Origin: an uncultured Dictyoglomota bacterium
Lineage (GTDB): Bacteria > Dictyoglomota > Dictyoglomia > Dictyoglomales > Dictyoglomaceae
Direction of reading: 5' to 3'
Assembly: GCA_964654465.1 (NCBI GenBank)
Contig: CAZZIO010000024.1
Coordinates: forward strand, 1-38,113
DNA length: 38,113 nucleotides
Positions 1 through 38,113 of this stretch are shown here, one piece after another. How positions within the stretch are numbered: position 1 is the first letter of the stretch; each line of letters begins with the position of its first letter. The notes under the pieces were generated by a model. The model saw only the letters and a list, made by a program, of their open reading frames with translations. It searched no databases and was not told the origin of the DNA. Position numbers and translations under genes: made by a program.

Positions 1-294
1 GATCCCCTTATTTATGTGGAAGATTATAAAGAGATATATCAAAGATTTGTGCAAAGAATATTTCAAGAAATTGATCCATCTAAGATCTATGATCTATCCA
101 TAGGGGTCTTTAGAATCCCAAAAGATTATTTCAAAAGAATGAAAAAAATCTTTATAAATGAGGTCACCCTCTTCCCTTACGAAGAGGGTGACAACGCCTA
201 TACCTATCCTTACGGGCTTAAAAAAGAAATGATAAACTTCTTAATCGATAATGTTTCTTCATACATACCCAAGGAAAAAATCTTTATCATCTAA
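1..294 (+). CDS. 3' end of a spore-photoproduct-lyase (SplB)-like radical SAM protein; begins before the window
   Basis: Frame is open from base 1 (DPLIYVEDYKEIY...IYDLSIGVFR...). The DP-I...D-SxGxFR pattern resembles the C-terminal half of SPL-family proteins. The radical SAM Cys motif is not in the window. Confidence 0.55.
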   Translation, partial: DPLIYVEDYKEIYQRFVQRIFQEIDPSKIYDLSIGVFRIPKDYFKRMKKIFINEVTLFPYEEGDNAYTYPYGLKKEMINFLIDNVSSYIPKEKIFII

Positions 295-295
295 A

Positions 296-1447
296 TTATC
301 TCTTAGAAAATATATATTCTAAAAGCTCTCCTTTCATATCATGAGCATATTCCCAAGCAAAAATTCCACCAAGCCTATTTCTTTTTACATAGTCAATAAC
401 ATACTCTAATGCTTCCTTATCCATATATGTAATAAAGGTATCTCCATCAAAGAGATATGGAGCCTTAGCAACATCATCCCAATATCTCTTAAATTTTCCA
501 CTACTTATAAGCTTTTTTATCCCATCCCAAGAAATAGCATCTATACTCTCCTTATATGGTTGGAATAATCCATTATTCTCATTCTTAACTCCTTTCCAGC
601 CTCTTCCATAAAAAGGTACTCCTAATAGTATCTTCTCTGGAGGAACCACATTTAGATAAAGTTTTATTGCCTGATCAGTACTCCATCCTCCCCAAGCAGG
701 ATCCTTTGGATTGTTATAAAGATTTGCATGGTGCCCTGTAGTAGAGCTCCAAGATCCATAGTAGTCATAACTCATGACCTTCAAATGATCTACTATCTTA
801 GAAACTGCCACTACATCATTTTTTTGGAGAAACCATGGAGAGGCAGGAACTGCAACAGATAAGGAATAATTTTTACCAGTAGTTTCTGAAAGATTTAAAA
901 GCATATCCCTTAATTCCTTAAGTAAAATCACATAATTTTCCCTATCTTCTGGCCTTGTCCTTATAGGAAGACCCCAGTCAGGACCCACAGGATATTCCCA
1001 ATCAATATCAATACCATCAAAACCATAATCCAAGATCATTTTCTTAGCATTAACACAAAACTCAGCTCTTAATTTAGGATCATTAGCCATATCTGAAAAT
1101 CCTTCTGCTCCCCACCCACCTACCGAAATTATTATCTTTAAATCTTTATATCTTTCCCTTAATTTCTTTACCTCTGATTTTAAATCAAAACCCATTTCCA
1201 CATCAGGTATAAATATTTCAGAGCCATTTCTTATCAATCCAAAGGCAATAATTAACTCATCAACTCCCTTAAGGTTTAAATCATCTCCCTTCCAATATAT
1301 TCCCTTACTTATTTCCTCCTCTGTATCTCCCAAGGGCCATGTCCTAATATAGGTTCCTACTAAAAAATAGCCATCTTTTGGAAAAGAAGAATTAAAAAGG
1401 AACAAAATAAGAAATATCGTGGATAGCAAACAAATTAATCTTCTCAT
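296..1447 (-). CDS. Secreted GH18 chitinase (catalytic domain only)
   Basis: SVGGW and FDGIDIDWEYP (DxxDxDxE) motifs, MSYDY, GVPFYGR; hydrophobic N-terminal signal peptide. Confidence 0.93.
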   Translation of the reverse strand: MRRLICLLSTIFLILFLFNSSFPKDGYFLVGTYIRTWPLGDTEEEISKGIYWKGDDLNLKGVDELIIAFGLIRNGSEIFIPDVEMGFDLKSEVKKLRERYKDLKIIISVGGWGAEGFSDMANDPKLRAEFCVNAKKMILDYGFDGIDIDWEYPVGPDWGLPIRTRPEDRENYVILLKELRDMLLNLSETTGKNYSLSVAVPASPWFLQKNDVVAVSKIVDHLKVMSYDYYGSWSSTTGHHANLYNNPKDPAWGGWSTDQAIKLYLNVVPPEKILLGVPFYGRGWKGVKNENNGLFQPYKESIDAISWDGIKKLISSGKFKRYWDDVAKAPYLFDGDTFITYMDKEALEYVIDYVKRNRLGGIFAWEYAHDMKGELLEYIFSKR

Positions 1448-1478
1448 TTAAAATTCCCCCCTAATTTTTTTGATTAAT

Positions 1479-1508
1479 ATTATATAATTTTTAGGTAGAT
1501 ATAGTCAA
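1479..1508 (-). promoter_or_regulatory. Sigma70-type promoter of the chitinase gene
   Basis: Minus strand TTGACT (1508-1503), 18 nt spacer, TATAAT (1484-1479). Confidence 0.6.
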
Positions 1509-1628
1509 CTATATTAACTAAATATTAACTAGCATTGAATAATATATAAAAAAGGAGGATCTCCTATTGAAATTTTCAAGTTTTCAATTAAAATAAAAAA
1601 CAAAACACTATACTCGTATTGATAATAT

Positions 1629-2540
1629 ATGGAAGAAGAGAAGGAAGTATTAATAGTAGAAGATTCGCCAGCCCAAGCAGAGCATCTAAGAAGAATTCTC
1701 AGCAAATATGGATACTCTTCTTTTGTTGCTTTAAATGGAAAAGAGGCTTTAGAAATCCTTAAAGATCACTCTCCCAAAGCCATAATCTCCGATGTAATAA
1801 TGCCAGAGCTTAATGGCTTCCAACTCTGCCAAATTGTTAAGCAAAACGAAAAGACAAAAGATATAACTTTTATTCTCCTTACCTCCCTATCTGATCCCAA
1901 AGATATTGTGGAAGGGATAAAAGTGGGAGCAGATGGTTTCATAATGAAGCCCTATAATGCTAATTACCTAATCTCTACCCTCCAATATCTATTGTCTTTG
2001 AAAGAGCTAAGAAAAACTGGAATTATTGAACCATCTATAGAGTTTACTCTTTTCGGTAAAAGATATCGATTAAATACATCCCAAATCCAAATATTAAATT
2101 TACTTTTATCAGTGTATGAGAAAAAATTTGAAGAAAGTTTAGAAATAAAAGAACTTAAAAACACCATAGATAAATTAAGCAAAGAGATCACTAAGATAAA
2201 AGAACAAGAAAGTGAATATGATGTTCTTATTGAAGGAATTCCTGCTCCCATTATAGTAATTAGAAAAGATAATGAAGAGATTATCTCTACTAATTCATAT
2301 GCATTATCCTTTTTCAATATAAAAAAAGAAGAAATTATAGGGAAAAAAATTACTGATCTTTTATCCTTTACTCCCCTTTATTTTGCCAAATTTAAGGCAC
2401 TTCTTCTTCAAAATCATGAAAATAAAAGCTTCAATCTAAAAGGAAAATTAATATCTAAGGAAGAGGAATTAGAAATTATCGCCACCTATATAACTTATAA
2501 AGAGATACCTTCTTTACAACTTGTTATTAAGAAAGGTTAA
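1629..2540 (+). CDS. Response regulator receiver + coiled coil + PAS-like domain, no catalytic output
   Basis: VLIVEDS, IISDVIMP (phospho-acceptor Asp), LLTS, FIMKP; C-terminal PAS-like IPAPIIVI...N...FF...EEIIGKKITDL. Confidence 0.85.
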   Translation: MEEEKEVLIVEDSPAQAEHLRRILSKYGYSSFVALNGKEALEILKDHSPKAIISDVIMPELNGFQLCQIVKQNEKTKDITFILLTSLSDPKDIVEGIKVGADGFIMKPYNANYLISTLQYLLSLKELRKTGIIEPSIEFTLFGKRYRLNTSQIQILNLLLSVYEKKFEESLEIKELKNTIDKLSKEITKIKEQESEYDVLIEGIPAPIIVIRKDNEEIISTNSYALSFFNIKKEEIIGKKITDLLSFTPLYFAKFKALLLQNHENKSFNLKGKLISKEEELEIIATYITYKEIPSLQLVIKKG

Positions 2541-3843
2541 AACCCTTTTCCCTAAATAGCCTTATACAAATATCTACCACTTCTTCATAATACTTTATAC
2601 CTTTCCACTTTTCTATTTCAGAAAGGGCTGTATCAATACCAAGAGGAGGACGATAAGGCCTATGAGATGACATAGCATCTACCACATCCGACACTGATAT
2701 TATGCCCACTTCCAGACTTATATCTCCATTCTTTAATCCATCAGGATAACCTGTACCATCAAGCCTTTCATGATGGTGATACACAATATCTAAAACCTCT
2801 GGAGGAAAATCTATATTTTTTAGGATATCATATCCTTTAAAAGGATGCGTCTTCACAATCTCAAACTCAATAGGAGTAAGTTTTCCTGGTTTATTTAATA
2901 TCTCCGTAGGAATTGCAATCTTACCAATATCATGAAGTAGAGCCCCTATGTAAATTGCATTTATCTTTTCCTTTGAAAACCCCATCTCTTGAGCTATTCT
3001 TTTAGAAAGCTCTGCAACCCTTCTTTGATGGTTGGCTGTATAAGGATCTTTGTGCTCTATAATTGAAGATAGGGTTTTTATTATCTGTTGGGAATAACGT
3101 TCCAATTTAGAAACTGAATTTTTTAACTCTTTTTGAAGATGCTTTTGTTCCGTAACATCTACAATATATGCCACAGCCTTCTTTTCCTCAAAGATAGATA
3201 TAATGCATCTCAAATCTCTAATCCCATAACTTGGATCATAGGCTTCAAGTTCAAAATCCAACTTTTTATCTCCTTTGTAAAACTTAATAATCTCCCTTTT
3301 TACAATATCAAGATTTTGAGCAGTAAAATAATTAAAGAAATTTTCTTTAAAATTTTCAAAGGAAAAACCCACATACTCCTTTTCAAAAACATTATTCATC
3401 CTAACGAGTTTTATCTTATGTATGAATTCAAATATGGCCTCGGGATATGTATTAAAATAGGCCTCAAGATTCTCTCCTACAATTCTCCTTAAAGTGTCGA
3501 AATAAACCATAAGATTCTCAATATCAAGCTCAATAATAGGAACAGGTGCCTCCTGAAAGATCATCAGGTTTTCTTCATAAATCTCTTTTAACTTTTTAAC
3601 ATCATAGAGTACATAAACAGAAAGATCCTCTTTTACAATGGGAAACACATGGTAATGTATAGTTACCTTATTTCCATTCTTAGTTAAAAGATTATCTTTC
3701 TTTAATACTTCTTCAATATCTACCCCCTTCAATTCTTCCTTGGAGTAACCAGACAACTCTTCAAAACTCTTATTACAATTAAGAATTTTTCCATGTAAAT
3801 CTGTTATTAAAACAGAAAATTCAAATTCCAAATCATCTTTCAT
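2527..3843 (-). CDS. PAS-domain HD-GYP cyclic-dinucleotide phosphodiesterase
   Basis: KDPYTANHQRRV, LLHDIGK, HHERLDGTGYP, HRPYR; N-terminal PAS (ITDLHGKILNCNKSFEELSGYS). Confidence 0.92.
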   Translation of the reverse strand: MKDDLEFEFSVLITDLHGKILNCNKSFEELSGYSKEELKGVDIEEVLKKDNLLTKNGNKVTIHYHVFPIVKEDLSVYVLYDVKKLKEIYEENLMIFQEAPVPIIELDIENLMVYFDTLRRIVGENLEAYFNTYPEAIFEFIHKIKLVRMNNVFEKEYVGFSFENFKENFFNYFTAQNLDIVKREIIKFYKGDKKLDFELEAYDPSYGIRDLRCIISIFEEKKAVAYIVDVTEQKHLQKELKNSVSKLERYSQQIIKTLSSIIEHKDPYTANHQRRVAELSKRIAQEMGFSKEKINAIYIGALLHDIGKIAIPTEILNKPGKLTPIEFEIVKTHPFKGYDILKNIDFPPEVLDIVYHHHERLDGTGYPDGLKNGDISLEVGIISVSDVVDAMSSHRPYRPPLGIDTALSEIEKWKGIKYYEEVVDICIRLFREKGFNLS

Positions 3844-3876
3844 TAAAAAACGATCTCCTTATTTCTACATATACCC

Positions 3877-3912
3877 TTTTATATTATATAGTATTTTTAT
3901 ATTATATAGTAT
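3877..3912. repeat. Perfect 18-bp tandem duplication TTTTATATTATATAGTAT x2 in a divergent promoter region
   Basis: 3877-3894 is identical to 3895-3912. Confidence 0.85.
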
Positions 3913-3927
3913 AATAATATTAAATTT

Positions 3928-6321
3928 ATGAAGAGAACAATAATTTTTGTCACTTTTATTATCATATTACTTAACATATCTCATCCTCAAAGCTTAGATC
4001 TTAGAGGAAACTTAAACTTAAATCTTTATTACTCTTACTTTTTAGGAGAAACTTCTCTTAATTACCTTTCTTCAGATATAAAAGAGGGATTATACCTCTC
4101 ACAAAACTCTCAATTTTCATTAAACTATCTCTTACCAAATCTATCTCTATCCTTTAATTATCTCTCTCAACCTGTAGAAAAAATAAACCTTTCCATAGAC
4201 ACCTATAAGGTTCTTCTATATTTTAGTAATAATTTATCTTTATCCCTATCTCCTCTAACCCTTCACAATAAAATCCTTAATGGAATATATGTGAACTATA
4301 AAAACGATAAGTCAAATATACTTTTTGTAGTATCCCAGATTGAGAGCAAAAAGAAGATAGCTAAAATATATGGCAATAATTCAGAGGGTCCCTATTTCAT
4401 AGGGGACTTCTTTCTTGTACCAAATAAAGAAAGGGTCTTTTTAAATGGAAAATCCTTAGAAAGAGATACAGATTATATTATAGACTATACCTATGGGATT
4501 TTATATTTTAGCTTCCCTATATCCCAAGATGATGAATTACTTATAGAATATGAGGCCTCAGGATTTCAAGAGATATATAATCTATATGGATTTAGTCTAT
4601 CTTATAGTCTTATTGGCATGAATTTTATAAATCTACAAGATACAAATACTAAAACTAATAGAAGATTTTTAGAAGGGAATATTATATTTAAAAAGAATTT
4701 CCAATCCTTAGAAATAAGAAGAGCTTTTTCCTTCTTAGACGAGATTTATTCTGGATATGCAGATTATATAAAATATTCGTTAACACTACCAATATTGAAT
4801 ATAAACTTTGAATACCTATTTGGAGATAAAAATTATCCATATATACCTCAAGTATTAGGAAACCTAAATCTTACTTCAGGAGAAAAAATCTATTCTTTAA
4901 ACTTAAAATTAAATCCCTCTTTCATAGATCTTCTTTTTAACTTCTCTAAAGGAAAAGATGGAGAAAAAATTATAAGTAATGCAAAATGGAATATATATTC
5001 TTCTAATATCCTTTTATCTTATAAAAAGGAAAAGGACAATATTACCAATGGAATATTTTTTACATATACAAAAGCCTTTTTAAATCTTGGATATCAAAAA
5101 GAAATCTCCCAAAACTATATAGCAAGTACCTATTCTTACAGTTTTCAACCAAAAACGGACAACACCCAGCTTTATATATCCGTATCTAAGAAAAATATAA
5201 ATTCATCTGGCTCTATTTTAGAAGAAAACCAGCAAAATGCAGGAATCACCATATCAAACAGATCATGGGAAATAGGTTTTGGAGAAATCTACAAAGAAAA
5301 TATAAATTTAAATCCCTCCTCTCCAATAAATATTACCCAAAATTTTATCACCGATGGATACAATTCAATTTTTGAGCTCAATTATGTACCTGTTCAAGAT
5401 ATCTCTATTTATATAAACAATGTATATGTGGAAAATAATGGGACCTTTACATATTATCTACCAGACGGTACTTATGAAACCTATACCGTAAGCTATACCA
5501 TAGAGGAAAATCTATTAAATATATTATTTGAGGATGAAAATGGGAAAAATCCTCCACCCTCTGGACTCACCATAACTGTAAATTATAAAGCCTATATTCC
5601 TTTCAAGAGTATTACAAAAACTGATACTTTTAGCCTAAAGCTAAAATTCCAAAACCTTTCTCTCTCTTTGTCTTATCAAAAAATCCTAAAAGATCTAAAG
5701 GAAGATAAAGTACTTTCACTTTCCACTTACGGCATGATTCTTCCCTCCCTTTGGATAAATATTACAGGAAATACTTACCTTGGGAAAATAAAAAATAATA
5801 TTTCTCTAAATGCTACTTATTACTTCAATCCTTCCTCTTTATACTTTGGCCTCTATTACAATGAAATAGAAGGTAGAAGAATTTTATCCTCAAATATTAC
5901 TTTGAAACTATACCTTGCACCTTACGAAGCCAATTTAGGCATTGATTACTACAGAAATGACTATTCTAATAACTACTTCCAAAATATAGGTTATAATCTA
6001 AACCTAAAAAGAAAATTTAACACATGGGAATTAAAGGGGAGTATATCCCAAAACTGGAAATCAGCATCCTATAACCTTGGCCTTTATAGAACAAATCTCC
6101 AAAGTCTATCTATATCCTTTAATTATTTCGAAGGAAAGAATGAATTTTCACTTTCCCATGAAGGTTATAGTAATTCTGCCAATAAATATACTCTATCCTT
6201 TTCCTATTCTCCTTCTAAGCTAAAAGATAATATTTTTTACATAAAATATGTATATAATATATTAAATGACCAATTTCTTTCTATTTATCAGATAGGTGTA
6301 AAAGGTACTATAAATTTTTAA
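3928..6321 (+). CDS. Putative outer-membrane beta-barrel protein
   Basis: Signal peptide; Tyr/Asn/Ser-rich alternating amphipathic strands; ends YQIGVKGTINF (C-terminal Phe, beta-signal-like). Confidence 0.65.
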   Translation: MKRTIIFVTFIIILLNISHPQSLDLRGNLNLNLYYSYFLGETSLNYLSSDIKEGLYLSQNSQFSLNYLLPNLSLSFNYLSQPVEKINLSIDTYKVLLYFSNNLSLSLSPLTLHNKILNGIYVNYKNDKSNILFVVSQIESKKKIAKIYGNNSEGPYFIGDFFLVPNKERVFLNGKSLERDTDYIIDYTYGILYFSFPISQDDELLIEYEASGFQEIYNLYGFSLSYSLIGMNFINLQDTNTKTNRRFLEGNIIFKKNFQSLEIRRAFSFLDEIYSGYADYIKYSLTLPILNINFEYLFGDKNYPYIPQVLGNLNLTSGEKIYSLNLKLNPSFIDLLFNFSKGKDGEKIISNAKWNIYSSNILLSYKKEKDNITNGIFFTYTKAFLNLGYQKEISQNYIASTYSYSFQPKTDNTQLYISVSKKNINSSGSILEENQQNAGITISNRSWEIGFGEIYKENINLNPSSPINITQNFITDGYNSIFELNYVPVQDISIYINNVYVENNGTFTYYLPDGTYETYTVSYTIEENLLNILFEDENGKNPPPSGLTITVNYKAYIPFKSITKTDTFSLKLKFQNLSLSLSYQKILKDLKEDKVLSLSTYGMILPSLWINITGNTYLGKIKNNISLNATYYFNPSSLYFGLYYNEIEGRRILSSNITLKLYLAPYEANLGIDYYRNDYSNNYFQNIGYNLNLKRKFNTWELKGSISQNWKSASYNLGLYRTNLQSLSISFNYFEGKNEFSLSHEGYSNSANKYTLSFSYSPSKLKDNIFYIKYVYNILNDQFLSIYQIGVKGTINF

Positions 6322-6325
6322 AAAT

Positions 6326-6354
6326 TTGACATACATTTTTGTAAGTAGTATTAT
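6326..6354 (+). promoter_or_regulatory. Sigma70 promoter upstream of metG
   Basis: TTGACA (6326-6331), 17 nt spacer, TATTAT (6349-6354); SD GAAAGGAG before the TTG start. Confidence 0.75.
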
Positions 6355-6392
6355 TATCAAGGAATTTATAGGAATGAAAGGAGCGAAAGACC

Positions 6393-8273
6393 TTGAAAAA
6401 GAATAAATTCTATATAACAACTCCCATATATTATTCAAATTCTGAACCCCATATTGGGACTGTATATACTACGATCGTTGCGGATACCTTTGCCCGATTT
6501 TATAGGCTAAAAGATTATGATGTCTTTTTCTTAACCGGCCTTGATGAGCATGGCCAAAAATTAGCAAGAACCGCCCAAGAAAAAGGCTATTCTCCTCAAG
6601 AATATGTAGATATGATGGCCCAGAAGTTTTTAGATACATGGAAAAAAATTGGAATAACAAATGATGATTTTATAAGAACAACCCAGAAAAGACATGAAGA
6701 AGTAGTACAAAAGGTATTTCAAAAGCTATATGACAATGGGTATCTATACAAAGGTACCTATGCAGGATGGTATTGCACCCCCTGTGAAACATTCTATCAA
6801 AAAGAGGAACTCCATGATGGTAACTGTCCCAATTGTGGAAGACCTGTGGAATTTTTAGAAGAAGAAACCTACTATTTCAAATTATCCGAGTTTGGTCCCG
6901 CTCTCTTAAAATACATTGAGGAACATCCAGAATTTGTGTACCCCGAGTCAAGGAAAAATGAAGTAATAAGCTTTATAAAAAGTGGATTGAAAGATATAAG
7001 TGCTACAAGAACTACGGTAAAATGGGGAATACCTGTACCCTTTGATCCAAAGCATACAGTATATGTATGGTTTGATGCGCTGGTAAATTATATAAGTGCC
7101 CTTGGATATTTAAGTGATGATGATACAAAATTTAGAAGATATTGGCCTGCAGATGTACATCTTATAGGCAAAGATATTTTAAGATTCCATGCTATCATAT
7201 GGCCTGCCATCCTCATGGCTCTAAATATTCCATTGCCAAAAACTGTCCTTGCTCATGGATTCTGGACCATAAAGGGTGGAAAAATATCAAAATCAAAAGG
7301 AAACAAAGTAGATCCTCATGAATTAATTAATATTTATGGGGTAGATGCCTTAAGATACTTCTTACTTAGAGAAGTCCCCTTAGGATTAGATGGGGAATAT
7401 AGTGATGAAGCTTTCCACAGAAGATATACTTCAGATCTTGCCAACGATCTTGGAAATCTTTTAAATAGGGTGCTTACAGTGGCAGAAAAATATAGTGAAG
7501 GGAAAGTGCCAAACCCATCAGAAATGAAAGAAGAAGATAAAGCCTTATTGGAAAAAACAGAAGAAATGGCAAAAAGAGTAGAAGATGAAATGGAAAAATT
7601 CAACCCCTCATCTGCCCTTAGTTGTATTTGGGAAGTTATTCAAGATGCCAATAGATACATAGATCAACAAGCTCCTTGGAACTTAACATCCGATAAAGAA
7701 AGATTAAATACCGTAATCTATACCCTTTTAGAAACTTTGAGAAGAATATCTATTCTCCTTTATGCCTTTATACCTGACTCAGCTGTTAAAATACAAGAGC
7801 AGTTAGGATATCAAGATCCACAATTCTCTTGGGACCTTATTAAGGATGTTAAGATCCCGGTAGGGCAGAAACTAAATAAAGGTAAAATCTTATTCCCAAG
7901 AGTAGAAAGAAAGGAAAAGGAAGAGAAAGAAGAAGTTAAAGAAGAGCCAAAGATCCCTATTGAGGAATTCAAAAAGATAGATCTCAGAGTAGCCAAAGTA
8001 TTATCAGCAAGAAAGGTTGAAAATAGCGATAAATTGCTTCTTTTGGAGATTGATTTAGGGGACGAAAAAAGACAAATAGTAGCAGGAATTGCAGAACATT
8101 ACAAACCTGAAGATATGGTAGGAAGGGAAATCATTGTGGTGTATAATCTACAGCCGGCCAAAATAAGAGGATACGAATCTCAAGGTATGCTTCTTGCAGC
8201 CAAGGATTCGAAGGGTCGCCTTGCCATATTGACTCCTGAAAAGGAGGTAGACCCAGGATCGAAGGTGAGTTAA
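6393..8273 (+). CDS. metG: Methionyl-tRNA synthetase with C-terminal tRNA-binding OB domain
   Basis: FYITTPIYY, HIGT (HIGH-like), TGLDEHGQK, CxxC...CxxC knuckle, YVWFDAL, KISKS (KMSKS-like), C-terminal DLRVAKV...SQGMLLA. Confidence 0.97.
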   Translation: MKKNKFYITTPIYYSNSEPHIGTVYTTIVADTFARFYRLKDYDVFFLTGLDEHGQKLARTAQEKGYSPQEYVDMMAQKFLDTWKKIGITNDDFIRTTQKRHEEVVQKVFQKLYDNGYLYKGTYAGWYCTPCETFYQKEELHDGNCPNCGRPVEFLEEETYYFKLSEFGPALLKYIEEHPEFVYPESRKNEVISFIKSGLKDISATRTTVKWGIPVPFDPKHTVYVWFDALVNYISALGYLSDDDTKFRRYWPADVHLIGKDILRFHAIIWPAILMALNIPLPKTVLAHGFWTIKGGKISKSKGNKVDPHELINIYGVDALRYFLLREVPLGLDGEYSDEAFHRRYTSDLANDLGNLLNRVLTVAEKYSEGKVPNPSEMKEEDKALLEKTEEMAKRVEDEMEKFNPSSALSCIWEVIQDANRYIDQQAPWNLTSDKERLNTVIYTLLETLRRISILLYAFIPDSAVKIQEQLGYQDPQFSWDLIKDVKIPVGQKLNKGKILFPRVERKEKEEKEEVKEEPKIPIEEFKKIDLRVAKVLSARKVENSDKLLLLEIDLGDEKRQIVAGIAEHYKPEDMVGREIIVVYNLQPAKIRGYESQGMLLAAKDSKGRLAILTPEKEVDPGSKVS

Positions 8274-8274
8274 G

Positions 8275-9825
8275 ATGCCATTAGCATTATATAGAAAATA
8301 TAGGCCTCAAACCTTTGAAGAAGTTGTAGGCCAAGAACATATAGTAATAACATTACAAAACAGTCTTAAGTACAACCATATAGGTCATGCCTACCTCTTT
8401 GCAGGGCCAAGAGGTACAGGAAAGACCACTGTTGCAAGAATCTTAGCAAAATCCCTTAATTGTGCAGAAGGTCCGACACCAACCCCATGTTTAAAGTGTG
8501 CCTCTTGTATGGAAATTTCAGAAGGAAGAAGCATAGATGTAATTGAGATAGATGCTGCCTCTAATCGTGGAATAGATGAGATAAGGGATATCAGAGAGAA
8601 AGCAAGACTCTTACCTGTAAGGGATAGATATAAGGTATATATCATAGACGAAGTCCACATGTTAACAAATGAAGCCTTTAATGCCCTATTAAAGATATTG
8701 GAAGAGCCTCCAGATCACGTAGTATTTATCATGGCAACCACTGAGCCTCAAAAGATACCTTTAACTATTCTTTCCCGATGTCAAAGATTTGACTTTAGAA
8801 GATTAACAAGGGATGAGATAGTTAAACAATTGGCAAAAATTGCAGAGAAAGAAGGGGCTAAAATAACAGAAGGAGCATTAAAACTCATTGCCTTACAAGC
8901 TCAAGGCTCCTTAAGAGATTCCATTAGTCTTCTTGAACAGCTCTTGGTATATGGAGATCAAGAGATCAATGAAGAACTTGCAAGAAACCTTCTTGGTCTT
9001 CCCACCTATGAATTTACTTATACCTTTGCAAAGGCCCTTGGAGAATATAACTTAGCAGAAGGTTACAGTCTTCTTCAACAGATATTTCAGATGGGTAAAA
9101 ACCCACAACAATTTGCAAGGGATCTTTTACGGCATTTTAGAAATTTACTTCTTCTTAAGGCAGATCCAAGGGTTGGAAATATTCTCTCCCTTACTCAGGA
9201 AGAATATGACGAACTTATAGAGGAAACGAAACTATATACCATAAAAAGATTACAAGAAATAATTGATCAGCTTCTTATCTTAGAAAATAGACTTAGAGAC
9301 CTTACCAACGCCCCCTTAGTTATGGAAATGCTTCTAATTCCTCTCTTCATAAAACCAGAAGGTGGAGAAGTAATTTTAGAAGCACCATTAGAGAAAGAAG
9401 AAAAGAAGGTAGAAGTTAAAAAGCAAGAACCAGTAAAAGAAGAAAAGAAATCAGAAGAAAAAGGTATAGATATAGAGGTTGTCAAGGATAAATGGACAAC
9501 TGTATTAGAAAGAGTAAAGAAGAAAAAAGTATCCTTAGAAGCCATGCTTAGAGAGGCAAGAATTGTAGGAATTGATGAGGAAGGAAGATTAGTTCTTGGC
9601 CTTCCCAAGACATTATCATTCCTTAAAGAGAGATTAGAAGAAAGACCAAATAGAAGTGTAGTAGAAGAAAAAATAAGAGAGGTTTATGGGGTACAGATTC
9701 CTGTAAAATTTATTACCATGGAAGATGATCTAATTTTAGACAATCCCAAAATTTCCAGTAAGAAAGAGGAGAACCTTTCTACTGAGGAGATAAGAAACTT
9801 CTTTAAGGGAAAAACCTTAGAATAG
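8275..9825 (+). CDS. dnaX: DNA polymerase III subunit gamma/tau
   Basis: LYRKYRPQTF, GPRGTGKTT, EIDAASN, IIDEVHML, SRCQ. Confidence 0.97.
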   Translation: MPLALYRKYRPQTFEEVVGQEHIVITLQNSLKYNHIGHAYLFAGPRGTGKTTVARILAKSLNCAEGPTPTPCLKCASCMEISEGRSIDVIEIDAASNRGIDEIRDIREKARLLPVRDRYKVYIIDEVHMLTNEAFNALLKILEEPPDHVVFIMATTEPQKIPLTILSRCQRFDFRRLTRDEIVKQLAKIAEKEGAKITEGALKLIALQAQGSLRDSISLLEQLLVYGDQEINEELARNLLGLPTYEFTYTFAKALGEYNLAEGYSLLQQIFQMGKNPQQFARDLLRHFRNLLLLKADPRVGNILSLTQEEYDELIEETKLYTIKRLQEIIDQLLILENRLRDLTNAPLVMEMLLIPLFIKPEGGEVILEAPLEKEEKKVEVKKQEPVKEEKKSEEKGIDIEVVKDKWTTVLERVKKKKVSLEAMLREARIVGIDEEGRLVLGLPKTLSFLKERLEERPNRSVVEEKIREVYGVQIPVKFITMEDDLILDNPKISSKKEENLSTEEIRNFFKGKTLE

Positions 9826-9835
9826 GAGGGATAAA

Positions 9836-10153
9836 GTGAAAGGAAATCCATTTGAAGCCATGAAACAACTTAAGAAGATACAAGAAAAAATGGCCAAAAT
9901 TGATCAAGAACTTGAACAGACCTTAGTTGAAGGTACAGCAGGTGGTGGAGTAGTAAAAATAGTAATGACTGCGAAAGAGGAAGTAAAAGAAGTAAAAATA
10001 GATCCCGAAGTAGTTAATAAAGAGGAGGTAGATGTATTGGAGGATCTCATCTCAGCTGCCTTAAGAGATGCCCTTACAAAGGCAAAAGAAAAGGCAGCTG
10101 AAAAAATGGGAAGTCTCACTGATGGACTTCCTTTTCCTCCTGGACTTTTCTAA
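9836..10153 (+). CDS. ebfC: YbaB/EbfC nucleoid-associated protein
   Basis: GTAGGGVVKI...IDP...LEDLI motif; conserved position between dnaX and recR. Confidence 0.93.
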   Translation: MKGNPFEAMKQLKKIQEKMAKIDQELEQTLVEGTAGGGVVKIVMTAKEEVKEVKIDPEVVNKEEVDVLEDLISAALRDALTKAKEKAAEKMGSLTDGLPFPPGLF

Positions 10154-10156
10154 AAT

Positions 10157-10765
10157 ATGCATGAAAAAAGCTTATTTGAACAGCTCATTGATGAGCTAAA
10201 AAAGATACCTGGTATTGGGCCTAAGTCAGCTCAAAGGATAGCCTTTTACCTTATAAAACAACCCCAAGAGAATGTAGAGCATTTAGCAAACACCATCTTA
10301 AGGGTTAAAAAACAAACAAAATATTGTTCTATATGTTATAATCTCACCGAAAAGGATCCATGTGAAATATGCTCTAATCCAGATAGAGAGCAATCTATTA
10401 TCTGTGTAGTGGCAGATCCAAAAGACGTATGGGCTATAGAAAAGACATCACATTTTGAGGGAGTTTACCATGTCCTTGGAGGACTTATATCTCCCCTTGA
10501 TGGTGTATTTCCAGAAGATTTAAGAATAAATGAACTAATAGAAAAGGTTAAAAAGGGAAATATAGAGGAAGTAATACTAGCTACTGACTCTACCCCAGAA
10601 GGAGAAGCAACTGCCCTTTATATAGCTCGTCTTTTAATCCCTTATAAAATAAAAGTTACTCGTCTTGCCCATGGACTTCCTGCAGGAACAGAGCTTGATT
10701 TTGCTGATGAAATTACCTTAATCCATGCTATAGATGGAAGACAGGAACTGAAAATAAATTTTTAA
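10157..10765 (+). CDS. recR: Recombination mediator RecR
   Basis: PGIGPKSAQRIAF, C4 zinc finger, YHVLGG, Toprim EGEATALYI, TRLAHGLP. Confidence 0.97.
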   Translation: MHEKSLFEQLIDELKKIPGIGPKSAQRIAFYLIKQPQENVEHLANTILRVKKQTKYCSICYNLTEKDPCEICSNPDREQSIICVVADPKDVWAIEKTSHFEGVYHVLGGLISPLDGVFPEDLRINELIEKVKKGNIEEVILATDSTPEGEATALYIARLLIPYKIKVTRLAHGLPAGTELDFADEITLIHAIDGRQELKINF

Positions 10766-10782
10766 AAAAAGGAGGTTGAAGT

Positions 10783-11355
10783 ATGAAGGATATGTTAGAA
10801 GTTCGCTGGCATGCTAGAGCAGGGCAAGGAGCAAAGACCGCTTCCTATCTCCTTGCTGAAACAGCCATGGAGGCTGGAAAATTTATACAAGCCTTCCCTG
10901 AATATGGTCCAGAAAGAACCGGAGCACCTATGAAGGCCTATACAAGGATAAGTGATAAACCTATAAGAATACACAGCCAAGTATACAATCCAGACGTAGT
11001 GGTAGTTCTTGATAAAAGTCTAATAGGAAAAGTAAATGTATTAGAAGGGCTACCTTCTGATGGGATCATCATTGTAAATACCACTCAAGATCCTAAGGAG
11101 GTTAGAAAAGATCTTGGAATCTCAGATAGGAAAATCTATACCGTAGATGCTACTGGTATAGCTCTTCAAACTATTGGAAGGCCAATACCAAATACCCCAA
11201 TGCTTGGAGCCCTTATAAGAGTAGTTCCAATAATTTCCTTAGAAGATGTACTCGATCAATTGAAAAAGAAATTTGAAGGGAAATTTAAACCCGAGGTTAT
11301 CGAGGGTAACCTTCAAGCTATAAAAAGAGCTTACGAGGAGGTAAAAGGAGAATGA
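10783..11355 (+). CDS. porC: Pyruvate/2-oxoacid:ferredoxin oxidoreductase gamma subunit
   Basis: EVRWHARAGQGAKTA, AFPEYGPERTGAP, PNTPMLGA. Confidence 0.92.
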   Translation: MKDMLEVRWHARAGQGAKTASYLLAETAMEAGKFIQAFPEYGPERTGAPMKAYTRISDKPIRIHSQVYNPDVVVVLDKSLIGKVNVLEGLPSDGIIIVNTTQDPKEVRKDLGISDRKIYTVDATGIALQTIGRPIPNTPMLGALIRVVPIISLEDVLDQLKKKFEGKFKPEVIEGNLQAIKRAYEEVKGE

Positions 11356-11630
11356 AACTTCCAGGATGGAAAGAATTAGTTAATTCGGGTCCAATCCTTC
11401 CAGCATCTACATCTAAAGAGTATAAAACTGGAGATTGGAGAACCTTTAAACCAGAAATAGATTACAATAAATGTACTACATGTATGTTTTGCTGGCTCTT
11501 CTGCCCAGATTCTGCAGTAAAATTTGATGGGCAAAAAGTATACATTGATTATGATTATTGTAAAGGCTGTGGAGTCTGTGCAGCAGAATGCCCTGTAAAA
11601 GCCATAACCATGAAAGAAGAAGAAAAGTAA
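11352..11630 (+). CDS. porD: Pyruvate:ferredoxin oxidoreductase delta subunit (2x[4Fe-4S])
   Basis: KTGDWRTFKP, CxxCxxCxxxCP, YCKGCGVCAAECP. Confidence 0.93.
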   Translation: MKLPGWKELVNSGPILPASTSKEYKTGDWRTFKPEIDYNKCTTCMFCWLFCPDSAVKFDGQKVYIDYDYCKGCGVCAAECPVKAITMKEEEK

Positions 11631-11643
11631 AGGAGGGAAGAAG

Positions 11644-12831
11644 ATGAAAACCCAAGTTAGAAAAATTGCTATAGAGGGAAATGAGGCAGCAGCATTAGCT
11701 TTCAAACAAATAAATCCTGACGTAGTAGCTGCTTATCCTATAACTCCATCTACTGAGGTGGTACAAAAATTTTCTGAATATGTGGCAAACGGAGAAGTAG
11801 ATACCGAATTTGTACCTGTGGAAAGCGAACACAGTGCTATGAGTGCCTGTGTCGGAGCATCTGCTGCTGGAGCAAGAGTTATGACATCTACAGCATCTCA
11901 GGGTTTAGCCCTCATGTGGGAGATGCTTTATATAGCGGCATCCTTAAGGCTACCTATCATAATGACAGTTGCAAACAGAGCTTTATCTGCTCCTATTAAC
12001 ATTCATGGAGATCACAGCGATGCTATGGGAGCAAGAGATTCCGGATGGATACAAATCTTCTCTGAAAATGTACAAGAAATATATGATAATATATTCCAAG
12101 CAGTAAAGATTGCAGAAAATGAAAATGTAAGATTACCTGTAATGGTAGGATATGATGGTTTTATCACAAGTCATTCTGTAGAAACCATTGAGCTTCTTGA
12201 TGATGAGGTGGTTAGAAATTTTGTTGGAAAATATAAACCAAAATATACTCTACTTGACGTGGATAATCCTATCTCTGTTGGACCCCTTGCCCTTACCGAC
12301 TCCTACTTTGAGTTTAAAGTAGCCCAAGCACATGCTATTGAAAATTCTCTCCCCATTATCAAAAAGGTAGGAAAGGAATATGGAGATCTTACAGGAAGAT
12401 ACTATGATGTGATTGAAAAATATAAGATGGATGGAGCTGAATATGTTATAGTAGCTATGAGTTCTACAGTAGGTACAGCAAGAGAAGTGGTAGATAGCCT
12501 TAGAGAAAAAGGGCTTCCTGTAGGACTCCTTAAAATAAGAGTTTTTAGGCCATTCCCCACCGAGGACATTGTCAATGCATTAAAGGATGTAAAAGTAGTA
12601 GGAATCCTTGATAGAAGCATGGTACCAGGATCCTTTGGAGGACCTCTCTATCATGAGATCACATCTGCCATGTATCATTTCGATAAGAGACCAATAGCCC
12701 AAGCCTATGTATATGGTCTTGGTGGAAGAGACATCACCACAAACCATATAGAAAAGGTATTTGAAGAACTTATGGAGATAGGTAAGAAGGGTAAGCCAAA
12801 TCCTCTTACCTACATCGGAGTAAGAGAATAG
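11644..12831 (+). CDS. porA: Pyruvate:ferredoxin oxidoreductase alpha subunit
   Basis: AAYPITPST, VESEHSAMS, TASQGL, NRALSAPINIHGDHSD. Confidence 0.93.
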   Translation: MKTQVRKIAIEGNEAAALAFKQINPDVVAAYPITPSTEVVQKFSEYVANGEVDTEFVPVESEHSAMSACVGASAAGARVMTSTASQGLALMWEMLYIAASLRLPIIMTVANRALSAPINIHGDHSDAMGARDSGWIQIFSENVQEIYDNIFQAVKIAENENVRLPVMVGYDGFITSHSVETIELLDDEVVRNFVGKYKPKYTLLDVDNPISVGPLALTDSYFEFKVAQAHAIENSLPIIKKVGKEYGDLTGRYYDVIEKYKMDGAEYVIVAMSSTVGTAREVVDSLREKGLPVGLLKIRVFRPFPTEDIVNALKDVKVVGILDRSMVPGSFGGPLYHEITSAMYHFDKRPIAQAYVYGLGGRDITTNHIEKVFEELMEIGKKGKPNPLTYIGVRE

Positions 12832-12843
12832 GAGGTGCTAAAA

Positions 12844-13779
12844 ATGGCAATAAATCTCAGAGAATTAGCATTAAAAGAAGAGAGATTAGTAAGTGGACAT
12901 AGATTATGTGCAGGTTGTGGTGCCAGCATTATTGTAAGAATGATATTAAATGCCATAGACGAACCAGTGGTAGTAGCAAACGCTACAGGATGTCTTGAAG
13001 TAGCAACCACCATATTCCCTTTCACAGCATGGAATGTACCATGGATTCATAGCGCCTTTGAAAATGCAGCTGCTACCATATCAGGAGTTGAGGCAGCTTA
13101 TAGAGCTTTAAAGAAAAAGGGAGAAATAAATAGAGAGATAAGATTTTTAAGCTTCTCAGGTGATGGTGGTACCTATGATATTGGTCTCCAAGCCCTTTCT
13201 GGCGCCATTGAAAGAGGCCACAGGGCTGTATATATATGCTACAACAATGAAGCTTACATGAATACAGGTATACAAAGATCTGGTGCAACCCCAAGAGGAG
13301 CCTTTACCACAACCTCTCCAGCTGGAAGAGTTATTCCTGGTAAACCTCAAAAGAGAAAAAATCTTACTGAAATGATGGTAGCTAATGGTGCAAGATATGT
13401 GGCACAAGCATCCCCAAGCCACTGGAGAGATCTGATGGAAAAAGTAAGAAAGGCTGTAAATACAGATGGTCCTGCCTTCTTAAACATATACTCCACATGT
13501 CCCAGAGGATGGAGAACACCAGATAATTCTGCTATAAGCATATCAAGACTTGCAGTAGAAACTGGAGCTTGGTTCCTTTATGAAGTAGAAGATGGAAAAT
13601 ACAAAATAAATTACAAACCCGCAAAAGGATTTAAACCCATTGAAGAATATATCAAGGTACAAGGAAGATTTGCCCATCTCTTAAAGCCAGAAAACGCCCA
13701 CATATTAGAAGATCTTAAAAAGGATTTAGAAGAAGAATGGAATAGACTCCTCAGACTTGAGGAAGTTACAAATAAATAG
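12844..13779 (+). CDS. porB: Pyruvate:ferredoxin oxidoreductase beta subunit (TPP-binding)
   Basis: GHRLCAGCG, ATGCLEV, GDGGTYDIG, NEAYMNTG, CPRGW. ATG 12844 chosen from GGAGG spacing; the ORF track starts at 12835. Confidence 0.93.
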   Translation: MAINLRELALKEERLVSGHRLCAGCGASIIVRMILNAIDEPVVVANATGCLEVATTIFPFTAWNVPWIHSAFENAAATISGVEAAYRALKKKGEINREIRFLSFSGDGGTYDIGLQALSGAIERGHRAVYICYNNEAYMNTGIQRSGATPRGAFTTTSPAGRVIPGKPQKRKNLTEMMVANGARYVAQASPSHWRDLMEKVRKAVNTDGPAFLNIYSTCPRGWRTPDNSAISISRLAVETGAWFLYEVEDGKYKINYKPAKGFKPIEEYIKVQGRFAHLLKPENAHILEDLKKDLEEEWNRLLRLEEVTNK

Positions 13780-13781
13780 TC

Positions 13782-14651
13782 ATGGATAAGAATAGGCACC
13801 TCTCCTATAGGAGAGGTGCCATCCCCATAAAAAAGAATATAGATTATAAACTGGGAGTACATCTATTCCGAGGCGATAGAGCTATTTTGGAAGATATAAA
13901 ACTATTAAAGATAAATACCGCTCAAATATTTTCTGGAAATCCAAGGAGCTACAGACCTAATAACGAAAAACTTCCCACCTTTCCTTTTTCAAGCATATTC
14001 ATCCATGCACCCTACGTGGTTAACATTGCATCCTCCGATGAAAAAGTATGGAATCTATCTATAAAAAAGGTAAAAGAAGAATTAAAAATTGCCGAAGAAA
14101 TGGAATGGGAAGGAGTAGTTATACATGCAGGAAGCAGTAAAAAAATGGGAAAAGACGTAGCTAAAAAAAATTTCTTAAAAGCCTTAGAAAAAATCTTTGA
14201 AACTGACGGAGTTAAAAGGGCAAAACTTATTATGGAAAATAGTGCAGGAGAAGGAGACGGATGGGGGTCTACAATAGAAGATTTAATCTCTGTATATGAA
14301 GAATTTCCTGATATCTATTTCTGTCTTGATACATGTCATCTTTTTGCAGCTGGATATAATCTCAAAAATGAGAGAGTATGTAGAGAAACCTTTTATAATT
14401 TCTTTGAAAAGATACCTCAAGAAAAATTAGTTTTAATCCATATAAATGATTCCCATTTTCCCCTTGGATCAAAAAGGGACCAGCATGCCCATGTAGGAAA
14501 AGGTGCCATGGGAGTTACAGCCTTCCAAAATCTATTAAAAATTGAAACCATAAGAAGAATTCCTTTAATACTTGAAACTCCTAAGGACTCTCCCATGGCA
14601 GACCTCTATAATTTACATATAATAAGAAAAATACTTGAAAATTCCGACTAA
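13782..14651 (+). CDS. nfo: Endonuclease IV (AP endonuclease family 2); start uncertain
   Basis: [43 protein letters not shown] metal-ligand motifs. Confidence 0.9.
13795..13820. repeat. Perfect 26-bp palindrome GGCACCTCTCCTATAGGAGAGGTGCC just after porB
   Basis: 13-bp arms are exact reverse complements; no U-tract follows on the + strand. Confidence 0.85.
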
Positions 14652-15634
14652 CCTATCAAATATTTCTTCACAAATTTCATCTTCTCATAAGTATGGAAGG
14701 TACCTCCACCTTCATGTCCATTAAAAGGATAAATCTTAATATCCTTTTCTCCTTTGTAATGATTATAGGCTGCAAAAACAGTAGATGGTGGACATATCAT
14801 ATCCATAAGACCTACAGAAAAGAGGGCTTTAGCCTTTGCCCTTGCTGAAAAATTCACCCCATCAAAATAGGAAAGAGTTTTAAATACTTGATCTTCATGA
14901 TCTCTATGAGTCTTCAAATATTGCACTATCTCTTGATATGGATATCCATCGGTAATCTCTACAGCCCTTCTATAATGGCATAAGAAAGGAACATCAGGCA
15001 TAGCAATCTTTAGATCTATACCAATATAGGTAGAAAGTCCAGCAACAGCAAGAGTTATACCTCCTCCTTGACTTCCCCCTGTAATACCAACCCTATTTTT
15101 ATCTACCTGAGGAAAGGATAGTAAAGTTTCTACTGCCCTTACCGCATCTGTAAAAACCCTTCTATAATAATATTTCTTCGGGTCCAAAATACCTCTTGTC
15201 ATAAATCCAGGATATTCTGGATAAAAAGGTGCATCATCATAATCAGGAGTATCTCCAGGACTCCATGAACTCCCCTGTCCTCTTGTATCCATTACTAAGT
15301 GGACAACTCCCATATTAGCCCACAAAAGAAAATCATAAGCAAAACTCCTTCCACCGCCATATCCAATATATTCCACAATCCCAGGAAATTTATCCTTTCT
15401 GTCCTTTGGAACAATAAGCCATGCCTTTATCCTCTGCCCCTTATAACCAGAAAAAGTAACATCATAGGTCTCCACCAATTCAAGTCCAAAATCTACCTTC
15501 TCAAAAACAGGATCCAAAGGATATTTTCTTGATTCTTCAAGGGTCTCTTTCCAAAAATCATCAAAATCTTCCGGCTCTTCCCTTTCAGGTAAATATTTCC
15601 AAAGCTCTGAAAGTGGCAGGTCAAAAAGTGCCAT
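14648..15634 (-). CDS. CE7 acetyl xylan esterase / cephalosporin-C deacetylase
   Basis: DTRGQG, GGSQGGG nucleophile motif, [17 protein letters not shown]. Confidence 0.93.
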
Positions 15635-15821
15635 AAAACACCTCCTCTTTAAATTTTTGAAAATAATTATACTACAATTGTATAAGAAAGATGATGATAG
15701 AGCTTTTAATACATATAATCTAAATCCTATCTACAAAGAATCTTTCCTTTACTTTTTCTTATGTGTTATAATTATTACAATAAGTTTTAAAATAATTAAG
15801 TAGATTAAGGAGGAAAGTAAA

Positions 15822-16946
15822 ATGGCAGATATTAGATCATATGAGATAGTAGAAGGATTATACCTTATTAAAAATCCACAACTTTTCTTCAATTTTAATA
15901 GCTATCTTTTATCATGTCCCTTGGATCAAAACATTAAGCTAAACATCCTTTTTGACCCCCTTCCTTTAAGATGTTTTAAAGATTTTGTAAAAGCTATTGA
16001 TGATCTTATAGGAATAGAAAATATTGATATTATTTATACAAACCATCAAGATCCAGATCTTACCTCTTCTGTTCCTGCTCTTCTTGACCTCTCCAAAAAA
16101 GCCTTCTATCTTACTTCTCAGGATACATGGAGACTTACAAGTGGATATAATATTGATCCAGATAGGTTCCAACCCATTGAAATACTTCCCAATAGAAAAT
16201 TAAAGTTTAGCAAAGATAGTGATGATTGTCTTCAATTTATTCCTACTCCTTTTTGTCACTTTAGAGGTGCTTATGCAGTATATTATCCTAAACTTAAGGT
16301 CCTTTTTACAGGAGACCTCCTTGGAGGGGCATCTACAAAAAAATCTGAAGGAATATATGCTGATAAAGATTCATGGGTTGGTATTAAGCTTTTCCATGAA
16401 GTTTACATGCCCACAAAGGAAGCCTTAAGACTTGCTATAGATCAAATTGGAAGATTGGCTCCTATTCCCGAACTTATTCTCCCTCAACATGGAGATATCA
16501 TAAAGGGAGATTTAGTTATAGAGTTTTTAAAGAGATTAAACGAGATTGATGTTGGATTGGATTATATAAAGAAAGAGGAAAGAGAAAAAGAACTTTATAT
16601 AAGAGTCTTTAATGATATGCTGGACTACGCAAAGAGTAAATATGGAGAAAAGGCAGTGATAGAGAAATTGAATAATATAAGCATTCAAATGTCCAACTAT
16701 CCTGAGATTATTAAAATAGAAAATGGAGTAATCTCTGAGGTTTATATACCTCCAGCCACTGCTTTTGTACTTATATATGATTTATTCTGCCAGCATCTCT
16801 CTGAAAAAGACAAAGAAGATATAAGACTTCAATCTATTGCAACATTCAAAAAATATAACTTATCGGTACCAGAAGAATTGCTTTACAAAAGAAGCAGTTC
16901 TTTGGTAGACAAATTAAGAATAATCTTTAATCCTATAAGAATATAA
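15822..16946 (+). CDS. MBL-fold protein of the oxygen-binding di-iron (ODP)-like type with a helical C-terminal extension
   Basis: NSYL, FDP, NHQDPD, PFCHFRGA, LFTGDL, FHEVYMP, PQHG; SD AAGGAGG; TGnTATAAT at 15764-15772. Confidence 0.75.
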   Translation: MADIRSYEIVEGLYLIKNPQLFFNFNSYLLSCPLDQNIKLNILFDPLPLRCFKDFVKAIDDLIGIENIDIIYTNHQDPDLTSSVPALLDLSKKAFYLTSQDTWRLTSGYNIDPDRFQPIEILPNRKLKFSKDSDDCLQFIPTPFCHFRGAYAVYYPKLKVLFTGDLLGGASTKKSEGIYADKDSWVGIKLFHEVYMPTKEALRLAIDQIGRLAPIPELILPQHGDIIKGDLVIEFLKRLNEIDVGLDYIKKEEREKELYIRVFNDMLDYAKSKYGEKAVIEKLNNISIQMSNYPEIIKIENGVISEVYIPPATAFVLIYDLFCQHLSEKDKEDIRLQSIATFKKYNLSVPEELLYKRSSSLVDKLRIIFNPIRI

Positions 16947-16951
16947 TAATC

Positions 16952-16984
16952 AAAAGCCCTCCAATTTTGTTTGGAAGCTTTTTT
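16952..16984. terminator. Probable bidirectional terminator between convergent genes
   Basis: AAAAGCccTCCAA-ttttgt-TTGGAaGCTTTT, flanked by A and T runs. Confidence 0.55.
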
Positions 16985-17684
16985 ATACTTTTTGTAAAAA
17001 GGCACTCATATCTTCAAAAGTACCAATAATATATAGAATATCTCCTCTATAAATTTTTTCCGATGGACTAATATTACTTATAACATTACCTCCCCTTTGA
17101 ATAGCCAAAATTGACAAATTATATTTTCGCCTCAATTCCAATTCCTCTATTGTTTTTCCTATAATTGATTCTGGTGGCTCTATCTCAAAAATTTTAACGT
17201 TTGCTGAAAACTCCATATAATCAATAACATTTGGAGCTACTAATCTTTGAGCAAGTCTCACTCCCATATCCCTCTCTGGATATACAATAAAATTCACACC
17301 AATTTTCTCAAGAATCTTTTCATGTGGCTCACTTATAGCCCTTGCAATTACAAATTGCACACCAAGTTCTTTAACCAAAAGAGCTGTAAGTACACTTGAT
17401 TCCACATCATGAGCTATAGCAACTATGGCCACATCTACATTTTGTACTCCAGCCTCTCTTAAAGCATTTATGTTCGTTGAGTCTAAAACTCTTACAAAAG
17501 ACACATAATCTTTGACTTCCTCAACCTTACTTTCATCTTTATCAATAGCTATTACAGAATATCCCATTCTTTCAAGGGTTAAAGCCACCGATACTCCAAA
17601 CCTTCCTAAACCTATCACTGCAAAACTCGTGAGCTTTGTCTTATCAAGACCTGCCTTTTTTAGACTATAAGCTAAAGATTTCAT
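16983..17684 (-). CDS. ktrA: Ktr/Trk potassium uptake RCK subunit
   Basis: FAVIGLGRFG, VYPERDMGVRLA, RCK_C domain. Confidence 0.9.
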   Translation of the reverse strand: MKSLAYSLKKAGLDKTKLTSFAVIGLGRFGVSVALTLERMGYSVIAIDKDESKVEEVKDYVSFVRVLDSTNINALREAGVQNVDVAIVAIAHDVESSVLTALLVKELGVQFVIARAISEPHEKILEKIGVNFIVYPERDMGVRLAQRLVAPNVIDYMEFSANVKIFEIEPPESIIGKTIEELELRRKYNLSILAIQRGGNVISNISPSEKIYRGDILYIIGTFEDMSAFLQKV

Positions 17685-17687
17685 AAA

Positions 17688-19046
17688 TTAACCTATACTC
17701 ACCTCCTCAGTTGGGTACTCAACATGAGATCTCTTTGATACAGGCACCAAAATTGCCATACCTGCAGTAACAGTACCAACTCTTCCTAAAAACATGATAA
17801 AAATAATAACCAATTTAGCAAAAGGAGAAAGATAAGGAGTTATTCCTGTAGAAAGCCCCACAGTACCAAAAGCAGATACTACTTCAAATAGAATGGAAAG
17901 AGGAGGAAATGGCTCTGTTATAAGAAGAATAAACCATCCTAAAATTACAAGAGTGATGGACAATAAAAATACAGTATAAGCCCTTTTCACATTATCCCAA
18001 GTGATAGTTCTATCTTTAAAGTGAAGATTTTTCCTTTCTAAAATTACTGCTACTACACTCAACCAAAGAACTAAAAAAGTTACTGTCTTTATACCACCAC
18101 CTGTTCCACCTGGAGATGCACCAATAAACATAAGAACCATCAAAAAAAGAAGAGTAGAAGGGTTTAATTTTCCAATATCCAAAGTACTAAAACCAGCTGT
18201 TCTTGGAGTAACAGACTGAAAAAAGGACGCTAAAAACTTTGACCATAGATTTAAAGGTTTCAATGTCTTTGGATTATTATATTCAAGCATAAAGATAAAA
18301 ATAGTACCTATAATAATTAAAAATACTGTTGTAACAATTGCCATCTTACTATGCAGAGAAAGATGTAGCTTCCTTTTAGTAAATTTTTGGATAAAATCAT
18401 AAATGACAATAAAGCCTATACCTCCAATTACAATAAGAGATGTTATTGTAAAAACTAAATGAGAATTAGAAACATATCCTGTAAAACTTTTAAAACCCCC
18501 TAAAAGGTCAAAGCCTGCATTACAAAAAGCAGAAACTGAATGAAATATGGCAAATTTTAAGCTCTTTAAGAAAGAATAATCTTTAATAAAGACAAAAAAC
18601 AAAGAAATAGCCCCCAATAACTCAAATATAAATACTATAATAAGTACACTTTTTAAAAAAGAAACAATTCCTCTAAGAGACGTAGTATTTAACGAATACT
18701 GCAAAAACAATCTTTCTTTAAGTTGTATCTTTCTATTTAAAAGAAGCATCATGCCTGTTGCAATTACAGCATAACTTAACCCACCTATTTGAATTAAGAG
18801 AAGAATCACTAAGTGGCCAAAATGGGACCAATAAGTACCTGTATCAACAACTACAAGTCCTGTTACACAAGTAGCAGATGTTGCTGTGAATAAGGCAGTA
18901 AGAAAATCAGTAAACTTACCTTCTGCAGAAGAGAAAGGTAACATTAAAAGTAACGTACCTGCAAGAATTACTGCTCCAAAACTTAAAATCAAAAATAAAG
19001 CAGGATTTAACCCTCTTTTTTTAGAAACAATTTCACCATCAATCAT
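17688..19046 (-). CDS. ktrB: Ktr/TrkH potassium uptake membrane subunit
   Basis: Four pore motifs: SATCVTGL, SAFCNAGF, TPRTAGF, SAFGTVGLS; GASPGGTGGGIKT. Confidence 0.93.
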   Translation of the reverse strand: MIDGEIVSKKRGLNPALFLILSFGAVILAGTLLLMLPFSSAEGKFTDFLTALFTATSATCVTGLVVVDTGTYWSHFGHLVILLLIQIGGLSYAVIATGMMLLLNRKIQLKERLFLQYSLNTTSLRGIVSFLKSVLIIVFIFELLGAISLFFVFIKDYSFLKSLKFAIFHSVSAFCNAGFDLLGGFKSFTGYVSNSHLVFTITSLIVIGGIGFIVIYDFIQKFTKRKLHLSLHSKMAIVTTVFLIIIGTIFIFMLEYNNPKTLKPLNLWSKFLASFFQSVTPRTAGFSTLDIGKLNPSTLLFLMVLMFIGASPGGTGGGIKTVTFLVLWLSVVAVILERKNLHFKDRTITWDNVKRAYTVFLLSITLVILGWFILLITEPFPPLSILFEVVSAFGTVGLSTGITPYLSPFAKLVIIFIMFLGRVGTVTAGMAILVPVSKRSHVEYPTEEVSIG

Positions 19047-19104
19047 AAAAGCTAAGAAAAAAATACACCTCTTTTCAAATAAATCTTTTTCTTAACATCT
19101 AAGT

Positions 19105-19133
19105 ATTCTATATCTAAAGCATTTATGAGTCAA
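19105..19133 (-). promoter_or_regulatory. Sigma70 promoter of ktrBA
   Basis: Minus strand TTGACT (19133-19128), 17 nt spacer, TAGAAT (19110-19105). Confidence 0.7.
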
Positions 19134-19201
19134 ATTTATAAAATTAATTAGAAGCCATAATATAGATATCATATAAGGTTATTAATTTAACACATTTTTA
19201 A

Positions 19202-19230
19202 TTGAAACTTAAGAACATAATATTTATAAT
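19202..19230 (+). promoter_or_regulatory. Sigma70 promoter of purC
   Basis: TTGAAA (19202-19207), 17 nt spacer, TATAAT (19225-19230). Confidence 0.7.
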
Positions 19231-19268
19231 TAAACAAAATAAAACTCTTAAAAGAGGTTTTGAGATTT

Positions 19269-20288
19269 ATGGGCAGTGTAAAGGATTTAATAATTTTGGA
19301 GAATCCATCCGAAAATTCCCTTGGTAGAGGTAGATTCATCTTTTCTGACAGATATTCTGTATTTGATTATGGAGAAATGCCAGACCTCATAGAAGATAAG
19401 GGTAAAGCTATATGTATAGTCACATCTTTCTTCTTTGAAAAATTAGAAAATCTGGGAATTAAAACCCATTATATAGGAGTAGTAGAAGAGGATAAAGTAA
19501 AATCCCTTTCTGAGCTAAAAAATACATCTAACATTCTTGAATTTAAAATGGTAAGAGTAGTGAAACCTGAATTAAAAGATAATATTTATGACTATTCTAT
19601 TTTCCAAAGCCTTAAAAATAATTTTCTCATTCCTTTAGAGGTCATATATAGAAACTCCCTTCCAGAAGGTTCTTCTGTATTTAGAAGATTAAAGGATGGA
19701 AGTTTAAAAATGGAAGATCTTGGACTTAACAAGATACCAAGACCAGGAGAAAAACTTGAAAAACCAATAGTAGACTTTTCCACAAAATTAGAGGTAAATG
19801 ATAGATATCTATCAAAAGAAGAAGCTCAAAAAATAAGTGGCCTCACTATGGAAGAATTTGAAAAACTTATAAATATTACCCTTTTTATAGATGACCTTAT
19901 AACTCATGAGGCAGAAAAAATAAGTTTAATAAACGAGGATGGAAAATTTGAATATGCTTTTGATGCAGAGAGAAATTTCATGGTAGTAGATGCCTTAGGA
20001 ACTCTCGACGAATGCAGATTTACCTATAATGGAATACCTATAAGTAAGGAAATAGCAAGAATATATTACAGAAAAACTGAATGGTATAAGGAAATAGAAG
20101 AAGCAAAAAAGAAAGACAGATTTAATTGGAAAAATATGGTAGGATCCCCACCAAATCTTCCAAAAGAACTTAAAGACCTTATATCCTCTATATACAAAGC
20201 TTATGCTAACGAAATAACCCAAAGAGAATGGTTTGATGCTCCTCCTATGAAAGATCTTTTAAATCGACTCCAAGAGCTTCTTCAATAG
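19269..20288 (+). CDS. purC: SAICAR synthetase, long (~340 aa) form
   Basis: GSVKD, FSDRYSVFD, IPLEVIYRN, FSTKLE..D, DGKFEYA, VDALGTLDECRF, SKE. ATG 19269 preferred over TTG 19260 from AGAGG spacing. Confidence 0.9.
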   Translation: MGSVKDLIILENPSENSLGRGRFIFSDRYSVFDYGEMPDLIEDKGKAICIVTSFFFEKLENLGIKTHYIGVVEEDKVKSLSELKNTSNILEFKMVRVVKPELKDNIYDYSIFQSLKNNFLIPLEVIYRNSLPEGSSVFRRLKDGSLKMEDLGLNKIPRPGEKLEKPIVDFSTKLEVNDRYLSKEEAQKISGLTMEEFEKLINITLFIDDLITHEAEKISLINEDGKFEYAFDAERNFMVVDALGTLDECRFTYNGIPISKEIARIYYRKTEWYKEIEEAKKKDRFNWKNMVGSPPNLPKELKDLISSIYKAYANEITQREWFDAPPMKDLLNRLQELLQ

Positions 20289-20371
20289 ATCTTTAATAAA
20301 CAATTTTAAATGTTTGTAAACTTTATAACATACCCATTTTTTAAAGAGATCCATCTTTTATTGTCCTAACT

Positions 20372-20630
20372 TTATCCACAACTGTGGATAACTTTGTGGA
20401 TAGGTTGTGGATAACTCTGTGGATAACTTTATAAATCTGTGGATAACTTTGTGGATAGAATATTAATTGTTGATTATGTGGAAAACTTTGGAAAACTTAT
20501 CCACAGCCAAAAAACATACATTTCTTAACTCCTTATAACTTATCCACAATATCCACACCCCTAACTACTACAACAAGGTTTTTTATTTTATAAAACACCC
20601 TTTGTATTTGTTACAGTAGGCTGTGGATAA
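20372..20630. other. DnaA-box cluster with unwinding element; probable oriC
   Basis: Perfect TTATCCACA at 20372, 20497, 20540; perfect TGTGGATAA at 20383, 20406, 20418, 20438, 20622; one-mismatch boxes at 20395, 20450, 20477, 20549; trio-like TAACTACTACAACAA at 20562-20576 followed by an AT-rich tract; intergenic. Confidence 0.85.
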
Positions 20631-20644
20631 AATCACGATGATGT

Positions 20645-20676
20645 AAAAAAGCCCCCCTATTTAGGGGGCTTTCTTT
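20645..20676. terminator. Intrinsic terminator; U6 tail on the minus strand, probably bidirectional
   Basis: AAAGCCCCC (20648-20656), 7-nt loop, GGGGGCTTT (20664-20672); A6 on the left, TTTCTTT on the right. Confidence 0.8.
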
Positions 20677-20711
20677 GAGAAAGGAAATTCTGACTGGGCT
20701 TTGTTTCTTTC
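20645..20711 (-). ncRNA. Candidate ~67-nt small RNA of unknown family
   Basis: Bounded by a near-consensus promoter (20746-20718) and a terminator; no AUG in the predicted transcript. Confidence 0.5.
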
Positions 20712-20717
20712 GAAAAA

Positions 20718-20746
20718 ATTATAACTTATTTTTTGAATTTATGCAA
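20718..20746 (-). promoter_or_regulatory. Sigma70 promoter pointing toward the DnaA-box cluster
   Basis: Minus strand TTGCAT (20746-20741), 17 nt spacer, TATAAT (20723-20718). Confidence 0.65.
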
Positions 20747-20868
20747 TAATATAAAAAAATTTTAATACTACTATAAGTAACACGAGTTATTTTAATAGAT
20801 CATATAAAAGAATAAAATTTTCATATCTATAAAAAAGTTTCAGAGAAAAACGATTTATTTTAAAAGTA

Positions 20869-20877
20869 TGATATAAT
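20869..20877 (+). promoter_or_regulatory. Extended -10 promoter element of the MgtC-family gene
   Basis: TGaTATAAT, separated from the ATG by 7 nt; no SD. Confidence 0.55.
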
Positions 20878-20884
20878 TTTTAAT

Positions 20885-21529
20885 ATGATCCAGGAATTTG
20901 AGATTATAAAAAGACTTATTTTTTCTTTAATACTATCTGGCATAATAGGATGGGAAAGGGAAAAGGAAGAGAAACCAGCTGGATTTAGAACACATATACT
21001 GGTTTCTCTGGGAGCTACTCTTTTTATGATTGTTTCAGCTTATGCTTTTCCAAATACTGATCCAACTCGTATAGCTGCTCAGGTGGTTACTGGTATAGGT
21101 TTTATAGGTGCAGGTACTATTTTAAGAAATGAACATTCTGTAAAAGGTTTAACAACAGCAGCAAGTATATGGGCTGTCTCAGGTATAGGTATGGCTGTTG
21201 GTGCAGGACTTTATTTTCCTGCTTTTTTTACTACTTTGTTTATATTAGCTGTTCTCATATTAGCAACAAAACTTGAGAAAGTATTTATAGGTTCCCATAG
21301 AGATTTAATATTAAAATGTAAAATAGAAGATAAGCCAGGGGTTATAGGAGAAATTGGAACTATTCTTGGGGAACTTAAGGTTAATATAAAACAAATAGGT
21401 TTAAACTCTATAAATGAAAATATAGCAGAATTAAATTTAATTTTGAGATTGCCATCTAAGATTAAAATGGAAGAGATTGTAGAAAAGCTTTCAAAATTAT
21501 CCTCAGTAAAAGAAATAGATATCATTTAG
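20885..21529 (+). CDS. MgtC/SapB family membrane protein with C-terminal ACT domain
   Basis: IGWERE..KPAGFRTH, DPTRIAAQVVTGIGFIGAG, GLTTAASIW; ACT-like DKPGVIGEIGTILG. Confidence 0.92.
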   Translation: MIQEFEIIKRLIFSLILSGIIGWEREKEEKPAGFRTHILVSLGATLFMIVSAYAFPNTDPTRIAAQVVTGIGFIGAGTILRNEHSVKGLTTAASIWAVSGIGMAVGAGLYFPAFFTTLFILAVLILATKLEKVFIGSHRDLILKCKIEDKPGVIGEIGTILGELKVNIKQIGLNSINENIAELNLILRLPSKIKMEEIVEKLSKLSSVKEIDII

Positions 21530-21530
21530 A

Positions 21531-21559
21531 AAGGGGAGAGACAAAAAGTCCCTCCCCTT
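21531..21559 (-). terminator. Terminator hairpin between the convergent MgtC-family and ABC binding-protein genes
   Basis: AAGGGGAGaGAC-aaaaa-GTCcCTCCCCTT; the A/C mismatch becomes a G-U pair on the minus strand. Confidence 0.7.
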
Positions 21560-21566
21560 CATTATT

Positions 21567-23267
21567 TTATTTCTTCCAAAATTCGACCATTTCTCTTATT
21601 TGTTTTGTTTTATATTCTTCATATTTCTTTGCTCCTAAATCATCAAAGCCTTTTAAGAATTCAGCCCATACTTTATCAAAATCTTTTTTAGGTGCCATTA
21701 CTACCTTTGGAATATTTTTAATTACATAATCGAAGAGCTTATTTCCAATGGCTCTCATATCTTCATCTGGTGTTGGATACATCCATAGATATCCCCATGT
21801 TTTTACAGGATATTCGTCAGCTTTTGGGAATAGATCTTTCCATATTTCTACCTTATATGCTGCAAGAACTTTCTTTTCTACTTCTGTATAATTCTTTCTT
21901 ATATCTTCTTTTGTGGTATCAGGAACTACTGGATTTCCTGTAGAATCAATATAGTAATTAGGAAGTCTTGGCCATGGATATACATATACTCCTATTCCAG
22001 TCTTTCTTCCGAAGTAGGGATCTGTTCTTCTTGCTTGATCCACATCGGGTAGGAATTGTCTCTTTCCATTTACATATGTATGATGTACTCCTTCTATTCC
22101 CCATTGCCTCAAAATATTAGCATCTTCTGTACATAGCCAATCAAGAAATTTTATAGCTCTTACAGGATCTTTACAGCTTTTAGTGATAGCTATACCCCAT
22201 CCACCGGTGTATCCAACTCTTACATCAGGTGGAGCCTGTTTTATTCTCTCGCTTACAGTAACAGGATAATATCCATACATATATTCATATTTTCCTGATC
22301 TTCTTAAAGCTGTAAATGGTTCTCCTACTGCCCATCCTGCATCAATTAGTGCTAAAACTCTTCCACTTGCTATTTTTGCCTTATAAGTATCTTCTTTTTG
22401 TATGAATGTTTCTTTGTCTAATAGACCTTCATTCCACATATGATTTAGCCATCTAAAATATTCCTTCTCTATAGCTCTCTTATAATGGAAAGTACATTTT
22501 AAAGTTTTAGGATCTACATATAATTCTCCATCATCAGGAGCTCCCGTAGCTTGAAATGCTGGATTTGTTACACTTATTACTGTTCTCCAATCATCAGCAC
22601 ATAAGGTAAGTGGTATAGTTGGAAGTCCGTCTGTAGTTGGATGTTTTTTGTAATATGTTTTTATTGCATTTTCAAAATCTTTTAGAGTTCTAATTCTTGG
22701 ATATCCAAGTTCCATAACTACTCTGTGTTGAAGCATGAACCCACCATTTACATCAAGAGTTCTGTCATTATCTGTGGTTAAACCAAGACAGTAAATATGA
22801 GGATCTTCCTTACTCCATTTTAATCTCTTTAAGTTTTCCCCATAAGCTTTTTTAATATTTGGAGCGTACTTTTCTATTAAATCATCAAGGGGTATTAATG
22901 CTCCTGCATCCTTCAAAAGAGAAAGATCTCCTTTAGCATATATTAAATCTGGATAATCTCCGCTTGCTGCCATAATTTGTATTTTTTCTCTTACAGCAGC
23001 CTGGTTAGGTGCGTATTCTATATCTAAGGTTACACCAGTGAGTTCCTTTATCTTTTGGGCTACTGGACTTTTGAATTGGTCATCATTGGGATTAACTTCT
23101 CCTATATATACTTTAAATGTTATAGGCTTATTTGCTTCGGGTGTAGGATTCATGGGCTTAAATAATTTTGCTTGAGCATTTACTTCTCTTATGCTTACAC
23201 TGAAAATGAGGCTAATTACTAATACTATAGCAAAAAACCATCCTAATAATTTTTCTGTCCTCCTCAT
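21567..23267 (-). CDS. Carbohydrate ABC transporter substrate-binding protein (LplA-like)
   Basis: Signal peptide; IKELTGVTL, MAASGDYPDLI, LIPLDDLIEKYAPNI, KDPVRAIKFLDWL, WGIEGVH. Confidence 0.88.
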   Translation of the reverse strand: MRRTEKLLGWFFAIVLVISLIFSVSIREVNAQAKLFKPMNPTPEANKPITFKVYIGEVNPNDDQFKSPVAQKIKELTGVTLDIEYAPNQAAVREKIQIMAASGDYPDLIYAKGDLSLLKDAGALIPLDDLIEKYAPNIKKAYGENLKRLKWSKEDPHIYCLGLTTDNDRTLDVNGGFMLQHRVVMELGYPRIRTLKDFENAIKTYYKKHPTTDGLPTIPLTLCADDWRTVISVTNPAFQATGAPDDGELYVDPKTLKCTFHYKRAIEKEYFRWLNHMWNEGLLDKETFIQKEDTYKAKIASGRVLALIDAGWAVGEPFTALRRSGKYEYMYGYYPVTVSERIKQAPPDVRVGYTGGWGIAITKSCKDPVRAIKFLDWLCTEDANILRQWGIEGVHHTYVNGKRQFLPDVDQARRTDPYFGRKTGIGVYVYPWPRLPNYYIDSTGNPVVPDTTKEDIRKNYTEVEKKVLAAYKVEIWKDLFPKADEYPVKTWGYLWMYPTPDEDMRAIGNKLFDYVIKNIPKVVMAPKKDFDKVWAEFLKGFDDLGAKKYEEYKTKQIREMVEFWKK

Positions 23268-23347
23268 AAAATTCTTTCCCCCCTTTAGAGTTAATTTTCA
23301 TAGAATATTTTTTAATTGTAAATTACTCTTTTTAAACACCTCCTTTC

Positions 23348-24238
23348 TTAATTTTTTATTGCCCCAAGAGTCATTCCTTTTACAAAATACTTTTGTAAGA
23401 ATGGATACACAACTACAATAGGCAATGTGGTTACTATAGTCATTGCCATTCTTAATGATTGGGGAGTTACTCTCATAGTTCTTGTAGGATCTAAGTTACT
23501 GTAGTAATCAATAGTGGTGGAACTTGCTGCAGCGTTAGCAAGGATTTTCTGAAGTTCATATTGCAAGGTAGTAAGATTTTTATTTCCTCCACAATACAAA
23601 TAGGTATCAAACCATGCATTCCAATGCCCTACTGCTACAAATAGTGCAACTGTGGCAAGAACAGGTATACACAAAGGCAATATTACCTTTAAGAATATAA
23701 TAAAATCATTGGCACCATCAATCATAGCTGATTCTTGTAGTTCTGATGGTAAGGTATCGATATAAGCTCTAATAACAATAAAATTAAATGGATTTATAAG
23801 TCCTGGAAGGATATAAACAAGAAAATTATTCATTAGTCCTAAACTTCTTATCAAAAGATATTCTGGTACTAAACCACCTCCTACGTACATGGTGATAACA
23901 AACAGTGTAGTAATAAGTTTTCTTGCAAAAAAATCTTTTCTACTAAGAACGTAGGCCACTATAGCTGTAGAAATAACACTGGTTATAGTCCCTATTAAAG
24001 TTCTTAAGGTTGATATTAAAGTTGCTCTACCAATTGTAGGATAATTGAATATTTCTTTGTAATTATCTAAGGTAAATACTCTGGGGAATATGGTGATACC
24101 ACCTTTTATTGTATCAAAAGGATCATTAAGGGATACAGCTAAAACATATAGGAAAGGATACAATGTTATTATAACTAATAATATCATTATTCCGTGGTTT
24201 ATAATATCGAATATTTTATCTCCTAAACTTCTATTCAT
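23348..24238 (-). CDS. Carbohydrate ABC permease (LplC/MalG-like)
   Basis: LPSELQESAMIDGA (EAA loop), AVGHWNAWFD, VYPFLQKYFVKG. ATG 24238 chosen from AGGAGG spacing. Confidence 0.9.
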   Translation of the reverse strand: MNRSLGDKIFDIINHGIMILLVIITLYPFLYVLAVSLNDPFDTIKGGITIFPRVFTLDNYKEIFNYPTIGRATLISTLRTLIGTITSVISTAIVAYVLSRKDFFARKLITTLFVITMYVGGGLVPEYLLIRSLGLMNNFLVYILPGLINPFNFIVIRAYIDTLPSELQESAMIDGANDFIIFLKVILPLCIPVLATVALFVAVGHWNAWFDTYLYCGGNKNLTTLQYELQKILANAAASSTTIDYYSNLDPTRTMRVTPQSLRMAMTIVTTLPIVVVYPFLQKYFVKGMTLGAIKN

Positions 24239-24250
24239 ATTCACGTCCTC

Positions 24251-25159
24251 CTAAATGATTTTGTACCCTGTAAATTTTTTACTTAATTTATTTGCTGAGA
24301 AAAGAAGAATTAAGCTAATAACAGATTTAAAAATACCTGCTGCAGTACCGAAGGAAAATCTTCCTGCTCTAATGCCATAATCAAGGGCATATAGGTCTAT
24401 AACGTCGGATACATTCCTTACAGCTGAGGTTCTTAAAAGGAATTGTCTTTCAAATCCAATATTTATAATATTTCCTATACTCAATATAAGTATCAAAATA
24501 ATAGTTGGCATTATGCCTGGTAATGTGATGTGCCAGATTTTTCTAAATCTTCCAGCTCCATCTACTTCTGCTGCTTCGTATAACTCTGGGTTTATGGCTG
24601 TCATAGCAGCTAAAAATATAATGGTATTCCATCCCAGCTCTTTCCATATGTCTGAGAAGACTACAATCCACCAGAAATACTTAGGTTCTCCAAAAAATAG
24701 TATGGGTTGTTCAATTATTCCAATTCTCATAAGAAGGTAATTAACAACCCCATCAGGTGCAAGCATGGCATGTACTATGCTTGCTACTATTACCCACGAA
24801 ACAAAGTGAGGTAAGTAAGAAATAGTTTGTACTGTTCTTTTGAAAGTAGAATTTCTGATTTCATTTATTAAAATAGCAAGTATTATTGGAAGAGGAAAAC
24901 CAAAAATAAGTCCAAGAATACTCATAGCAAGAGTATTTCTCATGACAAGGTAAAATTCTGGGTCAGAGAACATCTCTTTAAAATATTTCAATCCAACCCA
25001 TTGCTGTTGAAATATAGGTATTCCTGGTTTGTAGTTCTGAAAGGCTGTAATCCATCCCCATAAAGGGATATAACGAAAGATGATAAGCCATATAAGAAAT
25101 GGGAAAATCATAATGATAAGGTATTTTTGTTTTTTTAATGTCTTTATAAAGTAGTTCAC
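24251..25159 (-). CDS. Carbohydrate ABC permease (LplB/MalF-like)
   Basis: WVGLKYF, QTISYLPHFVSWV, ELYEAAEVDGAGRF. Confidence 0.9.
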   Translation of the reverse strand: MNYFIKTLKKQKYLIIMIFPFLIWLIIFRYIPLWGWITAFQNYKPGIPIFQQQWVGLKYFKEMFSDPEFYLVMRNTLAMSILGLIFGFPLPIILAILINEIRNSTFKRTVQTISYLPHFVSWVIVASIVHAMLAPDGVVNYLLMRIGIIEQPILFFGEPKYFWWIVVFSDIWKELGWNTIIFLAAMTAINPELYEAAEVDGAGRFRKIWHITLPGIMPTIILILILSIGNIINIGFERQFLLRTSAVRNVSDVIDLYALDYGIRAGRFSFGTAAGIFKSVISLILLFSANKLSKKFTGYKII

Positions 25160-25323
25160 TTCAATCCCTCTTTCTTTTTTTTTTCAAAAATTATCAGAAT
25201 ATTCCTTTTAATAAAACCTTAAAAAATAGAAATTTTTAGAGGGAAAAATTAGACTTTTTTCAATTTACAAAAATTGTATTGAAGATTTATACTTTAAAAA
25301 ATTTTAAAGTTTGGGGTTGTTTT

Positions 25324-27078
25324 ATGTTTATCAAATTTTCCAACATAAAAATGTATAAAAAACTCATAATCAGTTTCATAGCCATATCGATAATCCCCAT
25401 ACTTATCCTTGGTACTGTAACTGTGGTTCATTTTAGGGATTTTGCCTTGGAATCTTCTTCAAAAGAAGTTTATAACAATCTAAACTCAGCAAAATTTCAG
25501 ATAATGAAGATTACAGAGGAAGTAGTAAAGATTGCAGATAAATTAATGATAGATCAAAGGTTAAAGGAACTTTTACTTTATAAATACAAATCCCCGATGG
25601 AGACTTTTATAAAGTATTCTCAGTATAGAGAGATAGAAAATTATAAAACTCTTTTCGCTAATGCCATAGCTTATATAAGAATATATTCTGAAAATCCAAC
25701 TATTTTAGAGAATGGAATTTTTTATAAAGTAAAGGATTATATTAGAAAGGAGAATTGGTATAGGACTGCCATAAATCTAAATGGATTTATAAGATGGGAA
25801 TTAATTTATCAGAAAGAAGATATTTATCCTGAAAAGTATTTTAGTCTTGTAAGACTTCTTAGAGATCCTTATAACGAAAGTTTTGGAGTTTTGGTTATTA
25901 ATCTAAATAAACTGGAAATCAAAAAGATATTAAATCATCAAATTTTTGATACTTTTCTTATTAATAATGATGGATATATTGTAGCGAGCAATAATGAAAA
26001 CTTAATAGGTACCATCTTCCCTATTGATAAATCAAAAATTATACAACCTGAAGGATATTCTTTAAAGTATAACAATAAAGATTATAGAATTTTCGGTATT
26101 TATTTACCTCTTGCTGGTTATAACAAGGATTTTTATCTTGTAAGTATGGTACCCTTGGACTATATAATGAGAGAGCCTTACGGTATGTTTAGATTTGCCA
26201 TAGCTATGATAGTTATTTCTGTAGGGCTTTCTCTCTTGTTTGCTTTAATATTATCTAAGAATATGAGCAAGAGAATAGCAGTATTAAATAATGTAGTAAA
26301 TGAGATATCTCATGGTAATTGGGATATGGAGTTTTCAATATCTGGTAAGGACGAAATAGGAGAACTTGCTGAGAATGTAAAAAATATGGCAAGAAATATA
26401 AAGATGCTCAATGAGTTGAAGATCAAACAGAAAGAAATGAAATTAAAAATATTGACCAATAATTTGAACCCTCATTTTCTATTTAACACTTTAGAGACTA
26501 TTCATATGATGGCTATATGTAAAGAGCAGTGGGATATTGCAGATATTACTCTTAAGCTTGGTAACCTTTTAAGGAGAATTATAGAATTTGAAGGAAAACC
26601 TATAAAATTAAGGACAGAGTTAGAACTTGTAGAAGATTACTTGAAAATACAAAAATATAGGTTTGGAAAGATAGATTATAAAATAAATGTGTATGAGGAT
26701 ATAGAAGATCTATATATACTCCCTTTTCTAATCCAACCAATTGTTGAGAACTCTATCATACATGGTCTTGAGGAGAAAGAAGAGAAGGGAATTATAAATA
26801 TAAACGTTGTTAAAAAAGAGGATAAGTTAATAATATCCATAGAAGATAACGGCGTAGGAATGTCTCAAGATGAAATAGAAGCTATCTTTAACAATGAAGA
26901 TTTAGGTGGAAAAAGAATAGGCGTAAAAAATACTATGGAAAGAATAAAGCTTTTCTACGGAGAAGATTTTGGGCTTAGAATTCAAAGTGAGGTAGGAAAG
27001 GGTACAAAAGTAGATATAGTACTACCGTATCATGTTTTAAAAGGAAGTGATAAATATGTACAAGGTATTAATAGTTGA
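25324..27078 (+). CDS. YesM-like sensor histidine kinase (HAMP + His_kinase + HATPase); start uncertain
   Basis: Two TM segments, HAMP DEIGEL, LNPHFLFNTLETI, IQPIVENSIIHG, DNGVGM. Confidence 0.9.
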   Translation: MFIKFSNIKMYKKLIISFIAISIIPILILGTVTVVHFRDFALESSSKEVYNNLNSAKFQIMKITEEVVKIADKLMIDQRLKELLLYKYKSPMETFIKYSQYREIENYKTLFANAIAYIRIYSENPTILENGIFYKVKDYIRKENWYRTAINLNGFIRWELIYQKEDIYPEKYFSLVRLLRDPYNESFGVLVINLNKLEIKKILNHQIFDTFLINNDGYIVASNNENLIGTIFPIDKSKIIQPEGYSLKYNNKDYRIFGIYLPLAGYNKDFYLVSMVPLDYIMREPYGMFRFAIAMIVISVGLSLLFALILSKNMSKRIAVLNNVVNEISHGNWDMEFSISGKDEIGELAENVKNMARNIKMLNELKIKQKEMKLKILTNNLNPHFLFNTLETIHMMAICKEQWDIADITLKLGNLLRRIIEFEGKPIKLRTELELVEDYLKIQKYRFGKIDYKINVYEDIEDLYILPFLIQPIVENSIIHGLEEKEEKGIININVVKKEDKLIISIEDNGVGMSQDEIEAIFNNEDLGGKRIGVKNTMERIKLFYGEDFGLRIQSEVGKGTKVDIVLPYHVLKGSDKYVQGINS

Positions 27079-28540
27079 TGATGAACCCATTATAAGAAGT
27101 GGCTTGAAAAAAGTTATAAATTGGGAAAATCATGGATTGAGGATTGTGGGAGATGCTGATAATGGGGAAGAAGCTTTGGATAAAATTATAAGGCTTAATC
27201 CTGATCTTTGCATTGTGGATATAAAGATGCCAAAAATGGATGGATTGGAATTAATAAAAAAAGTTAAAGAGATTGGTATGAGAATAAAATTTATAATTCT
27301 TACAGGTTATCCTGAATTTGAATATGCAAAAAAGGCTATAGATTTAGGTGTAGAGAGTTATCTTTTAAAACCTATAGATCCAGAAATTCTTAAAGAAAAG
27401 GTTATGCAAATTGTAGAACAGATAAAGAGTGATAAATTATTATATGAGTTATCCCGAGATAAACTTTTAGAAAAACTAATAAAGGGAGAATTGAAAAACG
27501 TTAAAGAAGAAGATCTTAATAGAATTTATAATTTCAATTTTCCATGGGATTCTTATGAAATAGTATTAACTGATGATTTGAATATTGAGGGTAAAAAAAA
27601 TCATAATATTGATAGCATAATTCAAACTTACACTTTTATGGGAAATTCTTTGTGTTTTCTTATTGCTGATATAAAGAATCCTTACTTTAGAAGGAAGTTA
27701 ATGGATGTAAAAAGGCAATTCAAAAAATTATTTGGATTTAATATATCATTCTTTGTAGGGGAAAAAGTTTTCAAACTTAGTGACTTACCCATATCTTATA
27801 ACACTGCTTTAAAATTGAAGAACAAGAAGTTTCTCTTTAATCAAAAGGAAATAATAACCTATCCTAAGGAGGCTAAATTTGGTGATTTTCAAAATACCGA
27901 TGATTCAAAAATAATTTGTGAGATTATAAAAGCTATAGAGTTTGGAAATCTTAATAACATTCATCTTTTTCTTGAGATAAAGATGAATAATCATACTGTA
28001 AGAGAGGATGATGAGGAAGAAATAAAATCAAGTTATCTTAATCTATTTATAAATATAATAAATTATTTCTCTTCTAATTATCCTTTCTTTAAGGAGATAT
28101 CTAATAAATATTTAGATAAAAGAATAATATGCGAATTTTATAAAAAGCGATCCCTTATAGACCTTCACAATTTTGTAAAGGAGATGGTATTAAACGTGTT
28201 AAGAGATTTTTCAGAAAAAACAGGCAATAATGTACTTTCTCAGATAATAGAATATATAAATGCTAATTATTATAAAGATATTAAGTTAAAGGATTTGGCA
28301 AAACAATTTGGATATAACAGTAGTTATTTTGGAAAGATATTTAGGAAATATACAGGTGAAAAATTTAATACCTATATTGATAGAATAAGGATAAATAAAG
28401 CTAAGGAATTACTTTTGAAAGGTGAGAAGGTAGTAGATGTAGCAGAAAAGGTAGGTTATAAGGATCTGGATTACTTCGTTTTTAAATTTAAAAAATATAC
28501 AGGAAAAACACCTCAAGCATTTAAGGAAAATATCTCTTAA
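27056..28540 (+). CDS. YesN-like response regulator (REC + AraC HTH)
   Basis: MYKVLIVDDE, DIKMPKMDG, YLLKP; C-terminal YFGKIFRKYTG...VAEKVGY...FKKYTGKTP. Confidence 0.92.
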   Translation: MYKVLIVDDEPIIRSGLKKVINWENHGLRIVGDADNGEEALDKIIRLNPDLCIVDIKMPKMDGLELIKKVKEIGMRIKFIILTGYPEFEYAKKAIDLGVESYLLKPIDPEILKEKVMQIVEQIKSDKLLYELSRDKLLEKLIKGELKNVKEEDLNRIYNFNFPWDSYEIVLTDDLNIEGKKNHNIDSIIQTYTFMGNSLCFLIADIKNPYFRRKLMDVKRQFKKLFGFNISFFVGEKVFKLSDLPISYNTALKLKNKKFLFNQKEIITYPKEAKFGDFQNTDDSKIICEIIKAIEFGNLNNIHLFLEIKMNNHTVREDDEEEIKSSYLNLFINIINYFSSNYPFFKEISNKYLDKRIICEFYKKRSLIDLHNFVKEMVLNVLRDFSEKTGNNVLSQIIEYINANYYKDIKLKDLAKQFGYNSSYFGKIFRKYTGEKFNTYIDRIRINKAKELLLKGEKVVDVAEKVGYKDLDYFVFKFKKYTGKTPQAFKENIS

Positions 28541-28672
28541 AAAACACATTTCCGTATAGCTTTCCAATTAGTTAAGTTTTGGCATACTTTTAATATAAAA
28601 TTAATAATTTTAGTTTCATTGAAAAAAGTATTAAATTAGTTTTTTAATTATATCAGGAAAGGAGATGTTGAA

Positions 28673-28939
28673 ATGAAAGTAAAAGAGTTAATATTGAAGA
28701 ATAAATCAGGTTTGCATGCTCGTCCCGCAGCTGTTTTTGTTCAGACAGCAAGCAAATTTAAGAGTAAAATAATAATAAAAGCTAATAACAAAGAAGCAGA
28801 TGCAAAAAGTATATTAAAAGTACTTTCTTTAGGGGCTAATCAGGGGACAAAACTTATATTAGAAGTTGAGGGGGAGGACGAGGAAGAAGCTCTTAAAACC
28901 CTTTCAGAGCTTATAGAGTTGGGTTTAGGGGAGGATTAA
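28673..28939 (+). CDS. ptsH: PTS phosphocarrier HPr
   Basis: GLHARPAA (His15), ADAKSIL (Ser46). Confidence 0.95.
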   Translation: MKVKELILKNKSGLHARPAAVFVQTASKFKSKIIIKANNKEADAKSILKVLSLGANQGTKLILEVEGEDEEEALKTLSELIELGLGED

Positions 28940-30690
28940 TGGGTAAACGGGATAGAAAAGAGAAAATTTTAAATGTTATTTTAGAGGCTTCTCATCCTAT
29001 AAAGATAGAAGATATAGCGGAGAAGACAGGCTATAGTTTATCTACTGTTAGAAGGGAATTAAGAAGTCTTGAAGAGTTTTTGTTTGCCCATGGAATTGAA
29101 GTTAAGCATATCCCATATAAAGGTGTTCATATTACAAATCTTGAAAAGGACTCACATCTTTATATTATGTCTTTATTATCCCAAAATGAACAGATAACTA
29201 ACAAAGAAAGGCATAAATTGATGATTCTTGACCTGCTATTATCAACAGAAAAAATAACATTAGAAAATTGGGAAGAAAAATTCAATATGAGCCATCCTAC
29301 AATTGTAAAAGATTTTCAATTAGTAAAGAAATGGATGATTAATCACAAACTAAATATAATAGCTAAGCCTCATTATGGAATTAGATTGATAGGTGAAGAG
29401 AAGTATATTAGACAGGCAATCTTGGATTTAATCTTGGAGAGTTTATCGGAAGAAGAAAAAGGTAAGTTGTTAAATGAGGTACTTTTAAATTATAGAGTAA
29501 ATTTACCTTGGATTGATATTTTTAATGACTCCTTTTTTGGAATTATTAAGTTTTTAAATGAAATAGAGAATGTATGGGATGTAAAATTTACTGATGATAG
29601 TTTTCTTCATTTATTGTTAATCATTGGGATTTCTATAAGTAGATTGAAAAAAGGATATAGATTGGAGGACTTTTATACGAATTATTATGATTTAAATCCT
29701 CCTTTTGATATTTTAGAAAGTTTTTATGATTTAAATTTAGATGATAGGGAAAAAAGATTTATAAACCTATACTTACTTTCTTCTGAATTAGAATCTGGTA
29801 AGAGTTTTCTTAAAGAAGATAAGGATTTAAGAAGTATTTTAGAAAAGGAGATCTTTAATTCTTATTCTTTTAAGAGTAATATCTTTAAAGTTTTTTTGAG
29901 TCATATACAGACTGCTATCTTCAAGATAAAGAATAATATAAACATATATAACAATATGTTAGAAAAAATAAAGAAAAACTATCCAATTATATACTATATT
30001 TCATGCGAATTATCAAAAACTCTTGAAAAAAGATTTGATATAAAGATTCCAGAAGAAGAAAAAGGATATATAACATTATATTTGTTAAGACTGTTCGAAA
30101 AAATGGCTAAGAAGAAAAAGATTATTGTAATATGTCCTTCTGGAGTATTAACAGCGAATCTTTTAGCAGAGAAAATAAAAAAAATATTTGAAGATGTTGA
30201 AGTTGTAAAGATAACATCAATAAGAGACTTACCTCGAAATCCCTCTAAAGGATTTATATATGTTAGTACTATTCCACTTTCTAATTTTGGATCACCCTAT
30301 TTTCAAATTTCACCATTATTCTCTAAGGATGAAGAGGAAAAGTTCAAAAATTACATTTATAACTTTTATAAAGAAAATGTTTATGTAGAGATTATGGAAG
30401 TAAAAGATGAAAATGAGATTTTACAATACATACCTAAGGACTCTACTATTATTGCCATAAAGGAGAAACTATATTGGATCTACTCTAAGGAAGAACCAAA
30501 AGAAGAAAAGTTTATTTTGTTCTGTAACCCCAACAATAAATCCTATTATATGTATATCCATCTTTTTGATTATTTTAAGACTATATGGTTATCTCAAAAG
30601 ATAGCTACAAGTATATCTCTGAGAAATTTAAATAGGATCAGTGAGGATTATTTACTCAAATTGCTATATTCCTTGGAAAGGGGAATTTAA
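28939..30690 (+). CDS. PRD-domain (MtlR/ManR/LicR-type) transcription regulator
   Basis: Two N-terminal HTH/Mga-like segments, two PRD-like segments, EIIB-like IIVICPSG. Confidence 0.82.
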   Translation: MGKRDRKEKILNVILEASHPIKIEDIAEKTGYSLSTVRRELRSLEEFLFAHGIEVKHIPYKGVHITNLEKDSHLYIMSLLSQNEQITNKERHKLMILDLLLSTEKITLENWEEKFNMSHPTIVKDFQLVKKWMINHKLNIIAKPHYGIRLIGEEKYIRQAILDLILESLSEEEKGKLLNEVLLNYRVNLPWIDIFNDSFFGIIKFLNEIENVWDVKFTDDSFLHLLLIIGISISRLKKGYRLEDFYTNYYDLNPPFDILESFYDLNLDDREKRFINLYLLSSELESGKSFLKEDKDLRSILEKEIFNSYSFKSNIFKVFLSHIQTAIFKIKNNINIYNNMLEKIKKNYPIIYYISCELSKTLEKRFDIKIPEEEKGYITLYLLRLFEKMAKKKKIIVICPSGVLTANLLAEKIKKIFEDVEVVKITSIRDLPRNPSKGFIYVSTIPLSNFGSPYFQISPLFSKDEEEKFKNYIYNFYKENVYVEIMEVKDENEILQYIPKDSTIIAIKEKLYWIYSKEEPKEEKFILFCNPNNKSYYMYIHLFDYFKTIWLSQKIATSISLRNLNRISEDYLLKLLYSLERGI

Positions 30691-30691
30691 T

Positions 30692-32362
30692 ATGAAGATA
30701 ATAAAGGGTATTTCTGGATCTCCTGGAGTTACTATAGGTAAGGTTTTTCTTTGGATTAAGAAAGAAAAAGATCTAAATTATAAAGGAGATGAGGCAAAAA
30801 AGATTTGGAGAGAAGCAAAGGAAGCTCTTAAAGAGGAATTAAATAATAGATTATTGGATTTGTCTGAGACAGAAAGAGATCTTGTAAACTTTTATTTATT
30901 ACTTTTAGATGATCCTACTTTTGAAGAATTTCTCTTTGAAAAAATAGATGAAGGTTTAGATTTTAAAACTGCAGTTGAAATAACCACTGAAAGGTTTAAA
31001 AAAGAATTTTTAAATTTAGATGTTTATTTTAAAATGAGGGCCCAAGATATAGAAGCTCTTAAGGAAGAAATATTTAGGGTAGTTGTTGGAGAGAGCTATC
31101 CAAGCTTAGAAGAACCTTCCATATTGGTATCAAAAGAAGTAACACCTTGGCAATTAATTAATATTCCAAAAGATAAATTATTGGGTATTGTTAGTGAGAA
31201 AGGAGGAGTGCTTTCACACCTTTCCATAATAGCAAGGAATTTAAATTTGCCCCTTTTAATAGGTGCTAATGTTTTAGAGATTAAGGGGGGAGAACTGGCT
31301 ATTTTAGATGGTGAAAAGGGAATTTTGATATTAGATCCTTCTTCTCAGGAAGTTGAAAAGTATCAGAGATTATACGAACGTTATAAGATACTTCAAAAGA
31401 AAGCAATAGAGTTCAAAAACTACGTACCTAAGAAAGAGAATGGAGAAAAATTCTTTATCTCAGGAAATATTGGTAATTTGGAAGATGCCTTTTTAGCTTT
31501 AGAGCAAGGAGCAATGGGAATAGGCCTTTTTAGAACTGAATTTTTATTCTTGGAGAGGAATGATCCCCCATCTGAAGAAGAACAGTACGAAATTTATAAA
31601 AAAGTTGGAGATCTATTTTTAAATTATCCTGTTATTATAAGGACCTTAGACATTGGTGGAGATAAAAATGTACCCTATATACAGTTTGAGAGAGAAGAAA
31701 ATCCATTTTTGGGGCTTAGAGGAATTAGGTGGTCATTATATGAAAAAGTACTTTTTAAAACTCAATTAAAGGCGATTTTGAGGGCAAGCATTGGAAATAA
31801 TATTCATATGATGTTTCCTATGGTAGATTTGGTAGAGGAGGTAATAGAGGCAAAAAAACTTGTGAAAGAAGCAGTAGAGGAGCTGGAAAAGGAAGGTAAA
31901 GAATATAAAATTCCCCCTATTGGTATAATGTTGGAGACACCTATATCTATTTTAAACATAAATAGATTTGCAGATTTTGTAGACTTTTTTAGTTTAGGTA
32001 CAAATGATCTTTTTCAATATACTTTTGCTGTAGATAGAACTAACGAAAAAGTCTCCTATTTGTATAGGCCATATCATCCTGCTTTTTGGGATTTAATTAA
32101 GGAAGCAATAGATTCTGCTCATAAAATTGGTAAGTGGATTGGTATTTGTGGAGAATTAGGTGGGGATTTAAGGGCCTTCTTACTTTTATATTCTCTTGGT
32201 ATTGATGAGGTGAGTGTAGCCCCATTGAGGATTCCAATTTTAAAGTTATTGAGTTCTAAAATAGCCAAGGTTGATGTTTCTTTTGATTCATTACAAGAAG
32301 ATGAACTTTTAGAAGTATTAGATAAGCATTATCAAAAAATCATGGAAGAAATAGGAAGTTAA
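30692..32362 (+). CDS. ptsI: PTS enzyme I
   Basis: GGVLSHLSIIAR (phospho-His), GIGLFRTEF, RTLDIGGDK, NPFLGLRGIR, GTNDL, GICGE. ATG 30692 follows GAAAGGGG. Confidence 0.95.
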   Translation: MKIIKGISGSPGVTIGKVFLWIKKEKDLNYKGDEAKKIWREAKEALKEELNNRLLDLSETERDLVNFYLLLLDDPTFEEFLFEKIDEGLDFKTAVEITTERFKKEFLNLDVYFKMRAQDIEALKEEIFRVVVGESYPSLEEPSILVSKEVTPWQLINIPKDKLLGIVSEKGGVLSHLSIIARNLNLPLLIGANVLEIKGGELAILDGEKGILILDPSSQEVEKYQRLYERYKILQKKAIEFKNYVPKKENGEKFFISGNIGNLEDAFLALEQGAMGIGLFRTEFLFLERNDPPSEEEQYEIYKKVGDLFLNYPVIIRTLDIGGDKNVPYIQFEREENPFLGLRGIRWSLYEKVLFKTQLKAILRASIGNNIHMMFPMVDLVEEVIEAKKLVKEAVEELEKEGKEYKIPPIGIMLETPISILNINRFADFVDFFSLGTNDLFQYTFAVDRTNEKVSYLYRPYHPAFWDLIKEAIDSAHKIGKWIGICGELGGDLRAFLLLYSLGIDEVSVAPLRIPILKLLSSKIAKVDVSFDSLQEDELLEVLDKHYQKIMEEIGS

Positions 32363-32462
32363 TAGTTAATTTTTGAAAGAATTTTAATTCTTTAATATTA
32401 TTTTAACTTTCTTGAATAAAGTTGATGTATCTTTGATAATATTCAAAAACGAGGTGGTGAAA

Positions 32463-32927
32463 ATGTTAAATTTCTTAGAGGCTATAGGAAATAGAATAGA
32501 GATTTTAGATAGGGTTGATACATGGGAAGAGGCGGTAAGAATAGGTGGGAAACTTTTAGAGAAGGATGGTATTGTGGAACCTAATTATATAGATAAAATG
32601 ATTGAGGTATGTAAAGAATTGGGGCCTTATGTGGTTATTGCTCCAAGAGTAGCAATCCCCCATGCTCGTCCCGAAGATGGGGCAAAATCCTTTGGGGTTT
32701 CTTTATTAGTAATAAGGAATGGAATAAATTTTGGATCTTATAATGATCCTGTTTATCTTGTAATTTCTTTTGCAACTCCTGATAAAGAATCTCATCTTGA
32801 ATTTTTACAAGAGTTGGCAGAAATTCTTCAAGATTCGGAAAAATTAGCAGAACAGTTTATAAGTTTTAAAGATAAAGAGGAAATTAAAGATTACATTAAA
32901 AAGTTCTTTTCTAAAGTTAATACATAA
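32463..32927 (+). CDS. PTS EIIA component (UlaC-like, EIIA type 2)
   Basis: WEEAV...LGPYVVIAPRVAIPHARPEDG; start chosen from the GAGGTG SD. Confidence 0.9.
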   Translation: MLNFLEAIGNRIEILDRVDTWEEAVRIGGKLLEKDGIVEPNYIDKMIEVCKELGPYVVIAPRVAIPHARPEDGAKSFGVSLLVIRNGINFGSYNDPVYLVISFATPDKESHLEFLQELAEILQDSEKLAEQFISFKDKEEIKDYIKKFFSKVNT

Positions 32928-32941
32928 AAGGGGTGTTACAA

Positions 32942-33232
32942 ATGGTGAACAAGAGACTTAAGATTGTTGCTGTTTGTGGAATGGGTTTAGGTAGCTCCTT
33001 AATATTAAAAATGAATATAGAAAAGGTAGTAAAGGATCTTAATTTGGAAGCAGATGTTTCAACAACAGATATATCTACTGCAAAGGCAGTATTAGGAGAT
33101 GCAGATATTGTTATTACTTCTCCAGAATTAGCTCCACAACTTGGGGAGTTAAAAGCCAAAGTTGTTACAATTAAAAATTTTGTTAATTTTCAAGAGATGA
33201 AAGAAACCTTGGAGAAAACCTTAAAAGATTAA
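32942..33232 (+). CDS. PTS EIIB component (UlaB-like)
   Basis: AVCGMGLGSSL phospho-Cys loop. Confidence 0.9.
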   Translation: MVNKRLKIVAVCGMGLGSSLILKMNIEKVVKDLNLEADVSTTDISTAKAVLGDADIVITSPELAPQLGELKAKVVTIKNFVNFQEMKETLEKTLKD

Positions 33233-33254
33233 AAATATATGGGGAGGTGCCAAT

Positions 33255-34520
33255 ATGTGGATTCTTAAGTTTATCCAAGATATCCTAAGTGTACCTGCAA
33301 TTTTGGTGGGTGTTGTGTCTTTTGTAGGTTTGGTAGTTCAGAAAAAGACATTTTCAGAAGTGATAAGTGGAAGCATAAAAACTGTATTAGGATTTTTGAT
33401 CTTAGTAGCTGGTGCCGTAACTTTGATTGGTTCTTTGAATGCATTGGGTCCAATGTTGGAAACAGGATTTGGAATAAAAGGGGTTGTTCCTAATAATGAG
33501 GCTATAGTTGCTATTGCCCAAAAAACCTTAGGTAGAGAAACTGCTTTAATAATGGTATTTGGTTTCCTTGTAAATATACTGCTTGCCCGTTTTACACCAT
33601 TTAAGTTCATATGGTTAACAGGACATCATAGCTTTTATATGGCTGCTTTAATTTCTGCAACCCTTGGAACAGCAGGTCTTACTGGAGCGGGACTTGTGAT
33701 ATTAGGGGCAATAATTTTAGGATTAATGCAAGTTTTGATGCCAGCATGGATACATCCTTATATGAGGAAGGTAACAGGTTCTGATGATATTGCTTTAGGT
33801 CACTTTGGTACTTTAGGATATTTTGTTTCAGGTGCTATTGGAAGTCTGGTTGGAAAGCCTGAAGATAGTACTGAAAATATATCCTTCCCAAAGACTTTAG
33901 GCTTTTTGAGAGAATCTTTAGTAGCAACAGGTATAACTATGATTATAGTATTTTTAATTGCAAGTATTGCAGCAGGTCCTTCCTTTATAGAATCTAAATT
34001 GAGTGGAGGTCAGAACTTTTTAGTATATGCAGTTGTACAAGCTTTAACTTTTGCTGCAGGAGTGGGTGTTGTAATTTATGGTGTTAGAATGATAATATCA
34101 GAAATTATACCAGCATTTAAAGGAATTTCTGATAAGATTGTACCTGAAGCAAAACCTGCATTAGACTGTCCTGTAACATTCCCTTATGCTCCTAATGCTG
34201 TAATAATTGGTTTCATATTTAGTTTCTTAGGTGGAATTGTTTCTATGCTTCTTATGCCTTTGTTGGGTTTACCAGTTATCATTCCAGGTTTGGTGCCTCA
34301 TTTCTTCGTAGGAGGTACTGCTGGAGTAATTGGCAATGCGACAGGAGGTAAAAAAGGAGCTATTTTGGGATCCTTTGTAAATGGTATTATTATTAGCTTT
34401 GGTGCAGCATTGTTACTACCAGCTCTCGGAACACTTGGATTTGAAAATACTACTTTTGGTGATTCTGATTTCCAATGGTTAGGAATATTGATAAGTTTAA
34501 TAGCTAAGTTATTTAAATAA
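33255..34520 (+). CDS. ulaA: PTS EIIC component, ascorbate (UlaA/SgaT) family
   Basis: GVVPNNEA, LTGHH, ALGHFG, PAFKGIS, PALDCP, HFF.GG, TTFGDSDF. Confidence 0.88.
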   Translation: MWILKFIQDILSVPAILVGVVSFVGLVVQKKTFSEVISGSIKTVLGFLILVAGAVTLIGSLNALGPMLETGFGIKGVVPNNEAIVAIAQKTLGRETALIMVFGFLVNILLARFTPFKFIWLTGHHSFYMAALISATLGTAGLTGAGLVILGAIILGLMQVLMPAWIHPYMRKVTGSDDIALGHFGTLGYFVSGAIGSLVGKPEDSTENISFPKTLGFLRESLVATGITMIIVFLIASIAAGPSFIESKLSGGQNFLVYAVVQALTFAAGVGVVIYGVRMIISEIIPAFKGISDKIVPEAKPALDCPVTFPYAPNAVIIGFIFSFLGGIVSMLLMPLLGLPVIIPGLVPHFFVGGTAGVIGNATGGKKGAILGSFVNGIIISFGAALLLPALGTLGFENTTFGDSDFQWLGILISLIAKLFK

Positions 34521-34564
34521 TATAAATCAATCAATTTAGGTATATAATAGAATAGATTGAATTT

Positions 34565-34600
34565 AAAACCCCCTGTTCTTGCAATAAGACAGGGGGTTTT
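34565..34600 (+). terminator. Strong hairpin/terminator after the EIIC gene
   Basis: AAAACCCCCTGTtCTT-gcaat-AAGACAGGGGGTTTT. Confidence 0.75.
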
Positions 34601-34618
34601 ATTAGGAGGTTAAATAAG

Positions 34619-35581
34619 ATGAAGACAAAGAGGGCTTTTTTAATTGAGCCAAGAAAATTCGAGATTGATTACGTAGATGTGGAGCCAAAGAGAAATGAGG
34701 TATTGGTAAAAGTTGTCTCTTGTGGCCTTTGTAATTGGGAACTTAATCATTGGCATGGAAGACTCGGAACTTTTCCACAATCATTGGGGCACGAATGGGC
34801 AGGAATTGTGGTGGATGTTGGCCCTGATGTAAAAAATTTAAAGCCAGGAGATAAAGTAACCGCATTACCGGATGATCTTAGTGGTTTTTCACAATACACA
34901 GTAGTAAGTGAAAAAAATTGTATTAAGCTTCCTGATAATATAGATATTAAATATGCTCTTGGGGAACCACTAAAGTGTATTATTACCGTATTAAGGGCAG
35001 CTCGACCTGAGGTTGGAGATTATGGGATTGTTGTAGGATGTGGTTTTATGGGATTGTTGTGTATTCAAGCATTAAAAGGAAATACATTATCAGAACTTAT
35101 TGCTATTGATATTGACAAAAAGAAATTAGATATGGCCTTAGAGTTTGGTGCTACAAAGATAATTAATGCAAGAAAAGAAAATGTTGTAGAGAAAATACAA
35201 GATATAACGAAGGGACATATGGCCGATTTTGTAATAGAAGGTACTGGAAATCCAAATGTATTAAATATTTGTCAAAGATATTTGAAGACAGGGAGAGGAA
35301 GATTGATTCTAATGAGTTCTCATGAAACTGAGTGCGATAAATTTGATTTTAGAGAGGCAATAAAAAGGTCCATAGAGATAATAGTAGCTCATCCTTCTTA
35401 TTCTTTAGATCCATATGATGATTTAAGAAGGGCTGTAAATCTTTTAGAGAAGGGAACCTTTAATATAGAAAGATTGGTGACACATGAATTTTCTCTTGAT
35501 AGTATTCAAGAGGCTTTTGAAGCCTTAGAGAATAAACCTAAAGGGTATATTAAAGGCTTAGTAGTAATAAATGAGGTTTAA
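34619..35581 (+). CDS. Zn-dependent medium-chain (sugar/polyol-type) dehydrogenase
   Basis: CGLC, GHEWAG, EPL, GCGFMG Rossmann motif with DID; lacks the four-Cys structural zinc loop. Confidence 0.88.
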   Translation: MKTKRAFLIEPRKFEIDYVDVEPKRNEVLVKVVSCGLCNWELNHWHGRLGTFPQSLGHEWAGIVVDVGPDVKNLKPGDKVTALPDDLSGFSQYTVVSEKNCIKLPDNIDIKYALGEPLKCIITVLRAARPEVGDYGIVVGCGFMGLLCIQALKGNTLSELIAIDIDKKKLDMALEFGATKIINARKENVVEKIQDITKGHMADFVIEGTGNPNVLNICQRYLKTGRGRLILMSSHETECDKFDFREAIKRSIEIIVAHPSYSLDPYDDLRRAVNLLEKGTFNIERLVTHEFSLDSIQEAFEALENKPKGYIKGLVVINEV

Positions 35582-35590
35582 TAAGGGAAG

Positions 35591-35625
35591 ATACCCTCTA
35601 TCCCAGAATATGGAACAGAGGGCAT
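35591..35625 (-). terminator. Hairpin at the 3' end of the copA-DUF438 unit
   Basis: Minus strand ATGCCCTCTGTTCCA-tattc-TGGGATAGAGGGTAT pairs fully with G-U wobbles only in this orientation. Confidence 0.6.
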
Positions 35626-35632
35626 ATTAAAA

Positions 35633-36856
35633 TTATTCCCAGTCAAGGAGTCTTTTTTCTCCTTCAATCTTTTTAATATCTGTAATATCTTGTGTAACTT
35701 CTAACGTTCCAAGATAGTTTCCATTTTTATCTCTTACAGCAAAATATCTAATAAGTATTAATCTTCCATTCAAATTTATCCAGAAATCAGCATGATCTTT
35801 TGTGCCTTTCTTAAATTCATTCACAATCTTTTCTACTATATGGACACTTTTTTGAGGATGACATTGTTGTACTTTCCTACCAATCACAGCCTTTGTTCTT
35901 ACGAATATTCTATCTTTTGTCTCGCTGAAATATCTTACTTCATCATTTTTGTCAACAAAAGTTATATCTACAGGAAGGGTGTTTAAGAGTGCTTCTAATT
36001 CTTCTAAGGTAAAACTTCCTGTAGGTAGATTTATCATACCTTCTTTCTTTTCTGATTCCTTTTCCTCGGTTTTTTCTACTGGTGTTAATACAGATGGAGG
36101 AGTGAAACAGCAATATCCAATTTCATCAAATTGTAATCTTATGTCTTTTAATTCATCCTCAGAAAGTACATGAAGGGCCATGGGAAAGAGAATATTGTTT
36201 TCTTTATAAAAGTGGCTTGATAGCATCTCTGAAAGATCTGTAGAAAGAAGTGCTATTTTTCTTATAAATTCTTCAGGTGATATATTTTTAAAAGTGTCCA
36301 TAAGTTTATATATATCTTTCTTTATGGCTCTTATCTTATCATGATCCATCCACATTATGGCAGGTGGTTCTGTTATTCCATGTTTTTCTAAATATGGGAA
36401 AAGTACGTTTTCTTCCCTTAAATAATGTTTCTCTGACTCCTTAAAGTGATTTACTATATCTTGTAATTCGCTTAATTTCTCTTTTCCTTCCTCATAATCT
36501 TTTATGTTTCTCATTTGTTCAATAATGTTCTTTAATTTATCTGCAAATTCTAATAGAGCTTTATGCTCTTCCATAAGAATAGTTATAGGATTTCCTGGAC
36601 CACCTTCGGGTCCTTTTTCTAAGGATTCTTGAAAAACTGCAAGATGTACTTCACAAAGTTTCATTACTTCTTCTCTTGGTAGTCCTTCTTTAATTAATTC
36701 TTCTTCAATTTGGGCTATTTCTGTAGGAGTAACACTACCAAACATCTGTTTAAATTGCCTTTTTAAAACTTCCGGGTCTTCTCCTTTGTGAATTTTTTTA
36801 ATAAGCTCCTTTAATGCTTCTTTTCTACTAATTCTCATTCCAAAAATCTCACTCAT
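35633..36856 (-). CDS. DUF438 + hemerythrin (HHE) + PAS_10 domain protein
   Basis: EIAQIEEELI...LCEVH; EEH, HYLREENVLFP, MWMDHD, HFYKENNILFP; LPVDITFVD...CHPQKS...LEVTQDIT. Confidence 0.85.
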   Translation of the reverse strand: MSEIFGMRISRKEALKELIKKIHKGEDPEVLKRQFKQMFGSVTPTEIAQIEEELIKEGLPREEVMKLCEVHLAVFQESLEKGPEGGPGNPITILMEEHKALLEFADKLKNIIEQMRNIKDYEEGKEKLSELQDIVNHFKESEKHYLREENVLFPYLEKHGITEPPAIMWMDHDKIRAIKKDIYKLMDTFKNISPEEFIRKIALLSTDLSEMLSSHFYKENNILFPMALHVLSEDELKDIRLQFDEIGYCCFTPPSVLTPVEKTEEKESEKKEGMINLPTGSFTLEELEALLNTLPVDITFVDKNDEVRYFSETKDRIFVRTKAVIGRKVQQCHPQKSVHIVEKIVNEFKKGTKDHADFWINLNGRLILIRYFAVRDKNGNYLGTLEVTQDITDIKKIEGEKRLLDWE

Positions 36857-36874
36857 TGGAAAAACCTCCTTCTC

Positions 36875-38113
36875 TTAAATTGATGATTTAAAATTTCTTA
36901 GTCTTAAAGAATTTGAAACCACAAATACAGAGCTAAAAGCCATAGCAAGTCCTGCAATCATAGGATTCAAAAGAATACCAGTAAATGGATATAATACTCC
37001 TCCCGCTATAGGTATTCCAAGAGTATTATAAATAAAGGCCCAGAAAAGATTCCATTTAATAGTAGATAAAGTCTTTTTACTAAGCTCTAAAGCTCTTACA
37101 ACCCCCTTTAAATTGTTTCCTGTAATGATTATATCAGATGATTCTATGGCAATATCTGTGCCAGATCCCATTGCTATTCCAAGATCTGATTGAGTTAGAG
37201 CGGGAGCATCATTTATACCATCTCCTACCATGGCAACAAATTTACCTTCCTTTTGAAGTTTCTTTATTTTGTTTAATTTATCTTGGGGAAGAACTTCTGC
37301 GAAAAAGAAAGATAGATCCAAGATTTTTGCAACTCTTTCTGCAGAGACATTATTATCTCCTGTCATCATTCCTACCTCAAGACCCATATCTTTTAATTTT
37401 TTAACTACCAACTTTGCTTCCTCTTTTAACTCATCTGTAAAGGTTAAAATTCCTACGGGAATATCATCTTTTTTCAAAAGAGTGACAATTTTTGACTCTT
37501 TTATATATTGTTCATAGATATCTTTTATTTCCTTACTTAAAACTACGGGTTTTCCTAAAAAGTATTTTGAATTATTTATTACTCCTTCTATTCCTTCTCC
37601 TGGAATTTCTTTTATCTCTAAGATTTCTATAGGTTTTATCTTTTCAATTTCTCCCTTTTCTAATACTGCTTTTGCTAAAGGGTGGTTTGAAAATTGTTCT
37701 AAGGATACAGCAATTTTTAAAATTTCCTCTTTTGAGGCATTATTCAGAGGAATAATATCATCAAGTTTTGGCTTTCCATATGTTAATGTTCCTGTTTTAT
37801 CAAAAATTATGGAATTAATTTTATCAGTCTTCTCAAGTACTTCAGCGTTTCTTATAAGAATTCCCATTTGAGCACCTTTGCCAATTCCTACAATAAGAGC
37901 TGTAGGAGTTGCAAGGCCTAATGCACAGGGACATGCAATGATTAATACCGCTATGAAATTGGAAAGAGCATAATTAAAAGATGGTTTGGGACCAAATATG
38001 TACCAAAGAAAGAAAGTAATAACAGATATGGTTAAAACTGTAGGAACAAATATGCTTGCTATTTTGTCTACTAATCTTTGTACAGGAGCTTTTGTATTTT
38101 GGGCAGATTCTAC
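36875..38113 (-). CDS. copA: Cu(I)-type P1B ATPase, 3' portion; begins beyond the window
   Basis: Frame is open to the window edge: KAPVQRLVDK, IACPCALGLATP, DKTGTLT, HP, GDGINDAP, YN and MAFSS Cu+ ligands. Confidence 0.93.
   Translation of the reverse strand, partial: VESAQNTKAPVQRLVDKIASIFVPTVLTISVITFFLWYIFGPKPSFNYALSNFIAVLIIACPCALGLATPTALIVGIGKGAQMGILIRNAEVLEKTDKINSIIFDKTGTLTYGKPKLDDIIPLNNASKEEILKIAVSLEQFSNHPLAKAVLEKGEIEKIKPIEILEIKEIPGEGIEGVINNSKYFLGKPVVLSKEIKDIYEQYIKESKIVTLLKKDDIPVGILTFTDELKEEAKLVVKKLKDMGLEVGMMTGDNNVSAERVAKILDLSFFFAEVLPQDKLNKIKKLQKEGKFVAMVGDGINDAPALTQSDLGIAMGSGTDIAIESSDIIITGNNLKGVVRALELSKKTLSTIKWNLFWAFIYNTLGIPIAGGVLYPFTGILLNPMIAGLAMAFSSVFVVSNSLRLRNFKSSI

Follow-up and report, generated by a model that had tools for sequence, protein, structure and literature searches.

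A predicted chromosomal replication origin between purC and an mgtC-family gene in an uncultured Dictyoglomaceae bacterium

Background

The closest described counterpart of the locus analyzed here is the predicted origin of Dictyoglomus turgidum DSM 6724 (NC_011661), listed in DoriC as ORI92730237, with a module at 277,077-277,108 as tabulated in supplementary data to Pelliciari et al. 2021 (PMC8287927). The module is printed there as AATAGGTGT / TACAGGTGT / CAGG / GATGATGAT; in this complement notation, a perfect DnaA box adjoins a second box directly, and a 4-nt spacer separates the pair from three GAT trios (PMC8287927). The same source gives the rule for a basal unwinding system as a box, a spacer of at most 16 bp, and at least three consecutive NAN DnaA-trios starting 0-16 nt after the box (PMC8287927). 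Locus tags in the accessible text of the D. turgidum genome paper assign DnaA to Dtur_0001, RecR to Dtur_0259, pyruvate oxidoreductase to Dtur_0260-0262, endonuclease IV to Dtur_0264 and a CE7 acetyl xylan esterase to Dtur_0265 (PMC5167688). The genome has 1813 protein genes in 1,855,560 bases, from which the position of a tag near Dtur_0269 can be calculated as roughly 270-275 kb, in agreement with the 277 kb of the module.

In the same text, the orthologue of Dtur_0276 is Dicth_0008 and the two genomes are highly syntenic (PMC5167688), so the locus tags of D. thermophilum appear to begin at the origin locus. The D. thermophilum origin was set from the co-localization of dnaA, dnaN, recF and gyrA together with GC skew, as far as the available announcement states (PMC3931368), and we infer that the same site has been taken as the origin in both reference Dictyoglomus genomes. 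The text of the D. turgidum genome paper makes no mention of Trk, MgtC, potassium, purine, Dtur_0271 or Dtur_0272 (PMC5167688), and a full-text literature search found no study of any Dictyoglomus origin.

Better-known systems provide further points of comparison. The Bacillus subtilis oriC module, in the published descriptions available, has a same-orientation tandem box pair (boxes 6/7), a 4-nt G+C spacer and CTA/TTA-type repeats with nine trios running into A+T-rich DNA, and it flanks dnaA. Many bacteria, E. coli among them, have their oriC in a gene context other than the dnaA cluster (PMC4285127). The E. coli origin sits in the gidA-mioC context and has few strong and many weak boxes. Clusters of DnaA boxes away from dnaA are also found at the E. 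coli datA and DARS loci, which are not known to be sites of strand-composition switching.

Results

A dense DnaA-box cluster in the purC-mgtC gap

We analyzed a stretch of 38,113 bases (hereafter the window) for matches to the DnaA-box consensus TTATCCACA with at most one mismatch. The original prediction had counted 12 boxes, eight perfect and four with one mismatch, and an exact recount returned the same numbers in 259 bp of intergenic DNA at 20372-20630. Perfect boxes start at 20372 (+), 20383 (-), 20406 (-), 20418 (-), 20438 (-), 20497 (+), 20540 (+) and 20622 (-), and those with one mismatch at 20395 (-), 20450 (-), 20477 (-) and 20549 (+); two additional boxes with two mismatches lie inside the cluster at 20468 and 20487. 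All eight perfect matches of the window fall within the cluster. Window-wide there are 32 matches, against 12.45 +/- 3.71 expected from 100 dinucleotide-preserving shuffles (largest 23, none reaching 32). With the cluster set aside, 20 one-mismatch boxes remain in the other 37.9 kb, a background of 0.53 per kb with no more than two per 259 bp, and the Poisson probability of at least 12 boxes in 259 bp at this density is 8e-20. As expected of an oriC, 20372-20630 therefore carries a DnaA-box cluster well above background. The features of the gap and its flanking genes, in which GC3 skew denotes G versus C at third codon positions per gene, are as follows.

19260-20288, + strand: purC (SAICAR synthase), left flank; TIGR00081 at 214.2 bits (cut-off 189.9); last gene with negative + strand GC3 skew (-0.158)
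20289-20371, no strand: AT-rich spacer from the purC stop codon to the first box; 30-mers of 73-87% A+T; second, less favored candidate for the unwinding site
20372-20380, + strand: box 1, perfect, inverted relative to the array after it; degraded in the relative L001 (6/9 identical)
20383-20458, - strand: head-to-tail array of six boxes at 20383, 20395 (1 mismatch), 20406, 20418, 20438 and 20450 (1 mismatch); proposed DnaA-oligomerization region
20468-20495, - strand: three degenerate boxes, candidate low-affinity sites, at 20468 (2 mismatches), 20477 (1 mismatch) and 20487 (2 mismatches)
20497-20505, + strand: perfect box where orientation switches to +; 9/9 identical in L001
20540-20557, + strand: abutting tandem box pair (perfect, then 1 mismatch); counterpart of the D. 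turgidum DoriC pair and of B. subtilis boxes 6/7
20558-20576, + strand: four-base C run (spacer), then a trio-like stretch in which agreement with the DnaA-trio pattern is limited to two consecutive CTA units (20565-20570)
20577-20621, no strand: A+T-rich stretch between convergent boxes, proposed DNA-unwinding element; the 30-mer 20580-20609 has 83% A+T and -31.1 kcal/mol, against a window mean of -34.8
20622-20630, - strand: box 12, perfect, on the far side of the proposed unwinding element and oriented towards the tandem pair; 9/9 identical in L001
20650-20670, no strand: G+C-rich hairpin with T-runs on both strands, a bidirectional terminator-like site; hairpin kept in L001 with different stem letters
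20674-20698, no strand: 25-nt block, 24/25 identical in L001, where the surrounding DNA is about 60% identical
20885-21529, + strand: MgtC/SapB-family gene, right flank; matches NF007431 (E 4.2e-47) but falls short of the equivalog cut-off; + strand GC3 skew turns positive with this gene (+0.543)

The start-to-start spacings of the six-box array are 12, 11, 12, 20 and 12 nt, approximately one helical turn, which would fit a DnaA oligomer assembled on one face of the helix.

Gene neighborhood

Neither dnaA nor dnaN adjoins the cluster. Among 33 ORFs of at least 80 aa, profile-scanned over 20 kb to its left and 17.5 kb to its right, none encodes DnaA, DnaN, RecF, GyrB or GidA/MnmG, and nine small ORFs in the intergenic gaps are, by eye and with no model scan, unlike ribosomal protein L34; the absence of the former genes had been claimed beforehand and is borne out within this span, and that of rpmH, claimed with it, appears to hold. 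Further away, dnaX, ybaB and recR are present at 8275-10765; metG, dnaX, ybaB and recR are 10-14 kb from the cluster, and recR, porCDAB, nfo and an AXE1-family esterase follow in order at 10157-15634, four genes before it. The PurC of the window is 90% identical to one metagenome protein, 80% to Dictyoglomaceae MAG proteins and 75% to a Dictyoglomus protein, and G+C content across the window is about 27-39%. A plasmid origin was considered and rejected as unlikely, and the main chromosome favored, given the housekeeping neighbors and a plasmid search that returned one record only, an 87-base A+T-rich match to a Buchnera plasmid.

Two other features of the window deserve mention in their own right. 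A 797-aa ORF at 3928-6321 (+) has no Pfam or NCBIfam match, a G+C content of 28% and a sense-strand GC3 skew of -0.469, the most negative among + strand genes. A full phosphotransferase set, comprising HPr, a BglG/PRD-type regulator, enzyme I and ascorbate-type IIA/IIB/IIC, occupies 28673-34520, immediately to the right of the origin region; at this place D. turgidum reportedly has a GH5 cellulase and a GH26 mannanase (Dtur_0276/0277).

Strand composition switches at the cluster

The plain GC-skew profile of the window follows gene orientation and was therefore replaced by per-gene GC3 skew expressed on the + strand. Of the 18 genes left of the cluster, 16 have a negative value by this measure, against only 2 of the 15 to its right, and the pattern is true for both gene orientations. 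Pooled values are -0.257 on the left (G 592, C 1002) and +0.254 on the right (G 770, C 458). In a binomial model with gene orientation as a covariate and a single change-point, the purC/mgtC gap is the best of 29 boundaries, with a dlogL of 98.3 for automatic ORFs and 102.4 for curated genes, and the value is still 51.6 when only +/-10 kb are considered. Control maxima from 28 purC loci of other phyla (15-21 kb) range from 0.3 to 17.6, and none of 500 gene-order permutations matches the observed dlogL (largest 53.8).

The + strand passes from C-rich to G-rich at this boundary. Leading strands are as a general rule G-rich, so that this polarity is of the origin type and would not fit a terminus. 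A skew minimum lying elsewhere had been named as the observation that would count against an origin here; within the window, the orientation-corrected switch falls exactly in the purC/mgtC gap, and the cluster coincides, locally and within 38 kb, with a leading/lagging composition switch. A local switch of this extent could be mimicked by a rearrangement breakpoint and is not proof of a genome-wide skew minimum.

Gene orientation points the other way. Thirteen of the 18 genes left of the site lie on the + strand (296-20288), including metG, dnaX, ybaB, recR, porCDAB and nfo, and would be transcribed head-on to a leftward fork, which counts against an origin at this place. Such a head-on bias is unusual beside an origin; it is conserved in L001 and, by the order of the published locus tags, in D. 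turgidum.

Conservation in relatives

Relatives were sought with a PurC-alignment scan of genome contigs, from which the best 80 of 599 stretches were compared. Three Dictyoglomota loci (L001-L003) are among these best 80 matches, and neither complete Dictyoglomus genome is. The first, L001, is from a Dictyoglomaceae MAG with a PurC 80% identical to that of the window, and contains dnaX-ybaB-recR-por-nfo-axe, purE-purC, 11 boxes in 300 bp and mgtC, in which the MgtC-family orthologue has a Pfam MgtC match of 139.7 bits. When the two gaps are aligned, 98 of 108 box positions are identical versus 89 of 151 positions between boxes (Fisher p 8e-9). L001 keeps eight of the 12 boxes without change, and five of the six in the array at 20383-20458 are 9/9 identical. 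The best change-point of the 17 boundaries in L001 is also the purC/mgtC gap, with a statistic of 8.6 that lies within the control range (6 of 28 controls are higher).

The other two Dictyoglomota loci, L002 and L003 (PurC 73-74% identical), have the order thiD-purE-purC-DOMON with at most two boxes per 300 bp, and the box cluster is absent within 10 kb of purC in both. The 77 loci from outside Dictyoglomota among the best 80 of 599 have at most three boxes in 300 bp, so that L001 alone among these 80 exceeds three (0 of the remaining 79 do). The synteny of purC, boxes and mgtC, proposed with the original prediction as a check, is thus kept in L001 and absent from L002 and L003; boxes are conserved in one relative, and the cluster is present in one of the three Dictyoglomota loci among the matches listed. 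Since the cluster is lacking near purC in L002 and L003, linkage to purC is not phylum-wide. The context at 9500-12400 in these two loci implies that either purC or the origin moved within the phylum. Gene content right of mgtC differs among the window, L001 and, from its published locus tags, D. turgidum.

Comparison with described origin modules

The D. turgidum predicted origin resembles the window site in three respects: 1) the module of two abutting boxes (the first perfect), 4-nt spacer and trios, with the window counterpart at 20540-20570; 2) the series RecR, pyruvate oxidoreductase, endonuclease IV and CE7 esterase (Dtur_0259-0265), which is collinear with the left side of the window; and 3) a position far from dnaA (Dtur_0001 versus about 277 kb). 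It differs in having three trio units against two in the window, and a PurC identity of 75% indicates that the window belongs to another lineage. On gene order, coordinates and the 31-nt module, as far as these are given in the published excerpts, the window site corresponds to the D. turgidum DoriC origin as its predicted orthologue.

The tandem pair, the 4-nt spacer and the CTA-type repeats leading into A+T-rich DNA are likewise shared with the B. subtilis module as described. The B. subtilis origin differs in flanking dnaA and in having nine trios against two consecutive units in the window, and of the two only the window has an inverted box that closes the far side. Compared with E. coli oriC, the flanking genes are different (purC and mgtC in the window), and many boxes match the consensus where E. 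coli has few strong ones. The datA and DARS loci share with the window a DnaA-box cluster away from dnaA, whereas the window cluster sits at a strand-composition switch.

A candidate unwinding site

A box with at most two mismatches, preferably in a tandem pair, is the first element of the basal unwinding rule, and it is present at 20540-20557 (0 and 1 mismatches). In place of three or more trios, the window has two units (CTACTA) at a spacer of 7 or 16, and L001 has seven at a spacer of 4 or 13. The trio rule is itself loose, as 6 of the 20 scattered boxes outside the cluster also pass it. In helix stability, the proposed unwinding element falls only about 1.3 sd below the mean of the window, and the lowest values are reached at 20740-20890, beyond the hairpin; the profile singled out no unwinding site within the gap. 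We place the putative unwinding site at 20558-20621 by positional homology with L001, D. turgidum and B. subtilis. In L001, 11347-11436 contains converging trio runs on opposite strands, with seven units after the tandem boxes and five after the far-side inverted box, and the corresponding numbers in the window are two and two.

A hairpin and a conserved block right of the boxes

The hairpin and the 25-nt block have their counterpart at 11463-11511 of L001. Within the window, the 15 nt at the core of the block occur once, and one of 80 loci (best 80 of 599) contains them. Scanned against Rfam, 19900-21100 returned nothing with an E-value under 0.08 or a score close to gathering level. A structured RNA beyond the hairpin found no support, as the minus-strand fold with L001 amounts to -3 kcal/mol and 0 of 17 pairs have a compensatory change. 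One possible role for hairpin and block together is to form the 3' end of a small minus-strand RNA terminating immediately before DnaA box 12; another is to insulate mgtC from the origin. No terminator was found between purC and the boxes, the hairpin at 20650-20670 being the sole terminator-like site, and purC transcripts may therefore run through the origin. A promoter scan (2 sites versus 4.7 expected) was not informative.

Discussion

The cluster at 20372-20630 is very probably the oriC of this uncultured Dictyoglomaceae member, a predicted DnaA-dependent origin of its single chromosome that lies in the purC-mgtC gap and not beside dnaA. The original prediction had described it as the real oriC in an unusual gene context. 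The local skew switch and the match to the D. turgidum DoriC entry support the first part of this description; the context itself is not a new discovery, as the site is new for this genome and the origin of the family is already in DoriC, judging from the published excerpt. The expectation that annotation anchored on dnaA would miss the site holds for purely dnaA-anchored methods, whereas predictors that use skew and boxes had already placed the origin of the sister genus there.

What the analysis shows is the box cluster, its conservation and the composition switch at exactly this gap; where the DNA would open, in which order DnaA would bind and how the origin would fire are inferred by analogy with model organisms. 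The perfect boxes would be occupied by DnaA encoded at another locus, and the six head-to-tail boxes at 20383-20458, with the weaker sites up to 20495, would nucleate a DnaA oligomer. The opposite-facing boxes at 20497 and 20540-20557 would then direct ATP-DnaA onto the trio-like, A+T-rich DNA of 20558-20621, with the inverted perfect box at 20622 closing its far side. Opening of 20558-20621 would allow helicases to be loaded and bidirectional replication to begin.

A more elaborate arrangement is conceivable, if rather unlikely: a symmetric, two-sided unwinding module in which inward-facing boxes flank an A+T-rich core of about 65 bp and a separate trio run, on one strand or the other, belongs to each side, and which would have been kept about 277 kb from dnaA since before the genera split. 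If this were true, two helicases could load from two DnaA filaments, and the lineage of the window would fire below the three-unit trio minimum of B. subtilis, perhaps since growth at about 70 C eases opening.

Among other explanations, a titrating or recycling locus of the datA/DARS type, or a cluster that buffers DnaA, with the true origin elsewhere (e.g. beside dnaA), is the one that survives best, and we regard it as very improbable. It would account for dense high-affinity boxes with no dnaA, dnaN or gidA nearby and for a trio run in the window that is below threshold. It gives no reason for a composition switch exactly at the gap, the homologous D. turgidum site was chosen by DoriC, which weighs skew and boxes, and L001 has a full seven-unit trio run beside its tandem boxes. 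A datA/DARS-type locus would be expected to lie away from the replication start and to have no unwinding module; here the switch is at the site, and the module is present in L001 and in the printed D. turgidum sequence.

Still less probable is that an inversion or recombination breakpoint, or a terminus, makes the skew switch, with the boxes a coincidental DnaA-controlled region of purC or mgtC. The 13 of 18 left-hand genes that would be head-on, the divergent gene content right of mgtC in the window, L001 and the published D. turgidum locus tags, and the lack of a terminator between purC and the boxes all fit this explanation. The C-rich to G-rich polarity is of the origin type, the left flank is collinear with D. 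turgidum, by its published tags, right up to the site, and, of 29 intergenic gaps, the boundary falls in the one that contains the boxes. Twelve boxes also far exceed the numbers at known DnaA-regulated promoters, which counts against a regulatory region. A chance breakpoint is made unlikely by the collinearity, the one-in-29 coincidence and the number of boxes taken together.

Least probable is a pair of origins, or a split origin of which this site is one half, the other box module being kept beside dnaA some 15% of the chromosome away. Examples of bipartite and dual origins are known from other bacteria (PMC3479198; bioRxiv 10.1101/2025.08.05.668638, in the parts available), and the D. thermophilum announcement counts the co-localization of dnaA, dnaN, recF and gyrA as one origin criterion (PMC3931368). 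Against this, the accessible supplementary table has one D. turgidum row (PMC8287927), and a single clean switch of large effect suggests that the site fires in most cycles.

With the cluster read as the predicted oriC, the analysis indicates that, within 38 kb, orientation-corrected GC3 skew can narrow the position of an origin down to a single intergenic gap. It also connects the DoriC entry at 277 kb, the position of dnaA at Dtur_0001 and the apparent start of the D. thermophilum numbering at this locus, which no paper found in our literature search has linked. For the biology of the group, the site adds one more deep-branching thermophile with an origin that is not beside dnaA, as expected from E. 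coli and others, and leaves the understanding of origins unchanged; for the uncultured Dictyoglomaceae genome, it provides a well-supported origin call from one fragment alone.

Follow-up and report, generated by a model that had tools for sequence, protein, structure and literature searches.

A probable Dictyoglomaceae chromosomal origin with a predicted BUS-type opening module and a mirror-image second repeat array

The intergenic DNA at 20289–20884 of the window (the whole stretch of DNA analysed, 38,113 nucleotides) is, judging from its sequence, very probably the chromosomal oriC of a Dictyoglomaceae bacterium, and the segment 20540–20630 within it would be its DNA-opening module of the basal unwinding system (BUS) type. 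As an origin opener the module is ordinary, since its ortholog has already been predicted for a sister species. The family, however, shows three linked departures from BUS: repeat units with a central T on the predicted DnaA-bound strand, Val in place of Asn187 in DnaA, and a mirror-image second array on the far side of the A/T-rich DNA.

The features concerned are as follows (window coordinates; invariant columns refer to nine family genomes).

19260–20288, plus strand: SAICAR-synthetase-like gene, left neighbour (PF01259, E 3e-23); same in G001, G003 and G005
20289–20884: intergenic gap around the module, 596 bp
20372–20505, both strands: main DnaA-box array, nine boxes; 80 of 135 columns invariant
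20540–20548, plus strand: upstream tandem DnaA box TTATCCACA, perfect; 8 of 9 columns invariant
20549–20557, plus strand: downstream tandem box ATATCCACA, one mismatch, abutting the upstream box; 7 of 9 columns invariant
20558–20561: G+C spacer CCCC, 4 nt; invariant only at the last C
20562–20576, minus strand (putative DnaA-bound strand): left array, five in-phase units TAA CTA CTA CAA CAA; 10 of 15 columns invariant
20577–20578: GG between the left array and the A/T tract
20577–20601: inter-array stretch, including the 17-nt pure A/T tract TTTTTTATTTTATAAAA at 20579–20595; presumed first-melting DNA
20602–20619, plus strand: right array, six in-phase units 5'-TTG TAT TTG TTA CAG TAG-3', the box-adjacent TAG being canonical
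20622–20630, minus strand: inverted DnaA box, a perfect TTATCCACA directed toward the tandem boxes, with the A/T tract in between; 7 of 9 columns invariant
20646–20676 (stem 20653–20668), both strands: terminator-like G+C hairpin at the right edge of the origin, with T-runs on both strands
20885–21529, plus strand: MgtC family gene with ACT domain, right neighbour (PF02308, E 3e-43); same in G001, G003 and G005

The box cluster and its place in the genome

The window is an entire contig of its source genome, G000 (1.91 Mb, 31.6% G+C, 72 contigs), and has 32 DnaA boxes (zero or one mismatch), as compared to 12.45 ± 3.71 in 100 shuffles (maximum 23). Twelve of these boxes, eight of them perfect, are packed into the roughly 260 bp of 20372–20630. 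In a genome-wide scan that included the dnaA contig, this locus was the richest 400-bp stretch with its 12 boxes, the runner-up having 3; perfect boxes number 42 across the whole genome. The boxes of the main array start at 20372 (plus), 20383 (minus), 20395 (minus, one mismatch), 20406 (minus), 20418 (minus), 20438 (minus), 20450 (minus, one mismatch), 20477 (minus, one mismatch) and 20497 (plus), and include five successive minus-strand boxes at 11–12 bp spacing. TCCACA-N3-TCCACA occurs twice in the genome, and this locus is the only one where YWA CTA CWA CWA comes within 16 nt of a preceding box core.

GC skew inside the window is about -0.2 to the left of the origin and +0.2 to +0.3 to its right. 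Two relatives of the same genus, G001 and G003, have complete genomes, in contrast to the 72 contigs of G000, and in both of them the minus-to-plus skew switch coincides with the box cluster and not with dnaA. In G001, where the cluster lies at 276.9 kb and dnaA at position 381 (~277 kb apart), the sampled 20-kb skew stays below zero from 1.25 Mb, going round the chromosome, through to the 257–277 kb sample (-0.03), and is positive from the 277–297 kb sample (+0.16) on. G003 has its cluster at 1.6–2.0 kb and dnaA at 1.663 Mb (~299 kb apart); here the sampled 20-kb values are positive between 1 bp and 1.0 Mb and negative between 1.1 and 1.8 Mb. A DNA search recovered the homologous origin region in 8 of 10 family relatives; in the remaining two, which are 86% and 72% complete, the region was unmatched and the search hit only an unrelated 27-nt stretch.

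An earlier note on this DNA had argued for an origin rather than a titration cluster. The uniqueness of the dense cluster, together with the skew switch at the homologous clusters of G001 and G003, argues for the same choice, and the recovery of the region in most relatives supports it. It is therefore highly unlikely that the locus acts in DnaA titration or regulation (like datA or DARS), or as a promoter region under DnaA control, with the true origin elsewhere, for example beside dnaA. Such a reading could draw on the position of dnaA, which sits on a different contig of G000 from the box cluster, as origins often, albeit not always, adjoin this gene; the separate contig is unusual for an origin but not disqualifying. 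Against it stand the box density of at most three per 400 bp everywhere else in the genome, the dnaA contig included, and the skew switch away from dnaA in the two complete relatives. A promoter or regulatory reading of the locus was rejected, the promoter scan giving 2 sites against 4.7 expected. Titration sites are not known to contain trio arrays or an A/T tract between inward-facing boxes, which also counts against the titration reading.

The origins of genera g1 and g2 are flanked by the SAICAR-synthetase-like and MgtC genes, and neither gene lies within 1.5 kb of the origin in five g3 genomes (L005, L007–L010); the g3 origin core is kept although the neighbouring genes differ. Further to the left of the origin, at 3928–14651, eight large plus-strand ORFs lie in a row, pointing toward the origin, head-on to a leftward fork. 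Between 6 and 14 kb the local GC skew is positive, inside an otherwise negative replichore.

Anatomy and conservation of the two halves

The earlier note had described 20540–20595 as tandem boxes, a C-run, five trinucleotides, GG and an A/T-rich tract, and this description is exact, with every element in its place. On the minus strand the left array reads 3'-ATT GAT GAT GTT GTT-5'. Its canonical trios are the two CTA units; the other three, TAA and both CAA, deviate by a central T instead of A on the predicted DnaA-bound strand.

All nine family origins share one layout, kept in phase: a pair of boxes in direct contact, then 4 nt of G+C-rich spacer, five YWA units and A/T-rich DNA. The nine genomes are kin, such that counts over them overstate independence. 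The five units have 10 of 15 columns invariant with a pairwise identity of 0.87, as compared to 1 of 34 (0.43) in the spacer before the boxes and 2 of 37 (0.41) in the A/T stretch. First and third bases of the left units are fixed family-wide, and the middle base toggles between T and A only. Read 5' to 3' on the bound strand over the nine genomes, the left array consists of 24 TAG, 17 TTG, 3 TAA and 1 TTA; unit 2 is always TAG, and TTG is found at unit 4 in 6/9 and at unit 5 in 8/9. The G+C spacer occurs as GCCC, GTCC, GCTC, ACAC or CCCC among the relatives. A named Dictyoglomaceae MAG locus (L087) has the same module as G008, which, along with the published Dictyoglomus row that matches G001 (see below), identifies the family as Dictyoglomaceae. 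The earlier note had named loss of the motif with retention of the boxes as the outcome that would speak against it, and alignment of the orthologous origins revealed the reverse, with an array largely invariant beside drifting spacers. Its view of the CAA units as degenerate trios is also reasonable, given that these units are phase-locked and keep bases 1 and 3 across the family.

The inter-array stretch is 24–36 nt long and A/T-rich in 9/9 genomes, yet its sequence is unconserved. The window contains 21 pure A/T runs of at least 17 nt, so the 17-nt tract is unremarkable by itself. It was ruled out as the least stable DNA, several 25-mers at 20718–20877 being less stable; it ranks 7th among non-overlapping intergenic 25-mers and 2nd inside the box-bounded core. 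The tract matters because its position is conserved, not because of its composition.

Boxes bracket the A/T tract on both sides in 9/9 genomes (20540–20557 and 20622–20630 in the window), which makes the arrangement a bilateral one. The inverted box lies 63–75 nt from the second box of the tandem pair in 9/9 family origins, and the right array begins exactly 2 nt from it in every one of them. At this 2-nt spacer, four of the six units in the window fit YWA, with 4–6 of 6 per genome and 47/54 over the nine genomes; out-of-register frames give 0–1 YWA units, and a spacer of 5, which is the same frame shifted by one unit, gives 3–5. Only 0.02–0.3% of background 18-mers match the observed YWA counts. 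The box-adjacent unit of the right array is canonical (TAG, TAA or AAA) in 9/9, and the sixth unit is TTG or TTA in 9/9. Both arrays thus share a polarity, with canonical TAG/TAA next to the box and TTG/TTA distal to it.

A pattern scan that left the middle bases of units 1, 3 and 4 free found the same layout in at least 120 species of many phyla. CAA is rare among the 120 matches listed, with 2, 4 and 2 occurrences at units 1, 3 and 4, the family's own MAG included. An inverted box 30–140 nt downstream accompanies 14 of the 120 modules listed, and a clear mirror array was seen among them in the Dictyoglomaceae MAG only, two others that were flagged being marginal best-of-17-spacer matches. 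Five actinobacterial loci (L081, L095, L097, L108 and L137) have an inverted box at a near-constant 65–67 nt downstream of the tandem boxes, with no mirror repeat array in any of the five. The accessible parts of the open-access literature searched gave no description of paired inward-facing or mirror-image trio arrays.

The published BUS rule, related systems and the DnaA substitution

The basal unwinding system of B. subtilis incC reportedly goes back to work by Richardson in 2016 (in Nature) and 2019, the trios being described in the paper of 2016. As given in the accessible part of Pelliciari 2021, the BUS rule comprises a box with at most two mismatches, an optional second box with at most four, a spacer of at most 16 nt (13 being the commonest) and an unbroken run of three or more trios whose central base on the bound strand is adenine (3'-NAN-5'), three also being the stated minimum in B. 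subtilis. In the window, TTATCCACA at 20540–20548 has no mismatch, ATATCCACA abuts it directly with one, and the spacer is 13 nt, namely the 9-nt second box plus CCCC. The polarity also agrees, with 5'-CTA-3' lying 3' of TTATCCACA and the published rows having AATAGGTGT and then GAT. An A/T-rich element lies beyond the trios here (the 17-nt run) and in 9/9 genomes. The window copy falls short at the trios themselves, of which only two consecutive canonical ones are present. Scored with our re-implemented script, and not with the authors' program, the module passes the rule in five of the nine origins (G001, G005, G006, G007 and G010) and fails in four (G000, G003, G008 and G009), and in G005 the left and right halves both satisfy it. 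Three consecutive central adenines as a rule would therefore overlook real orthologous modules, here in 4/9 origins of one family.

For Dictyoglomus turgidum DSM 6724 (DoriC ORI92730237), the accessible part of the supplement of Pelliciari 2021 (NAR) gives a predicted BUS of AATAGGTGT / TACAGGTGT / CAGG / GATGATGAT with a spacer of 13 and three trios. This row is the exact complement of the G001 module, which aligns column for column with the window and has the same flanking genes; thus, the orthologous element is already a published prediction. Unit 1 is CTA in D. turgidum and TAA here, which leaves the window with its two consecutive canonical trios. The D. turgidum row ends after three trios, and the conserved CAA CAA, the inverted box and the right array are unrecorded in it. 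A search of the open-access literature on Dictyoglomus oriC and DnaA found nothing on this origin. The published BUS geometry, the conserved array and the orthologous module in the published BUS table support the earlier note in its reading of the locus as a probable unwinding module.

The module and the B. subtilis incC BUS have in common a tandem box pair, a short G+C spacer, trinucleotide repeats on the 5'-tail strand with A/T-rich DNA beyond them, and a closely related DnaA (E 1e-159; cryo-EM structure 8BTG, Pelliciari 2023). Unlike this origin, which lies ~280–300 kb from dnaA in relatives, the B. subtilis BUS is one-sided and located between dnaA and dnaN. According to the accessible text of PMC10721633, the B. 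subtilis trios all have a central A read by Asn187, whereas distal units here have a central T and DnaA has Val. B. subtilis DnaD, according to the accessible text of PMC10201434, reads the complementary strand, whereas here there is no DnaD-family match and a mirror-image array lies on the other side.

The family origin also resembles two other systems. One of them, the oriC of Thermotoga maritima, was reportedly treated by Ozaki in 2006. Like the origin described here, it belongs to a thermophile, lies far from dnaA and has an oppositely oriented box; DnaA bound to its boxes needs the TAG repeats in order to bind ssDNA, and flanking A/T-rich DNA aids melting (Lu et al. 2023, JBC, PMC10316083, accessible part). 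Cutting the three TAG repeats to two abolishes ssDNA binding (PMC10316083). In the accessible part of that paper, the T. maritima box is divergent (12-mer or 9-mer), and TAG repeats, three without interruption, lie on just one side, whereas the family origin has E. coli consensus boxes and two arrays of mixed TAG/TTG units. The bilateral oriC of Thermoanaerobacter tengcongensis (Pei 2007, as cited in the accessible part of PMC13643167) likewise has boxes on both sides of an A/T-rich melting region, but here the right side consists of a single box with its own phase-locked trinucleotide array.

Despite the overall similarity, with an alignment ungapped across the trio-reading stretch, the G000 DnaA differs from B. 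subtilis DnaA (8BTG) at one of the residues that capture trios. E183, I190, I193, R202, K222, E223 and E228 (B. subtilis numbering) are kept, and N187 is changed to V (Val179 in G000) and N196 to D. Thus, among the trio-capturing residues Asn187, Ile190, Ile193, Arg202 and Glu228, four of the five are kept and Asn187 is the exception. Val occupies this position in 11/11 family genomes, as compared to Asn in 14, Ser in 3, Gln in 1 and Val in 1 of 19 outgroup genomes. In the accessible text of PMC10721633, B. subtilis DnaA captures bases 1 and 2 of each trio, the essential Asn187 forms a bond with the amine of the middle adenine, central A-to-T changes in trios 1–3 impair initiation, and the trio-capturing residues are not conserved universally. 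An open-access literature search for DnaA-trio and Asn187 yielded the 2023 cryo-EM paper only. Judged from these sequences, Val at the Asn187 position would fit the central-T distal units of Dictyoglomaceae.

The sole non-family module with several CAA units among the matches listed, CAA CTA CTA CAA CAA, is from a Nitrospinaceae MAG, whose DnaA also has Val at this position, and the lone outgroup Val belongs to the same group. Of the 29 DnaA matches obtained from 31 searched relatives of this MAG (L261–L288, L245), 22 have Val and 7 have Ile at the Asn187 position. Seven modules were located in the group, with in-phase CAA in 5/7 and pure CTA in 2/7. This clade may have taken a path similar to that of Dictyoglomaceae, with a Val or Ile DnaA and CAA units; the link between Val187 and central T is seen in these two clades only. 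Some Nitrospinaceae-group modules that adjoin dnaA mix CTA and CAA, as in CTA CAA CAA CTA. A firm link is opposed by the two pure-CTA modules of this clade and by the non-family genomes with a single CAA unit (n=5), which have Asn in 3, Thr in 1 and Ser in 1. CTA-only control genomes have Asn in 9/9, a count of little weight because these genomes were chosen by their repeats and the background is already 14/19 Asn. As an unbiased control, 18 non-Val outgroup dnaA loci gave only 4 modules, too few for counting. A search for BUS modules in five outgroup genomes with a non-Asn DnaA was set aside, as the tandem-box pattern (one mismatch) returned mostly noise and a clear module in G021 only.

Possible modes of opening and the DNA beside the module

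By analogy with the B. subtilis BUS, ATP-DnaA on the tandem boxes at 20540–20557 would extend as an oligomer over the 4-nt G+C spacer and continue onto the minus strand of the five units at 20562–20576; with this strand held by DnaA, the A/T tract at 20579–20595 would melt. The whole series of binding and melting steps at the module is an inference from that analogy. It is less certain that the inverted box at 20622–20630 acts likewise from the other side, on the plus strand of the six units at 20602–20619. If it does, two DnaA filaments, each on its own strand, would converge on the A/T tract and open it, and the box-distal central-T units (5'-TTG/TTA-3' on the bound strand) would be read by a Val187-type DnaA. 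We put forward this two-sided BUS with a relaxed trio, in which inward-facing boxes nucleate two filaments, as a tentative reading that falls short of an even chance. The observations themselves are the anatomy, the uniqueness in the genome, the in-phase conservation, the substitution in DnaA and, in relatives, the location at the skew switch.

A classical one-sided BUS could account for much of the same anatomy and is a serious, albeit likewise tentative, contender. In this case opening would depend on the box-proximal canonical trios alone, the distal CAA units and right array would be tolerated or compositional stretches of the melting region that DnaA does not contact specifically, and the inverted box would be an auxiliary box of a bilateral origin; boxes flanking the unwinding element on both sides are indeed a named architecture (PMC13643167, accessible part). 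In the accessible text of PMC10201434, changing the distal CTA CTA of B. subtilis to CAA CAA keeps wild-type-like DnaA strand separation in vitro and impairs DnaD binding only, from which the simpler reading is that distal units matter little. Trios 1–3 are likewise the essential ones in B. subtilis (PMC10721633, accessible part). However, bases 1 and 3 of all five left units are invariant in nine genomes while the neighbouring spacers drift, the right array holds one frame and its fixed 2-nt spacer in 9/9 genomes though its units differ, and the window has two canonical trios per side where B. subtilis and T. maritima need three. The G000 genome encodes DciA and has no match to the DnaD/DnaB_2 family, so the second strand could not be engaged here in the way known from B. 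subtilis. For a one-sided BUS, this would mean that the pressure keeping T in the complementary strand in B. subtilis is absent. Alternatively, the distal TTG/TTA units and the right array may be recognised by something other than DnaA, either a DciA-helicase complex or an unknown ssDNA-binding origin protein, which would then be positioned on the two strands about the melted A/T tract. This seems improbable, although G000 has DciA instead of DnaD and central-T units dominate away from the boxes in both arrays. Both arrays are continuous, in frame with the canonical trios and start at fixed distances from the boxes, as expected of one oligomer growing from the box, and we know of no sequence-specific DNA motif for DciA. 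A precedent for a second factor is found in B. subtilis, where DnaD reads a motif interleaved with the trios (PMC10201434, accessible part).

What could make the family of wider interest is its natural variation: the base named the specificity determinant in the 2023 cryo-EM work is the one at which the trio code is relaxed here, the reading residue has changed as well, and the module is duplicated in mirror image at the melting site. The two-sided reading, if true, would mean DnaD-independent engagement of both strands, allowing two helicases to be loaded, in a DciA-type bacterium. If confirmed, the module would offer a thermostable test system for how DnaA picks its single-strand motif, and for how the second strand is engaged without DnaD and two helicases are loaded.

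The hairpin at the right edge of the origin is one of 3 terminator-like sites found by a terminator scan, as compared to 0.2 expected. Its stem varies on both sides among G000, G001, G003 and G005, as judged by eye from the alignment, and the hairpin is absent in the origins of genus g3. It looks like a bidirectional terminator and might shield the origin from transcription. An RNA element at 19900–21200 was rejected, since an Rfam scan (E ≤ 1) gave only hits centred on the hairpin, each of them below threshold (at best 28.5 bits, the cut-off being 57). The 27-nt stretch at 20673–20699 recurs at 93–96% identity elsewhere in G000 (contig C8) and in G001–G004. The other copies lie in apparent coding sequence with third-position wobble, so the copy in the window is probably a gene-end remnant and not a part of the origin.

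Follow-up and report, generated by a model that had tools for sequence, protein, structure and literature searches.

A candidate antisense small RNA beside the putative replication origin of Dictyoglomaceae bacteria, with a predicted target site in a solute-binding protein gene

Introduction

In the Rhizobiales, the small RNAs (sRNAs) AbcR1 and AbcR2 silence the mRNAs of ABC-transporter binding proteins, relying on short seeds and on Hfq and reaching many targets. The enterobacterial sRNA GcvB also has many targets and needs Hfq, and its G/U-rich seed pairs at ribosome-binding sites or close to them; oppA and dppA encode family-5 solute-binding proteins (SBPs). Action inside a coding region is exemplified by MicC, which pairs over ~12 nt within the ompD coding sequence (CDS) and uses Hfq and RNase E. 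The classical long-duplex antisense RNAs are cut by RNase III and are encoded opposite their targets. Transcripts near a replication origin are represented by those of Escherichia coli mioC, which enter oriC from a promoter that carries a DnaA box. Cultured members of Dictyoglomus grow at ~70 to 80°C. In excerpts of two published accounts, GcvB is described as a repressor of mRNAs for periplasmic binding proteins of the Opp/Dpp type (PMC9299463, PMC4474525). Among article titles and the openings of abstracts, none dealing with small RNAs or with oriC in Dictyoglomus was found.

Here, we describe a locus on contig C24 of the Dictyoglomota genome G000 (1.91 Mb in 72 contigs), for which an original prediction, made from the letters of the DNA, had proposed a short RNA transcribed toward the origin of replication. 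The window referred to below is the whole stretch of DNA that was analyzed, 38,113 nt long, and corresponds to that contig. We compare the locus with its counterparts in related genomes, describe an antisense match between the candidate RNA and an SBP gene elsewhere in the genome, and weigh the readings that these observations allow.

Results

Anatomy of the candidate RNA gene

The candidate lies on the minus strand between purC, which encodes SAICAR synthetase (19260-20288, + strand), and a gene designated mgtC-like (20885-21529, + strand), whose product belongs to the MgtC family and has an ACT domain. Reading of the sequence revealed a -35-like hexamer, TTGCAT (20741..20746), which is followed on the minus strand by a 17-nt spacer (20740-20724) and a -10 hexamer, TATAAT (20718..20723). 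From this promoter and the terminator we infer both ends of a predicted ~67-nt sRNA (20645..20711, minus strand), which would start with the G at 20711, 7 nt past the -10 hexamer, and would finish in an intrinsic-terminator hairpin with a U6 run (20645..20675, minus strand; U6 at 20650-20645). None of the start codons AUG, GUG, and UUG occurs in the 67-nt RNA, and 14 nt separate its 3' end from the nearest DnaA box (20622-20630). The original prediction had named the promoter TTGCAT-N17-TATAAT, an RNA of about 67 nt without AUG, the segment UUUCCUUUCUC within it, and a terminator 14 bp before the last DnaA box, and all of these were found in the sequence, the quoted RNA running from 20711 to 20645 and ending in U6. 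Its further suggestion, that the 5' AAAGCCC could pair alternatively with the 3' arm of the terminator, held only in part: the two segments are complementary, but the pairing is used in neither the minimum-free-energy nor the centroid structure.

The -35 hexamer agrees with TTGACA at only three of six positions, which is why the site was omitted by a promoter scan. Moreover, promoter-like matches in this AT-rich stretch are not enriched (9 found versus 16.3 expected from shuffles), and because they are no commoner than in shuffled sequence, the sRNA promoter is credible only through its conservation, described below.

The 67-mer folds with an energy of -21.6 kcal/mol (z = -2.74), which was equaled by 2 of 200 shuffles, and this energy comes almost entirely from the terminator hairpin, which alone has -20.7 kcal/mol in the window. 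The predicted single-stranded core, or seed (20673..20699, minus strand), which is antisense to the SBP mRNA discussed below, is touched at 37°C by a weak 5-bp helix and has no predicted pairs at 75°C in any of the four lineages folded. At 75°C the terminator alone stays folded (-7.6 to -9.5 kcal/mol), leaving the body free. In a simple scan, the hairpin scored as terminator-like not only on the minus strand but on the + strand as well, and terminator-like sites numbered 5 in 3 kb versus 1.4 expected.

A putative replication origin next to the candidate

Directly downstream of the sRNA terminator lies a cluster of 12 DnaA boxes with at most one mismatch (20372..20630), which we regard as the putative oriC. 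At this threshold the whole window holds 32 boxes versus 12.45 expected, a number reached by none of 100 shuffles, and 12 of the 32 fall within the cluster. Across this region of the window, the GC skew changes sign from negative to positive, and dnaA itself is located on a different contig. The basal unwinding system (BUS), according to the definition excerpted from PMC8287927, consists of tandem DnaA boxes, a short GC spacer, at least three triplets with a central A, and AT-rich DNA. Compared by eye with this excerpt, the + strand segment 20540..20620 contains the full series, namely tandem boxes (20540-20557) followed by CCCC, five triplets with a central A (AAC TAC TAC AAC AAG; 20563-20577), and an AT-rich stretch that extends to 20620, and may be called a BUS-like core. 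Genomes of the group g3, a sister genus introduced below, bear a similar stretch, CCCCTACTACAAC, at their origin. From its orientation, transcription of the candidate RNA would head for the unwinding side of a credible oriC and halt just short of the boxes. The combination of boxes, triplet repeats, and an AT-rich region at a distance from dnaA is also useful for annotating oriC in these genomes.

Conservation in the family Dictyoglomaceae

A 601-nt intergenic query was searched against 41 genomes, among them 10 other genomes of the family; the phylum was represented by 11 genomes. Results revealed matches spanning the candidate in G003 (77% identity), G001 (75%), and G005 (71%). G003 and G001 belong to the same genus as G000, while G005 represents a sister genus and g3 another one. 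The gene order purC(+), DnaA boxes, element(-), mgtC-like(+) is identical in G000, G003, G001, and G005. In the five g3 genomes, the query matched the DnaA boxes only; the boxes are flanked there by unrelated genes, and no comparable element was found after them. In two further, less complete genomes, G002 (86% complete) and G004 (72% complete), the SBP site described below is present, and the RNA locus and the DnaA-box region were not found, an absence that carries no weight at this level of completeness. In addition, a pattern scan of metagenomes yielded seven contigs, which comprised copies or near-copies of known lineages and one new lineage, m40/m41, which brings the number of lineages sharing this gene context to five. 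The pattern by which the metagenomic lineages m36, m37, and m40/m41 were retrieved fixes 21 specified core bases over 22 positions and thereby forces a match to the core, so these contigs are uninformative on the conservation of the core itself. Five lineages were compared in all (G000, G003, G001, G005, and m40/m41); as they come from one family, they are not independent.

Conservation of the core was judged on alignment A1, which comprises four genomes picked by similarity rather than by the pattern and has 209 columns. In this alignment, 24 of the 25 core positions are invariant, compared with a mean column identity of 73% over the 209 columns, and the flanks diverge. The invariant block reads CCCAGTCAGAATTTC[C/T]TTTCTCAAA, with one transition only; in window coordinates, 20674-20698 is the same in all lineages except at 20683, where the sRNA has C or U.

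The promoter is preserved as well. The -35 hexamer appears as TTGCAW or TTGTAT in all four aligned genomes, within a nearly invariant TATTGCA, and also in m40/m41, and TATAAT follows at the 17-nt spacing in G000, G003, G001, and m40/m41, the sequence of the spacer being variable. G005 has no TATAAT at that place and shows TTGATA-N17-TATACT ~20 nt farther upstream instead.

The terminator hairpin is retained in all five lineages, with energies of -16.1 to -21.9 kcal/mol and z scores of -2.9 to -5.0 in single-sequence folds. Its central GCCCC/GGGGC is constant, while the outer pairs vary among AAAG/CUUU, GGGAG/CUCCC, and AGAU/AUCU. On the minus strand, four of the five lineages have a U-run after the hairpin; the exception is G001, where UUCAUCUUC stands in its place, with no clean U-run. 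RNAalifold was applied to a MAFFT alignment (A2) and rejected as a guide, since the hairpins were misaligned and the resulting nine-pair structure, with zero compensatory pairs, is meaningless; the comparison of terminators rests on the single-sequence folds in place of a consensus. At the level of sequence, this combination of a promoter with an invariant, unpaired body and a terminator conserved in structure only is the pattern of a minus-strand small RNA gene. Of the two possibilities in the original prediction, an unannotated trans-acting sRNA and a mioC-like transcript, the former is supported by the conserved promoter, the invariant single-stranded core, and the terminator that varies yet folds in five lineages.

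Complementarity to a solute-binding protein gene

When the 601-nt query was searched by BLAST, the core (20673-20699) matched a second locus in five genomes. In G000, this locus is a site on contig C8 (5205-5231) in a minus-strand gene, with 25 of 27 nt matching. The gene, an open reading frame of 620 codons, matches PF00496 (E = 3.4e-66) and encodes an extracellular solute-binding protein of family 5; the site lies ~750 nt into the coding region. The SBP gene is the first of a five-gene ABC-transporter operon of the Opp/Dpp type, being followed by two permease and two ATPase genes of the oligopeptide/dipeptide type, and in a search with NCBIfam models for a substrate assignment every match to the operon fell far below the cutoff. 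Since the + strand of the window is sense to the SBP gene, an RNA from the minus strand would be antisense to its mRNA.

A genome-wide ungapped scan for complements, scored as 1 for Watson-Crick pairs, 0.5 for G·U, and -1 for mismatches, gave 24.5 for the SBP site and 15.5 for the next best, so that the SBP site is the sole strong match. The calculated duplex energy of core and SBP site is -43.0 kcal/mol, versus -28.2 kcal/mol for the best of 1914 translation-initiation regions. Moreover, the motif matches at exactly two places in each of G000, G001, G003, and G005, the origin-side locus and the SBP gene. Comparison of each sRNA with its own target in these four genomes indicated that the differences are compatible with G·U pairing, the C/U variation in the sRNA facing G and the C/U variation in the mRNA likewise facing G, except for one constant A·G mismatch. 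This mismatch lies at window position 20689, opposite the first base of an Ala codon, in all four genomes, and because it is kept on both sides, selection for maximal pairing is no explanation for it. Only three types of substitution bear on the pairing, which are too few for a covariation test.

The target site itself is mildly constrained. Within it, 3 of 8 degenerate codons vary synonymously, compared with 294 of 397 over the gene (binomial P = 0.03), and the 27-nt target window has 3 variable positions versus a median of 9 over 527 windows. An SBP orthologue was retrieved in two of the five g3 genomes, which are without the RNA locus.

Likelihood of the match arising by chance

In a BLAST search with all 566 regions of a rough intergenic set, the pair of core and SBP gene received an E value of 0.004, and 74 other short matches of intergenic sequence to coding sequence were found in the same search. 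Among 109,737 intergenic 27-mer windows, 156 loci had a partner elsewhere at no more than two mismatches; most of these are repeats, and 35 of the 156, roughly 0.8% of the non-overlapping 27-mers, are isolated loci with a single partner. The other intergenic matches in this genome probably arose mostly from shared ancestry and not by chance. For an RNA candidate defined independently, a match of this sort to the invariant core would be rare, and the antisense orientation halves the odds. In a simple check, a terminator-like hairpin was found on the antisense strand in 3 of 75 listed cases including the sRNA-SBP pair, and in that pair it directly follows the matching block. On these counts, the match between core and SBP gene appears unlikely by chance, yet not overwhelmingly so. 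Homology to the SBP gene past the 26 to 27 nt was considered and rejected, the scores of the flanks not exceeding those of shuffles (31 to 497 of 500 shuffles reach them); the local alignment to the SBP gene extends to 37 to 39 nt in G001 and G005.

An operator-like palindrome upstream

Upstream of the candidate promoter lies an operator-like palindrome, TAACACGAGTTA (20778..20789), a putative alpha-glucan regulon site, with the inferred sRNA start ~72 nt and the mgtC-like ATG 95 nt downstream of its center. The motif TAACACGTGTTA, at no more than one mismatch, occurs 12 times in the genome, and nine of these copies are intergenic, the rough intergenic set making up ~6.5% of the genome. The eight other intergenic copies flank genes for two GH13 alpha-amylases, a PfkB kinase, an alpha-glucan phosphorylase, two GH57 enzymes, and a MalE-like binding protein; a gene for a MalK-like ATPase is also beside one copy, and a gene of 391 aa without a Pfam match has two copies upstream. 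By these neighbors, the palindrome looks like the operator of a starch/maltodextrin regulon and, as such, is also useful for annotating these genomes. Identities of the parS and LacI type were considered for it and set aside.

Reading of the flanking sequence by eye indicated that at least four of the copies directly follow a -10 hexamer. In the window, TATAAG on the + strand (20772-20777) directly precedes the palindrome, so the site may serve a distal promoter of the mgtC-like gene, the promoter of the RNA, or both. The half-site TAAYACG stands at a constant distance from the -35 hexamer in all four genomes. A coupling of alpha-glucan sensing to the sRNA is an attractive, unproven idea.

Discussion

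Proposed mode of action

We propose that a ~67-nt sRNA encoded at the edge of the origin pairs in trans with the mRNA of the SBP gene and lowers synthesis of the transporter, a model to which we give a probability of about 0.5. In this model, the minus-strand RNA from 20711 to 20645 would be an independent transcription unit, with a promoter of the sigma-70 type and, at the oriC edge, an intrinsic terminator, and its unstructured body of 26 to 27 nt would pair in trans with a single site in the SBP coding region. The predicted duplex would be near perfect, interrupted by the one constant A·G mismatch and otherwise containing only G·U wobbles as departures from Watson-Crick pairing. A duplex of this length would be stable at thermophilic temperature without Hfq, and calculation is consistent with this: in each of the four lineages, cofolding with the cognate mRNA at 75°C brings a net gain of -15.7 to -18.0 kcal/mol. 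A search of the 99.97%-complete genome G000 yielded no Hfq (PF17209), and RNase III is encoded in it. Since the site lies so far into the CDS, occlusion of the ribosome-binding site is not an available mechanism; most likely, the ~26-bp duplex would mark the SBP mRNA for double-strand cleavage of the RNase III type or for some other destabilization, and the decay so induced would lower expression of the transporter operon.

A wider scenario may be sketched around this model, although we would give it little chance as a whole. The sRNA may have been born from a fragment of its target gene that was captured in antisense orientation, and its place at the unwinding edge of oriC and next to the alpha-glucan operator could let it couple the shut-off of a competing transporter of the Opp/Dpp type to the sensing of carbon sources, and perhaps also to replication state or to gene dosage near the origin. 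The long, Hfq-independent duplex would then have a deliberately kept central mismatch, and transcription toward the unwinding region might feed back on initiation.

Alternative explanations

The place of the element suggests that it might have a local role instead, as a short transcript near the origin whose synthesis toward the unwinding region, or termination there, modulates initiation as with mioC or shields oriC as an insulator would, with the SBP match as a relic or a coincidence. Its orientation toward the origin fits a mioC-like function, its terminator stops 14 bp short of the last DnaA box, with the AT-rich stretch near the triplet repeats about 25 to 65 bp away, and its position beside oriC is kept in four genomes. 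In addition, no + strand terminator is listed between the purC stop (20288) and the hairpin, so the hairpin, being terminator-like on both strands, may also stop read-through from purC. However, the defining features of the mioC-like transcript offered by the original prediction are without support, given the strong terminator before the boxes and a promoter without a DnaA box, none with at most one mismatch being found between 20631 and 21496. A local role also leaves unexplained both the invariant 25-nt core outside the hairpin amid drifting flanks and its unique antisense match in the SBP gene, and since g3 keeps the box cluster and the triplet region in another gene context without the element, the origin works without it. 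We consider a local role of this kind unlikely. A related doubt concerns whether there is an RNA gene at all: the 25-bp block could be a DNA site for an origin-associated or other DNA-binding protein, with the hairpin serving solely to terminate transcription from either side or to insulate purC/oriC from the mgtC-like gene. The weakness of the -35 hexamer and the position of the block beside oriC would suit this idea, and the constant mismatch with the SBP gene shows that the block is constrained by something besides perfect pairing. Against it, the block is long, asymmetric, and unrepeated, and it is missing from the g3 origins; -35 and -10 hexamers stand upstream of it at a fixed 17-nt spacing in four lineages, the promoter of the fifth being displaced, and a protein site is unlikely to recur within one CDS in antisense register with a promoter and a terminator. 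A DNA site therefore seems improbable to us as well.

If the RNA exists, it might act more generally, UUUCCUUUCUC occluding the purine-rich ribosome-binding sites of several mRNAs in the manner of an anti-Shine-Dalgarno (anti-SD) sRNA, and this is the action on GAAAGGA-type sites that the original prediction had in mind. Core pairing is indeed stronger at initiation regions than in internal CDS windows (-11.55 versus -10.11 kcal/mol; Mann-Whitney p = 1.5e-33), GAGAAAGGAAA is mildly enriched at no more than one mismatch (7 in the window versus 2.8 expected), the SD of pyrE in G000 has a 14-nt perfect match to the core, and the top Rfam match, a weak one, is csRNA. Yet the excess at initiation regions is slight and generic, as expected of any CU-rich sequence, and the pyrE match, the best at an SD, is not kept in any of the four other g1/g2 genomes examined (G001, G003, G004, and G005). 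The CCU of the core is changed to CUU in G001 and G005, the SD ahead of the SBP gene itself reads AGGAGGT, and the csRNA match reaches 28.5 bits, where the gathering score is 57. Moreover, AU-rich pairing over 8 to 11 nt would be unstable at ~75°C, judging from the 75°C folds, and the SBP site is both far stronger than the pyrE match and conserved. General anti-SD action thus did not withstand the comparison and is, in our estimation, very unlikely. Least credible is that the element is a neutral relic, a functionless piece of the SBP gene that became inserted next to oriC. The sequence shared with that gene does imply either common origin or convergence, and the local alignments of 37 to 39 nt in G001 and G005 point the same way, but over two genera a neutral stretch of 27 nt would be expected to drift as far as its flanks, whereas 24 of 25 positions are invariant, and the similarity of the flanks to the SBP gene is not significant. 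We regard such a relic as extremely improbable.

Comparison with known systems

The Rfam scan bears out the statement in the original prediction that no family was recognized: the whole window had zero matches at the gathering score in Rfam release 15, and all 21 matches at E≤10 within 20300-20900 are terminator-shaped and far below it. The element is probably a new trans-acting antisense sRNA outside all Rfam families, as judged from these scans and the comparisons above. Among the weak matches, that to csRNA (RF02379) spans 20645-20738 on the minus strand, and the two RNAs are alike in being short and having a CU-rich stretch and a terminator; with an E value of 0.12 at the score given above, it appears to be driven by general shape, and membership was rejected.

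Set beside mioC, the candidate likewise has a promoter that adjoins oriC and would fire toward the origin, but it differs in the strong terminator ahead of the boxes and in the lack of a DnaA box in the promoter. With MicC and the long-duplex antisense RNAs it shares, respectively, a site far downstream of the start codon and a predicted duplex of ~26 bp, long enough for RNase III; unlike the latter RNAs, it is encoded on another contig than its target. AbcR1 and AbcR2 have the same kind of target and are short RNAs with an exposed pairing region and a terminator, but they differ in their short seeds, many targets, Hfq dependence, and unrelated sequence, and the Rfam scans gave no match of the candidate to such a family.

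The best-known parallel is GcvB (RF00022), which is also encoded in trans, with its own promoter and intrinsic terminator and a binding-protein mRNA as its target, features that in the candidate are predicted from sequence. The candidate differs in having a C/U/A-rich core and a pairing of 26 to 27 nt deep within one CDS, in a genome in which Hfq was not found. Membership in the GcvB family was rejected on the same grounds, as there was no covariance-model match, the core is not G/U-rich, and Hfq was not found. If confirmed, the candidate would be a first riboregulator for the phylum Dictyoglomota, and one with a testable target. It would also indicate how RNA regulation at ~70 to 80°C without Hfq may operate, with one long, near-perfect duplex in a CDS replacing the short seed. 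Such an RNA would represent convergence on a familiar theme, the control of ABC-transporter binding proteins by sRNAs, as with GcvB.

Matches to the sRNA core elsewhere in the genome

In the genome to which the window belongs (G000), a 14-nt perfect match to the complement of the sRNA core spans the Shine-Dalgarno region of pyrE (within the upstream segment C18:35476-35499; pyrE start, 35500), and this match takes in the base that is mismatched at the site within the substrate-binding protein gene. The pyrE match was found in G000 only, not being kept in the related genomes G001, G003, G004, and G005. The second-tier matches of the complement scan (C58:1900, C6:11496, C36:23772, and C64:47514) have the ...GA(Y)TGGG(C/A) ending in common with the substrate-binding protein target site and may be paralogues of that family-5 binding-protein gene. 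Scoring no higher than 15.5, they are unlikely to be sRNA targets. Genome-wide, 35 isolated intergenic 27-mers had a single partner elsewhere at ≤2 mismatches (for instance, at C20:9585, C15:37049, C32:37126, and C56:179), and BLAST listed 75 short intergenic-to-CDS matches within G000. Among both sets, some could be gene fragments or additional pairs of an antisense RNA and its target.

Putative oriC and its flanking signals

The putative oriC (window 20372-20630), in which tandem boxes are followed by CCCC, then by five NAN triplets and an AT-rich stretch, lies between purC and the mgtC-like gene, away from dnaA, which is located on contig C29. In the sister genus g3, the homologous DnaA-box cluster is flanked by quite different genes. 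No plus-strand terminator was listed by the scan for the interval that runs from the stop codon of purC to the hairpin at 20653-20668 (window 20288-20668), so that purC read-through would cross the entire DnaA-box cluster before meeting the plus-strand face of the hairpin, which is its weaker one.

The palindrome TAACACGTGTTA, present in the window at 20778-20789, occurred in 12 copies in G000 at ≤1 mismatch, 9 of them intergenic; further copies include C15:42913, C18:64659, C22:32715, C29:30721, C65:11166, C65:64378, C65:98071, and C65:98105. Most of the other intergenic copies adjoin genes for alpha-amylase (GH13), GH57, alpha-glucan phosphorylase, PfkB kinase, or MalE-like proteins, and one copy adjoins a MalK-like gene. 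Inspection by eye revealed a -10 hexamer immediately preceding the palindrome in at least four copies. TAACACGTGTTA resembles an operator serving a starch/maltodextrin regulon.

Upstream of the mgtC-like gene, TGATATAAT, an extended -10 element, ends 7 nt before the ATG (window 20869-20887), a distance suggesting that the mgtC-like mRNA is leaderless. In three g3 genomes, pyrE has a matching layout, (T)GATATAAT-N7/8-ATG.
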